Assembly (NCBI GenBank): GCA_039800145.1
Contig: JBDLRJ010000089.1
Location: 1 to 51,814, forward strand
Length of the DNA: 51,814 bases
Source of the DNA: Pseudomonadota bacterium
Lineage (GTDB): Bacteria; Myxococcota; Myxococcia; Myxococcales; Myxococcaceae
Direction of reading: 5' to 3'
Positions 1 through 51,814 of this stretch are shown piece by piece. The stretch's first letter is position 1, and the number at the start of each line of letters is the position of its first letter. The notes below the pieces were generated by a model. That model ran no database searches, was not told where the DNA came from, and saw only the letters and a list, made by a program, of their open reading frames with translations. The translations under genes and the position numbers were made by a program.

Positions 1-1102
1 CCCGGTTCGCCGCGAGGTCCTTCGCCACCGCCTTCGCGAACGCTCCGGCCGCACCCTCCAGCCTCGGCGCCTCGCCTCCCACCGGCACCTCCACCCCTGC
101 CGCCTTCAGCTCCGCTGCCACAGCCCGCGCCAGCACCGCCAGCTCCGACGGCCTCGCACGCAGCCGGTGGTCCGCCGCCATCCCCGTCACCGTCGGCATC
201 GGCTCGGCCACGTACACGCGGTTCATCTGCGCCGCGTCGCCCCGCCTGCCTCCCCACTCCCGCGCCAGCCTCAGCCCCTCTCCCACCGGCTCCAGCAGGT
301 CCGCGTCCAGCGACAGCACCACCTTCGCCCGCTCCAGCGACAGCCGCGTCTCCACCGCGCGTCCGAACGCCAGCACCGCACCCGCGTACACCTCGTCCCG
401 CGACAGCGGCTCGTGCGCGTACATCCGGGCTGCCGGCAGTGCCCGACGGAGCCGGGAGCGAAGCTCGAGCGCCTGGGGCGAGGCCGTGGGGTCGACGAGG
501 AAGCACAACCCCGCCCCTCCCTCCGCACGAAGCCCGGAAAGTTCCCGCTCGACGAAGGCGAGGGCGTCTTTCCACGTCCGCGACTGCCCGGCCTCCTTGA
601 ACACTTTTGCACGGTGGGGATCGTACAGGGACAGGATGGACGCCTGGTCCAGCGTGCCGGAGGCCCCGCGCGAGCTGGGATGGTCCGGGTTTCCCTCCAC
701 CTTCGTCGGCCTGCCGTCGAGGGACGTCACCACGAGCCCCACGCCGTATCCCCCCACCGACGAGACCGTGGCGTAGTGGCTGGGCGTCCCCGGCGCGAGC
801 GCCACGGGCGAGCCGCTGTACGGGAGGATGGGATCCCTCGGAGCGGCCCCCTTGCAGCCCGCCGCACCGGCGAGCGCCAGCCCCGCCCCCATCACTTGTA
901 GGAAATTGCGGCGAGACACCGCGTCCAGCTCGGAAGCACCGGGAGGGAACTCGGCTCCGTCGTCCCCGCCCACCTCCCCGAGCCGCGCTTGGAGGCTCCT
1001 CCAGTAGACGATGCCTCCCTCCTGCGTGCCGGGCTCGGCGAACGGGCTGTCCTGCACCACGGGAAGCGGGAACTGCACGCGCATCGGGCTCCGGGAACTC
1101 AT
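1..1102 (-). CDS. TAT-variant-translocated molybdopterin oxidoreductase, ActB-like large subunit (alternative-complex-III / PSR-type); N-terminal ~367 codons only, the 3' end runs off the left edge
   Basis: The reverse-strand frame is open from position 1 to an ATG at 1102 (alternative in-frame ATG at 1084). It is missing from the ORF track because there is no stop in the window. My translation is MSSRSPMRVQFPLPVV..IVYWRSLQARLGE..FPPGASELDAVSRRNFLQVMGAGLALAGAAGC..ILPYSGSP..LDGRPTKVEGNPDHPSSRGASGTLDQASILSLYDPHR. The YWRSL..SRRxFL leader and the GRPTK-EGNP / QASIL-LYDP blocks are the hallmark N-terminus of this family. Confidence 0.7.
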   Translation of the reverse strand, partial: MSSRSPMRVQFPLPVVQDSPFAEPGTQEGGIVYWRSLQARLGEVGGDDGAEFPPGASELDAVSRRNFLQVMGAGLALAGAAGCKGAAPRDPILPYSGSPVALAPGTPSHYATVSSVGGYGVGLVVTSLDGRPTKVEGNPDHPSSRGASGTLDQASILSLYDPHRAKVFKEAGQSRTWKDALAFVERELSGLRAEGGAGLCFLVDPTASPQALELRSRLRRALPAARMYAHEPLSRDEVYAGAVLAFGRAVETRLSLERAKVVLSLDADLLEPVGEGLRLAREWGGRRGDAAQMNRVYVAEPMPTVTGMAADHRLRARPSELAVLARAVAAELKAAGVEVPVGGEAPRLEGAAGAFAKAVAKDLAANR

Positions 1103-1256
1103 CGGTCGTGAACGGGGGTATCCGGCGTCAAAATCTGCGGCAAAAGCGGTCACGCGTCCACACCGTGACAGTCGGTCGCCCTCCGTCGCTCCTCCCGGAT
1201 TGCCGCGCGGGGACCGGCGCCCCACCCTCGGCACCGCTGCAGAGCAAGGAGAGGCC

Positions 1257-2423
1257 GTGCGCCCGGACGTCGCGCTGGTGACCGCGCTGTACCCGCCTTC
1301 CGTGGGGGGCATCCAGGCGCACGTGCGGCTGCTGGGCGAGTCGCTCGCGCGGGCCGGGGCGAACGTCGCCGTCGTCACGCGGGCGATGGCCGGGGCCGCG
1401 CCACGCTCGTGCGAGCCCCACCTGGAGATCCTCCGCGTGGGCCGCGCGGAGGGCAGCCCTGCCCTCCAGACCGCCGCCTTCGTGGCCGCGGCGGCAGGCG
1501 CACTCCGCAGGCTCCGCCCGCGCGTGGTGCACGCTCACCAACTGCTGTCTCCCGTCTCCGCGGCGCTCGCGGCCCGGCCCTTCCTCCGCGCCCCGCTGGT
1601 GGTGAACCCGCACGCCTGCGGTCCACTCGGAGACGTGGGCACGCTGCGCGCCCAGGGGCCGCTGGGCCGGGCCCGCCTTCGGGCCACCGTGGACAACGCC
1701 GAGGCCTTCGTCGCCATCAGCGGTCCCATCGAGCAGGAGCTGCGGGCAGCGGGCGCAGCGGCCACCCGCATCCACCGCCTCGTGAACGGCGTGGAACTGC
1801 ACCGCTTCCGTCCTCCGCGGGCGGGGGAACGTGCCGCGGCGCGCGCCGGGATGGGGCTCTCTCCCACGGCACCGCTCGTGGCGTACGTGGGCCGGCTCTC
1901 GCACGAGAAGGGCGTGGACGTGCTGCTCCACGCCTGGCCCCTGCTGCAGCGGCAGGCCCCGGGCGCCGAACTGCTGCTGGCAGGAGAGGGCCCTGCCCGC
2001 CCCGCGCTCGAGTCGCAGGTGCTCAAGCTCGGGCTCGGCCGCACGGTCCACCTGCTCGGCGCGGTGTCTGCCCCCGAGCAGGTGCTCTGCGCGGCGGACG
2101 CCGCCGTGCTGCCCTCGCGCACCGAGGGGCTCCCTGTCGCACTGCTCGAGGCCATGGCCTCGGGCCTCCCGGTGGTCGCCACCGCGGTCGGCGGTACGCC
2201 GGAAGTCCTGGACGCAGAGACGGGGCAGCTCGTCCTCCCGGACGATCCACCCGCGCTGGCCCGGGCACTCGCCCAGGCCCTGCATTCGCCCGAGGCCCAG
2301 TCCGCCGCGGGCCGCGCGCGCGCACGCATCGAGTCGCTGCACGGCGCCGCCGCCGTGGCTGCGCGCCACCTCGCGCTGTACGACGCCATGGGGAGGGACC
2401 ACGGATGGGAAACCAGCTGGTGA
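1257..2423 (+). CDS. GT4-family (GT-B fold) glycosyltransferase
   Basis: Same frame as track ORF 1011..2423. A GTG at 1257 is preceded by AGGAGAGG. The product reads VRPDVALVTALYPPSVGGIQAH.. and carries PSRTEGLPVALLEAMASGLPVVATAVGGTPEVL, the E-x7-E region typical of GT4. The ORF upstream of 1257 is Arg/Pro-rich junk. Confidence 0.85.
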   Translation: MRPDVALVTALYPPSVGGIQAHVRLLGESLARAGANVAVVTRAMAGAAPRSCEPHLEILRVGRAEGSPALQTAAFVAAAAGALRRLRPRVVHAHQLLSPVSAALAARPFLRAPLVVNPHACGPLGDVGTLRAQGPLGRARLRATVDNAEAFVAISGPIEQELRAAGAAATRIHRLVNGVELHRFRPPRAGERAAARAGMGLSPTAPLVAYVGRLSHEKGVDVLLHAWPLLQRQAPGAELLLAGEGPARPALESQVLKLGLGRTVHLLGAVSAPEQVLCAADAAVLPSRTEGLPVALLEAMASGLPVVATAVGGTPEVLDAETGQLVLPDDPPALARALAQALHSPEAQSAAGRARARIESLHGAAAVAARHLALYDAMGRDHGWETSW

Positions 2424-3760
2424 CGCGCCGCAGGAAGATTGCCTACCTCGTCTCGTGGTTCCCGGCGCGGACGGAGACCTTCATCCTGCGAGAGCTGCAG
2501 CAGGTAGAGCGGCTCGGGGGTGCACCCGTCGTCTATGCCCTCGTGGGCGCGCGCGAGGACGCGGTGCACCCGGGCGCAGGGCCCTTCATCGCCCGCGCGC
2601 GCTACTTCCGGCACGCCTCGCGCGAGGTGCTGTCCGCCAACCTCCACTGGCTCCGGCGCTCTCCGCGGCGGTACCTCGGGACCTGGGCGCGGGCCATCGC
2701 CGGGAACCTGCGCTCGCCGGGCTTCCTCGCGCGGGCGCTGTACACGCTGCCGAAGGCGGCGGCAGTGGCGCGCGAGGTGGAATCCACCGGCGTGGAGCAC
2801 GTCCACGCGCACTGGGCCACGCACCCGGCGCTCGCGGGCTGGGCCGTGCACCGCCTCACCGGCATCCCGTGGTCCTTCACCGGTCACGCGCACGATCTCT
2901 ACGTCGACCGCACCATGCTCCGGCAGAAGCTGCAGGGCGCGGCGTTCGCCGTCACCATCTCCGAGTTCAACCGGGAGCTCCTCCGCGCCTGGTACGGCCC
3001 CGAGCTCGCGCGCAAGGTGGCCGTGGTCCGGTGCGGCATCGACGGGGAACAGTTCCGCCCGCGCACCGGGGACCGCCCACGCACGGGCCCCTTCACGCTG
3101 CTCTGCGTGGCCTCCCTCCGCGACTACAAGGGCCACCCCTGGCTCATCCAGGCCATGTCCCTGCTCAAGCGCCGCGGCCACCCCGTGCGGCTGCTGCTCG
3201 TGGGAGACGGCGAGGACCGCCTGGCCCTGTGCGAGCAGGTGGCGAAGGCCGGCCTGGCCTCCGAGGTGTCGTTCCTCGGCCACCAGCCGAGCGACCGCGT
3301 GGCCGAGCTCATGCGCGAGGCGGACGCGGTGGTGCTGCCCTCCGTGGTCACCTCCGCGGGGAAGATGGAGGGCATCCCCGTGTGCCTGATGGAGGCGCTC
3401 GCGTGCGAGCTGCCCGTCGTGGCCACGCGGCTGAGCGGGACACCGGAGCTCGTGAAGGACGGCGAGACGGGGCTGCTCGTCCCACCCGCGGACGCCGGTG
3501 CGCTCGCCTCCGCCATCGAGCGGCTCATCCGGGATCCCGCGCTGCGGACGCGGCTCGGACGCGCGGGCCGGCAGCACGTGCTCGCGGAGTTCGAGCTGCG
3601 CGCCAACGCGGAGAAGCTCTACGAGATGTTCATGGACGGCAGCGCCGCGCCGCTACGGCGCAAACGCAGCCCGGACGTCCGGGTGGGCAGCGAGCGCGTC
3701 CAGCGCCCGCCCGAGCAGCGTGATGCCCGGCTCGGTGCGGTGCCAGGTGGAGGCCCCTGA
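2405..3760 (+). CDS. GT4-family glycosyltransferase (second copy, 19-nt overlap with the upstream GT4 gene)
   Basis: An ATG at 2405 lies in the frame of track ORF 1409..3760 (MGNQLVTRRRKIAYLVSWFPARTETFILRE..). It contains LPSVVTSAGKMEGIPVCLMEALACELPVVATRLSGTPELVKDGETGLLV. The first 332 codons of the track ORF are Arg/Gly/Pro junk. The last ~35 codons overlap the convergent UDG gene, so the true stop is as given but the tail may be non-conserved. Confidence 0.85.
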   Translation: MGNQLVTRRRKIAYLVSWFPARTETFILRELQQVERLGGAPVVYALVGAREDAVHPGAGPFIARARYFRHASREVLSANLHWLRRSPRRYLGTWARAIAGNLRSPGFLARALYTLPKAAAVAREVESTGVEHVHAHWATHPALAGWAVHRLTGIPWSFTGHAHDLYVDRTMLRQKLQGAAFAVTISEFNRELLRAWYGPELARKVAVVRCGIDGEQFRPRTGDRPRTGPFTLLCVASLRDYKGHPWLIQAMSLLKRRGHPVRLLLVGDGEDRLALCEQVAKAGLASEVSFLGHQPSDRVAELMREADAVVLPSVVTSAGKMEGIPVCLMEALACELPVVATRLSGTPELVKDGETGLLVPPADAGALASAIERLIRDPALRTRLGRAGRQHVLAEFELRANAEKLYEMFMDGSAAPLRRKRSPDVRVGSERVQRPPEQRDARLGAVPGGGP

Positions 3761-4252
3761 CGGGTGCGGGAGGCACAGGCAGTCCATCTCCACCCCGTGG
3801 TAGCGGACGCGCTGCACCGTCCCCACCACCTCGGCGAGCGGCGCCTTCCGCCCCAGCACCTGCTCGATGGCGAGCGTCCCCACCGGGAGCACCAGCCTCG
3901 GGCGGAGCAGCGCCACCTCCCGCTCGAGGAACCCGCGGCAGCACGCAATTTCGTTCAAATCCGGCTTCCGGTCCCCGCCGCCCTTCGCCTTGCCGGGGAA
4001 GCAGCGGGCGACGGCGGCGAAGTAAACGCGCGCCCGCACCGTCTCCTCGTCCGCGCCCAGCGCCCGCTCGAACCAGCGGAAGAGCGTCTTCCCGGCCGTC
4101 CACGCGAAGGGCTTGCCGAACTGCCCCTCGCGCGGCCCCGGCGCCTGGCCCACGAGCAGCACGCGGCTCCTCACCGGGGGACCATGCACCACGGGCCCCA
4201 CCATGTTCGGGCACGCCCGGCAGGCGCGGAGTTCCTCGTGGAGGGCGAGCAT
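3653..4252 (-). CDS. Uracil-DNA glycosylase superfamily protein (family 4/5-like, Fe-S type)
   Basis: This is the C-terminal 199 codons of track ORF 3653..6874 (-), starting at the ATG at 4252: MLALHEELRACRACPNMVGPVVHG..VLLVGQAPGPREGQFGKPFAWTAGKTLFRWF..CLPHPSGASTWH. The G-x-APG motif A, the HPS motif B and the N-terminal CxxC are UDG-fold signatures. The rest of the 1073-aa track ORF is antisense junk. Confidence 0.8.
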   Translation of the reverse strand: MLALHEELRACRACPNMVGPVVHGPPVRSRVLLVGQAPGPREGQFGKPFAWTAGKTLFRWFERALGADEETVRARVYFAAVARCFPGKAKGGGDRKPDLNEIACCRGFLEREVALLRPRLVLPVGTLAIEQVLGRKAPLAEVVGTVQRVRYHGVEMDCLCLPHPSGASTWHRTEPGITLLGRALDALAAHPDVRAAFAP

Positions 4253-4348
4253 CGATGCGAGCGGAGCGGGCACGTTGCCCTTCTCCCTATCGCCCCACGC
4301 GCGCCCTTTCCAGCGCCGCGGAAGGGCGCTTATGTCCCGCGCGTCCGC

Positions 4349-7300
4349 ATGCGTCCCCACTCCCTCGTCCTCCCCGCAGCCCTGCTGTCCCTCCTCGCCG
4401 CCTGTCCGCGGCGCGTGGCCCCCGCGGCGGACGCGCTCGCCGAGAGCACCGTGCGGGCGCCGGCAGCCGATGCGCCCGGCCGCACCCTGGCCCTCGCCGG
4501 ACTGCGCGCCTGGTGGGTGGACGGCGACGCGGCACGTGCCACGGCGCTGTCGGCCCAGGCCCTCGAGCGGGCGCCGGGAGAGCCCTGGGCCCATTACCTG
4601 GAGCTCCAGCTCCAGCGGCGGGCAGGCCAGCCGGCCCGGATGGTGGAGGCAGCCCTCCGGCTGCTCGAGCGCTCCCCTGCCCACCCCCTCGCCGCCGTGG
4701 CCGCGCGCACGCTGTCGGAGGCCGCCGGCAGCTCCGCGGCGCTGGACGCCTCGTGGCTCCCGCGCGCGGAGGCGCTGCTGTCGGGCGGAGCGCTGCACGG
4801 CGACGCGGCGGGGCTGCTCCGGTCCGCCGTGGCCACCGCCGCCGCGGCCCGCGGTGACACCGCGCGGAAGGATGCTGCGCTCGCCGCGCTCGGTGCTCCC
4901 GCGGAAGGGACGCTGCTCGGCCCCCTCGCGGCGTGGAGCCTCCTGGACGTGGACGGCCCCACGCAACCCGAGCGGGATGGCGCCCTCCCGGAGTCCCTCG
5001 CAGCGCCTGCAGGCACCGTGGTGCCCCGCGTGCTGCCGCTCTCGCTGGGGCGCCTGTCGCTCCAGCCCGAGCCGGCGCGCGGAGACGTCTACCTTCTCGC
5101 GTTCGACGTGGAGGTGAAGGAGGCGGGCACGTTCGTGCTGCGCACCCACTCCGCCTCCGCGCTGTGGGCGTGGCTGGACGGCACGCCGCTGCTCGCGCGC
5201 CGCACCTTCGAGCGCGTGCTTCCGCTCACCGACGCCGCGGCGGTGCAGCTGGAGGCGGGGACACACCGGCTGCTGCTCAAGTGGACGAAGGACGGCCGCG
5301 CGGGAGAGGTGGGGCTGTCGTTCAGCCGCGAGGGCGCAGGTCAGGCGCCCACCTTCCGTCCCGCGCGCGGTCCTGCCCCGCGCTGGGCCGGCGGCCTCGT
5401 CACCGTGGAATCGCCCTCGCTGTTTCCGTCGGCCGCGGCGCTGGACGAGGTCCTCTCGGCGGAAGTGGGGCCGAGGCTCTCCGCGCTCGTGGCGGCGCGG
5501 GACGCGCTCCGGCGGGACGCGGACGGGCTGAAGCCGCTGCTGCTGCGGCTGGGAGAGGGCGAACCCTCCCCTGCGCTCCTCGCGCTGCGCGCCGAGGCGC
5601 AGCTGCAGGACCGCTCCCTGCCGACGCGGGTGGCCCACGGGCGCGCGGCGCGCGACCTGGACGCGGCGCTCTCGAGGGACGGCGGGGACGTGGCAGCCCT
5701 GCTGCTCCGCGCGCAGCTGGCGCTGGACGACGGGCGGTTGCCCGAGGCCGCGTCGCTCGTCTCCCGCGCACGCACGGCCGCCCCTGCCCCCTCGCCCGCG
5801 GTGGCACTCTTCGACGCGCGCGTGAACGCCGCGCTGGGGTTGGACGGTCTTGCAGACGAGCGCGCCGCGGAAGCGGCCGGGCTGCCGGGTGCCCCGTGCG
5901 ACGCGCTCGCCCTCCGGCTGGACCTCGCCCAGCGGCGCGGGGCAGCGGCGGTGCAGGAGACGCTCCTCCGGCAACTCTCCGGGTGCGCGGCGGAGCCCGG
6001 CCGGCGCGTCGAGTGGCTCCGGGCGCGCGGGGACCTCGCGGGCGCGGTGGCGCTCCAGGAGACCGTGGTGGCCGCGGCCGGTGCGGACCCTGCCCCCTCG
6101 CTGCAGCTCGCCTCGCTCCACGTGGCAGCGCGGGACTGGGACCGCGCCGAGGCGGTGCTGAAGGGCGTCACGGCGCGCTGGCCGCGCTCCGCCCCCGCCT
6201 TCAAGAAGCTGGGGGACGTGTACGAGCTCGCCGGCAGGCAGGACGCGGCGCTCGCGGCGCGCGACGAGGCGCTGCTCCGGGACGGGGCGGACCTGTCGCT
6301 CCGGCGGATGGTCCACCGGCAGAGGACCGGCAAGGAGCTCTTGGACGACCTCGCGGTAGGCACCGAGGAGGCGCTCGCGCGCTACGAGATGCGTCCCACG
6401 GACGAGGACTCCGCGAGCGTGCTGGTGCTGGACGCGGCCGCGGTGCGCGTCTACCCGGACGGCTCCCAGGTGGACCGCATCCACATCGTGAACAAGGCGC
6501 TCGACAGCGCCGGCGTGGCCCAGGTGGCGGAGGTGACCCTGCCGCCCGGCGCCCAGGTGCTCTCGCTCCACACGCTGAAGGCGGACGGGACGAAGCTCGA
6601 GCCCGAGCACTTCGAGCAGAAGGAGAGCATCAGCCTCCCCGGCGTCTCCGCGGGGGACATGGTGGAGTACGAGTACCTGCTCGCCCACCCCGCACGCGGC
6701 CCCGGCATGCCGGGCTTCACTGCGCCCAGTTTCTACTTCCAGCTCGTGGGGGAGCCGAACGCCTGGTCCACCTACACGGTGGCTGCACCGAGGGGGACCG
6801 GGATGCGCGTGGACGCGCGCCAGGTGACGGTGGAGCCGCCGTTCGTGCGAGGCGAGGAGGAGCTCTTCCACCACGAGGCGGAGCGCGTGGAGCCCTGGCG
6901 GGCAGAGCCGGACGGACCGTCGTCGCCCAACGAGTTCCTCCCCGTGGTGACGCTCGGCGCGGGGGCCGAGGGGCAGTCGTCACTGGCGGCCTCCTTCGCG
7001 GACGCGACGCTGGACCGGGCCCAGCGCACCTTCGAGGTGGAGGCCTTTGCGCGCGCGGCAGCGGCCGGCAAGACCGGGGACGCCGCGGTGCGCGCGGTGT
7101 ACGCGGCGGTGATGGAGAGGATTGCCGGGCGGGACGCAGGCCTCGGTCAGACCGCCGCGGCCACGCTCGCCGAGGGGCGCGGGAGCCGGACGCTGCTCTT
7201 GAAGGCGGCGCTCACCGCGCTCGGCATGGACGCGCGCGTGGTGGCGGTGCGGACCTCGGGCGTGGACGCCGGGCCGGTCCGCTTCCCCAGCGAGGCGCTC

Positions 7301-8116
7301 ATGCCCTACGCCTGCGTGCGCGTGACGCTGCCGGATGGCAGCTTCCGCTGGCTGGACGGGATGGTGCGCTTCGCCCCCTACGGCGAGTTGCCGGAGCAGG
7401 CCACCTCGCGGGAGGCCTGGGTGCTGCCCGAGCCGGGGAAGGCCGTGGAGGCCACGCGCACGCCTGCGCCCTCGCCGCTGGTCCCCAAGCAGGTGCGGCT
7501 GACGCTGGAGCTGTCCCCGGAGGGCACGCTGCGCGGCGAAGGCGCCGAGACGCTCGCCGGGTTCGAGGCGGCGCAGTTCTCCGAGCAGCTCGAGGCCATC
7601 CCCCCGGACCAGCGCAAGCAGGCGCTGGAGCAGGCCTTGTCGCGCTACTTCGGCGGGGCGGAGCTCTCCGAGGTCATCCTGGATGCACCGCGCGCGGTGG
7701 GCGCCACGCTGGTGCTGAAGTACCGGTTCCAGGCGCCGGGCTTCGCGCGCCGCGAGGGCAACGCGCTGGTGCTCGGTCCGCTCACGTTCCCCACGCAGCT
7801 CAGCCGGCGGTACGTGCAGGTGCGGACGCGCAAGACGCCGCTCGTGCTGGACAGCAGCGAGGGCGTGGCGCTGGAGGCCACGCTGCAGCTGCCCGAGGGG
7901 GCGACGCTGTCGGATCCGCTCGCGGGACTGAAGGTGGACGGGCCGCTCGGGACGTTCGAGCACGGCGAGCGCCAGCAGGGACGCACCGTCACCGTGCGGG
8001 AGTCGCTCCAGCTGCGGCTCGGGCGCGTGCCGCCGGGGGCCTACGAGGACTTCGCGCGCTTCGCGGGCCAGGTGGACCTGGTGCAGGCGAGGGATCTCGT
8101 CGTCCGCCTGCCGTAG
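4349..8116 (+). CDS. Large lipoprotein: Ala-rich TPR-like N-terminal half plus a DUF3857 / transglutaminase-like (DUF3858-type) C-terminal half
   Basis: An ATG at 4349 lies in the frame of track ORF 3764..8116 (MRPHSLVLPAALLSLLAAC, a lipobox). The C-terminal half contains SVLVLDAAAVRVYPDGSQVDRIHIVNKALDSAGVAQVAEVTLPPGAQVLSLHTLKADGTKLEPEH, which matches the DUF3857 pattern. It also contains a TGase-core-like LAEGRGSRTLLLKAALTALGMDARVV. Confidence 0.7.
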   Translation: MRPHSLVLPAALLSLLAACPRRVAPAADALAESTVRAPAADAPGRTLALAGLRAWWVDGDAARATALSAQALERAPGEPWAHYLELQLQRRAGQPARMVEAALRLLERSPAHPLAAVAARTLSEAAGSSAALDASWLPRAEALLSGGALHGDAAGLLRSAVATAAAARGDTARKDAALAALGAPAEGTLLGPLAAWSLLDVDGPTQPERDGALPESLAAPAGTVVPRVLPLSLGRLSLQPEPARGDVYLLAFDVEVKEAGTFVLRTHSASALWAWLDGTPLLARRTFERVLPLTDAAAVQLEAGTHRLLLKWTKDGRAGEVGLSFSREGAGQAPTFRPARGPAPRWAGGLVTVESPSLFPSAAALDEVLSAEVGPRLSALVAARDALRRDADGLKPLLLRLGEGEPSPALLALRAEAQLQDRSLPTRVAHGRAARDLDAALSRDGGDVAALLLRAQLALDDGRLPEAASLVSRARTAAPAPSPAVALFDARVNAALGLDGLADERAAEAAGLPGAPCDALALRLDLAQRRGAAAVQETLLRQLSGCAAEPGRRVEWLRARGDLAGAVALQETVVAAAGADPAPSLQLASLHVAARDWDRAEAVLKGVTARWPRSAPAFKKLGDVYELAGRQDAALAARDEALLRDGADLSLRRMVHRQRTGKELLDDLAVGTEEALARYEMRPTDEDSASVLVLDAAAVRVYPDGSQVDRIHIVNKALDSAGVAQVAEVTLPPGAQVLSLHTLKADGTKLEPEHFEQKESISLPGVSAGDMVEYEYLLAHPARGPGMPGFTAPSFYFQLVGEPNAWSTYTVAAPRGTGMRVDARQVTVEPPFVRGEEELFHHEAERVEPWRAEPDGPSSPNEFLPVVTLGAGAEGQSSLAASFADATLDRAQRTFEVEAFARAAAAGKTGDAAVRAVYAAVMERIAGRDAGLGQTAAATLAEGRGSRTLLLKAALTALGMDARVVAVRTSGVDAGPVRFPSEALMPYACVRVTLPDGSFRWLDGMVRFAPYGELPEQATSREAWVLPEPGKAVEATRTPAPSPLVPKQVRLTLELSPEGTLRGEGAETLAGFEAAQFSEQLEAIPPDQRKQALEQALSRYFGGAELSEVILDAPRAVGATLVLKYRFQAPGFARREGNALVLGPLTFPTQLSRRYVQVRTRKTPLVLDSSEGVALEATLQLPEGATLSDPLAGLKVDGPLGTFEHGERQQGRTVTVRESLQLRLGRVPPGAYEDFARFAGQVDLVQARDLVVRLP

Positions 8117-8136
8117 CGCGGCGAGGCTTCCACGGC

Positions 8137-9327
8137 TCACATCAGCTTCGCGACCACCTCGCCGTGCAGCTCGAGCCCGCGCGGGGTGAGGCGCAGCCGC
8201 TCGTCCTCCCACGCGGCGAATCCCCCCGAGACCAACCGCTCGGCCTCTGCGAGCCGCGGCGCCGCCTCCATCCCGTGGGCCTCGCACGCCGCGCGCAGCC
8301 GGATGCCGGTGCGCAGCCGGAGCCCCATGGCGAGCCGCTCGTGGAAGGCCTCCTCGTCCGAGAGCGCCTCCGTGCTCGCCTCGGGCAGCTCGCCGCGCGC
8401 CACGCGCTGGAGGTACCGCTCGGAGTTGCGCTCGTTCTCGTAGCGCCTGCGGCCGATGAGCCCCGTCGCCCCGACGCCGGCCGCGAGGTATTCCCCGCCC
8501 GTCCAGTACAGCGCGTTGTGGCGCGAGTGGCGGCCGGGCCGCGCGAAGTTGGACACCTCGTAGCGCTGGAGCCCCGCGCCCTCGAGCTCCTCTGCCAGTG
8601 CGCGCGCCATCTCGACCGACAGCGCATCCTCCGCGGACTGGAGTACCCCGCGCGCCTGCCGCTTGCTGAAGGGCGTGTCCGCTGCGAGCACCTCGCGCTC
8701 CACCGTCAGCGCGTACGCCGACACGTGCTCCACGCCGAGCCCAACCGCCCGCCGCGCGTCCTCGCGCACCTCCTCCACCGTCTGTCCCGGCGCACCGTAG
8801 ATGAGGTCCACGGAGACGGTCGCCGCCCCGGCTGCCCGCGCCGCTCGGACCGCCGTCTCCGCCTGCTCGGGCGTGTGGCCGCGTCCCAGCGTGCGCAGCA
8901 CGTGCGCCTGGAAGGACTGCACGCCGAGCGAGAGGCGGTTGATGCCTGCGTCCACGTAGCCCTTGAAGCGGCCGGCGTCCGCCACCTCGGGGTTGGCCTC
9001 GAGCGACACCTCCGCCCACGGCACGATGCCCTGGAGCTCACGCACGTGGCCGAGCACGCGCGCCACGTCCTCGGGGGCCCAGAGGGACGGGGTCCCCCCG
9101 CCGATGAAGACGCTCTCGAGCGGCCGCCCCGCGAGCGACGGCGCCTGGCCGAGCCGCAGCGAGAGCTCCGCGCACACCGCGTCGGCGTAGGCGCGGCCCG
9201 GCACCTCGCGGCGGATGGCCACGGCGAAGTCGCAGTACGGGCAACGCGCGAGGCAATACGGGAAGTGCACGTAGAGCCCCAGCCGCGCAGCGGCCAGGCC
9301 CGTCAGTGCATCAGCGGTGACGTCCAC
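8137..9327 (-). CDS. hemW: Radical SAM heme chaperone HemW (HemN-like, oxygen-independent coproporphyrinogen oxidase family)
   Basis: Track ORF of 396 aa. It has the CxxxCxxC radical-SAM motif (YCLARCPYCDF), GGGTPS, ANPE and INRLSLGVQSF blocks, and the full HemN-family length. Confidence 0.9.
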   Translation of the reverse strand: MDVTADALTGLAAARLGLYVHFPYCLARCPYCDFAVAIRREVPGRAYADAVCAELSLRLGQAPSLAGRPLESVFIGGGTPSLWAPEDVARVLGHVRELQGIVPWAEVSLEANPEVADAGRFKGYVDAGINRLSLGVQSFQAHVLRTLGRGHTPEQAETAVRAARAAGAATVSVDLIYGAPGQTVEEVREDARRAVGLGVEHVSAYALTVEREVLAADTPFSKRQARGVLQSAEDALSVEMARALAEELEGAGLQRYEVSNFARPGRHSRHNALYWTGGEYLAAGVGATGLIGRRRYENERNSERYLQRVARGELPEASTEALSDEEAFHERLAMGLRLRTGIRLRAACEAHGMEAAPRLAEAERLVSGGFAAWEDERLRLTPRGLELHGEVVAKLM

Positions 9328-10267
9328 GGGGTGTCTCGAGCTTCTGCAGGCGCGCGCGCAGCGCCGTAGGGTTGGAGAGGACCTGCCTCAGTTCCTCCAA
9401 CTCGTCCTGCAGCGCCGAGATGTCCACCGTCAGGGTCGTCACCTCGGTGAACTGCGTGCGCACGTCCGTGTGGTCGGACTCCGACTGGAGCTCCGCGAGC
9501 TGCTCGGAGAGTTCCACGCACTGCTTCCGGGAGGACTCCAGCTTCCGGGCCAGCCCGTCCCGCTCCTTCTCCGCCACGGCGAGCCGGTGCTTGAGCTCCT
9601 TGAGGTCCCCGTCCTGGCGCTCGAGCTCGAGCTCGCGGTCGTCCGCCACCTCCTGGGCCTGGAGGGCCTGCTCGCGGAGGGCATCGGCCTCGGCCTGTGC
9701 CTCGTCCACGGCAAGACGGAGCCCGGCGAGCTCCGCCTCGAGCACCACCCGCGCGTTGGCCTCCTTGGCGAGCTTGCGCTCCATCTCGGCGCGCGCCGCG
9801 CGGTCGTCCGGGACCTTGCGCGCCAGGGCTGCCTGCTCCCGCAGCCGCCGCTCGAGCTCCGCGTTCTCGGCCTTGAGCTTCACGAGAGAGCCGTCGATGC
9901 GGTTGCGCTTGTCGCGCTCGGACGAGAGCTGGTTCTCCACCGCGGCGAGATCCCTCGTGAGCTCCTTCCGCTCCCGCTCGGCCTCCTTCGCATCCACCGC
10001 TGCAGCCTTCGCCTCGGCCGCGGCCGCCTTGCGGCGATCCTCTGAATCGGCGAGCGACGCGCGGGCACGCTCGAGCTCGGAAGCCAGGCGGGCATACAGG
10101 CCGCGGGCGCGCTGCAGCGTGTCCGACTTCAGCTTCACCACCTCGCGGAGGTACTCGAGCTTCTCCTCCGGACCTCCCCCCCGGGGCGGCTTCGGCTCGG
10201 GCGGTTCCGAGAACGGATCGTCAACGGCGTTGCGACGCGTCGGCAGTGGGGGCGGGGCGCTGCTCAT
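9311..10267 (-). CDS. Coiled-coil protein of unknown function (E/R/A/L-rich, heptad-like)
   Basis: Track ORF of 318 aa. A Pro-rich N-terminus is followed by about 270 aa of uninterrupted coiled-coil-type sequence (..ELERRLREQAALARK..LELERQDGDLKELKHRLAVAEKERDGLARKLE..). Its 3' end overlaps the hemW start by 17 nt, implying co-transcription. Confidence 0.65.
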   Translation of the reverse strand: MSSAPPPLPTRRNAVDDPFSEPPEPKPPRGGGPEEKLEYLREVVKLKSDTLQRARGLYARLASELERARASLADSEDRRKAAAAEAKAAAVDAKEAERERKELTRDLAAVENQLSSERDKRNRIDGSLVKLKAENAELERRLREQAALARKVPDDRAARAEMERKLAKEANARVVLEAELAGLRLAVDEAQAEADALREQALQAQEVADDRELELERQDGDLKELKHRLAVAEKERDGLARKLESSRKQCVELSEQLAELQSESDHTDVRTQFTEVTTLTVDISALQDELEELRQVLSNPTALRARLQKLETPRGRHR

Positions 10268-10315
10268 GGACGGGCACGCAGCGTAGCCCAGCCTGATAGC
10301 CTCCGTCCCGGCACC

Positions 10316-11716
10316 ATGCGACTACTCCCCCACCTCGCCCTGCTCCTGCTCGTGTCCGCTGCACCGTCCGCCGAGGCGGCGAAGACGAAGGCACGGGCGC
10401 AGAAGGAGCGGCCCGCGCTCCCGGCGTGGAGCCCGCCCTCGACGCCGCTGCTCCAGCCCGGCGACAAGGTGGTCATCCTCGGGGACAGCATCACCGTGGC
10501 GCACACCTGGACGCGCAACGTGGAGAGCTACTTCCGGCTGCGCCACCCGGACATCTCGCTGGTGTTCATCAACGCGGGCATCGGGGGGCACACGGCGCAG
10601 GACGGGCTCAACCGGCTGCAGCGGGACGTGCTCGCGCACAAGCCATCCGTGGTGCTGGTGAACTTCGGGATGAACGACGCGGGGTACCCGGCAGGGACGG
10701 ACGGCGGCGCGTTCGAGCGGAACATGGAGGAGATCCACCGCCGGCTCGAGGCCGCGGGGGTCCGCCTGGTCGCGTGGATTGAGCCGACGCCGTGTGAGCT
10801 CGAGGGGGCGGGCAAGCGCAGCGGCGTGCGCGCGCGGGACGAACGGCTCGCCGCCTGGGGCCCGCACGTGCTTGGCCAGCCGAAGCGCACGGGGCGCGTG
10901 GTGGTGCCGTGGCGGGTGCCGGTGTTGGACGCCATGGCGAGCTGGCGCGCGGCCACGGGCAACCCGCTCATCCCGGACCGCATCCACCCCTCTGCGCCCG
11001 CGCACGGGGTGATGGCGGCGAAGGTGCTGCAGGGACTCGGCTACCCGGTTGCGACGCCCGCGGTGACGAGCCGCGTCGAGAAGGGGCAGCTGCGCACGCG
11101 CGTCGCCGCGGGAGTGGCCGAGGTGTCCGTCCCGTTCGACGGGAACGCGCCCGTGAAGGTGGATCTGCGCCGCGCGGTGCCGCCGCTGCTCTTCACGCAG
11201 GGGCCCGAGGAGGCGAAGAACCTGGGAAGCGCCGAGGTATCCGCGCTTCGTGCACTGCCGTGGAAGGTGACGGGGCTCCCGGAAGGAAGGAGCTACCGCG
11301 TGTTGCTCGGGACGGAACAGGTGGGCGTGTTCTCGTCCGCGGAGCTCGCCGAGGGCGTGGACCTCATGGCGCAGGCGCAGCGGGTGAAGCCGCCGGCGGT
11401 GAACCCCACCATGGGCACCACGGATGTGGCGCAGGGCCCCGATGCGCTGATGGAGCAGTGCGCTGACGGCCCCGGCAATCCCTTCACGCGGGACTTCGAC
11501 TGCGCGTTCCGGCTGCTGTTCCAGAAGGACCAGCTGCGGCTGGCGCTGCGGCCCGAGCGGACGTACGGCTTCCCGGCGTTCGTCCCGGAATACCGCGAGG
11601 AGTTCAACGCGCTCGCGGGACGGTGGATCGAGGCAACCGACACCGAGCTCGCCGTGAAGCTGGCTGCGTTCCGCGACCGGCCGCACCTGCTGCAGTTGGT
11701 GCCGGTGGGCCAGTAG
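10316..11716 (+). CDS. Secreted SGNH/GDSL-family hydrolase with a C-terminal extension
   Basis: Track ORF of 466 aa. It has a signal peptide (MRLLPHLALLLLVSAAPSAEA). SGNH blocks I (VVILGDSIT), II (NAGIGGHT), III (NFGMND) and V (DRIHP) are present. Confidence 0.85.
   Translation: MRLLPHLALLLLVSAAPSAEAAKTKARAQKERPALPAWSPPSTPLLQPGDKVVILGDSITVAHTWTRNVESYFRLRHPDISLVFINAGIGGHTAQDGLNRLQRDVLAHKPSVVLVNFGMNDAGYPAGTDGGAFERNMEEIHRRLEAAGVRLVAWIEPTPCELEGAGKRSGVRARDERLAAWGPHVLGQPKRTGRVVVPWRVPVLDAMASWRAATGNPLIPDRIHPSAPAHGVMAAKVLQGLGYPVATPAVTSRVEKGQLRTRVAAGVAEVSVPFDGNAPVKVDLRRAVPPLLFTQGPEEAKNLGSAEVSALRALPWKVTGLPEGRSYRVLLGTEQVGVFSSAELAEGVDLMAQAQRVKPPAVNPTMGTTDVAQGPDALMEQCADGPGNPFTRDFDCAFRLLFQKDQLRLALRPERTYGFPAFVPEYREEFNALAGRWIEATDTELAVKLAAFRDRPHLLQLVPVGQ
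11348..11707 (+). repeat. Direct repeat copy 1 (360 bp): the 3' end of the intact SGNH gene
   Basis: Aligns without gaps to 13587..13946 (offset 2239 bp). I count 15 mismatches out of 360. Homology breaks sharply at both ends. Confidence 0.9.
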
Positions 11717-11733
11717 CCGTCACGGATGCTGCC

Positions 11734-13500
11734 TCACTGCGCACACCGGAAGCCAATGAGATCATTCCGAACCGTTGCATTGATGCCGGAACGGAAGGAC
11801 GAAAGGAGGTACTCCTCAACTTCGTCGCCCCAGGAACCGCCACGGATTTCTCCGCTTTCTGCAGTCCACTCCCACACATTCCCTGACAGGTCATGGATGC
11901 CGTTCAGGGATGCCCCCAGAGTGTACGTACCCACAGGCGCCGTGCCGTCGCTGGATTTCCACTTCGCGCGTGTAGCGTCTGGTCGCTGACCGCCCCACGG
12001 GTATCGCGTCCGCCCACCGTTGCTCGCTGCGAAGTGCCACTCGTTCCATCCCGGGAGCCTCTTTCCCTGCGCCTTGCAGTACGCATCCGCCTGCATCCAG
12101 TCCACGCAGTTGATGGGGTGCTGCTCCTTGCCACTCACCTTCCAGTTGCACTGTTCACCCGTATTCGGCTCCGTGCACTTTCCGGTGTTCACGCATTCGA
12201 AGTAGGCAGCCACCGTCACTTCCGTCACGTCCAGCTTAAATGGGAGCATTCGCACGCTCCCCGCAATGGCCACCATCCCTGCGCTCTTCCCTCTGCCTGG
12301 GTTCGCCGTCAGCACCGTCACCTTTCCATCTTCCAGTTTCAGCTCTTCTCGCCACTCACCGCTGCCCACGTGCACTGCGACTTCCCGGCTGCAGACCGGC
12401 ACCTTCAGCGTGGCCCCGGCCTCCCCCACCTCCTTGCCGTCCACTCGCACCGTGGTTTCCAGGTCGTTCCCCTTCTCGTCCACGGCGTTCACCTTGAGTC
12501 CCGCCAACTTCGGCTTCGCCACGAGACGCAAAGTCCGCCTTTCGCCCGGCTTGATGGCGATCCGCTCCCCGGTGCGCACGTAACACCCGTCCGACACCGC
12601 GACCTCGACGGTCCCTTCGTCCACTTCCCGCGCGCTGATGGGCGTCTTGCCGATGTCCGCGCCGTCCACGCTCACGGACAGTCCTGGCACGTCCGTCTCG
12701 ATGGTCAGCCACCCGAACCGAGGCGCGAGCGTCCCACGCACCACCGCCCCCTTCGTTGCAATGCCGTTCAGTCGCGAAGCGGAGTAGCGCTCCTTCTGGA
12801 AGAGCACCTCGTGCCGTCCACTCGCAATCCGCTTGCTGCACGGCGTGGACTGGCAGAGCAGTTCGCCGTCCACGCTCACCGTGGCCCCGGCAGGCTCGCT
12901 CTCGAACTTCACCACCACCTCCTCGCCCTCCTGCACGACCACGTCCTTGCCCGAGTCTCCGAAGCTGCCCAGCTGCACGGTGGGCTGCGCCTTCGTTGCC
13001 GCCGGCCTCGCGTTCCCGAGCCCGAACGCAGTTCGGAGCAACTCCTCCGTCGTCGGGCGAATTAACTCCAGCAGCGCCAACTCCTTCGCCGCGATCACGC
13101 GCTTCTGCCCGAGCAACTGCCCCTTCCGGGTCTCGTAGACCTTCAGCGACAGCACCAGCTGCCCGTCGAGAGCCGTCACGTTCCCCGTGACGAACAGGTC
13201 CACGCCGAGGTTACGGGCCGTCTCCACCTCGCACTCCCCCTCCTGGCACTTGCCGCCCGTCGCCTTCAGCACCTCCAGCATGTTCTCACGCGTGATGACG
13301 ATGGCCCCTTCTGCCCGCGTCACGTCCGCCACCGCTCCGCGGCAGTCGTCCGACAGCACGCCGGGTGCCCGGAGTTGCGTCCCGGAATCCAGCGAGAACT
13401 CGAGGACAGCGATCTTCTTCCCGTCCAGCGCTCCAGCCCTCTGCGCCGACGCGGCGAGAGACAGGAGGCCGAAGACAGCGACGACGAAGCGCGTGGACAT
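11734..13500 (-). CDS. Exported multidomain protein: CsgG/LpoB-like N-terminal module (tentative), 2 PEGA domains and a C-terminal FGE-sulfatase (SUMF1-type) domain
   Basis: Track ORF 11734..13560, with the start taken at ATG 13500 (MSTRFVVAVFGLLSLAASAQ signal peptide). PEGA motifs are FESEPAGATVSVDGELLCQSTPC and ETDVPGLSVSVDGADIGKTPI. The FGE-domain blocks are HPINCVDWMQADAYCKAQGKRLPGWNEW, NVWEWT, RGGSW and IGFRC. A/T-ending codons (gaa, gga, cga, att, aat) are visibly more frequent than in neighbouring genes. Confidence 0.8.
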   Translation of the reverse strand: MSTRFVVAVFGLLSLAASAQRAGALDGKKIAVLEFSLDSGTQLRAPGVLSDDCRGAVADVTRAEGAIVITRENMLEVLKATGGKCQEGECEVETARNLGVDLFVTGNVTALDGQLVLSLKVYETRKGQLLGQKRVIAAKELALLELIRPTTEELLRTAFGLGNARPAATKAQPTVQLGSFGDSGKDVVVQEGEEVVVKFESEPAGATVSVDGELLCQSTPCSKRIASGRHEVLFQKERYSASRLNGIATKGAVVRGTLAPRFGWLTIETDVPGLSVSVDGADIGKTPISAREVDEGTVEVAVSDGCYVRTGERIAIKPGERRTLRLVAKPKLAGLKVNAVDEKGNDLETTVRVDGKEVGEAGATLKVPVCSREVAVHVGSGEWREELKLEDGKVTVLTANPGRGKSAGMVAIAGSVRMLPFKLDVTEVTVAAYFECVNTGKCTEPNTGEQCNWKVSGKEQHPINCVDWMQADAYCKAQGKRLPGWNEWHFAASNGGRTRYPWGGQRPDATRAKWKSSDGTAPVGTYTLGASLNGIHDLSGNVWEWTAESGEIRGGSWGDEVEEYLLSSFRSGINATVRNDLIGFRCAQ

Positions 13501-13586
13501 GGGCGGTGAATACCATGCCCACAGCCGGGCCCTCCCACGGGGCCGAGCCCCTGGGCCCACTTCTCACGAAGGCGAATGCGGCGCGT

Positions 13587-13952
13587 GCCGAGGGCATGGA
13601 CCTCATGGCGCAGGCGCAGCGCGTGAAGCCGCCGGCGGTGAACCCCACCATGGGCTCCACGGATGTGGCGCAGGGCCCCGATGCGCTGATGGAGCAGTGC
13701 GCTGACGGCCCCGGCAATCCCTTCACGCGGGACTTCGACTGCGCGTTCCGGCTGCTGTTCCAGAAAGACCAGCTGCGGCTGGCGCTGCGTCCCGAGCGGA
13801 CGTACGGCTTCCCGGCGTTCGTCCCGGAGTACCGCGAGGAGTTCAACGCGCTCGCGGGCCGGTGGGTGGAGGCGACGGACACTGAGCTCGCCGTGAAGTT
13901 GGCTGCGTTCCGGGACCGGCCTCACCTGCTGCAGTTGGTGCCGGTGCCCTAG
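13587..13952 (+). pseudogene. Orphan 3' fragment (about 120 codons plus stop) of an SGNH-hydrolase gene; direct repeat copy 2
   Basis: Translates in frame to AEGMDLMAQAQRVKPPAVNPTMGSTDVAQGPDALMEQCADGPGNPFTRDFDCAFRLLFQKDQLRLALRPERTYGFPAFVPEYREEFNALAGRWVEATDTELAVKLAAFRDRPHLLQLVPVP*. This is near-identical to the C-terminus of the 10316..11716 product. No upstream SGNH catalytic part is present. Upstream of 13587 the frame is antisense to the FGE-PEGA gene start. Confidence 0.8.
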
Positions 13953-14830
13953 GTGTCGTCTTCGGCGACGTAGGTGTGCAGCCGATCCAGGCGCAGCACC
14001 CTGCCGGACGGGGTCTGCTCAAACACGTCCGCGAACCGGGCGCCGTAGACGACAGATTCCCAGTCGTACGCGTGGCGCGCGTGGACCGTCTGCATGAGGA
14101 CCTCGTCCGTGCCAGACACCGTGACGATGAGCGCTGCATTGGCAGCGCGGACCTCGTCCGGGGACAACCCGTGGAGCGGGCTGGATGCGTCGATGGTGTG
14201 CATCAGGGTCCAGGAGAGCGCGAACATCACGCTGCTGTCGCGTTGCAGCGGCAGCTCATGCATCCGTCGGAACCGGGCGCCCTCGGCAGTCACCTCGTCG
14301 CGAAGGAGGACCAGCCGCGCGGTGGCTGACATGATCCGGTTGTTCCGCTCGTTGGCAATCCGCACCATGAGCACCGGCGCGTCGTTCACGGTCCCGACCA
14401 ACGCGGTGTGCGAGAAGCGAATCCGCGCCGTGGGACGCGCGAACTTGGCGAACACGAGCCCCGTCGTCAGCGCCGCGGACAGCATCCCGCCGAAGGCCTC
14501 GAGCGAGACAACGAGGTTGGCCGCGGTGCCACGCGGGGTCATCACCCCGTACCCGATGGTGGCCATGGTCTGGACGCTGAAGAAGAAGGCGTCCTCGAAG
14601 TTGCCCGGATGCGCCTGGGCGATGACGTCCCCCAACGCCAGGTACACGCAGGCGAACAGGACGTTGTAGCCAACGAAGACCAGGGCCAGGAACGCGGTGG
14701 TCGCCCCCCAGGAGGCGGTCATCAGCCGGTGGAACAGGTCCTCGAGAGGGTGGTCCCCCACGCCCACCCGGCGCAGGAAATCCGGGCGATCGAGTTGGGA
14801 GACCCGCGGTGCTGGCGTGACTTCACGCAT
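13949..14830 (-). CDS. Inward-rectifier-type potassium channel (KirBac family)
   Basis: Track ORF of 293 aa. It has two TM helices flanking a pore helix with the selectivity filter TIGYG (FFFSVQTMATIGYGVMTP), followed by a cytoplasmic Ig-like Kir C-terminal domain (VLMVRIANERNNRIMSATARLVLL..). Confidence 0.88.
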   Translation of the reverse strand: MREVTPAPRVSQLDRPDFLRRVGVGDHPLEDLFHRLMTASWGATTAFLALVFVGYNVLFACVYLALGDVIAQAHPGNFEDAFFFSVQTMATIGYGVMTPRGTAANLVVSLEAFGGMLSAALTTGLVFAKFARPTARIRFSHTALVGTVNDAPVLMVRIANERNNRIMSATARLVLLRDEVTAEGARFRRMHELPLQRDSSVMFALSWTLMHTIDASSPLHGLSPDEVRAANAALIVTVSGTDEVLMQTVHARHAYDWESVVYGARFADVFEQTPSGRVLRLDRLHTYVAEDDT

Positions 14831-15006
14831 AGGCGGGAAAGGTACGACGAAACGCGGCCGTCAGGGCACCGGCACCGACTGCAGCAGGTACGGGTGGTCG
14901 CCGAGCTGCTCTTCAATTCGAAGATCCCGGAACGCAAGCGAGGACGTCCCCGGAAGAACGCCAGGCGCCCTACCCGCTGAGCAACGCTTGCCGCCCCAAG
15001 GCCGGG

Positions 15007-17646
15007 GTGAGACCCTCGCGCCTCCCCATGCCCACGCTTTTCACGCTCTCCAACGGTCTCACCGTCGTCCACGAAGCGCACCACGCCGCACCGGTGGTGG
15101 CCGTCCAGTGCTGGGTGAAGGTCGGCAGCGCAGACGAGCGCGAGGACGAGGCGGGACTCGCCCACCTCCACGAGCACATGCTCTTCAAGGGCACCGCCAC
15201 GCGCGGGCCGGGGGAAATTGCCGCCGCCATCGAGGCGTCCGGTGGACACATCAACGCCTGGACGTCCTTCGATCAGACCGTCTACCACGTGGTGCTCGCC
15301 TCCCGGTTCGCGCGCATGGGCTTCGACGTGCTCTCGGACGCGCTCCGCCGCTCCGCCTTCGACGCGGGCGAGCTCGAGCGGGAAATCGAAGTGGTCTGCG
15401 AGGAGATCAAGCGCAGCGCGGACACCCCCGCGCGCCGGGCCTCGCGTGAACTCTACGACGTGAGCTTCACCACCCACCCGTACCGGCGACCCGTCATCGG
15501 CTGGGAGGGCACCGTCCGCAGCTTCACCCGCGAGAAGGTGCTCGGCTTCTACGCGCGCCACTACGCGCCGGAGAACATCGTCCTCGTCGTCACCGGAGAT
15601 CTCACCGAGGCCGACACGCGCGCGCTCTCGGAGCAGTACTTCGGCGGCGACTGGCAGCGCCCGTGGGTGACCCACCCGCCGCGCCCCGGGGAGCCCCCGC
15701 GCGAGGGCAACCGCGTGCGCCTCAAGTCGGACGACGTGAAGGAGGCCATCGTCCACGTGGGCTTCCCGCTCTGCGCAGTGGACCACCCGGACGTCCCCGC
15801 GCTCGACGTGCTCGCCATGCTCGTGGGCCAGGGCGACAGCTCCCGGCTCGCGCTCGAGGTGAAGCGCCGCAGGCAGCTCGTCCGCTCCGTCCACTGCTCC
15901 TCCTACACCCCGGAGGACCCCGGCCTCTTCACCCTCTCGCTCACGCTGCAGCCGGAGAAGCTCACCGAGGCGCTGGACGCCTCTCTCGCGCTGCTCCTCC
16001 ACGCGCGCAGCCATCCCGTGGACGAGGGCGAGCTGGCCACCGTGAAGGCGCTCGTGGAGGCCGAGGGCATCTACCAGCGCGAGACGGTCCAGGGCCTCGC
16101 CGAGAAGCTCGGCTACCACGCCTCCGGGAAGGGAGGCCTCGAGGCCGACGCGACGTACCGCGCCGCCGTCGCAGCGCTCACCCCCGCGGATCTCCAGCGC
16201 GTGGCACAGGCATGGCTCCGGCCAGAAGTTGCCTCGCTCACCGCGCTGCTGCCCGCCGGCACCGCTTTCACCGAGGACGACGCCCGCGCCGTGCTCGCGC
16301 GCGCCCATGCACCGGCCTCCGTCACCGTCCCGGCCCGCAAGCTCGCACCGGACGGCGCCCACACGCGCAGCGCCGGCGCCTCCGCCTCGGGCCAGCCGCT
16401 CGACCTACGCCTCTCCTCCGGCGCGCGGCTCATCGTCCGGCCGGAGCCCGGCATCCCGCTGGTCGCCCTCCGCGGCGCCTTCGTGGGTGGCAGCCGCCTC
16501 GAGGCGGACGAGACGTGCGGCCTCCACCACCTGCTCGCGCGCACCCTCACCCGCGGTACGCCGACGCTGGACGCCGAGCAGGTGTCGCACACATTGGACG
16601 ATCTTGCCGGGAGCCTCTCTGCCGCCGCGGGGCGCAACTCCCTCTCCGTCCGCGCCGAGTTCCTCTCGCGCCACCTGCAGCGCGGCTTCCGGCTCTTCTC
16701 GGACGTGACCCTGCGCCCCACCCTGCCCCCGGCAGAGCTGGAGCGCGAGCAGCAGCTCGTCCTGCAGGACATTTCCACCCGCGACGACAAGCCCTCGGGC
16801 CTCGCCTTCCACCTCTTCCACCAGGCCCTCTTCGAGCGCCACCCGTACCGGCTCCAGGTGGGCGGCGAGGCGGACTCCATCTCCGCGCTCACCCGCGAGG
16901 CCCTGCTCGCCCACCACGCCCGCTGGATGACGCCCTCGCGCCTGACGCTCGCGGTGGTGGGGGACGTCGATCCCCGCGAGGTGGTGGACCTGGCCGAGGA
17001 GTGCCTCGCCGCACCGAACGCCCCGCACGCGCCCGAGCCGACGCTGGCCGACGAGCCCGCGCCGACGTCCCCGCGCGTGAAGGTGCGGGAGCTGCCGCGC
17101 GCGCAGGTGCACCTCGTCTACGGGTTCCGCGGCGTCACGATGCGGGATCCCCGCCGCCGCGCGCTCGAGGTGCTCTCCACCGTCCTCTCCGGCCAGGGCG
17201 GCCGCCTCTTCGTGGAGCTGCGCGACAAGAAGTCGCTCGCGTACAGCCTCTCCAGCTACAGCGTGGAGGGACTCGAGCCCGGCTACTTCGCCGTCTACAT
17301 CGGCACCAGCCCGGAGAAGGTCCCCGAGGCGCTCTCCGGCATCCGCGCGGAGCTCCAGAAGGTGCGTGATGGCCGCATCAGCCAGGCGGAGCTGGACCGC
17401 GCGCGGCACCACCTCGTCGGGGCGCATGAGATCGGCCTGCAGCGCAACGGCGCCCGCGCCGGGCTGCTCGCGCTCGAGGCCGCCTACGGGCTCCCCGTCC
17501 AGGACGTGAAGGCGTTCGCCGAGGAGGTGATGGCCGTCACCGCGGATGAGGTCCGCGCCGTGGCGGAGGCGCTCATCACCTTCGACCGCTCGGCCCTGGG
17601 GGCGGTGGGCCGGGGGGTGGAGTCGCTCCTTCCGGCTCCACGCTGA
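15007..17646 (+). CDS. M16-family zinc metallopeptidase (insulinase/pitrilysin-like), four-domain double-length form
   Basis: Track ORF of 879 aa. The inverted zinc motif HxxEH is present (GLAHLHEHMLFKGT), and the second half repeats the inactive M16 fold. The start is GTG 15007, or ATG 15028 (MPTLFTLSNG..). Confidence 0.88.
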   Translation: MRPSRLPMPTLFTLSNGLTVVHEAHHAAPVVAVQCWVKVGSADEREDEAGLAHLHEHMLFKGTATRGPGEIAAAIEASGGHINAWTSFDQTVYHVVLASRFARMGFDVLSDALRRSAFDAGELEREIEVVCEEIKRSADTPARRASRELYDVSFTTHPYRRPVIGWEGTVRSFTREKVLGFYARHYAPENIVLVVTGDLTEADTRALSEQYFGGDWQRPWVTHPPRPGEPPREGNRVRLKSDDVKEAIVHVGFPLCAVDHPDVPALDVLAMLVGQGDSSRLALEVKRRRQLVRSVHCSSYTPEDPGLFTLSLTLQPEKLTEALDASLALLLHARSHPVDEGELATVKALVEAEGIYQRETVQGLAEKLGYHASGKGGLEADATYRAAVAALTPADLQRVAQAWLRPEVASLTALLPAGTAFTEDDARAVLARAHAPASVTVPARKLAPDGAHTRSAGASASGQPLDLRLSSGARLIVRPEPGIPLVALRGAFVGGSRLEADETCGLHHLLARTLTRGTPTLDAEQVSHTLDDLAGSLSAAAGRNSLSVRAEFLSRHLQRGFRLFSDVTLRPTLPPAELEREQQLVLQDISTRDDKPSGLAFHLFHQALFERHPYRLQVGGEADSISALTREALLAHHARWMTPSRLTLAVVGDVDPREVVDLAEECLAAPNAPHAPEPTLADEPAPTSPRVKVRELPRAQVHLVYGFRGVTMRDPRRRALEVLSTVLSGQGGRLFVELRDKKSLAYSLSSYSVEGLEPGYFAVYIGTSPEKVPEALSGIRAELQKVRDGRISQAELDRARHHLVGAHEIGLQRNGARAGLLALEAAYGLPVQDVKAFAEEVMAVTADEVRAVAEALITFDRSALGAVGRGVESLLPAPR

Positions 17647-19009
17647 CCACCGCGCGCGCCGCCAACCCCTCGAGCAGCGCCGGGCGCGCGGTGCCCCCGG
17701 CGTCGAACACGTCCACGGGGCGGGCCACCAGCTCCACGTACGCACCGGGGCGCAGCACCGCGTCCCAGCCCGCCCAGGCCGGCACCCACACGGTGACCTC
17801 CACCTCTCCAACCGAGAGCACCACGAACTCCGCGCGCTCGCTTCCCTCGCTCTCGCCCGGCAGCGGCGCCTTGTCCCCGGGCACGTACACCCCGCGCCGC
17901 TCTCCCACGCGCACGGAGAACAGCTCCACGGCCATCCGCCGCTCCACGCGGCCCATGAGGCGCAGCGGCTCCCCGGCCGGCACGGCGAACTGCTGCAGCG
18001 CGAGCGCATCCGCAGTCCCCCGCGCCGCGAGCCGCTTCGGCTGGAGCGCGTGCAGCACGTCGTCGAACTCGAGGAGCGAGGGGCCCGCGGGCGGCGCCAC
18101 GTCCCGGTCCGCGCCGAGCTTTGCCTCCAGCGCTGCGGTGTAGACCTCCTCCGCGGCGCCCCCCTCCGGCACCCGGCGCGCACACGCGGAGGCGAGCTCC
18201 CGGCGCGTGTCCAACTGCGCCGCAGAGAGCGCAGCGAGCCGCTCGAGTGGAGGCAGCGGCAGCACCGTGAGGCAGGCGCGGAAGTCCACCACCTTGTCCT
18301 CCTCGGGCTGCGGCAGCGTCACCGGCTGGCCATCCAGCACCAGCGGCGCCTCGCCCAGCCCGGCCACCTGCACCCCGGACAGCAGCACCGCCCCCTCCGA
18401 GGTGCGCAGCTCGAAGGGCGCCTGCAGTGACTCGAGCCGGAGCAACCCGTCCACCCTGGCCCCGTGACACGGGTACTCGCGCTCGGAGACGACGGACTGC
18501 TGCACCGTGGACTCGGTGGTGGTGCCCGACTGCCGCTGTCCCACGAGCGCCACCACCAGCGCGGGCACGCCGGCGACGAGCGCCCCCCAGCCCCACCCCT
18601 GGGCCAGTTGCCGCTGCGAGGGGCCATGGCGCCCCTCCGCGTCCATCACGTCCCGGTTGGGCGCATCCGACATCGCCTGCGCGCCCACGAGCAGCCCCGC
18701 CCCGGCAATCGTGCCGACGCTGCCGAGCGCCAGCGCAGGCCCCGTCCCGCGCGCGCTGCGCTCCACCGTGCGCTCCTCGGCGTACTCCTCGCGCGTCTCG
18801 GCCCGGCAGGTGTCGTCCCGGAAGACGCGCAGCTCGAGTGCAGGCCACCGCGGCGCCACCTCGGCACGCAGCTGCGGACGGCCGAGCCGCACCTCCGTGT
18901 CCCACGTCCGCAGCGTGGGGCCGCGCTCCACGCGCACCTCCTCCTGCACCTGGACGCAGCCGCTCGCCCAGAGAAGCCCGAGCGCGAGGGCCGAGACGCG
19001 CCGGCTCAC
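17576..19009 (-). CDS. Lipoprotein of unknown function with an internal Gly-rich hydrophobic hairpin
   Basis: Frame of track ORF 17576..19459. I place the start at GTG 19009 (VSRRVSALALGLLWASGC lipobox), 5 nt after GGGAGG. The 150 codons upstream are Arg/Pro junk. The GTG overlaps the TGA of the upstream gene (GTGA). Confidence 0.65.
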   Translation of the reverse strand: MSRRVSALALGLLWASGCVQVQEEVRVERGPTLRTWDTEVRLGRPQLRAEVAPRWPALELRVFRDDTCRAETREEYAEERTVERSARGTGPALALGSVGTIAGAGLLVGAQAMSDAPNRDVMDAEGRHGPSQRQLAQGWGWGALVAGVPALVVALVGQRQSGTTTESTVQQSVVSEREYPCHGARVDGLLRLESLQAPFELRTSEGAVLLSGVQVAGLGEAPLVLDGQPVTLPQPEEDKVVDFRACLTVLPLPPLERLAALSAAQLDTRRELASACARRVPEGGAAEEVYTAALEAKLGADRDVAPPAGPSLLEFDDVLHALQPKRLAARGTADALALQQFAVPAGEPLRLMGRVERRMAVELFSVRVGERRGVYVPGDKAPLPGESEGSERAEFVVLSVGEVEVTVWVPAWAGWDAVLRPGAYVELVARPVDVFDAGGTARPALLEGLAARAVVSVEPEGATPPPGPPPPGPSGRR

Positions 19010-19362
19010 GGGGACCTCCCGCGGAGGAAGGCCACCAGGTCCGGGCACGCGGACAAGGCATCCCCCACGTCCTCGCACGCGGGGTGGACGTCCACCCGCT
19101 CCGAGACGCGCAGCAGCGGCGCACGGCACTCGAGGAAGCGCGCGCGGCTCGGGGTGGAGAACTGGAAATCGACGTTGCCGCAGCCCGTGCGGCGCAGGAG
19201 CTCCTCGCTGCACGCGTCGCCCGGCGCGAGCGTCTGGGTGACGGACTCGCACACGGGCTGCGCGCACAACCGCGAGACGAGGTCCTGGCAGACGGCGGCA
19301 TCGTCCGCGGCAGGGCCTGCGCAGGACAGGGAGAGGACGAGGAGCGGTGCGAGGCGTCTCAC
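19006..19362 (-). CDS. Small Cys-rich lipoprotein (118 aa; 8 Cys after the lipid-attachment Cys)
   Basis: Track ORF. It has the MRRLAPLLVLSLSCAG lipobox and a non-Arg-biased composition. Its stop overlaps the next gene's GTG start. Confidence 0.6.
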   Translation of the reverse strand: MRRLAPLLVLSLSCAGPAADDAAVCQDLVSRLCAQPVCESVTQTLAPGDACSEELLRRTGCGNVDFQFSTPSRARFLECRAPLLRVSERVDVHPACEDVGDALSACPDLVAFLRGRSP

Positions 19363-19437
19363 GGGTGCGCGGCAGCGTAGCAGGGCCGCGCGGAGGCGCT
19401 TTCACTGTCCTGCACCGGGGGTTAAGACGCAGGCACC

Positions 19438-20304
19438 ATGTCCGACGCCTGGTTTTCACTGACGGTCGATGTGCAGGAAGACTCGAAGGAGCCGCTGGAG
19501 ACGCGCCTGTACGACGTGGGCGCCACGGGGCTCGAAATCCGCGACCGCGAGGCGCCTCCCATGCCCGGCGTGCGGGGCCCCGCCGCGGGGGAGGCCATCG
19601 TGGTGGGCTGGTTCGGCAGCCTGGCCGAGGCGGAGGCCGCGGCCGGGATGGTGGCCGAGGAGTTCGCCGGCGCGCGCACCCAGGTGGACCGGGTGGAGAC
19701 GCAGGACTGGAGCACCAGCTGGCGCTCGCTCATCAAGAGCGTGCAGGTGGGGCGGCTCTGGGTGGGGCCGCCGTGGGAGCTGGAGAAGGCGCCCGCGGAC
19801 AAGGTGCGGCTCGTCATCGAGCCGAAGATGGCGTTCGGCACCGGGGATCACCCCACCACCTCCCTCTGCCTCGAGGCGGTGGACAGCTACATGGCCGCGC
19901 ACCCCGGCGCCTCGGTCCTGGACGTGGGCACGGGCACGGCGGTGCTCGCCATCGCCGCGAAGAAGCTGGGAGCCTCGCGCTGCGTGGGCCTGGACAACGA
20001 CGTCACCTCTGTGGAACTCGCGCGCGAAAACCTCGTCGAGAACGGGACGCCGGACATCGAGCTCTCCACGAAGACGCTGCGCCACGTGGAGGGCACGTTC
20101 GACCTGGTGCTCGCCAACATCCTCGCCAACACGCTGGTGGAGCTCGCGCCGCTCATCGCGCCCAAGGTGAAGGATCACCTCGTGCTCGCGGGCGTGCTGG
20201 TGCACCAGGAGGCGGAGGTCACCGCGGCGTACGTCGCGCAGGGGCTCAAGCCCGCGGGCACCAAGACGCACAACGAGTGGATCCGCATCGAGCTCCGGCG
20301 GTGA
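19438..20304 (+). CDS. prmA: Ribosomal protein L11 methyltransferase
   Basis: Track ORF of 288 aa. It contains FGTGDHPTTSLCLE, the SAM motif VLDVGTGTAVLAIAAKKLGA and GLDND, and the length is typical of PrmA. Confidence 0.9.
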   Translation: MSDAWFSLTVDVQEDSKEPLETRLYDVGATGLEIRDREAPPMPGVRGPAAGEAIVVGWFGSLAEAEAAAGMVAEEFAGARTQVDRVETQDWSTSWRSLIKSVQVGRLWVGPPWELEKAPADKVRLVIEPKMAFGTGDHPTTSLCLEAVDSYMAAHPGASVLDVGTGTAVLAIAAKKLGASRCVGLDNDVTSVELARENLVENGTPDIELSTKTLRHVEGTFDLVLANILANTLVELAPLIAPKVKDHLVLAGVLVHQEAEVTAAYVAQGLKPAGTKTHNEWIRIELRR

Positions 20305-21032
20305 GCACCCGGCTGCTGCTCCCCGGCGCACAGCCCGGCACGGCGCGCATCGAGGGGGACAAGTTCCACTACCTCGTCCGCGTGCTGCGGCTCGCCGCGG
20401 GGGACGCGCTGCGCGTGTTCGACGGCGCGGGGCTCGAGTTCCCCGCGCGCGTGGAGGCGCTGTCCGACTCGGACGCCGTGCTCTCGCTGGGCGCCGCGGA
20501 AGCCGCGCCCGCGGGCCGCCCGGTGTGGCTGCTGCAGGGGTTGCCCAAGGCGGACAAGCTCGAGTGGGTGGTGCAGAAGGGCACGGAGCTGGGCGCCACG
20601 GACTTCGTGCCGCTGTCGCTCGAGCGCTGCGTGGTGAAGCTGGACGAGGCGCGCGGCGGCAAGAAGGTTCAACGTTGGCAGACCATCGCGGACGAGGCGG
20701 CGCGGCAGTGCGGGCGCGCGGACGTCCCCACCGTCCATGCACCGCGGACGCTCGCCGCGGGTCTCTCCGGGCTGCCGGGCGGCGCGGCGCTGCTGGTGCT
20801 GGACGAAGAGGCACGCTCTCCGTCGCTGGCAGAGGCGCTGCGGGCGCTGCCCGGGGGACAGCCCGTGGCGCTGCTCGTGGGCCCCGAGGGGGGGCTCACC
20901 CGCGCGGAGGTGGACGCGGCACGCGCGGCAGGCGGCATCCCGGTCACCGTGGGCCGGCGCATCCTCCGCACCGAGACGGCGGCGCTGGTGGCCGTGGCGG
21001 CCGTGCAGTTCGTGGACGGCGAGCTGGGGTGA
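20301..21032 (+). CDS. rsmE: 16S rRNA (uracil1498-N3)-methyltransferase
   Basis: A GTG at 20301 overlaps the prmA TGA (GTGA), in the frame of track ORF 19347..21032. The product reads VSTRLLLPG..GDKFHYLVRVLRL..LLQGLPKADKLEWVVQKGTELGATDF..LVGPEGGLTRAEV..VTVGRRILRTETAALVAV, which matches the RsmE/SPOUT family pattern. Confidence 0.88.
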   Translation: MSTRLLLPGAQPGTARIEGDKFHYLVRVLRLAAGDALRVFDGAGLEFPARVEALSDSDAVLSLGAAEAAPAGRPVWLLQGLPKADKLEWVVQKGTELGATDFVPLSLERCVVKLDEARGGKKVQRWQTIADEAARQCGRADVPTVHAPRTLAAGLSGLPGGAALLVLDEEARSPSLAEALRALPGGQPVALLVGPEGGLTRAEVDAARAAGGIPVTVGRRILRTETAALVAVAAVQFVDGELG

Positions 21033-21079
21033 GCCCCGTTGCGCGGCAGCCGCGCGTCGTGCCACCGTTTCACGCCGCC

Positions 21080-21517
21080 ATGGTGTTCCTGCGAACCGCA
21101 CTCGTCTTCTTTTCCCTGAACGCGCCGCTCGCCTGGGCCGGCGATACCGCTGGGGCCGCCCAGGGTCCCATCCGCCTGCCGCCTGCCGAGGCGAAGGCGT
21201 TCCGGAAGGCGCTCGCGGACGCGAGGCTGCTGTCCCACGACGAAGACGCAAAGGGTGCGGTCATCCAGTGCCTTCGCCGCAATGAACCGCCCAGCCGGTT
21301 CTACAGCGCGAGCATCTCGTTCCCGAAGGAGGACCCGCGCGGCGCAGAGAATGCCCGGTCGTTCCAGGCGCTGTGCAAGCTCGTGGAGAAGCGGTTCGGG
21401 GACCTCGCCCTGGGCGCCGCGGGCTCCACCGGAATCGAGACCCCGCCCCTGCGCATCCAGGGCAAGGGGGCGGAGGCCGTCGTCGAGTACGCGCCGTACG
21501 AGCCGGACAACTATTGA
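21080..21517 (+). CDS. Small secreted protein of unknown function (145 aa)
   Basis: An ATG at 21080 lies in the frame of track ORF 20525..21517. It has the signal peptide MVFLRTALVFFSLNAPLAWAGD and a balanced composition (K, F, Y, E present). Its stop lies 2 nt before the next start. Confidence 0.6.
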   Translation: MVFLRTALVFFSLNAPLAWAGDTAGAAQGPIRLPPAEAKAFRKALADARLLSHDEDAKGAVIQCLRRNEPPSRFYSASISFPKEDPRGAENARSFQALCKLVEKRFGDLALGAAGSTGIETPPLRIQGKGAEAVVEYAPYEPDNY

Positions 21518-21519
21518 GC

Positions 21520-23652
21520 ATGACCATGGGTCAGGTGTTCCCGGGCATCCTCGTCCTCGTCGTGCTCGCCCCGGCATTCGGACGGGCAGAAGTCCTGGAG
21601 CCGCTCTACCGGGGCCGCATGCCGGACCCGGACCATCCCGCGGCCGCGTACTGCAAGGCCCATCCATCGCTCTGCACGTGCGCCGTCGAGCAGGAAGAGG
21701 CGTACGAGGATTCGCGCGCCGGAAGGGCGTTCGTGAATGGCTGCGTCGCGCGGTTGCTGGGCGCCAAGAACACCTGGACGGCGTGCAACGGGCAGGTCCT
21801 CTCCTGGCGCCCCGGCGTGCGGTACGACGTGAAGAAGAGGGCCGCAGAAGCCGAGTGCCTCTGCATGGCGGAGAAGCAGCCGCGCAAGCGCGTCTGCGCC
21901 CGCTGGGCCGGCGTGAACGCGGACTTCGGGGCCGAGCGCCCGAAGCACCCCTGGTACACGTGGGGGATTCTCGAGGACGGCGACGGGGAGGCGCCTGGGC
22001 TCCGCTGGAGGTGCAGGCATCCCGGGGTCCCCAACCAGGCACCTTGTAAGGGGAACCCGGTCTCCGAATACCAGCTGAAGCTCACCGGCATGGGCCATTG
22101 GAAACGCGCGAGCACGCCCGCTCCGGGACCCGCGCCCGACGCGTCTCGGTGGGCAGCGGACCGCGACAACGCGGACGAGAACGAGGTGACCTACACCGGG
22201 CGCTACCTGCGCGTCGGAGAGTGGCTCCTGTTCGGGACGGGTGGGAAGCCGGGATGGGCGCAGGGCTCCTTCAGTTGGGAGGAGGTCGACGGCGTGGAGG
22301 TCTCCCGCCGCAGCGGCACCTGGCGGTACTGGACCCGCTACTACTCGCAGCAGATCTGCGATGGCACCGACTGGTGGTTCCCGGATGCCGTGGGGGAGCT
22401 GTTCCCGGTGGGTCCCCGGAAGAGAAGCCTGCCGCGCGGCAAGTGGCTCATCCGCGACGAGGCGAGCAGCACCGGTCAGGAGAACGTCGACCTCGGAGAG
22501 GAAGGAACCAGCGCCTGGGTCGAGCGCTCGTTCAAGATCACGCGGGATCCGAGTTCCGACACCTTCATCTCCACCCCTGGGCCCGTCACCCGCCTCTACC
22601 GCGCCCCGGGGCTGGCCCTTGGGAAGGACGGTCGCCTGGACCAGGTCAGCGTCGAGGGGCCGGTCCTGCCGCGCACGCTGCGCACCACCGCGGGCCCGCG
22701 GCCGTTGTCCCAGTACCGCACCCGAGACTCGGTCCAGCTCGAGGCCGGGCGCGTCCAACACCTCCTCCAGGAGGCGTGGAACTCGGTGCACGGGAAATGG
22801 ACGAAGCACGGCCTGGAGGTGTCCTGGCGGGACGGGAAGGTGTGGGAAATCCGGGAATGGACGTGGGACGTGCCCCTGTCCGCCCACCGGTTCGGCCCCT
22901 CTTCTACCGAGGAGCGGTCCTGGTCTCCGGGCTCGGTCGAGCGGACGAAGTACGGAATGCTGACGAACGCCCGGAGCGCGCGCGACGTCACCGGGGAGGC
23001 CGGCGCGTGGGCCGTGGTGGAACCCAACGAAGCTGAACTGGGGGCGAGGCAATACTTCCCACCCATCCCGCAATCCGAGTGGTTCGGAATTGCCAGCCCA
23101 CGCGAGGAGTACCGTCTCAAGGCGCCGGCCCGGAACACGTCCTCCGTGGTGTGCGAGTCCGACGAGGACTGCAAGCGCGGAGAACAATGCAAGGCGAACG
23201 CCTGCCTATCGTTCTGGGAGGAAGGGTGGCGCAAGGATCGCGTTCCCCCATTCCTCTCGGTGGGCGGCGCTGGGACGTTCTTCGCGCTGAAGCAGGCCTC
23301 GGACGAGTCGGGGGGGCCGTGGCTGGTGGAGGCGCGGGTGCGCGCGGACGCGGACGGACTCGTCGACGAGGCATCCTGCCGTTTCCGCGTGGGAAACGAC
23401 GGGGCTCCGTGGACGCTGGTCTGGCTTCGCTCCGGGGGTGAGTATGAACACGTGGGGATGGATACGTGGATGGCGGAGCAGGCGGCTGGCACGTCACCCG
23501 CACGGGCGGAGCGGAGAGCCTGTTTCAACCTCCCGCTGCCCACGGAGCTTGCGCCCGGCGAGGTGAACCACTGGCTGCGGACGCGGGTCCTCGGGCGTGG
23601 GCTGGACGAGTACCTCGGACCCGCACTCGAGGCGTCCGCAGCCCCGCAGTGA
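21520..23652 (+). CDS. Secreted Cys-rich protein of unknown function, paralogue A (710 aa)
   Basis: An ATG at 21520 lies in the frame of track ORF 21373..23652. It has the signal peptide MTMGQVFPGILVLVVLAPAFGRAEV. The composition is Trp/Tyr/Lys-rich and non-junk. It shows long colinear similarity to the 27455..30181 product. Confidence 0.8.
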   Translation: MTMGQVFPGILVLVVLAPAFGRAEVLEPLYRGRMPDPDHPAAAYCKAHPSLCTCAVEQEEAYEDSRAGRAFVNGCVARLLGAKNTWTACNGQVLSWRPGVRYDVKKRAAEAECLCMAEKQPRKRVCARWAGVNADFGAERPKHPWYTWGILEDGDGEAPGLRWRCRHPGVPNQAPCKGNPVSEYQLKLTGMGHWKRASTPAPGPAPDASRWAADRDNADENEVTYTGRYLRVGEWLLFGTGGKPGWAQGSFSWEEVDGVEVSRRSGTWRYWTRYYSQQICDGTDWWFPDAVGELFPVGPRKRSLPRGKWLIRDEASSTGQENVDLGEEGTSAWVERSFKITRDPSSDTFISTPGPVTRLYRAPGLALGKDGRLDQVSVEGPVLPRTLRTTAGPRPLSQYRTRDSVQLEAGRVQHLLQEAWNSVHGKWTKHGLEVSWRDGKVWEIREWTWDVPLSAHRFGPSSTEERSWSPGSVERTKYGMLTNARSARDVTGEAGAWAVVEPNEAELGARQYFPPIPQSEWFGIASPREEYRLKAPARNTSSVVCESDEDCKRGEQCKANACLSFWEEGWRKDRVPPFLSVGGAGTFFALKQASDESGGPWLVEARVRADADGLVDEASCRFRVGNDGAPWTLVWLRSGGEYEHVGMDTWMAEQAAGTSPARAERRACFNLPLPTELAPGEVNHWLRTRVLGRGLDEYLGPALEASAAPQ

Positions 23653-23726
23653 CCGAGGCGGCGCGTTCCTCCGCGCTTCCCGTGGGACTGTCAGGAGTGG
23701 CGACGAGCAGCTTCAAAAATGACCGT

Positions 23727-23744
23727 CCACGCCTAGACGCGTGG
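23727..23744. promoter_or_regulatory. Inverted repeat CCACGC-N6-GCGTGG in the 109-nt gap upstream of the 23762 gene, next to the only A-rich run (CTTCAAAAATG) in the region
   Basis: Read directly: ccacgc ctagac gcgtgg, followed by gCATAGTg (a weak extended -10-like TGgCATAGT) about 11 nt before the ATG. The stem is only 6 bp and there is no other support. Confidence 0.2.
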
Positions 23745-23761
23745 CATAGTGCTCGCCCCCC

Positions 23762-25912
23762 ATGAACACCTCGCGACTCTCCGTTTCCATCCTGGCGCTT
23801 GCGGCCCTGGTGTCCAGCTGCACCGACAAGCACCTTTCTGCCGGCCGCGACTACCTGCTCGCGGGCGAGCTCGCCACCGCCTCCACGGAGTTCAAGGCCT
23901 CCGTGGCGACCAACGAGAACAGCGTCCCGGCGCGCGGCGCGCTGCTCGCCACGCTGGTGCTGCAGCCCCGCTCGAACCTGGACGTCTCCGTCTTCCTCGA
24001 GTCCGCCCCCTACCAGGAGATGCTGCGGCAGAAGGACGTCCCGGAGACCACGCGCGAGCGGCTCACGCAGGGCATCATGAAGGTCCGCAAGTCCCTGCAG
24101 GACTCGGGCATCCGCACCCAGGACAACGAGGACGCCCTCAAGGTGGTGGCCGCCGCGGCGAAGGAGTTCGACGCCATCGTCGCGCGCGACTGGATGAAGC
24201 AGCGGCGCGACTACCGCGCGGTGATGCTCAGCGCGGGCTGCATGGTGGCGAACGAGGGCATCCTGGAGCAGGGCTCGCGCGCCGTGCTCGCGGAAAAGGG
24301 GGACGTGAAGCTGTCCCGCGAGGAGCTGGTCCTGGCCCGGTTCCTCGGCCCGGCCTTCTTCAAGAAGATCGCCGCCTCCGCGGACAACCGCGAGGCCACG
24401 GACCACGAGCGGGCGGTGAACTTCTACCGCCTCCAGCACGCGCTGGACATCGCGCGACGCGTGTTCGAGATGAAGCCCGGGCCCGGTCCCCGCAACCTGC
24501 CGGGCATGGATGCGTACGGCCAGTCCGGGGCCCGCGAGCTGGCGCGTGGACTGGTCCAGGGTGCCACGGTGCCCTACGGGCTGGTGACGGTGGGCTCCTC
24601 CTCCGAGGACCCGGACGAGCGCACGGCCTCCGTCTTCTTCCCCCGCTCGTTCCCCTCGAAGGGACCGCAGCTGGTCATGGCCACCATCCACCCGGACGAG
24701 ACCCAGGAGCTCAACCGCGCGTGGGCCGTCGAGGGCTCGTCGCTCTCCGAGGTGAAGGTGGTGGTGAAGCGCGACGGCAAGGAGCAGGCGCAGGACGGAA
24801 ACCTCCTGCCCGGCAGCGCCGCCATGTTCGGCCACGGGTACCACGAGGCCTCCGGGACGTGGAACCTGGTCTACTGGGACGCGGACATGGCGGTGCTCCG
24901 CGTGGCCGTGGGCACCCTCAAGGACGGGGTGCTGACGCTGACGCCGGACATGGACGTGTACGCGCGGCTCGGCATCTCGAACGACGTGGAGGTGCTGCGC
25001 GCGGTGGGCATGACGAAGCAGGCCATGTTCGACGTGCGCTCCCGCGAGCGCGCCCGCGAGCAGCTGGACGAGCTGTTCCGCGCCGCCTCCGAGGCGCGCC
25101 TGGACCTCCACAGCCGCGCCTCCTCCTGCTACTCGGCCGACAACCTCGCCTCGTCCACGCGCCCCTCGGAATGCTCGGGCGGTGAGCCCGTCCCCGCGGA
25201 CAGCCAGTACCTCGCGGCCCGCAAGCGGAAGAACCAGGTGCAGCCCGCGGTGGGCATGAAGCTGCGCGTCACGGGGAACTCCAACAACCACAACTACCGC
25301 GTGGGGGACGTGGTGACGGTGACGGACATCGACAAGCGGGACGGGACCGTGCGCGCGCTGGGCGGCTCCGGGCGCAAGGGCAACTGGCTCGCACCCGAGG
25401 ACTGGGAGCGGGCGGACCGCCCCTCGCGGCGATTCTCCACGGCACCTTCCGAGGGAACGTCGGTCCGGGTGGTCCGAAACTCCAACGGCCACAACTACAC
25501 GGTCGGCGCCCTCTACGAGGTGAGCACCTCCCTCAGCGACCAGATGTTCCGCGCCCGCAACGACGCCGGGGTGGAGGGCACGGTGCTGCTGCTGCGGGAC
25601 GTGGAGCCGGCGAACGGCACGTGGGGCGGGCCGTACCTCTCCGCCTCCGCGGTGAAGGATCCCTGGGGCACCCCGTACCGCGTGGGCCTGCAGCCCGAGA
25701 CGGGACGGCTCGTGGTGGCCAGCTGCGGCCCGGACCGCGCCTGCGCCGGGGACCTCCCCTCGCTCGTGTCCGGCACCAGCGGCACCCTGGCACCGGACCA
25801 GGTGACGGCGGCGGTCAACATGGGCCCGGACAACGACGACATCCGCGTGGTGGAGACCAACGGACCGGTCGCGGCCGAGTACGTCGCCTACGATCCTTCC
25901 GAGGGTGACTAG
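23762..25912 (+). CDS. Lipoprotein (716 aa) with two tandem ~55-aa NSN-x-HNY modules and a C-terminal type II secretion GspG (pseudopilin)-like domain
   Basis: Track ORF. The lipobox is MNTSRLSVSILALAALVSSC. The C-terminus reads NGTWGGPYLSASAVKDPWGTPYRVGLQPETGRLVVASCGPDR. This matches the conserved W-GPYL...DPWG-x-PY...S-x-G-x-D core of T2SS protein G domains. Confidence 0.8.
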   Translation: MNTSRLSVSILALAALVSSCTDKHLSAGRDYLLAGELATASTEFKASVATNENSVPARGALLATLVLQPRSNLDVSVFLESAPYQEMLRQKDVPETTRERLTQGIMKVRKSLQDSGIRTQDNEDALKVVAAAAKEFDAIVARDWMKQRRDYRAVMLSAGCMVANEGILEQGSRAVLAEKGDVKLSREELVLARFLGPAFFKKIAASADNREATDHERAVNFYRLQHALDIARRVFEMKPGPGPRNLPGMDAYGQSGARELARGLVQGATVPYGLVTVGSSSEDPDERTASVFFPRSFPSKGPQLVMATIHPDETQELNRAWAVEGSSLSEVKVVVKRDGKEQAQDGNLLPGSAAMFGHGYHEASGTWNLVYWDADMAVLRVAVGTLKDGVLTLTPDMDVYARLGISNDVEVLRAVGMTKQAMFDVRSRERAREQLDELFRAASEARLDLHSRASSCYSADNLASSTRPSECSGGEPVPADSQYLAARKRKNQVQPAVGMKLRVTGNSNNHNYRVGDVVTVTDIDKRDGTVRALGGSGRKGNWLAPEDWERADRPSRRFSTAPSEGTSVRVVRNSNGHNYTVGALYEVSTSLSDQMFRARNDAGVEGTVLLLRDVEPANGTWGGPYLSASAVKDPWGTPYRVGLQPETGRLVVASCGPDRACAGDLPSLVSGTSGTLAPDQVTAAVNMGPDNDDIRVVETNGPVAAEYVAYDPSEGD
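25250..25612 (+). repeat. Protein-level tandem duplication inside the 23762..25912 gene (two ~52-54-codon modules, about 25250..25405 and 25451..25612)
   Basis: Module 1 is GMKLRVTGNSNNHNYRVGDVVTVTDIDKRDGTVRALGGSGRKGNWLAPEDWE. Module 2 is GTSVRVVRNSNGHNYTVGALYEVSTSLSDQMFRARNDAGVEGTVLLLRDVE. They share G-x-x-[LV]-R-V-x-x-N-S-N-x-H-N-Y-x-V-G. Confidence 0.6.
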
Positions 25913-25922
25913 GGGTCCTGCC

Positions 25923-27452
25923 GTGAAGACGCTCAAGCTGGGACTGCTCCTGCTGGTGATGCCGGGCTGCCTCACCATCCAGGAGAGCAAGCGCATCGTC
26001 GAGACGCCGGTGCGGACGGAGCGGGAGACCTCGGTCGTGCCGGGCAGCGCTCGGTACGACGTGTCCGGGCGCGCGCGGGGCGCGGACCTGGAGGTGCTGG
26101 CCGCGCGCGAGGAGCTGTGCAGCTCCCGCGACGTGCAGGTGCTCCACCAGGTGGAGCTGACGGAGCGCACCGCCGAGTCCTACGCCCCCACGGGCTGGCT
26201 GCTGGGGCTGGGGCTTCCCCTGGGAACGCTCGGGGGCCTGGCGCTCGCCGCGGGGGCGCCCGCCACCGGCTACGACGACGAGGGGCGGACCGCGCTGAGC
26301 CCGGCGACCTGGGCCGTGCTCGCGGGCAGCACCATGGCCGTGGCGGCCATCCTGGACCTGCTGCGAACGCGTAACTCGGAGGAGGACCGCGGCGAGGTGA
26401 AGCGCGCGGGCCCCAGCAGCCAGTCCGCGTGCCGCAAGCGCGTCCCGACCGACGCGGTGTTCCAGTTCTCCTCCGGCAGGACCCAGCCCCTGCGCTTCGA
26501 CGCCCGCGGCGTGGCGCGTGCCTCCATGGTGGAGGCCGCCGCCCCCGAGGTGCCCGGGCCGCGGACACCGGCAGGGCTCCGCTGGGAGGAGCAGGTGCAC
26601 GCGGTGGACGTGCCGCAGGCGGAGAGCGAACACCTGGTCGCGGCGCTGCGGGGGCTGCCGGGCTCGCGCGTGGCGCGGGACATCCGCGAGCGCGCCGAGC
26701 GGGCCTGCCTCTCGCTCGTGGAGCGGGCGCGCGCACAGGGGACCACCTCCGAGCCTGCGCTCGCGGCGTGGGACTCTGCGCGGGCGGGCTGCGGCGAGAC
26801 GTGGACTGCCGCCTACGCCACCGAGCATAAGCAGGTGGAGGCCGCGGTGGCCCAGGCGCAGCGCGTCCGGCTCGCGCAGCAGTGCGAGGCGGGACTCGCG
26901 CAGGCGGAGGGACAGCTGCGCACCCAGCCGTCCGCCGCGGCCACGAGCGTGGAAGAGGTCCGCAAGTCCTGCACGCTCGCCGGGGTGGCGCGCTTCGCGG
27001 ACGTGGAGCGCGCCGTGGCGGCGGAGGTGGAGCGGCTGCGGCAGGAGGCGGAGCGCGTGCGCGCGGAGATGGAGCGGCGCGCGGCAGAGCAGCAGGCCCT
27101 GCAGGCGCTGCAGCAGGACCGCACGGCGTTCCTCGCGGCGCTCCGGGGCGGGCGGTTGGAAGACGCCCACGCCACGGTGGCGGGCAACGCGTTGCTCCAG
27201 GCCAACCTGCAGAAGGCCGCCGAGGTGGAGGCGCTGCTGGTGGGCCAACTGGAAGCCGCGGGGCAGCGCGCCACGCGGGCGGAGGGGGCCGAGTCTCCCG
27301 AGGCGCTCTGTGCCGCGCGGCGGCTCTACGTGGCCCTCTTCGGCGAGGTGAAGTGGGTGGCGCAGCTCACGCGGTCCACCAAGAACCTCGGCCGGTCGGA
27401 CGCCCGCGCGGGCTCCTCGTTCTTCAACCTCGCCGAAGCCTGCGGGAGATAG
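25923..27452 (+). CDS. Lipoprotein of unknown function: Gly-rich hydrophobic hairpin plus an Ala/Glu/Arg-rich helical C-terminal half
   Basis: Frame of track ORF 25905..27452. I prefer GTG 25923 (VKTLKLGLLLLVMPGC lipobox), 10 nt after the upstream stop. Its stop lies 2 nt before the next ATG. Confidence 0.65.
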   Translation: MKTLKLGLLLLVMPGCLTIQESKRIVETPVRTERETSVVPGSARYDVSGRARGADLEVLAAREELCSSRDVQVLHQVELTERTAESYAPTGWLLGLGLPLGTLGGLALAAGAPATGYDDEGRTALSPATWAVLAGSTMAVAAILDLLRTRNSEEDRGEVKRAGPSSQSACRKRVPTDAVFQFSSGRTQPLRFDARGVARASMVEAAAPEVPGPRTPAGLRWEEQVHAVDVPQAESEHLVAALRGLPGSRVARDIRERAERACLSLVERARAQGTTSEPALAAWDSARAGCGETWTAAYATEHKQVEAAVAQAQRVRLAQQCEAGLAQAEGQLRTQPSAAATSVEEVRKSCTLAGVARFADVERAVAAEVERLRQEAERVRAEMERRAAEQQALQALQQDRTAFLAALRGGRLEDAHATVAGNALLQANLQKAAEVEALLVGQLEAAGQRATRAEGAESPEALCAARRLYVALFGEVKWVAQLTRSTKNLGRSDARAGSSFFNLAEACGR

Positions 27453-27454
27453 CC

Positions 27455-30181
27455 ATGGTCCGTTCCGCTGCCGTTCTCTCGCTGCTGCTGTGCGCCCCGT
27501 TCGCAGCCGCAGACCGCCTGGACGCCCTGGACGTGACGAAGCTCAAGGTGACGGACCACCCGGCCGCCGCGTTCTGCCGCCAGAACCCGCAGAAGTGCAC
27601 CTGCGGCATCGCGCGGGAGCGGGCCTACCGGGACACGCCGGAGGGCAAGGGCTTCATCGCCGCGTGCGTGGGCCGGCTGCTCGGGGCCAAGAACGGCTTC
27701 ACGGACTGCAGCGGTTCGTCGGTGAGGTGGCGCCCCACGGCCACGTACGAGGGGCGCAAGCGGTCCTCGGAGTGGGAATGCACCTGCATGGCGAACAAGA
27801 AGCCTGACCAGGTGACGTGCCTTCGCTGGGCGGGCGTGGACGCGGACTTCGGTGCGGAGAAGGCGAAGCACCCGTTCATTGCCTGGTCCGTCTCGAAGCT
27901 GGATGCGTCCGACGGGCGGACGACGGAGCGCTGCCGCCACGGGGGGCTCCCGAACGAGCGGGCCTGCACCTTCGGGACATCCATGGACGACGACGACGTG
28001 GCCGCCTACGACTTCCTCCCGGCGACCACGGGGCGCCACGGCCGCGCCACCACCGGCAGCCCGGGCGAGGCCCCGGACGCGGCCTCGTACAAGGAGGACC
28101 GGGACAACTCGGACCCGGACGACGTCACGCACCAGGGCGTCCGCTACCTCCGCAAGGGGGAGTGGCTCATCTGGGGCAGCGGCGGGAAGCGGGGCTGGGC
28201 GCGGGGAAGCTACGCGTGGGAGCGCGTCAACGACCGCGACGTGGCACGCCGCAGCGGCACCTGGCGCTACTGGGAGAACGACGGCAAGCCCCAGTCCGTG
28301 GGGGAGCTCTTCACGGTGGGACCGTGGAAGCGGAGCCTGATGCGGGGCACGTGGACGGTCTCGAGCGACAACGGCCGGTACATGGAGCAGCCGTACAAGG
28401 TGCTGAGGGATCCCGCGCGGGACCGCTTCGTGTCCGTCCAGAATGGCCTGGCCCGCCTGTACGCCTCGTCCGTGCTCAACGCCATCGGCGCGGGCGGGGT
28501 GCTCGAGGCGGCCGTCGTGAACAGCGAGGAGAAGTCGCTGACCCTGGAGACGGCGCAGGGCCAGAAGACGCTCGAGCGGTTCTCCACCCGCGACTGGGTG
28601 ATGCTCGGGGCCGGGGGACGGCCCACGCGGTACGTGCAGTACGCCTGGAACTCCATCCTCCGGAAGTGGCTGCAGCACGGGGTGGAGGTGACGTGGGGCC
28701 AGGGGCGCGTGACGGAGATCACCGACTGGGCGTGGAGCGTCCCGGTCTCGTCGTGGCGCTACGCCCCCTCGGGACTCGCGCAGCTGCCGTGGCCGGAGGG
28801 CAGCGTGGAGCGCACCACGTACGGACTGCTCACCGAGCACGACGACGCCGTGCAAGCCTGCCGGGACCGCGGGGCCTGGGCCGTGGTGGAGCCGGACGCG
28901 GACGAGCTTGCCACCGGGAACTTCTTCCCCGCCATCGCGCGCGAGGACTGGCTCGGCGTGGCGAGTCCGCTCGAGGAGTACCGCCGCAAGCAGCCCACGC
29001 CGAACGCCTCGCAGGTCGTCTGCGAGTCCGACGCGGAGTGCCAGCCGGGCGAGACGTGCGAGGGCAACGCCTGCATCTCGCTGTGGGAGGAGGGCTGGCG
29101 GAAGGACCGGGTCGCCCCGTTCCTGCAGCTGGAGGACCGCCGCGCCTACTTCAGGTACGAGGGCCAGTCCTGTGCCGGGTGCAGCCCGCCTTCGGAGGAG
29201 GGGCCGTGGCTGGCCCAGGCCACCGCGCGCTTCGGGCCGGACGCCGTGCTCGCGCACGCCACGTGCCAGTACCGGGTGGGCGCCCCCAACAAGCCCTGGC
29301 AGCTGGCGTGGCGCCGCACCGGCGGGGGATACGCGCCCCTCAAGCTCGAGGAGTGGATCTCCGAGCAGGACCAGGGCACCCCGGAGGCACGCGCCTCGGA
29401 GCGCGCCTGCTTCAACCTGCCGCTCCCGGACGAGCTCCCCTCCCCGGAGCTTCAGACGTGGCTGTCGGCGCGGCTGCTCGGGCGTGGGCTGGACGAGTAC
29501 GTGAAGCCCGTGCTCGAGGCCCCGCCCCCCGCGGCCTGGGCGGCCTGCCCCGGCGAGGCGGCCAGCTCGGACGGCATGGCATGGCAGTCCTCCGTGGCCG
29601 CGTGGGTGTCCGCGCGGGGAGAGCCGCTGCGCGCCTGCGTGCCCATGCTCACGGCCTGGAGCAACCCGCTGGTGATGGAGCGCGTCAACCGCGCCATCCG
29701 GGGGGCCTTCACCGGCGCCGAGGGCGAGGTGCGCACCCCGACCGGCACGGACCTGGTCGGCCAGGTGGGGCTCGCGGCGCGCGGCCTGTTCGGCCTCACG
29801 CTGAAGGTGGAGAGCCAGTCGGCCGTGCGGCGCACGGTGCGGCTCGCGTGGGACATGGAGCGTGGGCAGGCGGTGCGCTTCGAGGACGCGTTCGCGCCGG
29901 GGCTGCGCGGCAAGGCGCTGCTGGCGCTGGCGCGCAAGGCAGCGCCTGACACCTTCAAGGCCGCGGCAGCCGGCTGTGCCGCCGCCTGGGGCGCCGGAGA
30001 CGACAAGCGGACTCCCACTTTCGGACTCGGCGGCACCCCGGATGCGCCCACCGTCTTCCTCGGCGAGTCCTTCCCCCAGAACGCGGGGGCGCCGTCCCGG
30101 TGCGACTGGTGGGTGGAGCTCCCGGTCAGCGAGCTCTCGCCGAAGCTCGCGGAGAAGAGCCCGCTCAAGCGGCTGCTGTAG
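27455..30181 (+). CDS. Secreted Cys-rich protein of unknown function, paralogue B (908 aa), with an extra ~190-aa C-terminal domain (DUF3298/RsiV-like, tentative)
   Basis: An ATG at 27455 lies in the frame of track ORF 26882..30181. It has the signal peptide MVRSAAVLSLLLCAPFAAAD and is colinear with paralogue A. Shared blocks include HPAAA[YF]C..CTC, LLGAKN, RWAGV[ND]ADFGAE, RCRH.G.PN..C, DRDN.D, GEWL, RRSGTWRYW, VGELF.VGP.KRSL.RG.W, GSVERT.YG.LT, GAWAVVEP, VVCESD..C..GE.C..NAC.S.WEEGWRKDRV.PFL, ACFNLPLP and LLGRGLDEY. Confidence 0.8.
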   Translation: MVRSAAVLSLLLCAPFAAADRLDALDVTKLKVTDHPAAAFCRQNPQKCTCGIARERAYRDTPEGKGFIAACVGRLLGAKNGFTDCSGSSVRWRPTATYEGRKRSSEWECTCMANKKPDQVTCLRWAGVDADFGAEKAKHPFIAWSVSKLDASDGRTTERCRHGGLPNERACTFGTSMDDDDVAAYDFLPATTGRHGRATTGSPGEAPDAASYKEDRDNSDPDDVTHQGVRYLRKGEWLIWGSGGKRGWARGSYAWERVNDRDVARRSGTWRYWENDGKPQSVGELFTVGPWKRSLMRGTWTVSSDNGRYMEQPYKVLRDPARDRFVSVQNGLARLYASSVLNAIGAGGVLEAAVVNSEEKSLTLETAQGQKTLERFSTRDWVMLGAGGRPTRYVQYAWNSILRKWLQHGVEVTWGQGRVTEITDWAWSVPVSSWRYAPSGLAQLPWPEGSVERTTYGLLTEHDDAVQACRDRGAWAVVEPDADELATGNFFPAIAREDWLGVASPLEEYRRKQPTPNASQVVCESDAECQPGETCEGNACISLWEEGWRKDRVAPFLQLEDRRAYFRYEGQSCAGCSPPSEEGPWLAQATARFGPDAVLAHATCQYRVGAPNKPWQLAWRRTGGGYAPLKLEEWISEQDQGTPEARASERACFNLPLPDELPSPELQTWLSARLLGRGLDEYVKPVLEAPPPAAWAACPGEAASSDGMAWQSSVAAWVSARGEPLRACVPMLTAWSNPLVMERVNRAIRGAFTGAEGEVRTPTGTDLVGQVGLAARGLFGLTLKVESQSAVRRTVRLAWDMERGQAVRFEDAFAPGLRGKALLALARKAAPDTFKAAAAGCAAAWGAGDDKRTPTFGLGGTPDAPTVFLGESFPQNAGAPSRCDWWVELPVSELSPKLAEKSPLKRLL

Positions 30182-30187
30182 GGGACT

Positions 30188-31327
30188 TCACGGCGGCGGG
30201 GGCTGTCTGCAAGGACGTTCAACACCCACGCTCCCGGCGGCGCGCTGCACGGCGTCCACCGGCAGCCCGGGCAACAGCCCCGCGCGCACCTTCAGCCGGA
30301 GGATGCGCCCCGCCGCCTCCCGCGCGAGCGCCCTGCCCCCGGGCCGCGCGAGCTCCTCGCGCAGCACCTCCGAGAGCTCGTCCAGCACCTCGGCGGACCC
30401 CGACACGAGCAGCAGGTCGTTCCCCGCCCGGAACGCGGCGCGCGCCACCTCGCGCTGGCGTCCACCCACGAAGCCGCGCAGCGGCGGGGCCGCCAGGTCG
30501 TCCGTCATGGTGACGAAGCCCTGCTCGTGCGCGAGCGACACCAGCGCCTCGGAGAAGATGGCCGGCTGGCCGCCGTAGAAGGAGAAGCCCAGGTTGGCCA
30601 GCATGACGCCGCCGAGCGCCTCCCCCGCGTGCGCGAAGGGACGCAGGTGCCGGTTGAACTCGGCCGCGGACCGGTCCACCACCACGCGCTGGTAGTCGGT
30701 GTTGCGCGCCACCTCCCCGTAGCCCGGGAAGTGCTTGCCAATGGGGATGACGCCCTCGGCCCACAGCCCCCGGCTGAAGGCGGCCGAGCGCTCCGCCACC
30801 TCCAGCGGCTCCGTGCCGAGCGAGCGCGCCGTGGCATGCATGAGGCCACTTCCCGCCAGGTCCAACACCGGGGCCAGGTTGCAGTTGAGCCCCAGCCCCG
30901 CCATGGCCGCGCCCACCCTGCGCCCCCAGGCCTCCACCTCCGCCGGCGGAAGCCTCCCGAGCACCTGCCCCGAGGGCATGGCGCGCAGGCCCGGCAGGTG
31001 CGAGAGCCGGTTCACGCGCCCGCCTTCCATGTCCACCGCCACCAGGGGCGGCACCCGCGACCTCGCCCGCAGGGACGAGAGCAGCCCGTCCAGCTGCGAG
31101 GGGCTGCGCAGCACTGCACCGAACAGCAGCACCCCGCCGGGGGCCGGCTGGCCGGCCAGCGGCCGCACCGTGGTCCCCACCACCATCTGCGCGGCACACT
31201 CCTCGTCCGACAGCAGCCGCAGCCACGCCTCCGCGGTGGCCTGCTCGCGGCCGCGCGCGGCCCCATCACCCCGGGGAGTGCTCCCGGCGAGCAGCAGCGG
31301 GCCGAGCAGGAGGACGACAATCGACAC
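30188..31327 (-). CDS. Exported glycoside hydrolase family 3 beta-N-acetylhexosaminidase (NagZ-like)
   Basis: The last 379 codons of track ORF 30188..33424 (-). The start is taken at GTG 31327 (VSIVVLLLGPLLLAGS, a hydrophobic leader). GH3 blocks are VAVDMEGGRVNRL, NCNLAPVLDL and IGKHFPGYG. The upstream ~700 codons of the track ORF are antisense junk. Confidence 0.8.
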   Translation of the reverse strand: MSIVVLLLGPLLLAGSTPRGDGAARGREQATAEAWLRLLSDEECAAQMVVGTTVRPLAGQPAPGGVLLFGAVLRSPSQLDGLLSSLRARSRVPPLVAVDMEGGRVNRLSHLPGLRAMPSGQVLGRLPPAEVEAWGRRVGAAMAGLGLNCNLAPVLDLAGSGLMHATARSLGTEPLEVAERSAAFSRGLWAEGVIPIGKHFPGYGEVARNTDYQRVVVDRSAAEFNRHLRPFAHAGEALGGVMLANLGFSFYGGQPAIFSEALVSLAHEQGFVTMTDDLAAPPLRGFVGGRQREVARAAFRAGNDLLLVSGSAEVLDELSEVLREELARPGGRALAREAAGRILRLKVRAGLLPGLPVDAVQRAAGSVGVERPCRQPPPP

Positions 31328-31393
31328 GGGCGGCCTTGTCGCACGGAGAGACGCGAAAGCAAGCGCGCCGCCGTGGCAGGATGCCGGCTGGCC

Positions 31394-33487
31394 ATGACGT
31401 CCCCTGCCCTGCTCGCAGTGTTCGCTGCCCTCGCGCTCGCAAGCCCGCGTGCGCCGCCGGGTGACCCGGGGTTCCCCTCCGTGGACGCCGCCGGCGAGCA
31501 GGGGCTGCTCCCCGCCAGTCCCGCCCTCCCCGCGTGGACGCTCGGCACCTGGCGCCAGGGGCCCGCCGAGGCGGTCCGCACCGCGGGGCCGCAGCGGCGC
31601 GCTTCCTGGCTCGTGCCGCGCGTGGACGCGGGAGAGGTGCAGCACGGCATGGTGCGCGCGAGCGTGGCCTACGGATCCGGCACACCGGACTTCTCCGTGC
31701 TCGTGCGCTTCCGCCCCGGCACCGGCAAGCCCGAGGAGTTCGACGCGTACGGCGTCTCGGTGGAGCCCGGCCGGCTGTTCCTGCAGCGCTTCGCGCGCGG
31801 GGCCGCGTACAAGATGGGACCCTCCGTCCCGCTCAAGGGGATGAAGGGGCCCCGCGCGCTGGAGGTGGTGGTGTTCCTGGCGGGTCCCCACCTCGCCGCG
31901 TTCCTCTACGACGCGAAGACGCTGGAGCTGCTGGGCTCGCTCGCCCACCACGATCCGCACCTCCGCACGGGCCACGTGGGGGTGCGCGTGGACGGCGCGC
32001 GCGCGGCGGTGTTCAGCGTCAAGCGCCTCTCCGTCACCAGCGGCGCGGCGCCCGCGGCGGCGAAGGAGGCCTTCGCCCCGTCCCCCGAGCGGCGCGTGCG
32101 GGTGGCCTCGGAAGATCTCGGGCGCGTGCCGGATGCGCTGCGCGGGGGCGTGCTCGAGCCGCTGCCGGGGGAGCGTGGCCCCGGGGTGGAGCTGCTGCTG
32201 CGGCGCCCCTCGGACGTGGAGCGGCTGCGGCGCTCGGGCGTGACGGTGCTCGCCGAGTCGGGGCTGGTGGCGTGGATGCACCTGGACGCGCGCTACCGCC
32301 GCGCGCTCGTCGCCCGGCCCGGCGAGGTGCCGCCCCCCGGCACCTACAAGGACTGGGAGATGGTGGAGGCGCAGCTGCGCGCGGCCGCGGCGGACCACCC
32401 GGACCTGGTCCGCCTGCACGCGCTCGGCACCACGCACCAGGGACGCACGGTGTGGGCCGCGCGCGTCACCGAGTCCCCGGACGGCCCGGTGGACCGGCCC
32501 GCCGTCTTCATCAACGGCGGCCACCACGGGGACGAACTCCTCGGCACGGAGTTCGCGTTGGACGCCCTTGCAGAGGTGCTCGCGCGCCGGGAGACACCCG
32601 CGGGACGCCGCCTGCTCGGCGCGGTGGACCTGTGGTTCGTGCCGCTGGTCAACCCGGACGGCAACGCGGCCTTCGTGCGCCTGAGCCGCGCGGCCGGGCG
32701 CAAGAACGGGCGGGACCTGGACGGCGACGGCCGGTACGACGTGGACGAGGGCGTGGACCTCAACCGCAACTACCCCTTCGAGTGGGGCGGCCTCGGGGAG
32801 GAGGGCAGCCGGTCCCGGCGCAGCAGCGACCTGTACCGCGGCCCCGCGGAGGCGAGCGAGCCGGAGACCCAGGCGGTGGTGGGGCTCGCGAGGGCGCAGC
32901 ACTTCGTCGCTTCCCTCTCGTTCCACACCGTGGCCACCGCGGTGCTCTACCCGTACACGGTGGGCCGCGCGCGCCCCCCCGAGCCGAACGTGGCGCGCCA
33001 GGTGGCGGAGGGGCTCGTCGCCGGGGGGCCGCGGCAGGTGAGCGGCCGGCCCTACCGGGTGTTGCCGAGGCTCTACCCGGTGGACGGCACGGACCAGGAC
33101 TGGCACCACTGGGCGCACGGCACGGTGGCGCTGCTCGTGGAAGGCCCCGTCCACAACCCGCTCGAGCCCGACAAGGCGCGCGCCGCGGTGGAGGGGACGC
33201 GCCTGCTGGTGACGCGGCTGCTCGAGCGCGTGGTGGACGGACCGCGGCTGTCCCTCCGCGTGCGGGGCGAGGACGGCAACCCGCTCGAGGCCGAGGTGCG
33301 CGTGGAGGGGCTCCAGCTGCACGCCGGGGAGCGCTGGAAGAGCCGGGAGAGGGATGGCCGGTTCGACCTGCTCGTGCCGTCTCCCGGCCCCTGGCGCGTG
33401 GAGGTGCACCGCGAGGGCTTCCACCCCGCCACCGCGGAGCTGCGCGTGGGGGAGCTCTCCGAGGTGCGCCTGCGGCCCGCGGGCTGA
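31394..33487 (+). CDS. Secreted M14-family zinc carboxypeptidase with an N-terminal LamG/DUF1080-like module (tentative) and a C-terminal carboxypeptidase-regulatory-like beta-sandwich
   Basis: An ATG at 31394 lies in the frame of track ORF 30527..33487 (MTSPALLAVFAALALASP). M14 blocks are INGGHHGDELLG (HxxE zinc ligands), PLVNPDG, DLNRNYPFEW and SLSFHT. The tail LSLRVRGEDGNPLEAEVRVEG..GRFDLLVPSPGPWRVEVHREGF is CarboxypepD_reg-like. Confidence 0.85.
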   Translation: MTSPALLAVFAALALASPRAPPGDPGFPSVDAAGEQGLLPASPALPAWTLGTWRQGPAEAVRTAGPQRRASWLVPRVDAGEVQHGMVRASVAYGSGTPDFSVLVRFRPGTGKPEEFDAYGVSVEPGRLFLQRFARGAAYKMGPSVPLKGMKGPRALEVVVFLAGPHLAAFLYDAKTLELLGSLAHHDPHLRTGHVGVRVDGARAAVFSVKRLSVTSGAAPAAAKEAFAPSPERRVRVASEDLGRVPDALRGGVLEPLPGERGPGVELLLRRPSDVERLRRSGVTVLAESGLVAWMHLDARYRRALVARPGEVPPPGTYKDWEMVEAQLRAAAADHPDLVRLHALGTTHQGRTVWAARVTESPDGPVDRPAVFINGGHHGDELLGTEFALDALAEVLARRETPAGRRLLGAVDLWFVPLVNPDGNAAFVRLSRAAGRKNGRDLDGDGRYDVDEGVDLNRNYPFEWGGLGEEGSRSRRSSDLYRGPAEASEPETQAVVGLARAQHFVASLSFHTVATAVLYPYTVGRARPPEPNVARQVAEGLVAGGPRQVSGRPYRVLPRLYPVDGTDQDWHHWAHGTVALLVEGPVHNPLEPDKARAAVEGTRLLVTRLLERVVDGPRLSLRVRGEDGNPLEAEVRVEGLQLHAGERWKSRERDGRFDLLVPSPGPWRVEVHREGFHPATAELRVGELSEVRLRPAG

Positions 33488-33606
33488 GAACTGGAACGGG
33501 GCGCCGCGGACGTTAGTCTGCGCCCGCCATCGATCCGTCGCCTCCAGCCCCTGCTGCCTCCGCCCCCGCGCGCCCGCTCCTCGGCAGGCGCTCCGGGCTG
33601 GGGCTC

Positions 33607-34914
33607 GTGCTCGCCAACATGGTGGGCGCGGGGGTGTTCCTCAGCACCGGCTACATGGCGCAGGAGATGGGGCCGCTTCCCATCCTGCTCGCGTGGGTGG
33701 CAGGCGCGCTGCTCGCGCTCGCCGGGGCACGGGCCTACGCGGAGCTCGCGGTGGTGGTGCCGCGGTCGGGCGGCGAGTACCGCTACCTCGGCCACTTCCT
33801 CCACCCGTCGCTGGGCTACCTCGCGGGCTGGGGCTCGCTCGTGCTGGGCTTCGCGGCGCCGGTGGCGGTGGACACGCTCGGGGCCGGGGCCTTCCTGGCC
33901 GCGCTCGGCATCACCGTGCCGGTGAAGTGGCTGGCGGCGGGGCTGGTGCTGCTGCTCGCGGGACTGCAGCTGGCCTCGGGCGGGCTGGCGCTGCGCGCGC
34001 AGAACCTCCTGGTCGCCTCCAAGGTCGTGCTGGTGCTCGGCTTCGTGGGGGTGGGGCTGTGGTTCGGGCGCTCGGCATGGCCCGCGTGGACGCCGCCCTC
34101 CGGGCCCGCGGACGGCGGCTTCCCCTGGCAGGCCTTCTTCGCCAACCAGGTGTGGATTGCCTTCGCCTTCTCCGGGTGGAACGCGGCGGTGTACGTGAGC
34201 GGGGAGTTCGAACACCCTGCGCGGGACGTTCCCTGGGTGGTGCTGGTGGGCTGCACGGCGGTGGGGGTGCTCTACCTGCTGGTGAACTGGGTCTTCGTGG
34301 CCAACCTCACCCCGGCCCAGGCCTCGGCGGTGATGGCCTACGAGACGAACCGCATCACGCTCGGCCACATGGTGATGGACGACCTGCTGGGGCACCGGGG
34401 TGGCGTGGCCATGAGCGTGCTGGCGGCCGCGGCGCTGGTGTCCTCCACGAGCGCCATGCTGCTGGTGGGGCCGCGCGTCTTCGCCGCCATGGCCGCGGAC
34501 GGGGTGCTGCCGCCGTGGCTCGCGGCGCGCGAGGGTCATCCCCCGCGCGCGGCCCTGCTGCTCCAGGCGGGGCTGTCCGTGGTGATGGTCTTCACGCAGC
34601 ACCTGCGGGACCTGGTGGCCGCGGCCTCCGGGGCCCTGCTGTGCTTCTCCGCGCTGACGGTGCTCACGCTGTTCCGCGTGGCCCGCGTGGAGCCGTCCGC
34701 ACCGAGGCCCTCGCGCACGGGCCGGGCGGCGGCGCTGCTCTTCGCCACGGGCTCCGGCGGACTGTTCCTGCAGCAGCTGTGGCTCAACCCCTTCCACCTC
34801 CGCGTCATGGGGGCGCTGGGGGTGCTGGGGATGGCTGCGTGGTGGACCACGGCGCGGGGCGCGCGGGCGACGCCGGCCGGGGACGTCAGCGTGCAGGCGC
34901 AGCCGCGGCCTTGA
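33607..34914 (+). CDS. APC-superfamily amino acid/polyamine permease (start uncertain, see findings)
   Basis: Track ORF of 435 aa with a GTG start. It has about 12 predicted TM segments and the pattern ANMVGAGVFLSTGYMAQEMG..AYAELAVVVPRSGGEYRYL typical of APC TM1-TM3. Confidence 0.8.
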   Translation: MLANMVGAGVFLSTGYMAQEMGPLPILLAWVAGALLALAGARAYAELAVVVPRSGGEYRYLGHFLHPSLGYLAGWGSLVLGFAAPVAVDTLGAGAFLAALGITVPVKWLAAGLVLLLAGLQLASGGLALRAQNLLVASKVVLVLGFVGVGLWFGRSAWPAWTPPSGPADGGFPWQAFFANQVWIAFAFSGWNAAVYVSGEFEHPARDVPWVVLVGCTAVGVLYLLVNWVFVANLTPAQASAVMAYETNRITLGHMVMDDLLGHRGGVAMSVLAAAALVSSTSAMLLVGPRVFAAMAADGVLPPWLAAREGHPPRAALLLQAGLSVVMVFTQHLRDLVAAASGALLCFSALTVLTLFRVARVEPSAPRPSRTGRAAALLFATGSGGLFLQQLWLNPFHLRVMGALGVLGMAAWWTTARGARATPAGDVSVQAQPRP

Positions 34915-35803
34915 GCAGCGCCCGTCCCTCCTCGAGCGTGGCGGCGCACCGGAAGCCGAAGTGGTGGTACTGCGGCCGGTTCTCCGGGACGTGGTGGCGC
35001 CGGTGGAAGCCGGTGGTGCAGCCCGGCGGCCAGTACCACGAGCCCCCGCGCACCACGCGGCGGGTGAAGCCGGGGCAGTCGTCCTTGCCGCCGCAGGGCC
35101 CCGTGGGCTCGTCGCCGGCGCACGCGGCCCCGCACTCGGCGTAGCTGGGCACGTACCAGTCGTTCACGTACTCCTCGGCGTTGCCCGCCATGTCGAAGAG
35201 GCCGAAGTGGCCCGCGGGCAGCTTGCCCACCTCCCACGTCCGCCCCTTGTCCGGCGAGGGCGGGGCCTTGGGCGTGCCGCAGCCGCGCCCCGAGGCGTCC
35301 TTCACCACCGCGCGCGCGCACGTGGCAGGCTCGTTGCCCCAGGGGAAGTCCGCGTTGTCCGGGCCGCGCGCCGCGCGCTCCCACTGGGCCTCGGAGGGCA
35401 GCCGCTTGCCCACGGCGAGGCAGTAGTCCCGCGCGAGGAACCAGGGCATTCCCACCATGGGCTGCAGCGGGCGGCTGAAGTCGTTGTACGCCGGCTTCGC
35501 GGGCTTGCACTTCCCGGCCTTCACGCAGTCCTGGTACGCGCCGAACGTCACCTCCGTCTTGTCCATGAAGAAGGTCTGCACCCAGACCTCCCCGGCGGGC
35601 AGGTGGTTGGGGCGCTTGCCGGGCGTCTTCGAGTTCTCCGGCTGGGGACACGCGTGCGGCGTGTCCTTGCCTCGCAAAAACGTTCCACCGCTCACGCAGG
35701 CCATCCCGCCCGGGGCGGCCTCGCACGGGGCGACGGCCGGCGAGGCGAGGACGGGCGCGCACAGCGAGACCGCGAGCAGCAGGACGGGGCGGAGAGGTGC
35801 CAT
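34886..35803 (-). CDS. Exported FGE-sulfatase (SUMF1/formylglycine-generating enzyme family) domain protein
   Basis: Track ORF 34886..35815, with the start taken at ATG 35803 (MAPLRPVLLLAVSLCAPVLA). FGE-domain blocks are FFMDKTEVTFGAYQDCVKAGKC, MPWFLARDYCLAVGKRLPSEAQWERAARG, GNAEEYVNDWY, VRGGSWY and FGFRC. Confidence 0.85.
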   Translation of the reverse strand: MAPLRPVLLLAVSLCAPVLASPAVAPCEAAPGGMACVSGGTFLRGKDTPHACPQPENSKTPGKRPNHLPAGEVWVQTFFMDKTEVTFGAYQDCVKAGKCKPAKPAYNDFSRPLQPMVGMPWFLARDYCLAVGKRLPSEAQWERAARGPDNADFPWGNEPATCARAVVKDASGRGCGTPKAPPSPDKGRTWEVGKLPAGHFGLFDMAGNAEEYVNDWYVPSYAECGAACAGDEPTGPCGGKDDCPGFTRRVVRGGSWYWPPGCTTGFHRRHHVPENRPQYHHFGFRCAATLEEGRALLKAAAAPAR

Positions 35804-35874
35804 GGGGGCGCACACTCCACCACAAGACAGGAGGATTTTCTCAGGGCGGCGAACGGGCCATACTCTCGCTCTAC

Positions 35875-36963
35875 ATGTACTGGCTCGCCCTCACTTCCCT
35901 GCTCGGTGCCGCGGACGCAGGCACCGCGACTGCCCCCCCCCCTGCCCCGGCCCCTGCGCCCGCTGCCGCTGCCGCCGCGCGCCGCACCCTCCGCCTCCGC
36001 GCGGTGGGGGACGTGAACCTCGGGAGCGAGCCGCAGGGGGACCTGCCGCCCGCGGACGGGGCACGCATCCTCGAGGCGGTGGGGCCGCTGCTGCGGGACG
36101 CGGACCTCACCTTCGCCAACCTCGAGGGGCCGCTGTGCGACAAGGGCGTGTCCACCAAGTGCCCGCCGAAGCCGAAGCCCGGCACCTGCTTCGCCTTCCG
36201 GACGCCCACGCGGTACGGCACGTACCTGCAGGAGGCGGGCGTGGACGTGGCGAGCACGGCCAACAACCACGCGGGGGACTACGGCGAGTCCTGCCGGCGC
36301 GCCACCGAGGCCACGCTGGACGGACTCGGCATCCGCTGGAGCGGCCCGCCGGGCACCGTGGCGAGCGTGGAGCGCAACGGGCTGAAGGTGGGCGTGGTGG
36401 CCTTCTACAACTCGTCCTCGTGCCACGACCTGAACGACCACGCGGCAGCCGAGCGCTGGGTGAAGAAGGCGAAGGAGACGCACGACCTGGTCATCGTCTC
36501 CTTCCACGGCGGGGCCGAGGGCTCGAAGGCCCTGCACACGCCGGACGGGATGGAGATCTACATGGGCGAGCAGCGCGGCCACCTGCGCGCCTTCGCGCAC
36601 CGGGTGGTGGACGCGGGGGCGGCGCTGGTGCTGGGCCACGGCCCGCACGTCCCGCGCGCGCTGGAGGTGTACAAGGGGCGGCTCATCGCCTACTCGCTCG
36701 GCAACTTCGCCACGTACGGGCAGTTCAGCCTGTCCGGCCCCAAGGGGCTCGCGCCGGTGCTCGAGGCGGAGCTGGCGGAAGATGGAACGTTCCTGCGCGG
36801 CCACCTGCACCCCACGAAGCAGGTGGGGCGCGGCATCCCGCAGCCGGACCCGGCGGGCGCCGTCATCCCGCTCATGCAGCAGCTGTCCCGCGAGGACTTC
36901 CCCGACACCGCGCCCCTCATCCGGGACGACGGCGAGGTGCTGCCGCGCACCGAGCCACGCTGA
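35875..36963 (+). CDS. CapA-family protein (PGA_cap / metallophosphatase-like), exported
   Basis: An ATG at 35875 lies in the frame of track ORF 35797..36963 (MYWLALTSLLGAADA). CapA blocks are AVGDVNLG, LTFANLEGPL, ASTANNHAGDYG, IVSFHGGAEG, LGHGPHVPR and YSLGNF. Confidence 0.82.
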   Translation: MYWLALTSLLGAADAGTATAPPPAPAPAPAAAAAARRTLRLRAVGDVNLGSEPQGDLPPADGARILEAVGPLLRDADLTFANLEGPLCDKGVSTKCPPKPKPGTCFAFRTPTRYGTYLQEAGVDVASTANNHAGDYGESCRRATEATLDGLGIRWSGPPGTVASVERNGLKVGVVAFYNSSSCHDLNDHAAAERWVKKAKETHDLVIVSFHGGAEGSKALHTPDGMEIYMGEQRGHLRAFAHRVVDAGAALVLGHGPHVPRALEVYKGRLIAYSLGNFATYGQFSLSGPKGLAPVLEAELAEDGTFLRGHLHPTKQVGRGIPQPDPAGAVIPLMQQLSREDFPDTAPLIRDDGEVLPRTEPR

Positions 36964-37020
36964 GCGCCGGGACGGCCGCGTTCGCCGCGGGGCAGCGCTC
37001 CCGCGGGCACGCGTCCCCTC

Positions 37021-39972
37021 CTAGGGAATGCCCTTGAGCAGCGGGTGGCCGTAGCAGGGCTTGAACGGGGGCTTCGTCTCCGTCACCGCCTCGAACCAGG
37101 TCTCGTACGGCACCACCGGGACGTCCTTGATGGGCGAGCTCAGGTAGTCGTCCTTGCAGTGCGTCTTGAGCGCGTAGGCGCCGCCGCCCTTCGGCGTGAG
37201 CTCGTAGGCGCCGAACTGCTGGCGCCCCGCCGCGTGGTACAGCAGCACCGCCTTCGCCCCCGGCTGCAGGCCGAGGGAGATCTTCTTCATCAGCAGGTCG
37301 AACTGGGGGCGGCTCGTGTAGACCGCCTCGAGCGCGTTGGAGAAGAAGATGACCGGCGTCACGCCGGGGAGGAACGCGTAGCTGGCGTCGTGCAGCGCGG
37401 AGACCTGCAGCTCCACGGACTTCACCTCGCCGGACCGCCGCTGGAACTCCTGCAGCACGTCCCGGCACCTGCCGCGCATGTAGCCGAAGCAGAGCCGCTC
37501 GAGCGCAGCGGAGGTCTCCGGGGCCATGGGCTGCTTGTCGAACCGGGCGCTCCAGCCGAGCTTCACCTCGCCGAGCGCCGCGTCGAACGTGGGCACCTTG
37601 CCGAGCTTGCCCGCGCGGAACTGCGACAGCATCTGCTGGTGCCCGTCGTGGATGCGCCAGTCCAGGTCCACCATGGTGAGCCGCTCGCAGCCCAGCAGGG
37701 TGTGCATCCAGTACGGCTGCATGAAGCCCACGCTGAAGCACTCCTTGCGGTCGTTCGGGTAGAGCTTCTGCGCGAAGTGGAAGTCCAGGTCCGGGCGGAC
37801 GTCGTTCATCTGGAAGAAGTTGAAGCAGCCCGCGACGATCTGGTTCACGAACCCGCTCCACGGCGGATGGGCCACCACCTCGGGCCGCATGAAGGTGTAG
37901 AGCTCCTCCTTCTTCTTCACCGGGATGCCGCGGAAGTGGTTGCAGGTGGGACCGGACAGGCTCCGCATCCGGGCGAAGAGGTCCGCGGAAGTCGAGGGGC
38001 CGTACACCTGGTGGGTGGGCACCGCGTAGTAGGCGAGGTGCGGCTCGGAGAAGCGCACCGTCACCGGCAGGCCCGCCGCCCCGCCCGCGGGCTGCGCGGA
38101 GTCCGCCACCGCCTCGAGCGCCACGCGCGTGGGCGCCCCCTCCCCCACGAAGATGGCCTCGGTGCGGCTCCTGCCACCCGCGGAGGTGAGCGTCACCGGG
38201 TGCAGCCCCGGCGAGAGCGGCTCCACCTTCACCTCCGGGGACGCCACCCCGCGGTCCACCCCGTCCACCGCCACCCGCACCCCCGCCTCCGCGGGGACGA
38301 TGACCGCCACCCCGCGCCGCACGCGCAGGGACTGCTTCACCGCGAGCGGCTTGCCCGGCCGCGCGAGGACTTTCCACTCGAGCGGCTCGCACCACGGGCA
38401 GGTGAGCCGCACGGTGCGAAGTCCCGGCGCCACCTGGAAGGTGTTGGGCGTGCGGCCCACGGGCGCCCCGTCCACCTGCACCACCGCGCCGGCGGGCTCC
38501 GAGGAGAGCTCCAGCTGCGCGGCCCCCGTGGAGGGCGGGTCCACCCGGCCGTCCGCCCCCACCTTCGCGCGGAACAGCTTCACCGCCGCGAGCTTCCCGG
38601 GCTCCACGCGCACCGGCACCGCCACCTCGAGCAGCCCCGGGCCGCGCGCCACGAAGTGGTGCTCACCCGGCGTGGCCCGCACGAAGCGGTCGTCCGAGGC
38701 ATCCACCTTCACCGGCACGTCGTCCAGGAACAGCTGCATCCCCGCGGGCGCCTCCGACAGCATCAGCCCGGTGGGCGGCGGCACGTGCACGCGCGCCACC
38801 GCGGGCGAGGCGGCCACGCGCACCGGGGCAGGCTGCGGCGGCAGGCGCACCACGCCCTGGCCCGAGACGCGCGCCGTGACGTCCGCGAGCGCCGCGGCCA
38901 GCATGCCCTTGTCCTGCTCGCGCCCCGTCCACTTGCCTGCCGCGGCCTCCGCCTGGAGGGACTCGAGCATCCCCAGCCGCTTGCGGATGCCCGCGGGCGT
39001 GGGCTCGAGGTGCATCCACGTGGGGACGAAGCCGAGCGACTCCACCCGCGTCCCCTGCGCATCCTTCACCACGTCCAGGACGAGCAGCACGCCCTCGCGC
39101 GTGGCGAGCCGCGGCTGCTCGGAGACGAAGTTGCCGAGGCTGTAGATGGCGGCGCGCCCGTCCTTCAGCTCCGCCCGGTGCACCACGTGCGGGTGGTTGC
39201 CGAGCACCACGTCCGCCCCCGCCTCGCGCGCCACCTGCACCCACTTGCGCTGGGAGGCGTCCGGCTCGGCCGTGTACTCGGTGCCGAAGTGCAGGGCCAC
39301 CACCACCAGGTCCGCCTTCGCCCCGCCGCGCGCACGCCGCACGTCCGCGCGCATCCGCTCCTCGTCCAGCAGGTTGACGCTCCAGGGCTGCGGCAGCGGG
39401 AAGCCGTTGGTGCCGTAGGTGTACGACAGCAGCGCCACGCGCAGGTTGGGGCGCGGCTCCAGCACCAGCACCGTGTCCCGCTCCTGCTCGGTGAGGGACG
39501 CCCCGGTGTGGGGCAGGCCCACCTCGTCCAGCACCTTCGTGGTGTTGCGGAGCCCCTCCGCGCCGTAGTCCAGCACGTGGTTGTTGGCGCGCGTCACCGC
39601 GTCGAAGCCCACGTCCTTGAGCGCCTTCGCGAGGCTGGGAGGGGTGTTGAACCGCGGGTAGCCGCCCCACGGCAGGTGCGGCCCCGTCAGCGTCACCTCG
39701 AGGTTGGCAATGGCGAGGTCCGCGGACTCCACCCAGGGCCGGGCCGCGGCGAACAGCGGCGCGAAGTCGTACTCGCCCTTCGGCTGCTGGGCCTGGCGCA
39801 CGAGCCCCATGTGCATGAGCACGTCCCCCACCGCGAGGATGCGCGCACGCACCGGTTCGCCCGGGGCGGGCTTCGGGCCGGGCGCGGTGGGCGCGGGGGC
39901 CGCCGCGGGGGCGGCCAGCGAGGGAGAAGCGGACACCAGCACGCACAGCGCAACGAGGAGGGAACGGGCCAT
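37021..39972 (-). CDS. Exported fusion protein (983 aa): CapA-family domain, about 3 PEGA domains and a ~330-aa C-terminal domain of unknown function
   Basis: Track ORF with the signal peptide MARSLLVALCVLVSASPSLAAP. CapA blocks are AVGDVLMH, AIANLEVTL, TRANNHVLDYG, ALHFGTEY, LGNHPHV and YSLGNF. PEGA motifs are LSEAPAGMQLFLDDVPV, SSEPAGAVVQVDGAPVGRTPN and PAEAGVRVAVDGVDRGV. The C-terminal third (nt 37021..~38025) is K/F/Y/W-rich and I do not recognise it. Confidence 0.82.
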   Translation of the reverse strand: MARSLLVALCVLVSASPSLAAPAAAPAPTAPGPKPAPGEPVRARILAVGDVLMHMGLVRQAQQPKGEYDFAPLFAAARPWVESADLAIANLEVTLTGPHLPWGGYPRFNTPPSLAKALKDVGFDAVTRANNHVLDYGAEGLRNTTKVLDEVGLPHTGASLTEQERDTVLVLEPRPNLRVALLSYTYGTNGFPLPQPWSVNLLDEERMRADVRRARGGAKADLVVVALHFGTEYTAEPDASQRKWVQVAREAGADVVLGNHPHVVHRAELKDGRAAIYSLGNFVSEQPRLATREGVLLVLDVVKDAQGTRVESLGFVPTWMHLEPTPAGIRKRLGMLESLQAEAAAGKWTGREQDKGMLAAALADVTARVSGQGVVRLPPQPAPVRVAASPAVARVHVPPPTGLMLSEAPAGMQLFLDDVPVKVDASDDRFVRATPGEHHFVARGPGLLEVAVPVRVEPGKLAAVKLFRAKVGADGRVDPPSTGAAQLELSSEPAGAVVQVDGAPVGRTPNTFQVAPGLRTVRLTCPWCEPLEWKVLARPGKPLAVKQSLRVRRGVAVIVPAEAGVRVAVDGVDRGVASPEVKVEPLSPGLHPVTLTSAGGRSRTEAIFVGEGAPTRVALEAVADSAQPAGGAAGLPVTVRFSEPHLAYYAVPTHQVYGPSTSADLFARMRSLSGPTCNHFRGIPVKKKEELYTFMRPEVVAHPPWSGFVNQIVAGCFNFFQMNDVRPDLDFHFAQKLYPNDRKECFSVGFMQPYWMHTLLGCERLTMVDLDWRIHDGHQQMLSQFRAGKLGKVPTFDAALGEVKLGWSARFDKQPMAPETSAALERLCFGYMRGRCRDVLQEFQRRSGEVKSVELQVSALHDASYAFLPGVTPVIFFSNALEAVYTSRPQFDLLMKKISLGLQPGAKAVLLYHAAGRQQFGAYELTPKGGGAYALKTHCKDDYLSSPIKDVPVVPYETWFEAVTETKPPFKPCYGHPLLKGIP

Positions 39973-39999
39973 GGAAACGGAAGTCCTGGGGTGCTCGGG

Positions 40000-41115
40000 T
40001 CAGCGCGCGTGCGCGTTGCCCCGCCGGGTGGAGGAACTCTGGGTCTTCTTCGGGGCCTTGCCGGTCTTCCCGGCCTTGCCTGTCTTGGACGTTTTTGCAG
40101 TCTTGGCGCCGCGGGTACCGGGGTGACGGCGCTTGCCGGGACCCGGCTTCCGCACGCCCTTGATGTACGGGCGCCCCGAGGGCTCCACGGACACGGCCCG
40201 CTCCTCGGCGAAGGCGGGCAGGTGGCCGGGCCGCTGCAGCCGGCCGTAGCCGGCGAAGAGCTCCGCGGCGAGGTGGGGATCTCCCTTCTTCTCCCACCGC
40301 TTCCTCACCCGGAGGGTGTGGTTGATGATGTTGCCGGCGTCGTCCCGGCCCCGGTGCGGGTGGCGGAGGTTCATCTTCTCCCGCTTCACGATGTGCCCCG
40401 CCGCGTGCAGGAACGTCACCGTGCCGTGCTCGTCCACGGCTTCCACGATTCCCACGTGGGTGAAGGGATCATCGAAGCGGCGGTTCTTGTTCCGGTCATG
40501 CGTGTCGTGGAAGTAGACGATGTCGCCGGGCCTCGGCTCGACGGGGTACTGCTCGGGCGGCACGGACCTCGGCCAGTACGTCCCGTGGTGCTGGTTGTAC
40601 CAGAGGATGAGCCCCACCCCGCCCACGTGGCGGGCGCGGCTGGCCGGGTCCTGGGGGCGCGGCACGAAGAGGTCCAGGCCGAGCGAGAGGTGGGCCGCCC
40701 GGACGTACCCCGAGCAGTCCATCCGGAAGGAGCCCCCGCGCCCCACGCGGACGTAGCGGTACGTGACGAGGGCGCGGGCCACGTCCAGCACGTGGGACTG
40801 GTCCGGCTCGCCGTAGCCCGGCACGTCCAGCCCCGCGGCGGCGCGCAGGGCCTCCCCGGACGCGGGGGACTCGGCCGGCTGCACCTCCCCGGACGGCGCC
40901 AGCCCCTGCCCCGCGTCCAACGGGGCCGTGGGCGCCTGCGGGGCGCCCCCGTCGAGCAGGGACGGGGAAAGCTGCAGGCCCGCCTCCGCCGGCACACCCC
41001 CGTCCGCCGCGTCCACGGTCCGGGCGGAGGCCGGCGCGGGCGCAGTGGGACGCAGCACGGCGCAGCCGGCGAGGGCGGCGAGCGCTGCGAGCAGGAGGTG
41101 GAACGCGTGGTTCAT
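40000..41115 (-). CDS. NlpC/P60 (C40) family cell-wall peptidase lipoprotein with a Lys-rich C-terminal tail
   Basis: Track ORF of 371 aa. The lipobox is MNHAFHLLLAALAALAGC. The catalytic Cys context is FRMDCSGYVRAAH and the His context is FTHVGIVEAV. The tail reads GKRRHPGTRGAKTAKTSKTGKAGKTGKAPKKTQ. It lies 27 nt upstream of the CapA-PEGA gene on the same strand. Confidence 0.82.
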   Translation of the reverse strand: MNHAFHLLLAALAALAGCAVLRPTAPAPASARTVDAADGGVPAEAGLQLSPSLLDGGAPQAPTAPLDAGQGLAPSGEVQPAESPASGEALRAAAGLDVPGYGEPDQSHVLDVARALVTYRYVRVGRGGSFRMDCSGYVRAAHLSLGLDLFVPRPQDPASRARHVGGVGLILWYNQHHGTYWPRSVPPEQYPVEPRPGDIVYFHDTHDRNKNRRFDDPFTHVGIVEAVDEHGTVTFLHAAGHIVKREKMNLRHPHRGRDDAGNIINHTLRVRKRWEKKGDPHLAAELFAGYGRLQRPGHLPAFAEERAVSVEPSGRPYIKGVRKPGPGKRRHPGTRGAKTAKTSKTGKAGKTGKAPKKTQSSSTRRGNAHAR

Positions 41116-41240
41116 GGGCGGCTGGGAAAAGCGGCGCAGACTCGCCCACTCGAAAGACAGGCGTCAACCGAACGTGCTCCCGACGCGCGCCTCCGGGTGC
41201 CTTGCAGTGCCCGGTCGTCACGCTAAGGTCCCCGGCGCCC

Positions 41241-42827
41241 ATGTCCTTCGCCGCCTGGATCCTCTCCGCGTCGCTGTCTGCAGCCCCCGTCCCTTGCCCC
41301 GAGGCCACCGCGGCAGACCTGGAGGCCGCGCGCACCGCGGGGGACGCGGGAGACCTGGCGCGGGCCGAGGAGGCGCTCACCGCGTGCACGCAGCGCGCGC
41401 CCCGGTGCGCGGACTGCCAGCGGCAGCTCGGCTGGGTCCAGTACAACCGCGGGAAGACGAAGGAGGCGGCCGCCGCGTGGATCCGCCTGCTGAAGCTCGT
41501 GCCCGCGGACCACGCCACGCGCGGCGCGCTGGGCCGGCTGCTCGAGGGCAAGCCCACCCTCAACGTCCCGGTGGGGACCGTGGGCACGGGCGAGGGGCCG
41601 GTGCGCCTGCGGCTCGTGGCGCGGTTCCAGAGCTACAACCCGAAGCCGTCACACCCCGCGGACCACTACGACGCGGACGTGGACTCGCCCAAGTCGGCGC
41701 GCTTCAGCGCGGACGGGACGCGCGTGTACGTCAACGCGCTCGAGGCCCACAAGACCCTGGTGTTCGACCCGAAGACGCTCACGCGCGTGGGCACCATCCC
41801 GCACACCTTCACGAGGGCGGACGCGGGGCTCTTCCGCGGCGAGACGACCGTGTTCGGCTACCCGTACCTGCGCACCTCCCCCACGGGGGACCCCAACCAG
41901 ATGAGCGGAAAGCCCGTGGAGAGCGAGCTCTCGCACGGGGGCCGCTACCTGTGGACCCCGTACTACCGCCGCAGCTTCGACGTGGGCTCCACCTCTCCCT
42001 CCGCGGTGGCGGTGGTGGACACCGCCACGGAGAAGGTGGTCCGCGTCCTGCCCACCGGCCCCATCCCCAAGTACGTGGCCGCCTCCCCGGACCAGAAGTG
42101 GATGGCCGTCACGCACTGGGGGGACAACACGCTGGGCGTGGTGGACACCTCGTCCGGGGACGCAACTTCGTTCAAGTACCTCCCCAACCGGCTCGTGGTG
42201 GGCCAGGCCATGTCCATGCAGGCCCTCACCGGGAAGGACCGCGACAAGGAGTGCGGCAGCTGCCTGCGCGGCACCGTCTTCACCCCGGACAGCCAGGTGC
42301 TGCTGGTGGCCCGCATGGGCACCGGCGGCGTGGCCGGGTTCGAGGTGGGGACGTGGAAGTACCTCGGCACTGCCATCGGCGAGCCGCGCTCGCCGCGCCA
42401 CCTGCTCGTGACGAAGGACGGCAAGTGGCTCTACCTCAGCGCGAACGCCTCCGGGGCCGTGGCGCGCATCCCGCTGGCGCGCCTGGTGGAGGCGCTCCGC
42501 GGGGCAAAGGGAGGGCTCGTCTCCCTCAAGGAGTGGGAGACGGTGCGCGTGGGCGGCGGGGCGCGCACCATCGCCTTCTCCCCGGACGAGCGCTTCGTCT
42601 ACGCGGCCAGCAACGCGCGCGCGGAGTTGGTGGTCGTGGACACCGAGACGTTCCAGGTGGTGCACAGGATCCGCACGGACGCCTTCACCGTGGGACTCGC
42701 GGTCAGCCCGGACGGCCGACAGGTGTGGGCCACCTCTCAGGGCCACGACGCGGAGGGAGGCGGGCGGTCCACGTGCGTCTTCGCCGTGGAGCCCCAGCAG
42801 CCGGCCGGGCAGACGAAGGGGACCTGA
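41241..42827 (+). CDS. Secreted beta-propeller repeat protein (YVTN/lactonase-like) with a short TPR-like N-terminus
   Basis: An ATG at 41241 lies in the frame of track ORF 41202..42827 (MSFAAWILSASLSAAP). There are repeated blades with FSADGTRVYV, ASPDQKWMAVTH, FTPDSQVLLV, VTKDGKWLYLS, FSPDERFVYAA and VSPDGRQVWAT. Confidence 0.7.
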   Translation: MSFAAWILSASLSAAPVPCPEATAADLEAARTAGDAGDLARAEEALTACTQRAPRCADCQRQLGWVQYNRGKTKEAAAAWIRLLKLVPADHATRGALGRLLEGKPTLNVPVGTVGTGEGPVRLRLVARFQSYNPKPSHPADHYDADVDSPKSARFSADGTRVYVNALEAHKTLVFDPKTLTRVGTIPHTFTRADAGLFRGETTVFGYPYLRTSPTGDPNQMSGKPVESELSHGGRYLWTPYYRRSFDVGSTSPSAVAVVDTATEKVVRVLPTGPIPKYVAASPDQKWMAVTHWGDNTLGVVDTSSGDATSFKYLPNRLVVGQAMSMQALTGKDRDKECGSCLRGTVFTPDSQVLLVARMGTGGVAGFEVGTWKYLGTAIGEPRSPRHLLVTKDGKWLYLSANASGAVARIPLARLVEALRGAKGGLVSLKEWETVRVGGGARTIAFSPDERFVYAASNARAELVVVDTETFQVVHRIRTDAFTVGLAVSPDGRQVWATSQGHDAEGGGRSTCVFAVEPQQPAGQTKGT

Positions 42828-42874
42828 GGGCGCGGCGGCCGGGCCATGCACACTCTCCGACGGAGGAGGGAATC

Positions 42875-43144
42875 ATGGGTCTCGTTGCGTTCATCCTGAT
42901 TGGATTGATTGCGGGGCTGCTCGCCCGCGCCGTCATGCCGGGCAAGCAGGGCATGGGGCTGCTCGCCACCACGCTGCTCGGCATGGCGGGTTCGCTCATC
43001 GGCGGGTTGGTGGGCTCGCTGTTCCCGGGGGGCAGGCCTTTCGCGCTGCAGCCCTCCGGCATCCTGATGTCGGTGCTCGGGGCCGTCCTGCTGCTCCTGG
43101 TCGTGGGAATGGCGGGAGGGGGACGGCGGCGCGTGGGAACCTGA
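42875..43144 (+). CDS. GlsB/YeaQ/YmgE-family (transglycosylase-associated) small membrane stress protein
   Basis: An ATG at 42875 lies 5 nt after GGAGGAGGG, in the frame of track ORF 40928..43144. The product MGLVAFILIGLIAGLLARAVMPGKQGMGLLATTLLGMAGSLIGGLVG.. has the typical Gly-zipper pattern of this family. It is 89 aa long. Confidence 0.8.
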   Translation: MGLVAFILIGLIAGLLARAVMPGKQGMGLLATTLLGMAGSLIGGLVGSLFPGGRPFALQPSGILMSVLGAVLLLLVVGMAGGGRRRVGT

Positions 43145-43192
43145 GGCCAGTTTCTTGCGGGAGCTTCCCGGCGGGTTTGTAGTCACCCCCGG

Positions 43193-44125
43193 ATGGGTCA
43201 CCCCGGCCTCAGCAGCGCCTGCTTTCGTTGCGGCCTCCCGCTCCAGGGAGCCGTGGACTGTCCCCAGTGCAGGGGCGGTCCGCCGCTCTCCGAGCGGGAG
43301 ACCCCGCGGCTGCTCGCGCGGGATATCAAGGTGGACCGGCGCAAGCGGGACAGCGGCCGGGGCGAACCGGTCCCCCTGCCTGCGCCGTCTCCCAGCGCCC
43401 ACGCGATGACGCCCGTGCCCCCGGTGCCCCGGCGCGCGGAGGTGCCCGTGCACCGTGCCACGCTGCGCTATGGCCAGCGCTCCCTCGTGGCGGAGACGGA
43501 TGCCCCGCTGCAGTGGGTGGACGAGGAGGAGGAGTTGGTGTTCCAGCTGCTCTCCACGCCGCGCTCGGGCACGCCCACCGCGCCGGTGGTGGCGGTGTTG
43601 CCCTCGGAGCTGCTCACCGCGGACGATCTCCTCCCCGCGGCACTGCCGCGACCGACGCGGGACATCCCCGCCCGCCCTGCCCCGCCGTGGAAGCGCCTGG
43701 CGGCCTTCCTGCTGGACGCGGTGCTGGTGGCTGCGGCCGTGGCGCTCATGGTGTACGCCGCCTCCCGCGTGGCCGGGCTGCAGCTGAAGTCGCTGCACGC
43801 CGCGTCCGCGGTGGTGCGCCCCGCGCTCGCCCTCTTCGCAGTGCTCGGGACGCTCTACGCCACCGCGTTCGCGCTCCTGTGGAGCGGACGCACGCTGGGG
43901 TGCCGGGCGTGGGGGCTGCACCTGGTGGACGGAACGGGCCAGCCTCCTTCCGGGGCGCGCGCCGGTGCTCGGTTGCTCCTGTCCCTGCTCTCCGCGCTGC
44001 CGCTCGGGGCCGGGCTGCTGCTGGCGCTGTGGGACGCGGAGGGCCAGGCCTTCCACGACCGGCTCACCCAGACGTGGCTGGTGGAGTTGGTGCCGACGCC
44101 GCGAGCCGCGCACGGACGGCGCTGA
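43193..44125 (+). CDS. RDD-family membrane protein with an N-terminal zinc-ribbon (CxxC..CxxC)
   Basis: Track ORF of 310 aa. It contains ACFRCGLPLQGAVDCPQCRG, and the RDD-domain pattern PWKRLAAFLLDAVLV .. SGRTLGCRAWGLHLVD .. FHDRLTQTWLV. Confidence 0.75.
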   Translation: MGHPGLSSACFRCGLPLQGAVDCPQCRGGPPLSERETPRLLARDIKVDRRKRDSGRGEPVPLPAPSPSAHAMTPVPPVPRRAEVPVHRATLRYGQRSLVAETDAPLQWVDEEEELVFQLLSTPRSGTPTAPVVAVLPSELLTADDLLPAALPRPTRDIPARPAPPWKRLAAFLLDAVLVAAAVALMVYAASRVAGLQLKSLHAASAVVRPALALFAVLGTLYATAFALLWSGRTLGCRAWGLHLVDGTGQPPSGARAGARLLLSLLSALPLGAGLLLALWDAEGQAFHDRLTQTWLVELVPTPRAAHGRR

Positions 44126-45611
44126 CCAGCTCCGGCTTCACCACCTTCCCCAGGGCGTTGCGCGGGAGCTCGGAGAAACAGAGCACCTGCCGGGGCACCT
44201 TGTAGGGCGCCACCCGCTCCTTCGCCCACGCGCGCACGAGTGGCTCCGCGCACGCGGAGTCCTGGCCGGGGCGAGGCACCACGCAGGCCACCACGAGGTC
44301 CCCCCACGCCTCGTCCGGCAGCCCCACCACCGCCACCTCCGCGACCGCGGGGTGCTCGCGCAGCAGCTCCTCCAGCTCCAGCGCGCTCAGCTTGTAGCCA
44401 CCGCTCTTGAGGACATCCACGCTGGTGCGGCCCAGCACGCGGTAGCTCCCGTCCGCCTCCCGCTGGACCGTGTCACCGGTGCGGAACCAGCGCCGCCCCG
44501 CGTGGGACACGAAGGCCGCGGCCGTGGCCTCCGCGCGGAGGTGGTAGCCCGCGAAGACGGAAGGGCCCGAGACGAGCAGCTCCCCCACCTCCGCGTCGTT
44601 CCCGGCCTCGTCCACCACGCGGGCCTCGACACCCGGGAGCGGCCGGCCAACGTGCCCCGGCCGGCGCCCCCCGGGGGCGAGCGGGTTGGAGAGCACCACG
44701 CCGAGCTCGGTCATCCCGTACCGCTCGAGCGGCAGGCAGCCCGCGAGCCCACGCCAGCGCTCGCCCAGGGACACCGGCAGGGCCGCGCTCCCGCTCGTGG
44801 CGAGCCGGAGCTTCCGCGCATGCCCGGTCCAGCGGGCCTGCTGGTCGGGCGGGGCCGCGTCCCAGGCCGCGAGCAGCTTCGCGTACAGCGTGGGGACGGC
44901 CATGAAGACGGTGCTGCGGCCCATCTGCTCCCAGCAGGCGACCGGCTCGAACGCGGACAGGAAGTTCACCGCGGCCCCCGCACCGAGCGCGTTGAGCAGG
45001 GCGATGGAGAGGCCGTGCACGTGGTGGAGCGGCAGGCAGTGCAGCAGCACGTCCGCGGGGCCCATCTTCCACGCCTCGCCCAGCGCGGCCTGCTGGTGGG
45101 CGAGGTTGCCGTGCGTGACGACGGCGCCCTTGGGCTTTCCGGTGGTGCCGCTCGTGTAGACCTGGAGCGCGGGCGCGTCCCCGGACACGGCCGGGAGCGC
45201 CCCCGGCGCGGCGTGCAGCGCCGCCTCCGCGGGGGCCAGCACCCGCGCGGCGAGGAGCCCCGCCGGAAGGTGGCCCGAGAGCTCCGGGTCCGCGAGGACG
45301 ACCTCGGCACCGCCGTCCTCGAGGAACCACGCCACCTCGGCTCGGGGGTGAAGCGGCGAGAGCACGAGCGCACAGCCCCCGGCGAGGAAGGTGCCGTACA
45401 GCGCCTCCACGAAGGCCGCCCCCGGCCGAACCAGCAGCGCCACCCGCGCCCCCGCGAGCGTCTCCCGGCCCGCGAGCAGGGCGCCGGCCACCGCGGCGGA
45501 CCTCGCGACGAGCGCTGCATACGGGTGCGCCCCCGACGCGTCGAGGACGGCGGTCCGCTGCTCCGAGGCGAGTTCCATCCAGCGGGACAGGACAGGAGAG
45601 GAGGTCGACAT
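44064..45611 (-). CDS. AMP-forming acyl-CoA synthetase (ANL superfamily; malonyl-CoA-synthetase/ACSF3-like)
   Basis: Track ORF of 515 aa. It contains the AMP-binding motif VYTSGTTGKPKGAVVTH, plus YGMTE, FRTGD and GKV.K at the C-terminus. Confidence 0.85.
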   Translation of the reverse strand: MSTSSPVLSRWMELASEQRTAVLDASGAHPYAALVARSAAVAGALLAGRETLAGARVALLVRPGAAFVEALYGTFLAGGCALVLSPLHPRAEVAWFLEDGGAEVVLADPELSGHLPAGLLAARVLAPAEAALHAAPGALPAVSGDAPALQVYTSGTTGKPKGAVVTHGNLAHQQAALGEAWKMGPADVLLHCLPLHHVHGLSIALLNALGAGAAVNFLSAFEPVACWEQMGRSTVFMAVPTLYAKLLAAWDAAPPDQQARWTGHARKLRLATSGSAALPVSLGERWRGLAGCLPLERYGMTELGVVLSNPLAPGGRRPGHVGRPLPGVEARVVDEAGNDAEVGELLVSGPSVFAGYHLRAEATAAAFVSHAGRRWFRTGDTVQREADGSYRVLGRTSVDVLKSGGYKLSALELEELLREHPAVAEVAVVGLPDEAWGDLVVACVVPRPGQDSACAEPLVRAWAKERVAPYKVPRQVLCFSELPRNALGKVVKPELVSAVRARLAASAPTPPATSG

Positions 45612-45669
45612 GCAGGCCGGGAACTACCACGGCCGGTGCAGGTCCACCGCGCCGTCCCGCGCAGGCTCA

Positions 45670-45699
45670 GCGTCCCGGCGTCCGGATCGGCGTCCCGGC
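45670..45699. promoter_or_regulatory. 10-nt direct repeat GCGTCCCGGC x2 (45670..45679 and 45690..45699, 20-nt period) in the 365-nt divergent intergenic region
   Basis: Read directly from the sequence. It lies 59-88 nt upstream of the acyl-CoA synthetase start. There is no further support. Confidence 0.15.
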
Positions 45700-45976
45700 C
45701 GGCGGACGATTCGCGCGCTGCGCAGTCCGCCGCGGCCTCCGGACACCTCGCGCGGGTCGCGCGGAGAGGAACCTGTCCGCTGGCGGAGGGCGCCGCCGCA
45801 CGGGTGAACTTTGGCGCACTCCGCCGGACGAAGGGAGGGACCGAGGCGGTCCCCGCCCGGCACTCCCGGACCGCTTCGCCGTCTGCGCCGGGGCTCGAGT
45901 GGAGCGGGGCCACCCCTGGAGTCACCCGCCCACGTCTGCGCGCCCCGGTGCCCCCCCTGCTACCTTCCCTGTCCCC

Positions 45977-47368
45977 ATGGTTCCCGCGCTCGCGCTGCTG
46001 CTGCTCGCTGCTGCCCCACCGTCCCCGCGCGTCCTATCCGGGGCGGATGGGTGGGTGTTCGCCCCGAAGCTCGAGGCGCTCTCGGGGCTCGGCGCCTGGT
46101 CGCGCGAGGCGGGACGTTCCACGCCGCTGCTGCGCAGCGCCGTCTTCAGCGAGGAGCTCCTCCCTCTGCTCCAGGTGGACCTCACCGACGCCGCTTCGCT
46201 CGCGCGGGCGGGCGTGGACCCGGCAGGACCGTTCACCGCGAGCCTGCTGCCGGCCGGCCGGGTGGCCTGCTTCGCGGTCAAGGACGTGCCGCTCTTCCGC
46301 GGCCACGCAGACGGCGCGCTCCGCCGGGAGGGACCTGCGTGGACAGGCGCCGTCCCGGGCGTGACGGCCGCGGCGGCCATGCGCGGCACGGAGCCGGCGC
46401 TGGGCTACGTCCTGTCCAACCGCCAGGCCTGCGTGGTGAGCGCCCCGCACCGGGGGGGCGCGTGGCTCCTGCGAACGGCGGCGAAGCTCCTGGGAAGCCC
46501 TCCGCCCCCCTCGGGTTGGAAGGAAGGGCGGGGGCTGCCGGGCGAGTTCTTCGTCGGCGGCAGCGGGTTGATCGCGGGTGTGCGCGCATCGCCGACGGGG
46601 CTCGTGGTCGAGGGACGGGCCTCGTCCCTCCCGGGCGGACTGCCGGGTGCGCTCGGGACGGGCCCCACGCCCTACGGCGCGGTGTCCCGCCAGGGACCGG
46701 GCCTGCTGCGCGCACGGCTCGAAGCGTCTCGGCTGGCCGGGATGGCACGCGGACTCGCGGGACAGCTCGCGCGCGCCTGCCCCGGGTGCGATGCGCGCGC
46801 CGCCGAGCGCGCCGCCGACGTGCTCGGCCCGCTGCTCACCGGGCACGTCCTGCTCCACGTGGAGGGCTTCAGGCTCCGTCCACCGCCGCGCACGCGCGAG
46901 GCGCGCTACTTCGCGCTGAGGCACGGCTGGGCAGCGGAGATAAAGGACGCCCCCGGCGCCGCGCGGGCGCTCGAGGCACTCGCCTCCGCCCGGGGGTTCC
47001 GCAAGGCCGGCGGCGGCGTGGTGCTCGCCACGCCGGACGGCGAGGTGCAGGTGGGACTGTCCGGAAACCACCTCTACGTGGCGAACGACGCTGGGGCGCG
47101 CCAGTCGCTGCTCGCGGGATTGAAGGGGGCTGCGCCCGGAAAGCTCGCGCACGGACTCGAGGGGGAGTTTGAGGCGCTCCCGCTGGGCAAGGCGCTCTCG
47201 GGCGTTTCGGTGCTGGACGCGGTGGGGAACGCCGAGGCGGCCGGGCTGTTCGCCCTGGCGCTCGAGCTGGGGCCGCTGCTGCGGGCGTCCGGCACCGTCA
47301 CCGTGAGCGCGGATGCGGCCGGCACCGCGCAGCGCTTCCGGTTGGAGTGGCCCCTCGCGCCGCGGTAG
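45977..47368 (+). CDS. Secreted hypothetical protein (463 aa)
   Basis: An ATG at 45977 lies in the frame of track ORF 45899..47368 (MVPALALLLLAAAPPSP signal-like leader). The composition is protein-like (F, Y, K, W present). I recognise no motif. Confidence 0.55.
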   Translation: MVPALALLLLAAAPPSPRVLSGADGWVFAPKLEALSGLGAWSREAGRSTPLLRSAVFSEELLPLLQVDLTDAASLARAGVDPAGPFTASLLPAGRVACFAVKDVPLFRGHADGALRREGPAWTGAVPGVTAAAAMRGTEPALGYVLSNRQACVVSAPHRGGAWLLRTAAKLLGSPPPPSGWKEGRGLPGEFFVGGSGLIAGVRASPTGLVVEGRASSLPGGLPGALGTGPTPYGAVSRQGPGLLRARLEASRLAGMARGLAGQLARACPGCDARAAERAADVLGPLLTGHVLLHVEGFRLRPPPRTREARYFALRHGWAAEIKDAPGAARALEALASARGFRKAGGGVVLATPDGEVQVGLSGNHLYVANDAGARQSLLAGLKGAAPGKLAHGLEGEFEALPLGKALSGVSVLDAVGNAEAAGLFALALELGPLLRASGTVTVSADAAGTAQRFRLEWPLAPR

Positions 47369-47432
47369 CCAACTCGCCTCCGGTGCGCGCCCTCCCATAT
47401 GTTCGAGGGGCAGCCTGACCCGGAGGTCCGTC

Positions 47433-50400
47433 TTGCGCTGTCTCCAGCCGTCCGCAGTCGCCCGCCTCGTCCCGCTCGTCGCTGCCGCCCTCCTGGCTGC
47501 GTGCGAGGGGCAAATCGACAGCGAGCCCACGCCGCTCAAGGTGGTGGCCACCACCCCCGAGAACGGCGCGCTGGGGGTGGCCCCCGAGGTGGAGCTCCGC
47601 GTGGAGTTCGACGACGAGCTGGACGCCCGCACCGTCAAGAGCGGCGTGGTGCAGCTCACGCCCCCCGCGCCGGGCAGCGTCGTCGTGGAGGGGCGGGCAC
47701 TCGTCTTCCGCCCCTACGAGCCCCTGCAGGCGGACACCCCGTACCTCGCGGAGGTGACGCGCGGCATCCGCGGGCTGAAGGGCGGAACGCTCGCGGCCAC
47801 GCACGGCTTCCGGTTCGACACGCGCGGCTCCACCACGGACATCCGGGCCCCGGCGGAAGCGGCGGATCTCTCGGTGGAGATCCTCTCCGGCACCTCGGTG
47901 AAGCTCACCTGGACGGCGACCGGGGACGACGGCATCACCGGCACGGCCACCCGGTACGATCTCCGCTGGGCGAAGGACGACGCCTGCCCCATCGAGGACG
48001 AGGCCGCGCTCGAGGGGGCCACGCCGCTGCCGCTCCCGGCCCCGCTGGCAGCGGGCACGGCCGAGTCCACCACCGTGGAGGCGCTGCCCCGCAGGGCGCG
48101 GGTCTGCTTCGGGCTCGTGGTGGTGGACGAGTTCGGAAACCGCTCGCCCATGGCCACCAGCGCGCCGGCCCAGCTGCCGGACCTCGTCCCACCTGCCTCC
48201 CCGGTGCTCACCGTGGGCACCGTGGACGAGGAGCGCATCCAGCTCACGTGGACCGCCGTGGGAGACGACGGCACCGAGGACCGCGCGCGCGAGTACCGGG
48301 TCTTCTTCCAGCAGGGCCTTCCCTGCACGCTCTCGCCGGACACCGCGGGGCAGGAGGTGGACGCGGGCACCTCGCAGGAGCTGGCCCTTGCGCTGCCCGC
48401 GGCGCCCGGCACGCAGGAGCGGCTCATGGTGTTGGATCTCCAACGTGACACCGACTACTGCTTCCTGCTGCGCGTCCGGGACACCGGCTGGAACGCCGCC
48501 TGGTCCAACGTGCTCTCGCAGCGCACCCCGGACCTCACCCCGCCCTTCCCGCCCACGGTGCAGGCCCAGCCGGGGCTGACGGAGGTGCAGCTGTCCTGGA
48601 CCGCCGTGGGAGACGACACGACCACGGGCGCCGTCACCCGCCAGGACGTGGAACACCTCGAGGGCCGGTGTCCGGTCCCGGGAGATCCCTTCCCCGCGAA
48701 TGCGTCCTCCACGCCCGTCCCCGTCCAGCCCGCGGGCGCGCAGGTGAGCCACGTGGTGACCGGCCTCGTGGCAGACACGGACCACTGCTTCCGCGTGGTG
48801 GTGGCGGACAACGTGGGGCAGGTGGTGGCCTCGGATCCCCTCGAGGTCCACACGGTGGACCCACTGCCACCCTCGGACCCGGTGGTCACCGCCAGCCAGG
48901 TGGGCACGGCCGCGGCCACCCTCTCCTGGCTCACGTCCGGTGACAATGGGCAGGACGGGCTCGCCGTGCGCGAGGAGCTGTGGGTGGCGCAGGGGGCCAC
49001 GTGCGCCGTCGTGACCGCGGCAGACCCCTCGGCGGCGACCCTCGTCTACCAGCAGCCGCCCGCTGCGCCCGGGACCCCGCGGACCTTCACGCTCACCTCG
49101 CTGGCGCCGGACGAAGATCACTGCGCGCTGCTCATCGTCGAGGACGAGACCGGCGCGTACGGGGCGAGCCCGCTCGTGACCTTCCGCACCCTGGACGAAG
49201 AGCCTCCCTTCTCCCCCACCCTCCTGCTGGACGCGGGGGTGACCACGCGGGACTCGCTGACGGTCCAGTGGCTTGCACCCGGGGACAACGGCGGCGGCGG
49301 CGGGCCTGCCACGGCGCAGTCGTTGCAGTACTGGACGGCGAGCGGTGCGTGCGGTGCGCAGCCCCAGCAGGGGGCCGTGCTCACGGTCCTCCCCCTGGAC
49401 GCCCCGAAAACGCCGGGCACGCGCGAGACGGCGAGGCTCGAGGGCCTCTCGGAGGACACCTCCTACTGCATCCAGGTCTCCGTCGAGGACGAGGTGCCCA
49501 ACGCCGCGAGCAGCAACGTGCTCAACGCCCGGACGTCCGACGTCACCGCGCCCGCGGCCCCCTCGCTCTCCGCGGACCTGCTCGAGGACGGCCTCGCCTT
49601 CGAGTGGAACGCGGTGGGGGACAACGGCACCGCCGGGGTGCCCGCGCGGTACGACTTCCGCTACCGCCGCGCCCCGTGCGACACAAACGCCGCCGGGGAC
49701 CTCGTGGGGGACGCCACGCACCCGCTCGTGGTGCTGCAGGTGACGCCCGTGGCGGGGAAGGCGCTCTACCGCGAGGAGCTGCGGGGGCTGGTCCCGAACG
49801 AGACCTGGTGCGGACAGGTGGTGGCCCTGGACGAGGTGGGACTCACCGGCCGGTCCAACGTCGCCACCGGGACGACGAACTCGCGGGACGTCATCCCCCC
49901 GGCGGACGTGTCGGACCTGGTCGCCACGCGCTACGCCGGCCTGGACACCGTGGTGCTCGAGTGGAGCGCCCCGGCCGAGGACCGCACCACCGGCACGGGC
50001 ACCGTCTTCGACTACCGCGCGGACATGGCCACCGGCGCGGACTGCATCCCGCCGGGGTCGGGCGCGCCGTTCGAGGTGGACGCGGGCACGGTGTCTGCGC
50101 TGCCCCTCGCGGTGACGCCGCAGGCCCCCGGCACGCGGCAGTCGGCGGCCCCCACCGCCTCCGGGCTGTCGCTCGGGGAAGCGGCCTGCTTCCGGCTGAG
50201 CGCGCTGGACGAGGCGAACAACTTCTCGGCCCCGTCCAACCTCGCCTTCCCGCCCGCACCCGTGGACACGCTCGCCGCTTCCTCCCCGGGCAACGGCTCC
50301 GTGGAGCTCACCTGGGCGGCGGTGGGCGCCCACCAGGAGAGCGGCCGCGCGCTCGGGTATGCGCTGCACGTCCGCAGCGGCCTCAACCGCACCTGCCCGG

Positions 50401-51814
50401 CCAACGCCCGCGCGCTGTTGCTGCTCTCGGGAGAGCCCTCGCACGGGCAGGTGCTGCCGCAGTCCGGCCCGGGGCTCTCGGGCGTCCCCGAGACCGCGCG
50501 CCTCACGCAGCTGCCCCCGGACCTTCCCCTGTGCGTGGCGCTGGAGGTCTACAACCAGCCCGGTGACCGCTCCTTCTCAAACGTGGTCTCCGTCACCGTG
50601 CGGGACGACGTGCCGCCCGGCCCGTTCCAGCTGAACCTGGTGGACGCCACCACCGGCACCGCGGACTTCACCTGGACGGACACGTTCGACAACGACGTGG
50701 ACCCCGCGAGCGGGCCGCCCGTGGTCTACCGGCTCCTCGTGGTGGAGGTGCCCGCCCCGGCCCCGGGGGACGATCCCTGCGCCCAGTCCCTCGACTTCGC
50801 GAACGCGGACGCCGTGCAGCCCACCAACGCCCTCACCGTGACCGGGCTCCGGCACTCCACCTGGTACTGCGCGCAGATGCAGGCCGTGGACAACGAGGGG
50901 CTCGCGGGCTTCTCCCCGGCGGTGGCGTTCCAGACGGACGCGCAGCTGGGGGACGGGGATCCCCCGGCCCGGCCCACGCTCTCGGCCCCGCTGGCAGGGC
51001 ACGTACGCTCGCTGGCCAGCTCCTCCGTCGAGGCGGACCTCTCGTGGCTCGCCGTCTCCGAGGACGGGCAGGCACCGGGCACGGACCCGGCCAGCGTCCA
51101 CGTGGTGCTGTACCGGGACACGCTCCCGGGCGGGGCGCCGGTGGCCGGCCCCTCGGACTGCGATGCGCTCAACGCCCTGCAGGATCCGCAGGCGCGGACC
51201 CAGGCCGTGGAGGAGGCCTACGCGATGACCCTGCCCGCGCTGTCCCCGTCCTCCGTGGGCGAGCAGCTCTCCGCCGTGGTGACCTTCTCCAGCGCGCCCC
51301 CCGAGCAGCCGCTCTGCGTGGCGCTCCGCGCGGTGGACGACGCGGGGGCCGGTCCCGCCTCGGCGTGGGTGTACTTCCGGGACAACACCGCGCCCGGCGC
51401 GCCGGTGGATTTCCAGCCCGCCTCCGCGGGCACCGCGCAGGTCACCCTGTCCGTGGTCGCCACGGGTGACGACGACACGTTCGGCGCTGCAAGGACGTAC
51501 CAGCTGGAACACGTGGCCGGCGACTGCGACGACGCGGCCACCGCGTTCGCCACGCTGCCCATCCAGGCCCACGACGTCTCCGGCGTGTCCCCCGCCCACG
51601 CCGGGGGCACGGACACGCTGGTGGCGACGGCAGGCCTGCAGGCAGAGGCCACCTACTGCTTCCGCCTCCGGGCGCTGGACGACGCCGGGAACGCCTCGCC
51701 GTGGGCCTACGCCGCGGCCACGCTCGCGAGCGCGGCGGAGGAGGATCTCCGGGCCCTGCGCGAGGCGCTGCGCGCGGCGGTGGACCAGTCCCTGCCCCCG
51801 GTCGTGACGGGCCT
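47433..51814 (+). CDS. Giant lipoprotein (more than 1460 aa, the 3' end runs off the right edge): SbsA/Big_5-type Ig-like domain followed by at least 11 tandem FN3-like domains
   Basis: The frame is open from 47433 to the window end and is absent from the ORF track because there is no stop. TTG 47433 is the only canonical start (ATG/GTG/TTG) upstream of the lipobox in this frame: (M)RCLQPSAVARLVPLVAAALLAAC. Next comes PLKVVATTPENGALGVAPEVELRVEFDDELDARTV (SbsA_Ig-like). After that there are repeated units containing L[TS]W.A.GDDG..G.A..Y and C.[FLV].V.A.DE.GN. Confidence 0.85.
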   Translation, partial: MRCLQPSAVARLVPLVAAALLAACEGQIDSEPTPLKVVATTPENGALGVAPEVELRVEFDDELDARTVKSGVVQLTPPAPGSVVVEGRALVFRPYEPLQADTPYLAEVTRGIRGLKGGTLAATHGFRFDTRGSTTDIRAPAEAADLSVEILSGTSVKLTWTATGDDGITGTATRYDLRWAKDDACPIEDEAALEGATPLPLPAPLAAGTAESTTVEALPRRARVCFGLVVVDEFGNRSPMATSAPAQLPDLVPPASPVLTVGTVDEERIQLTWTAVGDDGTEDRAREYRVFFQQGLPCTLSPDTAGQEVDAGTSQELALALPAAPGTQERLMVLDLQRDTDYCFLLRVRDTGWNAAWSNVLSQRTPDLTPPFPPTVQAQPGLTEVQLSWTAVGDDTTTGAVTRQDVEHLEGRCPVPGDPFPANASSTPVPVQPAGAQVSHVVTGLVADTDHCFRVVVADNVGQVVASDPLEVHTVDPLPPSDPVVTASQVGTAAATLSWLTSGDNGQDGLAVREELWVAQGATCAVVTAADPSAATLVYQQPPAAPGTPRTFTLTSLAPDEDHCALLIVEDETGAYGASPLVTFRTLDEEPPFSPTLLLDAGVTTRDSLTVQWLAPGDNGGGGGPATAQSLQYWTASGACGAQPQQGAVLTVLPLDAPKTPGTRETARLEGLSEDTSYCIQVSVEDEVPNAASSNVLNARTSDVTAPAAPSLSADLLEDGLAFEWNAVGDNGTAGVPARYDFRYRRAPCDTNAAGDLVGDATHPLVVLQVTPVAGKALYREELRGLVPNETWCGQVVALDEVGLTGRSNVATGTTNSRDVIPPADVSDLVATRYAGLDTVVLEWSAPAEDRTTGTGTVFDYRADMATGADCIPPGSGAPFEVDAGTVSALPLAVTPQAPGTRQSAAPTASGLSLGEAACFRLSALDEANNFSAPSNLAFPPAPVDTLAASSPGNGSVELTWAAVGAHQESGRALGYALHVRSGLNRTCPANARALLLLSGEPSHGQVLPQSGPGLSGVPETARLTQLPPDLPLCVALEVYNQPGDRSFSNVVSVTVRDDVPPGPFQLNLVDATTGTADFTWTDTFDNDVDPASGPPVVYRLLVVEVPAPAPGDDPCAQSLDFANADAVQPTNALTVTGLRHSTWYCAQMQAVDNEGLAGFSPAVAFQTDAQLGDGDPPARPTLSAPLAGHVRSLASSSVEADLSWLAVSEDGQAPGTDPASVHVVLYRDTLPGGAPVAGPSDCDALNALQDPQARTQAVEEAYAMTLPALSPSSVGEQLSAVVTFSSAPPEQPLCVALRAVDDAGAGPASAWVYFRDNTAPGAPVDFQPASAGTAQVTLSVVATGDDDTFGAARTYQLEHVAGDCDDAATAFATLPIQAHDVSGVSPAHAGGTDTLVATAGLQAEATYCFRLRALDDAGNASPWAYAAATLASAAEEDLRALREALRAAVDQSLPPVVTG
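47847..51720 (+). repeat. Array of 11 tandem FN3-like coding repeats (about 110-120 codons each) within the giant lipoprotein gene
   Basis: Units start near 47847, 48183, 48535, 48860, 49198, 49540, 49880, 50250, 50610, 50955 and 51385. Similarity is at the protein level and the units are diverged at the DNA level. Confidence 0.75.

Follow-up and report, generated by a model that had tools for sequence, protein, structure and literature searches.

The window, as the whole 51.8-kb stretch of DNA analysed here is called, stems from an uncultured, myxobacterium-like genome and contains the 3′ end of a lipase-like SGNH/GDSL hydrolase gene twice in direct orientation, once as part of the intact gene and once as an orphan, with a single gene of lower G+C content between the two copies. 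The question raised by this locus is how a gene-sized segment came to be bracketed by a long repeat of its neighbor's end, and what the detached copy represents. The arrangement is probably the product of an insertion with long target duplication, arising via break repair or illegitimate joining and combined with allelic exchange with close strains.

The repeat, the insert and the empty site

The hydrolase gene (10316–11716, plus strand; Pfam PF13472/PF00657) is intact and encodes a protein of 466 aa, with an AF2 model of pLDDT 89.7. Its end constitutes copy A of the repeat (11339–11707, plus strand), which comprises the last 123 codons minus the final one and runs on at its left side into the gene body. 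Copy B (13578–13952, plus strand) is a 5′-truncated SGNH tail, and the direct repeat is real: at an offset of 2239, 13578–13946 align with copy A over 369 nt without a gap, with 18 mismatches and 95.1% identity. The 360-bp repeat described in the first-pass annotation (11348–11707 and 13587–13946) was reproduced by alignment with the same count, 15 mismatches and no gap. The left edge of B lies between 13579 and 13587, the opening 8–9 nt of the repeat matching only in patches, and the microhomology at this joint (J2) is patchy, with 5 of 8 nt identical between 13579–13586 and 11340–11347. Within the 51.8-kb window the repeat occurs as A, B and one short relic (copy C) only.

Between the copies lies the inserted segment (11708–13578; 1871 bp, 65.4% G+C), which is absent from the related sequences L022, L009 and GCA_041442895.1 and is gene-sized, reaching at most 26 bp past the stop codon of its gene and 78 bp 5′ of the ATG. 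Alignments of the window to L004, L009 and L022 break off at 11703–11707, and the end of SGNH beyond this point (11708–11716; the last two codons and the stop, GQ-stop) is new sequence provided by the insert, the same three relatives terminating in P-stop. Copy B keeps the ancestral terminus, VPVP-stop, together with the 4-bp overlap of its stop with the adjoining Kir-type potassium channel gene as found in L022, and copy A keeps the ancestral left side of the repeat. Window positions 13587–14046 correspond to 1045–1504 of L022 (90.2%, gap-free) and 13587–14830 align to 2290–3533 of L009; in both of these relatives a single SGNH tail runs directly into Kir. Because B and Kir are colinear with the SGNH tail and Kir of these relatives, a segment of approximately 1.87 kb has been inserted a single codon ahead of the SGNH stop, so that the final 369 bp of this gene now stand on either side of it: A, attached to the gene and equipped with the new GQ-stop, and B, attached to Kir as an orphan. 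With the ancestral end in B and the ancestral left side in A, the geometry is that of a target duplication. The imported SGNH tail that was invoked in the first-pass annotation is not required by this geometry alone; donor DNA already bearing such a tail is nonetheless plausible.

The locus exists in several states among the relatives. In the first, SGNH adjoins the M16 peptidase gene (L004 and L001/L010); in the second, SGNH is convergent on Kir, which is followed by M16, as in L022, L009 and GCA_041442895.1 (gene order SGNH, Kir, M16); the third is the arrangement of the window, also present in L002 and L003 at 99.98% identity. These two further assemblies come from two samples and are near-clonal contigs, with 3–4 differences from the window per 14–19 kb and zero in the repeat or the insert. 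The second state is the empty site that had been predicted earlier, and it is the one from which the window lineage is derived. Recombination between the directly repeated copies A and B would recreate this “empty” state exactly, so that the polarity of the change rests on parsimony and on the similarity of A to B. A close relative (>95% identity) lacking the insert was not found, nor was a donor locus for the insert among the available relatives, the best FGE-PEGA homologues in the donor search being only 71–73% identical.

All of the sequences compared are short-read metagenome assemblies, which lends some weight to an artefact, namely a false path of SGNH, A, FGE-PEGA, B and Kir that the assembler pieced together from co-assembled strains or from a cycle in its graph. 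The two copies share a run of 109 nt without any difference (11418–11526) at which a graph path could switch, and L022, a strain of the SGNH-Kir type, is present in the sample of L003. Against this, the window shares its junctions exactly with two further contigs, recovered from two samples, the junctions are biologically coherent, with SGNH reading in frame into its new stop and an intact cargo gene, and A and B can be resolved by 15–18 differing sites; an artefact is therefore a most improbable source of the arrangement.

Nor does the insert show the features of a transposon, an insertion sequence or an integrase-borne island. Comparisons of the insert ends for terminal inverted or direct repeats gave nothing better than shuffles, Pfam searches found no integrase or transposase among the called genes from ~9 kb upstream to ~5.7 kb downstream of the insert, and the sole tRNA of the window (31101–31194) lies 17 kb from it, all of which agrees with the earlier view of an insertion without a mobility gene.

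Divergence of the copies and the orphan tail

The 15 mismatches within the 360 bp fall in 14 codons, 11 with synonymous and 3 with conservative changes (V/M, T/S and I/V), exactly as counted by hand in the first-pass annotation. The calculation of dN/dS suggested there gave a ratio of ~0.1, not ~1 (NG86, dN 0.013 and dS 0.138; ML, dN 0.009 and dS 0.296). The synonymous excess is significant in nine of nine mutation models (kappa 1–4, GC-to-AT bias 1–5), under which the probability of at least 11 of 14 codons being synonymous is 5e-5 to 3e-3. On the branch leading to B, 5–6 synonymous changes stand against 0–1 replacements (P ~0.002–0.016), which upholds the claim that the copies have not diverged by neutral decay.

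A and B differ from each other at 15 positions, as against 30–53 between either copy and any available allele, and they share 23 states unseen in L004, neither being clearly nearer to L022, L004 or L009. Since the two copies are nearer to each other than to other alleles, any donor would have to be a very close relative. Their divergence is uneven, with 6 differences in the left 272 nt (2.2%) and 9 in the right 88 nt (10%; permutation P ~0.03), and this points to homologous exchange, later or concurrent, rather than to one clean 2239-bp import. Of the earlier proposal that a 2239-bp segment had been imported from a related genome, the insertion is upheld, but a single clean import is not supported by this contrast in divergence. 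At the right end, the pairing of A with B gives way, the last 88 nt of the two copies being as distant as those of other lineages (A–B 9, A–L022 10 and B–L022 13 differences).

These distances in the last 88 nt would also be expected if FGE-PEGA and its repeats predated the split from L022, L009 and GCA_041442895.1, with recombination between A and B having restored the SGNH-Kir state in those lineages, precise deletion between direct repeats being easy, and with gene conversion having homogenized the left part of the repeat. Such an old insertion is distinctly unlikely: it calls for at least three independent precise losses in place of one gain, A and B are sisters over the whole repeat, the GC3 of the cargo is still the lowest in the neighborhood, and the arrangement is confined to near-clonal contigs.

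In the favored explanation, an insertion with long target duplication, the duplication would result from break repair or illegitimate joining without a dedicated mobile-element enzyme, and the synonymous-only, uneven differences between A and B would stem from homologous exchange with close strains. This exchange could have taken place if the SGNH tail served as the homologous anchor of the incoming DNA, or, alternatively, by a crossover inside B while the already-formed insertion spread. In either case, a part of one copy, at the least, would represent another allele, which evolved inside an intact gene. A Campbell-type single crossover, in which a 2239-bp circle consisting of an SGNH tail fragment and FGE-PEGA recombined into the resident tail to give two hybrid tails, would likewise render all A–B differences allelic and so explain the synonymous excess, and its geometry is exact, the unit being 2239 bp, A falling short of the last codon only and B lacking the 5′ part. 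A chimeric circle carrying both junctions would nevertheless have to exist beforehand, which moves the problem back by one step, no such circle was seen in the assembled sequences, and the 2239-bp unit has no replication or mobilization function, making this route quite improbable.

The purifying pattern on the B branch could instead reflect a functional orphan, i.e., an in-place duplication that began with identical tails and in which B has since been held by purifying selection as a 118-aa protein with its own ATG. The frame (13596–13952) runs uninterrupted as far as the native stop and was called as a gene by the JGI pipeline, and its ATG, at 13596 and four codons into the repeat, was made by the single replacement on the branch, a V-to-M change. 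Upstream, a GAGGG motif ends 1 nt before the ATG, which is a poor spacing, and no promoter-like site was found. In the AF2 model the fragment amounts to a helical segment and a terminal β-strand (458–463) that, judged by secondary structure, may join a sheet formed by residues 250–340, which B lacks. A search of 1.84 billion representative proteins for the tail domain gave 14 matches, 10 of them C-terminal in proteins of 282–488 aa and the remaining 4 in short ones (76–324 aa) that may be partial gene calls, so that as a stand-alone protein the domain would appear, from this search, to be unprecedented but for 3–4 short and perhaps partial calls. In addition, the contrast of 2.2% and 10% divergence within the repeat is left unexplained by in-place duplication unless gene conversion is added. 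A functional orphan is thus considered unlikely, and B has most likely no function, being a by-product of the insertion. It has to be noted that the still-open frame and the replacement that creates an ATG count against the by-product view as a hint of function.

The inserted gene and the variable interval

The cargo gene (11734–13500, minus strand) encodes a secreted protein of 588 aa with PEGA and FGE-sulfatase (C-type-lectin-fold) domains (Pfam PF08308 and PF03781), PF03781 spanning residues 433–607 of the 608-aa cargo ORF. Over its full length it is 77.6% identical at the nucleotide level to the target gene of a diversity-generating retroelement (DGR) in the sequence L008, which contains bAvd and RVT_1 genes, one template repeat (TR) and two variable regions (VRs), of whose mismatches to the TR 18 of 20 and 16 of 21 fall at TR adenines. 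The C-terminal motif RGGSW...GFRCAQ is common to the window protein, its family and the translated TR, and the cargo is a member of a paralogous family of secreted PEGA-FGE proteins that is hypermutated by DGRs. L008 and L003 come from the same sample.

The homologue of the variable region in the window is the 3′ end of the cargo gene (11737–11850, minus strand; RGGSW...GFRCAQ-stop), which abuts joint J1. It differs from the L008 TR at 16 of 30 adenine positions, and because 14 of 80 other positions differ as well, this TR is not the cognate TR of the window gene. No TR, RT or Avd occurs within the 51.8-kb window, and the pattern of differences would fit either another, unseen TR as the cognate one or a VR that is no longer serviced. 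The composition of the insert is atypical, as the first-pass annotation had suspected: the cargo gene has a G+C content of 65.1%, compared with 73.4% in the window and 73–74% in the 5-kb flanks, and a GC3 of 0.82, compared with 0.90–0.95 in 11 neighboring genes, falling to 0.64 in the last 90 codons. For 60-nt lines in 11761–12240 the low G+C content was confirmed, the values being slightly higher (52–68%) than the 50–62% counted by hand. The variable-region homologue is the lowest-GC part, and the low G+C content of the cargo is partly due to this retroelement-type region, not only to foreign origin.

The Kir-type (IRK) channel gene (13949–14830, minus strand; Pfam PF17655, PF07885 and PF01007) is missing from L004, L001 and L010. 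It forms an earlier layer within this variable interval and is itself inserted relative to L004 and L001. Approximately 30 bp upstream of its start lies copy C (14860–14940, minus strand; robust core 14863–14904), a remnant of the SGNH tail, inverted and diverged, that reads in frame as AFRD-(9 extra codons)-PYLLQSVPVP-stop and whose local alignment score was reached by 0 of 200 shuffles. Homology to the Kir-less relatives resumes from ~14986 (right flank 14986–17646, plus strand), and the M16 peptidase gene occupies 15028–17646. Across related lineages the interval between SGNH and M16 contains nothing, Kir, Kir with a MazF-type toxin pair, or, as in the window, FGE-PEGA and Kir. The insertion of Kir relative to L004 and L001, together with a third tail relic beyond it, indicates a nested hot spot rather than one event. 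Two of these observations, the inverted third tail copy and the absence of Kir from the closest relative, were overlooked in the earlier reading of the locus.

A more far-reaching and very improbable model would make the SGNH end a recombinase-free capture site that is used repeatedly, its tail being copied each time (in direct orientation with FGE-PEGA, inverted with Kir), with FGE-PEGA perhaps being a cDNA from a DGR reverse transcriptase, target-primed at staggered nicks, and B perhaps a new small gene. Synthesis primed in this way would be expected to leave target duplications that are both long and variable. In keeping with the cDNA idea, the FGE-PEGA unit is of transcript size and has its variable region at a junction.

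Comparison with known systems

The displacement model invoked in the earlier reading has its counterpart in the C-terminal displacement arrays of polymorphic toxins (Rhs, CdiA and T6SS effector/immunity arrays, for which V. cholerae is reportedly a case), in which a module enters via the conserved 3′ part of the gene and the old 3′ end is left as a downstream orphan. On this model the window would share with them the orphaned former 3′ end located downstream. Their orphan, however, is a different toxic tip with an immunity gene, whereas here it is the same tail with 3 conservative replacements; moreover, the cargo is encoded on the opposite strand, and SGNH does not belong to the polymorphic toxins.

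Homology-facilitated illegitimate recombination, the original work on which is said to be that of de Vries & Wackernagel 2002, would resemble the present case in that foreign DNA enters through a single homologous anchor, for which the SGNH tail is a candidate, and is joined at its other end illegitimately, with little homology or none, and in using no mobile-element functions. Usually, in contrast, target sequence is replaced or deleted in the process, whereas here 369 bp were duplicated; its joint has 3–12 bp of microhomology, while J2 matches only in patches and J1, compared with L008, is ambiguous. The process is named for transformable bacteria in PMC3240628.

DGR variable proteins with a C-type-lectin/FGE fold have been described (PMC6328139, PMC5006420, PMC11661182; bioRxiv 10.1101/2023.09.22.558884), and the cargo resembles them in its C-terminal FGE-sulfatase-type domain with the shared motif, in having a 78%-identical homologue in L008 beside bAvd, an RT and a TR whose differences from the VRs are adenine-specific, and in varying mostly at the same positions. 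It differs from DGR loci in that the retroelement components are absent from the window.

The pattern of the window matches the insertion with long target duplication (ILTD; Nobusato et al. 2000, Gene 259:99; Furuta, Abe & Kobayashi 2010, NAR, PMC2853133), of which the published cases have direct repeats of 46–423 bp with 93–100% identity and no mobility gene (PMC2853133). The window likewise shows a small gene block between long direct repeats (369 bp, 95%, well above the 30 bp that define the class), a repeat that is single-copy at the empty site of related genomes with both flanks aligning (L022 and L009), no transposase, integrase or tRNA near the insert, and an insert of atypical composition that, at 1.87 kb, is under the 20-kb limit; the overlap of the repeat with a gene's 3′ end has parallels among some of the published cases. 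The repeats of the window differ as under purifying selection or allelic exchange, which is not reported for the published cases. The cargo in those cases consists of restriction-modification genes, which was a criterion of the screens, and DNA breakage by the nuclease itself was proposed as the driver (PMC2853133), whereas the cargo of the window is no nuclease and not restriction-modification, no match to it being found with defence-system models. Recombinase-free insertion of this kind has already been described; what is new for the class is the cargo, a secreted PEGA-FGE protein.

The duplicated SGNH tail and the insert it brackets

The end of an intact SGNH/GDSL hydrolase gene (10316-11716, 466 aa) forms one copy (A, 11339-11707) of a gap-free direct repeat of 369 nt, the second copy of which (B, 13578-13946, an orphan SGNH tail) lies at an offset of 2239 nt with 18 mismatches (95.1% identity) and is followed by a convergent Kir-type potassium-channel gene (13949-14830) and then by an M16 peptidase gene. 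Over 360 nt of this repeat the first-pass annotation had counted 15 mismatches in 14 codons, 11 of them synonymous and 3 conservative (V/M, T/S, I/V), a tally that is borne out here, and the dN/dS calculation it had proposed gives dN 0.013 and dS 0.138 for A against B by NG86 and 0.009 and 0.296 by maximum likelihood. Neutral mutation was modelled in nine ways (kappa 1-4, GC-to-AT bias 1-5); the expected synonymous fraction is then 0.26-0.39, and the synonymous excess has a P of 5e-5 to 3e-3 across the models.

The match of A to every relative ends at 11707, one codon ahead of the ancestral stop, such that the SGNH protein now terminates in VPVGQ*, the corresponding ends being VPVP* in B and in the related loci L022 and L009, and VPIP* in L004. 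The insert proper (11708-13578) carries, as had been claimed, a single minus-strand gene between the repeat copies (11734-13500), with PEGA and FGE-sulfatase domains. Family homology extends at most ~20 bp past its stop and at most ~20 bp upstream of its ATG, and the inserted unit is thus essentially one gene. The insert ends show no terminal inverted or direct repeats, no integrase or transposase is present among the genes called from ~9 kb upstream to ~5.7 kb downstream of the insert, and no tRNA lies near it, in agreement with the earlier observation that mobility genes, tRNA and short inverted repeats are absent; a transposon or integrase origin is rejected on these three grounds. A junction hairpin or terminator as the cause of a hot spot is likewise rejected, the junction DNA folding no better than shuffled sequence (z -0.9 to +0.7) and the junctions having no terminator-like sites. 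An imperfect 18-bp palindrome, CACCTGCTGCAGTTGGTG, with CTGCAG at its centre, is found at the tail end in both copies (11684-11701 and 13923-13940), near the left junction of the insert, and also inside the core of an inverted tail relic described below; its folding is no better than that of shuffled sequence.

Elsewhere in the window, diverged direct repeats (21901-22446 and 27824-28354, 73-84% identity, ~5.9 kb apart) lie within two long ORFs (21373-23652 and 27817-29949) that have no Pfam hits and look like paralogous genes.

States of the locus in relatives

Relatives were found by homologue searches combined with gene-context look-ups; the genome scan yielded one locus and the metagenome scan four, of which two (L010 and L012) align with the window locus. 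Three states can be distinguished. In the first, SGNH is followed directly by M16 (L004, at 89% nucleotide identity, and L001/L010, at 73%), and 28 bp of L004 stand for the 3282 bp of window 11704-14985. In the second, SGNH is convergent on Kir, followed by M16 where the contig extends that far (L022, 87%; L009, 83%; and GCA_041442895.1, compared by gene order only, with a 93-bp spacer separating Kir from M16), which is the empty site that the first-pass annotation had predicted; the absence of Kir itself from the closest relative was not foreseen there. The third is the window arrangement, which recurs in two JGI samples (L002 and L003, the latter from the same sample as L022) with only 3-4 differences from the window over 14-19 kb and none in the repeat or insert. 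It has to be noted that all sequence evidence comes from short-read metagenome assemblies, and mis-assembly is one of the alternatives, though an improbable one in view of this recurrence.

The region 1045-1504 of L022 aligns without gaps to window 13587-14046 (90.2%), with an identical overlap of the SGNH and Kir stops (CCCTAGG), and L009 2290-3533 is colinear with window 13587-14830. These alignments identify B and Kir as the ancestral right-hand context, and comparison with relatives identifies the SGNH body with A as the ancestral left-hand one. The palindrome CTAG is common to the SGNH-tail and Kir stops, which overlap convergently by 4 bp in the window (13949-13952) and in L022 (1407-1410), versus 22 bp in L009 and GCA_041442895.1.

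A third SGNH tail, inverted and diverged, lies in the space that separates the start of Kir from the region upstream of M16: relic C (14860-14940, minus strand; core 14863-14904), ~30 bp upstream of Kir. Its core shares 83-87% identity with both A and B, and none of 200 shuffles matched its alignment score. The relic has an in-frame reading of AFRD, followed by nine additional codons and PYLLQSVPVP*, and it ends in TGA-CG, as in the Kir-less L004, yet contains the window-lineage GGTGCCGGTGCCC. Tail copies in opposite orientation (B on the plus strand, C on the minus strand) thus flank Kir. The relic was not found upstream of Kir in L009, where the interval beyond Kir (3644-4095) is filled instead by an antitoxin-like gene of RHH type together with a gene for a PemK/MazF toxin, which means that different accessory genes occupy one interval across lineages. 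Such lineage-specific contents make the SGNH-M16 interval a small variable islet that takes up accessory genes, two events in which left copies of one gene tail. At other loci the homologues of Kir have unrelated gene neighbourhoods, and joint movement of Kir with the SGNH tail there is rejected on that account; a 118-aa ORF beside Kir in L018 proved unrelated to B.

Divergence of the two tail copies

A and B differ at 15 positions, against 30-36 differences from L022 and L004 and 49-53 from L009, and have in common 23 states absent from L004. This sister relation places the duplication after the splits from L022, L004 and L009, barring concerted evolution; a less likely alternative is an old insertion that was lost repeatedly through recombination between A and B. 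The differences are clustered: the left 272 nt contain 6 of them, the right 88 nt the other 9 (P ~0.03 by permutation), and over those 88 nt A and B stand as far from each other as from other lineages. Outgroup-polarised changes specific to B comprise 5 or 6 synonymous ones versus 0 or 1 replacement (P 0.002-0.016), and neutral decay of B after the duplication is rejected by the synonymous excess in all nine mutation models.

This pattern could alternatively, if less probably, indicate that B is a functional orphan, and the one replacement assigned to B creates an ATG. Among 1.84 billion representatives, however, the tail domain has no clear stand-alone precedent: it was hit 14 times, ten times as the C-terminal part of proteins of 282-488 aa and four times in proteins of 76-324 aa that are perhaps partial calls. 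In the AF2 model of the SGNH protein (pLDDT 89.7) the fragment consists of a helical segment and a terminal strand.

In the preferred reading, homologous exchange with close relatives would have supplied an allele that evolved inside an intact gene, either with the SGNH tail serving as the anchor of the incoming DNA or by a crossover inside B during the spread of the insertion. The earlier proposal, a 2239-bp import from a related genome that displaced the SGNH 3′ end, survives here in its core idea of an allele from a related strain, while no donor of such a segment was found; Campbell-type integration of a circle of 2239 bp is a further alternative. The imported copy could not be assigned from the distances of A and B to L022, L004 and L009, which are nearly equal.

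The inserted gene and the class of insertion

The low G+C reported for the inserted gene holds (65.1% versus 73.4% for the window), as does its deviating codon composition (GC3 0.82 versus 0.90-0.95 in 11 neighbouring genes). Its closest homologues, at only 71-73% protein identity, are members of a family whose paralogues are numerous in related MAGs, and one homologue, 77.6% identical in DNA across the whole gene, adjoins bAvd and reverse-transcriptase genes on L008 (JGI 3300044701, contig Ga0451755_0002345, 1-9401), from the same sample as L003. This contig carries a complete diversity-generating retroelement (DGR), with variable regions (~1293-1403 and ~5324-5438) in two PEGA-FGE target genes, bAvd (5540-5950), a template repeat (~5927-6049) and the reverse transcriptase (6155-7273, minus strand). 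Template adenines account for 18 of the 20 mismatches to the template in one variable region and for 16 of the 21 in the other, the signature of such an element. The target gene and an Avd-like gene are duplicated on L008, ~4.03 kb apart, and an in-frame TGA in one variable region causes the called gene to stop early.

At its 3′ end (11737-11850, minus strand) the inserted gene carries a homologue of the DGR variable region. This stretch encodes the family motif RGGSW...GFRCAQ* and varies mainly where the L008 template has adenine, with differences at 16 of the 30 adenines and also at 14 of 80 other positions. Its GC3 is 0.64, and the low G+C of the gene derives in part from it. By sequence, the gene is thus assigned to a retroelement-diversified family. 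No reverse transcriptase, Avd or template repeat occurs within the 51.8-kb window, which excludes a DGR there. A second FGE-sulfatase-like domain in the window (35168-35596, minus strand) is 32% identical to that of the insert (tblastn). Two other readings were considered and rejected: a phage vector, as IMG/VR FGE domains are only 32% identical, and a defence system as cargo, with no PADLOC hits.

Taken together, the features of the insert match "insertion with long target duplication" (ILTD), a pattern that comparative genomics revealed for restriction-modification genes, where the repeats measure 46-423 bp, are 93-100% identical and are not accompanied by mobility genes (PMC2853133). The event is best filed under this known but rare class and is not categorically new; its unusual feature is a cargo from a DGR family of variable proteins. 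It illustrates how retroelement-diversified surface-protein paralogues can become established at new chromosomal sites, and how a 3′-end hot spot gathers accessory genes and leaves gene-tail relics that pipelines then annotate as hypothetical proteins. Through ILTD, by a route that is poorly understood, a genome can gain genes without any mobile-element enzyme, and prior records concern almost exclusively restriction-modification genes, the nuclease of which was suggested as the driver. In that, the present case differs from the published ones, its cargo being a non-nuclease, and as a clean example from a Myxococcota-like lineage in which empty sites are also known it argues for a general route.

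Follow-up and report, generated by a model that had tools for sequence, protein, structure and literature searches.

Gene content and export signals

The window analyzed here is a stretch of 51,814 nucleotides (nt) from a Pseudomonadota bacterium (GCA_039800145.1 JBDLRJ010000089.1:1-51814), and all positions are counted from its first letter. Its plus strand carries a cluster of five co-directional open reading frames, here designated g1 (21080-21517, 145 amino acids, aa), g2 (21520-23652, 710 aa), g3 (23762-25912, 716 aa), g4 (25923-27452, 509 aa), and g5 (27455-30181, 908 aa), which are separated by intergenic gaps of 2, 109, 10, and 2 nt. The codon-position GC content of all five is coding-like (GC3 of 0.87 to 0.96, GC1 > GC2), and the same five lengths were called independently on two JGI contigs of the same organism (3300043427 and 3300044701). 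On a further contig of this organism (SRR35356174), an independent gene caller yielded 162 aa for g1 and 708 aa for g2 instead. The Shine-Dalgarno-like motifs of g4 and g5 fall within the preceding gene.

Export signals were read straight from the sequence and were present in all five products. Type-I-like signal peptides open g1 (..PLAWA↓GD), g2 (..APAFGRA↓E), and g5 (..PFAAA↓D), and g3 (LVSSC, Cys20) and g4 (VMPGC, Cys16; LPGC and LGGC in orthologues) carry lipoboxes that are kept in their orthologues. Conserved cysteines occur in even numbers in the cluster proteins, an argument for an oxidizing compartment. Searches of g1 to g5, isolated domains included, against Pfam, NCBIfam, PADLOC, and PHROGs gave no assignment except a partial T2SSG match in g3, the only hit above cutoff. 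No enzyme, defense, or phage family was matched by the cluster products in these profile searches: the PADLOC models of anti-phage defense returned 0 families, and PHROGs gave sub-threshold noise in g3 only. Profile and Foldseek searches together placed no product as a whole in a well-characterized family. Collectively, these data confirmed the original prediction of five co-directional genes with these coordinates and gaps, all encoding products with a signal peptide or lipobox that lie outside nameable families; g1 to g5 are real exported-protein genes of no described family.

The left flank of the locus is formed by the 16S rRNA methyltransferase gene rsmE (20301..21032, plus strand; PF04452 and PF20260), which has prmA just upstream (19438-20304; TIGR00406). 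On the right, a GH3 (NagZ-like) gene (30188..31327, minus strand; PF00933, E value of 1e-32) is convergent with the cluster. The rsmE flank is common to a close relative (locus L001) and to a 39-kb relative, and the flanks of the latter match throughout (rsmE ... GH3-M14-permease-FGE-sulfatase-CapA/PEGA-CHAP). Between them, the 39-kb relative holds nothing but a 439-aa gene that is unrelated and a g5 remnant of 83 aa, which adjoins the GH3 gene. Since the conserved module described below is absent or decayed in this same-flank relative, and an in-frame stop interrupts one family member, the module is dispensable, and the rsmE-GH3 interval is a variable genomic slot.

A conserved trio within the cluster

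The cluster proteins are rare. An exhaustive HMMER search of 1.84e9 representatives gave 7 matches for the g2/g5 family, and g3 and g4 have two relatives each. L001 is arranged as rsmE-g1-g3-g4-g5, without g2, and keeps the g3-g4-g5 order with tight spacing (3-nt gaps) at identities of 78% for g3, 74-75% for g4, and 63% for g5, the last over the N-terminal 52 residues only. A distant lineage has entirely different flanks and identities of ~55-56% (g3), 37% (g4), and 38% (g5); here g3 and g4 overlap by 1 nt at their junction (L002/L003), and the end of g4 is followed, after a 45-nt gap, by g5 (L007). L002 and L007 are separate contigs linked via shared samples and complementary g4 fragments, and L007/L008 were taken with L002/L003 as distant-lineage evidence for the adjacency of g3, g4, and g5. 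In this lineage, genes for an acyl-CoA synthetase and PhaC follow the trio, the peptidoglycan-related neighbors are not kept, and g1 is missing, as is g2 in L002. In the homologues found, g3 and g4 were never seen apart, and g5-like genes without g3/g4 occur in L009. The trio synteny derives from three lineages, and its statistics are thin. The dN/dS values of g3 (0.33) and g4 (0.31) show that both genes are under purifying selection similar to that on rsmE (0.30); the value for g1 was 0.44.

The g3-g4-g5 adjacency is therefore present outside this genome, with the same genes in the same order in L001 and, between different flanks, in the distant lineage. None of the related loci shows the complete arrangement of five genes bracketed by the two paralogues. 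Of the expectation that the genes co-occur in order elsewhere, the part concerning g3-g4-g5 stood, as these travel together, and the part concerning g1 and g2 did not. The idea that five genes bracketed by paralogues represent a stoichiometric design found no support, as L001 lacks g2, the distant lineage lacks g1, and the 39-kb relative has been emptied. The broader proposal of one envelope system retains components that are undescribed, exported, and in part linked, and loses its fixed five-part set, given the variable content. As judged from these sequence comparisons, the conserved unit is the dispensable g3-g4-g5 trio, and the remainder would be lineage-specific addition.

The g1 gene encodes a small secreted protein with a signal peptide and 2 Cys (GC3 of 0.88). 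A homologue was found only in L001 (55% identity), whereas in L002 the gene is missing in front of the trio, and no family or PDB match was obtained in profile or structure-sequence searches; by this distribution, g1 is a lineage-specific accessory gene. The g2 and g5 products were correctly recognized as large diverged Cys-rich paralogues (45% identity over 712 columns, E = 0). Behind its signal peptide, the g2 protein has a Cys-rich N-domain and a MORN-like beta-hairpin array, together with a Cys knot and a C-domain that is conserved; the C-terminal extension of g5 is lacking. In the tree, g2 clusters with the L010 gene and not with g5 (bootstrap ~0.8). Its GC3 is lower (0.87 versus 0.95), the GC content of its region is also lower (0.69), and it is present only in this organism, being missing even from the closest relative, L001. 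These features point to either an old or an acquired paralogue of g5.

Just 5′ of g3 lies a conserved noncoding block (23690..23758, plus strand) that contains the palindrome CCACGC-N6-GCGTGG. This block of ~70 nt is almost identical before g3 of L001, although L001 has no g2. Its RNA fold was no better than that of shuffles (z of −1.2 and −0.6), an Rfam scan of the block gave no match, and no sigma-70-type consensus was found within it. We consider the block a candidate promoter or operator of g3-g4-g5.

Domain architecture of the trio

The g3 product starts with MNTSRLSVSILALAALVSSC followed by TDK, a lipobox with no hydrophobic helix after it, and its only two homologues are P0004 (78% identity) and P0005 (~55-56%; alignment A2). 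Its N-region (~25-266) is helical, a beta domain spans ~330-400, and a pair of SH3-like repeats precedes the pseudopilin-like C-terminal domain, with the secondary structure taken from a low-confidence model (pLDDT 37.6). Residues 495-615 (25244..25606, plus strand) are the sole part of the model with a pLDDT of ~45-74 and contain two repeats of ~55 aa with a predicted tandem SH3-like/KOW/Tudor barrel fold. The repeat motif, G-x-[LV]-RV-x-x-NSN-x-HNY-x-[VL]-[GA], is visible in the sequence and kept in A2. Foldseek matched the repeats to PDB entries with E values of 2e-4 to 4e-3, including 5ohq (KOW6-7), 9coj, the SH3-like tandem of kin17 (2ckk), and the tandem Tudor of 53BP1, and this fold match suggests that the repeats form tandem SH3-like barrels.

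The adjoining residues 617-663 (25610..25750, plus strand) represent a partial GspG (T2SSG)-like globular domain. The GspG-like domain predicted in g3 is real in that PF08334 scores above its cutoff (E value of 2.3e-5; 24.8 bits versus 21), but the coverage is partial (profile positions 52-98 of 108). The TIGR01710 equivalog model gave 21.8 bits, far under its cutoff of 88.85, and matches to GspG PDB chains were weak. A prepilin leader (G↓FTLIE-type) and a hydrophobic alpha-1 helix were sought at the N-terminus and were absent, and no T2SS/T4P genes were found among the scanned genes of the window (all but the last ~4 kb) or in the related loci. The partial match, the lipobox start, and the lack of T2SS/T4P genes among the scanned genes effectively refute membership of g3 in the GspG family.

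The g4 protein has a conserved GCLTIQE at the lipidated Cys16 region and opens with a short beta N-module, which is followed by a Gly/Ala-rich hydrophobic hairpin and then by a helical, Cys-containing region of ~350 aa. Its homologues are the full-length P0012 (75% identity), an N-terminal fragment in L002 (37%), and a C-terminal fragment in L007 (41%); no family or PDB match was obtained for the protein or its isolated parts. With hydrophobic segments defined by a Kyte-Doolittle value of at least 1.6, residues 92-147 (26196..26363, plus strand) contain a GxxxG-rich segment (92-111) and a second segment (129-147), followed by a conserved LDLLRT. At this threshold, at least one segment was found in each g4 orthologue (L001 and L002), and the Gly/Ala-rich hairpin region is conserved in the alignment of g4 with its orthologues. 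Residues 92-147 are thus a candidate membrane-inserted hairpin.

A second lipoprotein gene lies upstream on the minus strand (17576..19009, 477 aa) and encodes a lipobox, a short beta region, and a paired hydrophobic hairpin at residues 92-110 and 138-158, both segments reaching the same Kyte-Doolittle threshold. It had been described as a relative of g4. This is correct for the N-terminal module, which shares 29% identity over 128 aa (pairwise E value of 4e-5, tblastn E value of 1e-3) and the positions of lipobox and hairpin, but beyond this module the two proteins are unrelated. The product had no family or PDB match.

The third gene of the trio, g5, encodes a secreted, disulfide-rich multidomain protein. 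In L007, the g4 fragment is succeeded by the g5 orthologue P0006 (38% identity), and in L001 an orthologue of the N-terminal part comes after g4. Residues 35-200 (27557..28054, plus strand) form a Cys-rich alpha/beta N-domain (model pLDDT of ~70-90) in which C41, C48, C50, C71, C109, C122, C160, and C171 are invariant across all family members; it had no Pfam or PDB sequence match and no recognizable relative. Residues 220-435 (28112..28759, plus strand) were modeled as a beta-hairpin array of ~18 consecutive strands (pLDDT mostly 65-85) with recurring G-x-W motifs. The best Foldseek BFVD matches of the array were MORN-repeat proteins (E values of 7e-8, 1.2e-4, and 1.9e-4, probability of 1.0), whereas Pfam MORN/MORN_2 had no sequence match, whether the 6 family members or the segment by itself were scanned; the array of g5 and g2 is accordingly MORN-like at the fold level only.

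Further downstream, residues 523-540 (29021..29074, plus strand) form a four-cysteine knot, CxxxxxCxxxxxCxxxxC, whose Cys columns are kept in 5/5 members with residues there; only the L010 gene lacks the segment. Among the five is P0009, which carries the NCBI name 'Cys-rich repeat protein'. PF23416 (DUF7107) was found below cutoff in 3/6 family members, and the match of g5 to TIGR04201, a myxobacterial Cys-rich repeat, was very weak. The C-terminal extension that is absent from g2 (residues ~700-908; 29552..30178, plus strand) is kept in P0006, P0008, and L010. The entry 3cyg (E value of 4e-4), the RsiV-lysozyme complex 5jen (3e-3), and the DUF3298 structures 4e72 and 3s5t were all among the best 15 Foldseek PDB matches of the g5 model (E values of 4e-4 to 0.2, target TM of 0.24-0.48, aligned g5 residues unspecified). 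Exactly this set is given for the structural relatives of RsiV in PMC5014341. The extension is modeled with a pLDDT of only 40-68, and across its C-terminal half the g5 model is poor; searches with the isolated extension, with a 4-sequence alignment member by member, and with a profile gave no match to PF13739, PF11738, or PDB sequences. The extension probably adopts a DUF4163/DUF3298 (RsiV-like) ligand-binding fold.

A putative lipoprotein-anchored binding module

We propose, with a probability of about 0.5, that the real unit at this locus is a rare accessory envelope module, g3-g4-g5, which probably has its own upstream control element and most likely forms a lipoprotein-anchored binding complex. 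For the physical assembly, topology, ligand, and phenotype of the trio, we infer the following arrangement. The lipid and the Gly-rich hydrophobic hairpin of g4 would anchor it in a membrane, and its long helical region would extend into the periplasm as a scaffold. The second lipoprotein, g3, may contribute its tandem SH3-like barrels and pseudopilin-like domain as protein- or glycan-binding modules. As a soluble, disulfide-stabilized partner, g5 would offer the MORN-like array and the RsiV-like DUF4163/DUF3298 domain as binding surfaces, and g2 would be a variant without the last domain. In the periplasm or on the cell surface, the assembly might serve to capture a macromolecular ligand or to sense one, and in this organism g1 and the g5 paralogue g2 would have enlarged the trio in the rsmE-GH3 slot. 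No catalytic domain was detectable, so binding, scaffolding, or sensing is likelier than an enzymatic role.

It is conceivable, if rather unlikely, that no system exists and that unrelated exported proteins occupy a variable slot, their shared order reflecting common descent and co-transcription. Large high-GC genomes hold many orphan exported genes, the content of the locus varies among relatives whose flanks are the same, g5-like genes are found on their own in L009, and the synteny comes from only three lineages. However, the order and tight spacing of the trio are kept at 37-55% identity with both flanks changed, which descent of the neighborhood fails to explain, and g3 and g4 were never found apart.

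We regard as improbable an arms race in which g5 and g2 are secreted effectors, decoys, or inhibitors directed against foreign cell-wall hydrolases, with g3 and g4 as anchored partners; the RsiV-like domain, for example, would bind a lysozyme-like enzyme, and g3/g4 would serve presentation, export, or protection. Gains and losses of paralogues, truncation, and a nonsense allele in different lineages are typical of rapid-turnover loci, and the possible RsiV-like fold of g5 fits such a role. SH3-like barrels of bacterial envelopes often bind peptidoglycan, and neighbors in the window are peptidoglycan-related (GH3, M14, and CHAP). Nevertheless, these neighbors are not kept in the distant lineage, where genes for acyl-CoA synthetase and PhaC come next, no toxin, inhibitor, or defense family was matched, and the dN/dS values reflect ordinary purifying selection. 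In addition, some DUF4163/DUF3298 proteins do not bind lysozyme (PMC5014341).

Least credible by far is the view that g3 acts as a pseudopilin in a pseudopilus or in an apparatus related to type II secretion, since the above-threshold PF08334 score and the weak GspG structure matches are outweighed by the short profile span, the low TIGR01710 score, a lipobox in place of a prepilin leader with hydrophobic helix, and the lack of T2SS/T4P genes among the scanned genes of the window.

Comparison with known systems

The proposed g3-g4-g5 module resembles several described families in part. The C-terminus of g3 corresponds to the beta-sheet portion at the C-terminal end of the GspG globular domain and has a DPWG-x-PY-type motif; unlike in GspG, this domain closes a 716-aa lipoprotein with no prepilin leader, no N-terminal hydrophobic helix, and no secretion genes near. 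By fold, the g5 model is matched best in the PDB by the RsiV/DUF4163/DUF3298 family (3CYG, PA4972 4E72, BF2082 3S5T, and Mpt64), and as in that family, the domain would be carried on an exported protein. RsiV, however, has an anti-sigma N-terminal domain and a transmembrane segment, and g5 is without both; no ECF sigma factor gene adjoins g5 among the scanned flanking genes. Lysozyme binding is not general to DUF4163/DUF3298 proteins (PMC5014341).

With the myxobacterial Cys-rich repeat proteins (TIGR04201; DUF7107), g2 and g5 share a single central four-cysteine knot, but all scores are under cutoff, and the knot occurs as one copy with no repeat array. Profile searches detected no MYXO-CTERM or PA14-type domains in g2 or g5. 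The g4 protein shares a lipobox and two Gly/Ala-rich hydrophobic segments (GxxxG) with glycine-zipper 2TM lipoproteins of the SlyB/YfgH type, a class described in bioRxiv 10.64898/2025.12.22.696046 and 10.64898/2026.06.08.730324. The isolated hairpins of g4 and of the 17576-19009 product had no Pfam glycine-zipper match at E values up to 10. In g4, the hydrophobic pair starts ~75 residues past the lipidated Cys, and the protein is far larger than this class, with a 350-aa helical C-terminal region and a hairpin whose membrane insertion is predicted. Finally, residues 220-435 of g5 and g2 superpose best on MORN-repeat proteins and show recurring G-x-W hairpin motifs, but the array is placed between a novel Cys-rich domain and further unassigned domains of a secreted protein.

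Results

The GC content of the window is 74%, and its lists of open reading frames are therefore full of spurious frames, so GC content by codon position was used to select the true ones. This analysis revealed five genes on the positive strand, each with a coding signature (GC3 of 0.87 to 0.96 and GC1 higher than GC2): g1 (21080-21517), encoding a small secreted protein; g2 (21520-23652), encoding paralogue A; g3 (23762-25912) and g4 (25923-27452), both encoding lipoproteins; and g5 (27455-30181), encoding paralogue B. The successive intergenic gaps are 2, 109, 10, and 2 nt. The cluster lies downstream of prmA and rsmE, and its 3′ end abuts a convergent GH3 gene. The same genes are present in three other public assemblies of the organism; on both JGI contigs they are called as 145, 710, 716, 509, and 908 amino acids (aa), and on the SRA contig g1 and g2 are 162 and 708 aa long. 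Signal peptides (g1, g2, and g5) and lipoboxes (g3 and g4) could be read from the sequence and are kept in the orthologues. The gene structure of the original prediction was thus exact in its coordinates and gaps, and the exported nature that it claimed for all five products was upheld.

The products had also been said to belong to families that could not be named, and this was borne out. A partial T2SSG match at the end of g3 was the sole hit to a curated family above the cutoff, and searches of NCBIfam, PADLOC, PHROGs, and PDB sequences, including isolated domains and, for the PDB, all proteins and profiles, returned no further match for the cluster proteins. Similarly, Pfam searches with all six members of the g2/g5 family and nine isolated domains, at E values up to 10, yielded only T2SSG and a sub-threshold DUF7107. 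In a word-indexed search of 5.8 × 10^9 proteins, g5 matched only itself and its paralogue g2, g3 found two relatives (78% and 56% identity), and g4 found one homologue, while an exhaustive HMMER search of 1.84 billion cluster representatives with a g2 plus g5 profile retrieved seven proteins, both queries included. Both family alignments were also used in pattern scans of 185,579 GTDB species genomes and of contigs from JGI metagenomes, and these found nothing; the organism is therefore unrepresented among the species genomes. NCBIfam assigned no lineage-specific family to the genes flanking the cluster, and a literature search by sample accession found no papers.

The relatives that were recovered separate a three-gene core from the remainder of the cluster. 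A contig of a close relative (L001) carries prmA-rsmE-g1-g3-g4 and the start of g5 with 3-nt gaps and without g2. In a distant lineage (L002 to L006), an unrelated lipoprotein and a small helical protein precede g3 and g4, which have 1 nt in common at their junction, and two separate contigs from the same samples (L007 and L008) run from the g4 C terminus over a 45-nt gap into a full-length g5 orthologue that includes the C-terminal extension and is followed by genes for an acyl-CoA synthetase and PhaC. Contig L009 holds a g5-like gene (24% identity) in an unrelated context without g3 or g4. A family search of the genes around it, and of those upstream of the L002 trio, gave no assignments. 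A 227-aa protein without family assignment (L009, 1505-2188) is encoded upstream of this g5-like protein, P0008; on its downstream side (5192-6516) lie genes for a 253-aa cysteine-rich protein and for another that ends in a SEC-C-like motif. A gene of ~230 aa likewise lies upstream of the second distant g5-like gene, P0009, and given these upstream genes on both contigs, the P0008/P0009 clade may have a partner gene of its own.

The interval between rsmE and GH3 measures 9.15 kb in the window (21033-30187) and ~1.8 kb in a 39-kb relative from JGI sample 3300059473, where it contains only a 439-aa gene and an 83-aa open reading frame. The latter shows 60% identity to g5 residues 32 to 76 and then stops, and the C-terminal ~320 residues of the former, read on the near-identical contig L014, are unrelated to g1 through g4. 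Downstream, both contigs have GH3, M14, permease, FGE-sulfatase, CapA/PEGA, and CHAP genes in common order. From these contexts, we conclude that g3-g4-g5 is a conserved unit able to occupy different neighborhoods, that the rsmE-GH3 interval is a variable slot, and that the trio is dispensable. The system proposed in the original prediction remains tenable for the three-gene core, whose order is kept in L001 and in the distant lineage, but not for the five-gene set, as L001 lacks g2. That the cluster consists of unrelated exported genes sitting in a variable slot is an unlikely explanation, albeit the best placed of the alternatives: the interval is indeed variable, but the trio keeps its order across lineages.

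The window downstream of the cluster (30188-41163) is a run related to cell wall and capsule, comprising GH3 (NagZ-like), a carboxypeptidase of the M14 family, two CapA/PGA_cap paralogues, of which one carries a PEGA fusion, and a protein with a CHAP domain. Most of this order is kept in the 39-kb relative, which has one CapA/PEGA gene and an unassigned 365-aa gene in place of the first CapA paralogue of the window.

The paralogy of g2 and g5 was confirmed by 45% identity over ~700 aa, g5 having an additional C-terminal extension of ~220 residues. In a neighbor-joining tree built on 432 columns common to the family, g2 pairs with the gene of contig L010 (bootstrap of ~0.8) and not with g5, and at 48% divergence, g2 and g5 are as far apart as the lineages are from one another. 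The L010 gene (64-2421), a g5-type gene without the four-cysteine knot, is a single continuous frame interrupted by one in-frame TAG (…TFEVT*RSEQDP…), reflecting either a pseudogene or a sequencing error. Furthermore, GC3 is 0.87 to 0.88 in g1 and g2 compared with 0.95 to 0.96 in g3 to g5, and a local GC minimum occurs at 22 to 24 kb (0.69 versus ~0.74), which fits a different history of the g1/g2 part (21080-23652). Neither flanking repeats nor mobile-element signatures were found around g2 or the whole segment, where only the diverged g2/g5 stretches are repeated. Tree topology, divergence, GC composition, and absence from L001 led us to reject a recent tandem duplication of g5, and because of them we regard g2 as an old paralogue, either lost in L001 or acquired in the organism of the window. 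Hence, the bracket of two paralogues, once read as a design, is not conserved.

The non-coding block of ~70 nt upstream of g3 (23690-23758) is nearly identical in L001, where it follows g1 rather than g2, and its conservation exceeds that of the adjacent coding DNA. It contains a palindrome, CCACGC-N6-GCGTGG, with identical arms but a loop that is not the same in the window and in L001. We rejected a structured RNA, as folding z-scores against shuffled sequences were -1.2 and -0.6 and Rfam gave no match; scans for sigma-70 promoters and terminators were uninformative. A promoter or operator is more likely than an RNA and would provide g3-g4-g5 with its own control region.

Between the window and L001, dN/dS (Nei-Gojobori) was 0.33 for g3, 0.31 for g4, 0.44 for g1, and 0.30 for rsmE, showing that these genes evolve under constraint. 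Eight cysteines of the N domain are invariant throughout the g2/g5 family, at identities as low as 25%, and four more at 523 to 540 and the pairs 604/652, 698/728, and 841/883 are conserved. Such even-numbered sets are the pattern expected of proteins that are disulfide bonded outside the cytoplasm.

The g5 model, built from a six-sequence alignment (mean pLDDT of 56), is usable at residues 30 to 435, where it has an alpha/beta cysteine-rich domain and, in addition, ~18 consecutive beta-strands in hairpins. Among viral predicted structures, MORN-repeat proteins were the top matches (E values of 7 × 10^-8 to 2 × 10^-4). The top PDB matches were 3cyg, RsiV-lysozyme 5jen, 4e72, and 3s5t, which constitute the DUF4163/DUF3298 structural family (PMC5014341). 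As the Foldseek output came without aligned query residues, the location of this match is indirect; we tentatively assigned it to the g5-only extension (~700-908), where model confidence is low, because of the size of the targets, the order of the secondary-structure elements, and the presence of a W-[DS]-x-x-x-G-x-x-[LV]-x-F-x-D-x-F motif. This motif is presumably typical of DUF4163/DUF3298-type domains, and sequence profiles run on the extension lent the assignment no support. A conflict-type locus, in which g5 and g2 would bind foreign hydrolases, would suit a lysozyme-bound match, but the PADLOC scan was negative and we regard it as improbable.

The g3 model is mostly unusable (pLDDT of 37.6) except for residues 495 to 615, where two repeats of ~55 aa match tandem SH3-like/KOW/Tudor barrels. 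Despite the T2SSG match, a pseudopilus-related function is effectively excluded, since g3 has none of the defining features of pseudopilins except part of the globular domain. The g4 sequence has a lipobox and a short beta module; its hydrophobic hairpin, rich in GxxxG, is followed by an LDLLRT motif that is conserved, and its long helical region, rich in Ala, Glu, and Arg, contains conserved cysteines.

The lipoprotein encoded upstream at 17576-19009 (negative strand), previously called a relative of g4, resembles it only in the N-terminal module; the rest of the protein is unlike. A 131-aa open reading frame (19006-19401, negative strand) precedes it with a 4-nt overlap, the pair (17576-19401) is divergent from prmA, and neither product matched a family. 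Elsewhere in the window, 13949-14860 (negative strand) encodes a bacterial inward-rectifier-type potassium channel (Pfam IRK, IRK_C, and Ion_trans_2), and 3761-8116 encodes a very large protein of 1,451 aa whose family assignment is limited to a short TPR region.

Discussion

We consider it about an even chance (roughly 0.5) that g3, g4, and g5 form an accessory complex for binding or scaffolding that is anchored by its lipoproteins, with g1 and g2 as a local supplement; no catalytic domain was detectable in the cluster proteins. An assembly of the three, if it exists, would represent a new type of envelope complex built of known fold modules (pseudopilin-like, SH3-like, MORN-like, and RsiV-like), whose families have fewer than 10 known members and are so far confined to an uncultured high-GC lineage. 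The module has a narrow distribution, is dispensable, and offers no lead to its function. It has no place in any described system, and it is new in that sense alone, not as demonstrated new biology. The practical value is modest: a supposed five-part, paralogue-bracketed machine is reduced to a dispensable trio with local additions, domain boundaries are provided, and the variable rsmE-GH3 slot is flagged.

Compared with known lipoproteins, g4 is like the SlyB/YfgH-type glycine-zipper proteins in layout but unlike them in sequence family. A bolder and very improbable version of the complex would make the trio an undescribed lipoprotein-anchored receptor or shield in the envelope of a diderm bacterium. 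Its secreted disulfide-rich subunit would capture, via the RsiV-like domain and the MORN-like array, an incoming cell-wall hydrolase or other foreign macromolecule, and the paralogue g2 would diversify its specificity. Read in this way, g3-g4-g5 would correspond to the RsiV lysozyme receptor, but in a Gram-negative cell and without a sigma factor.
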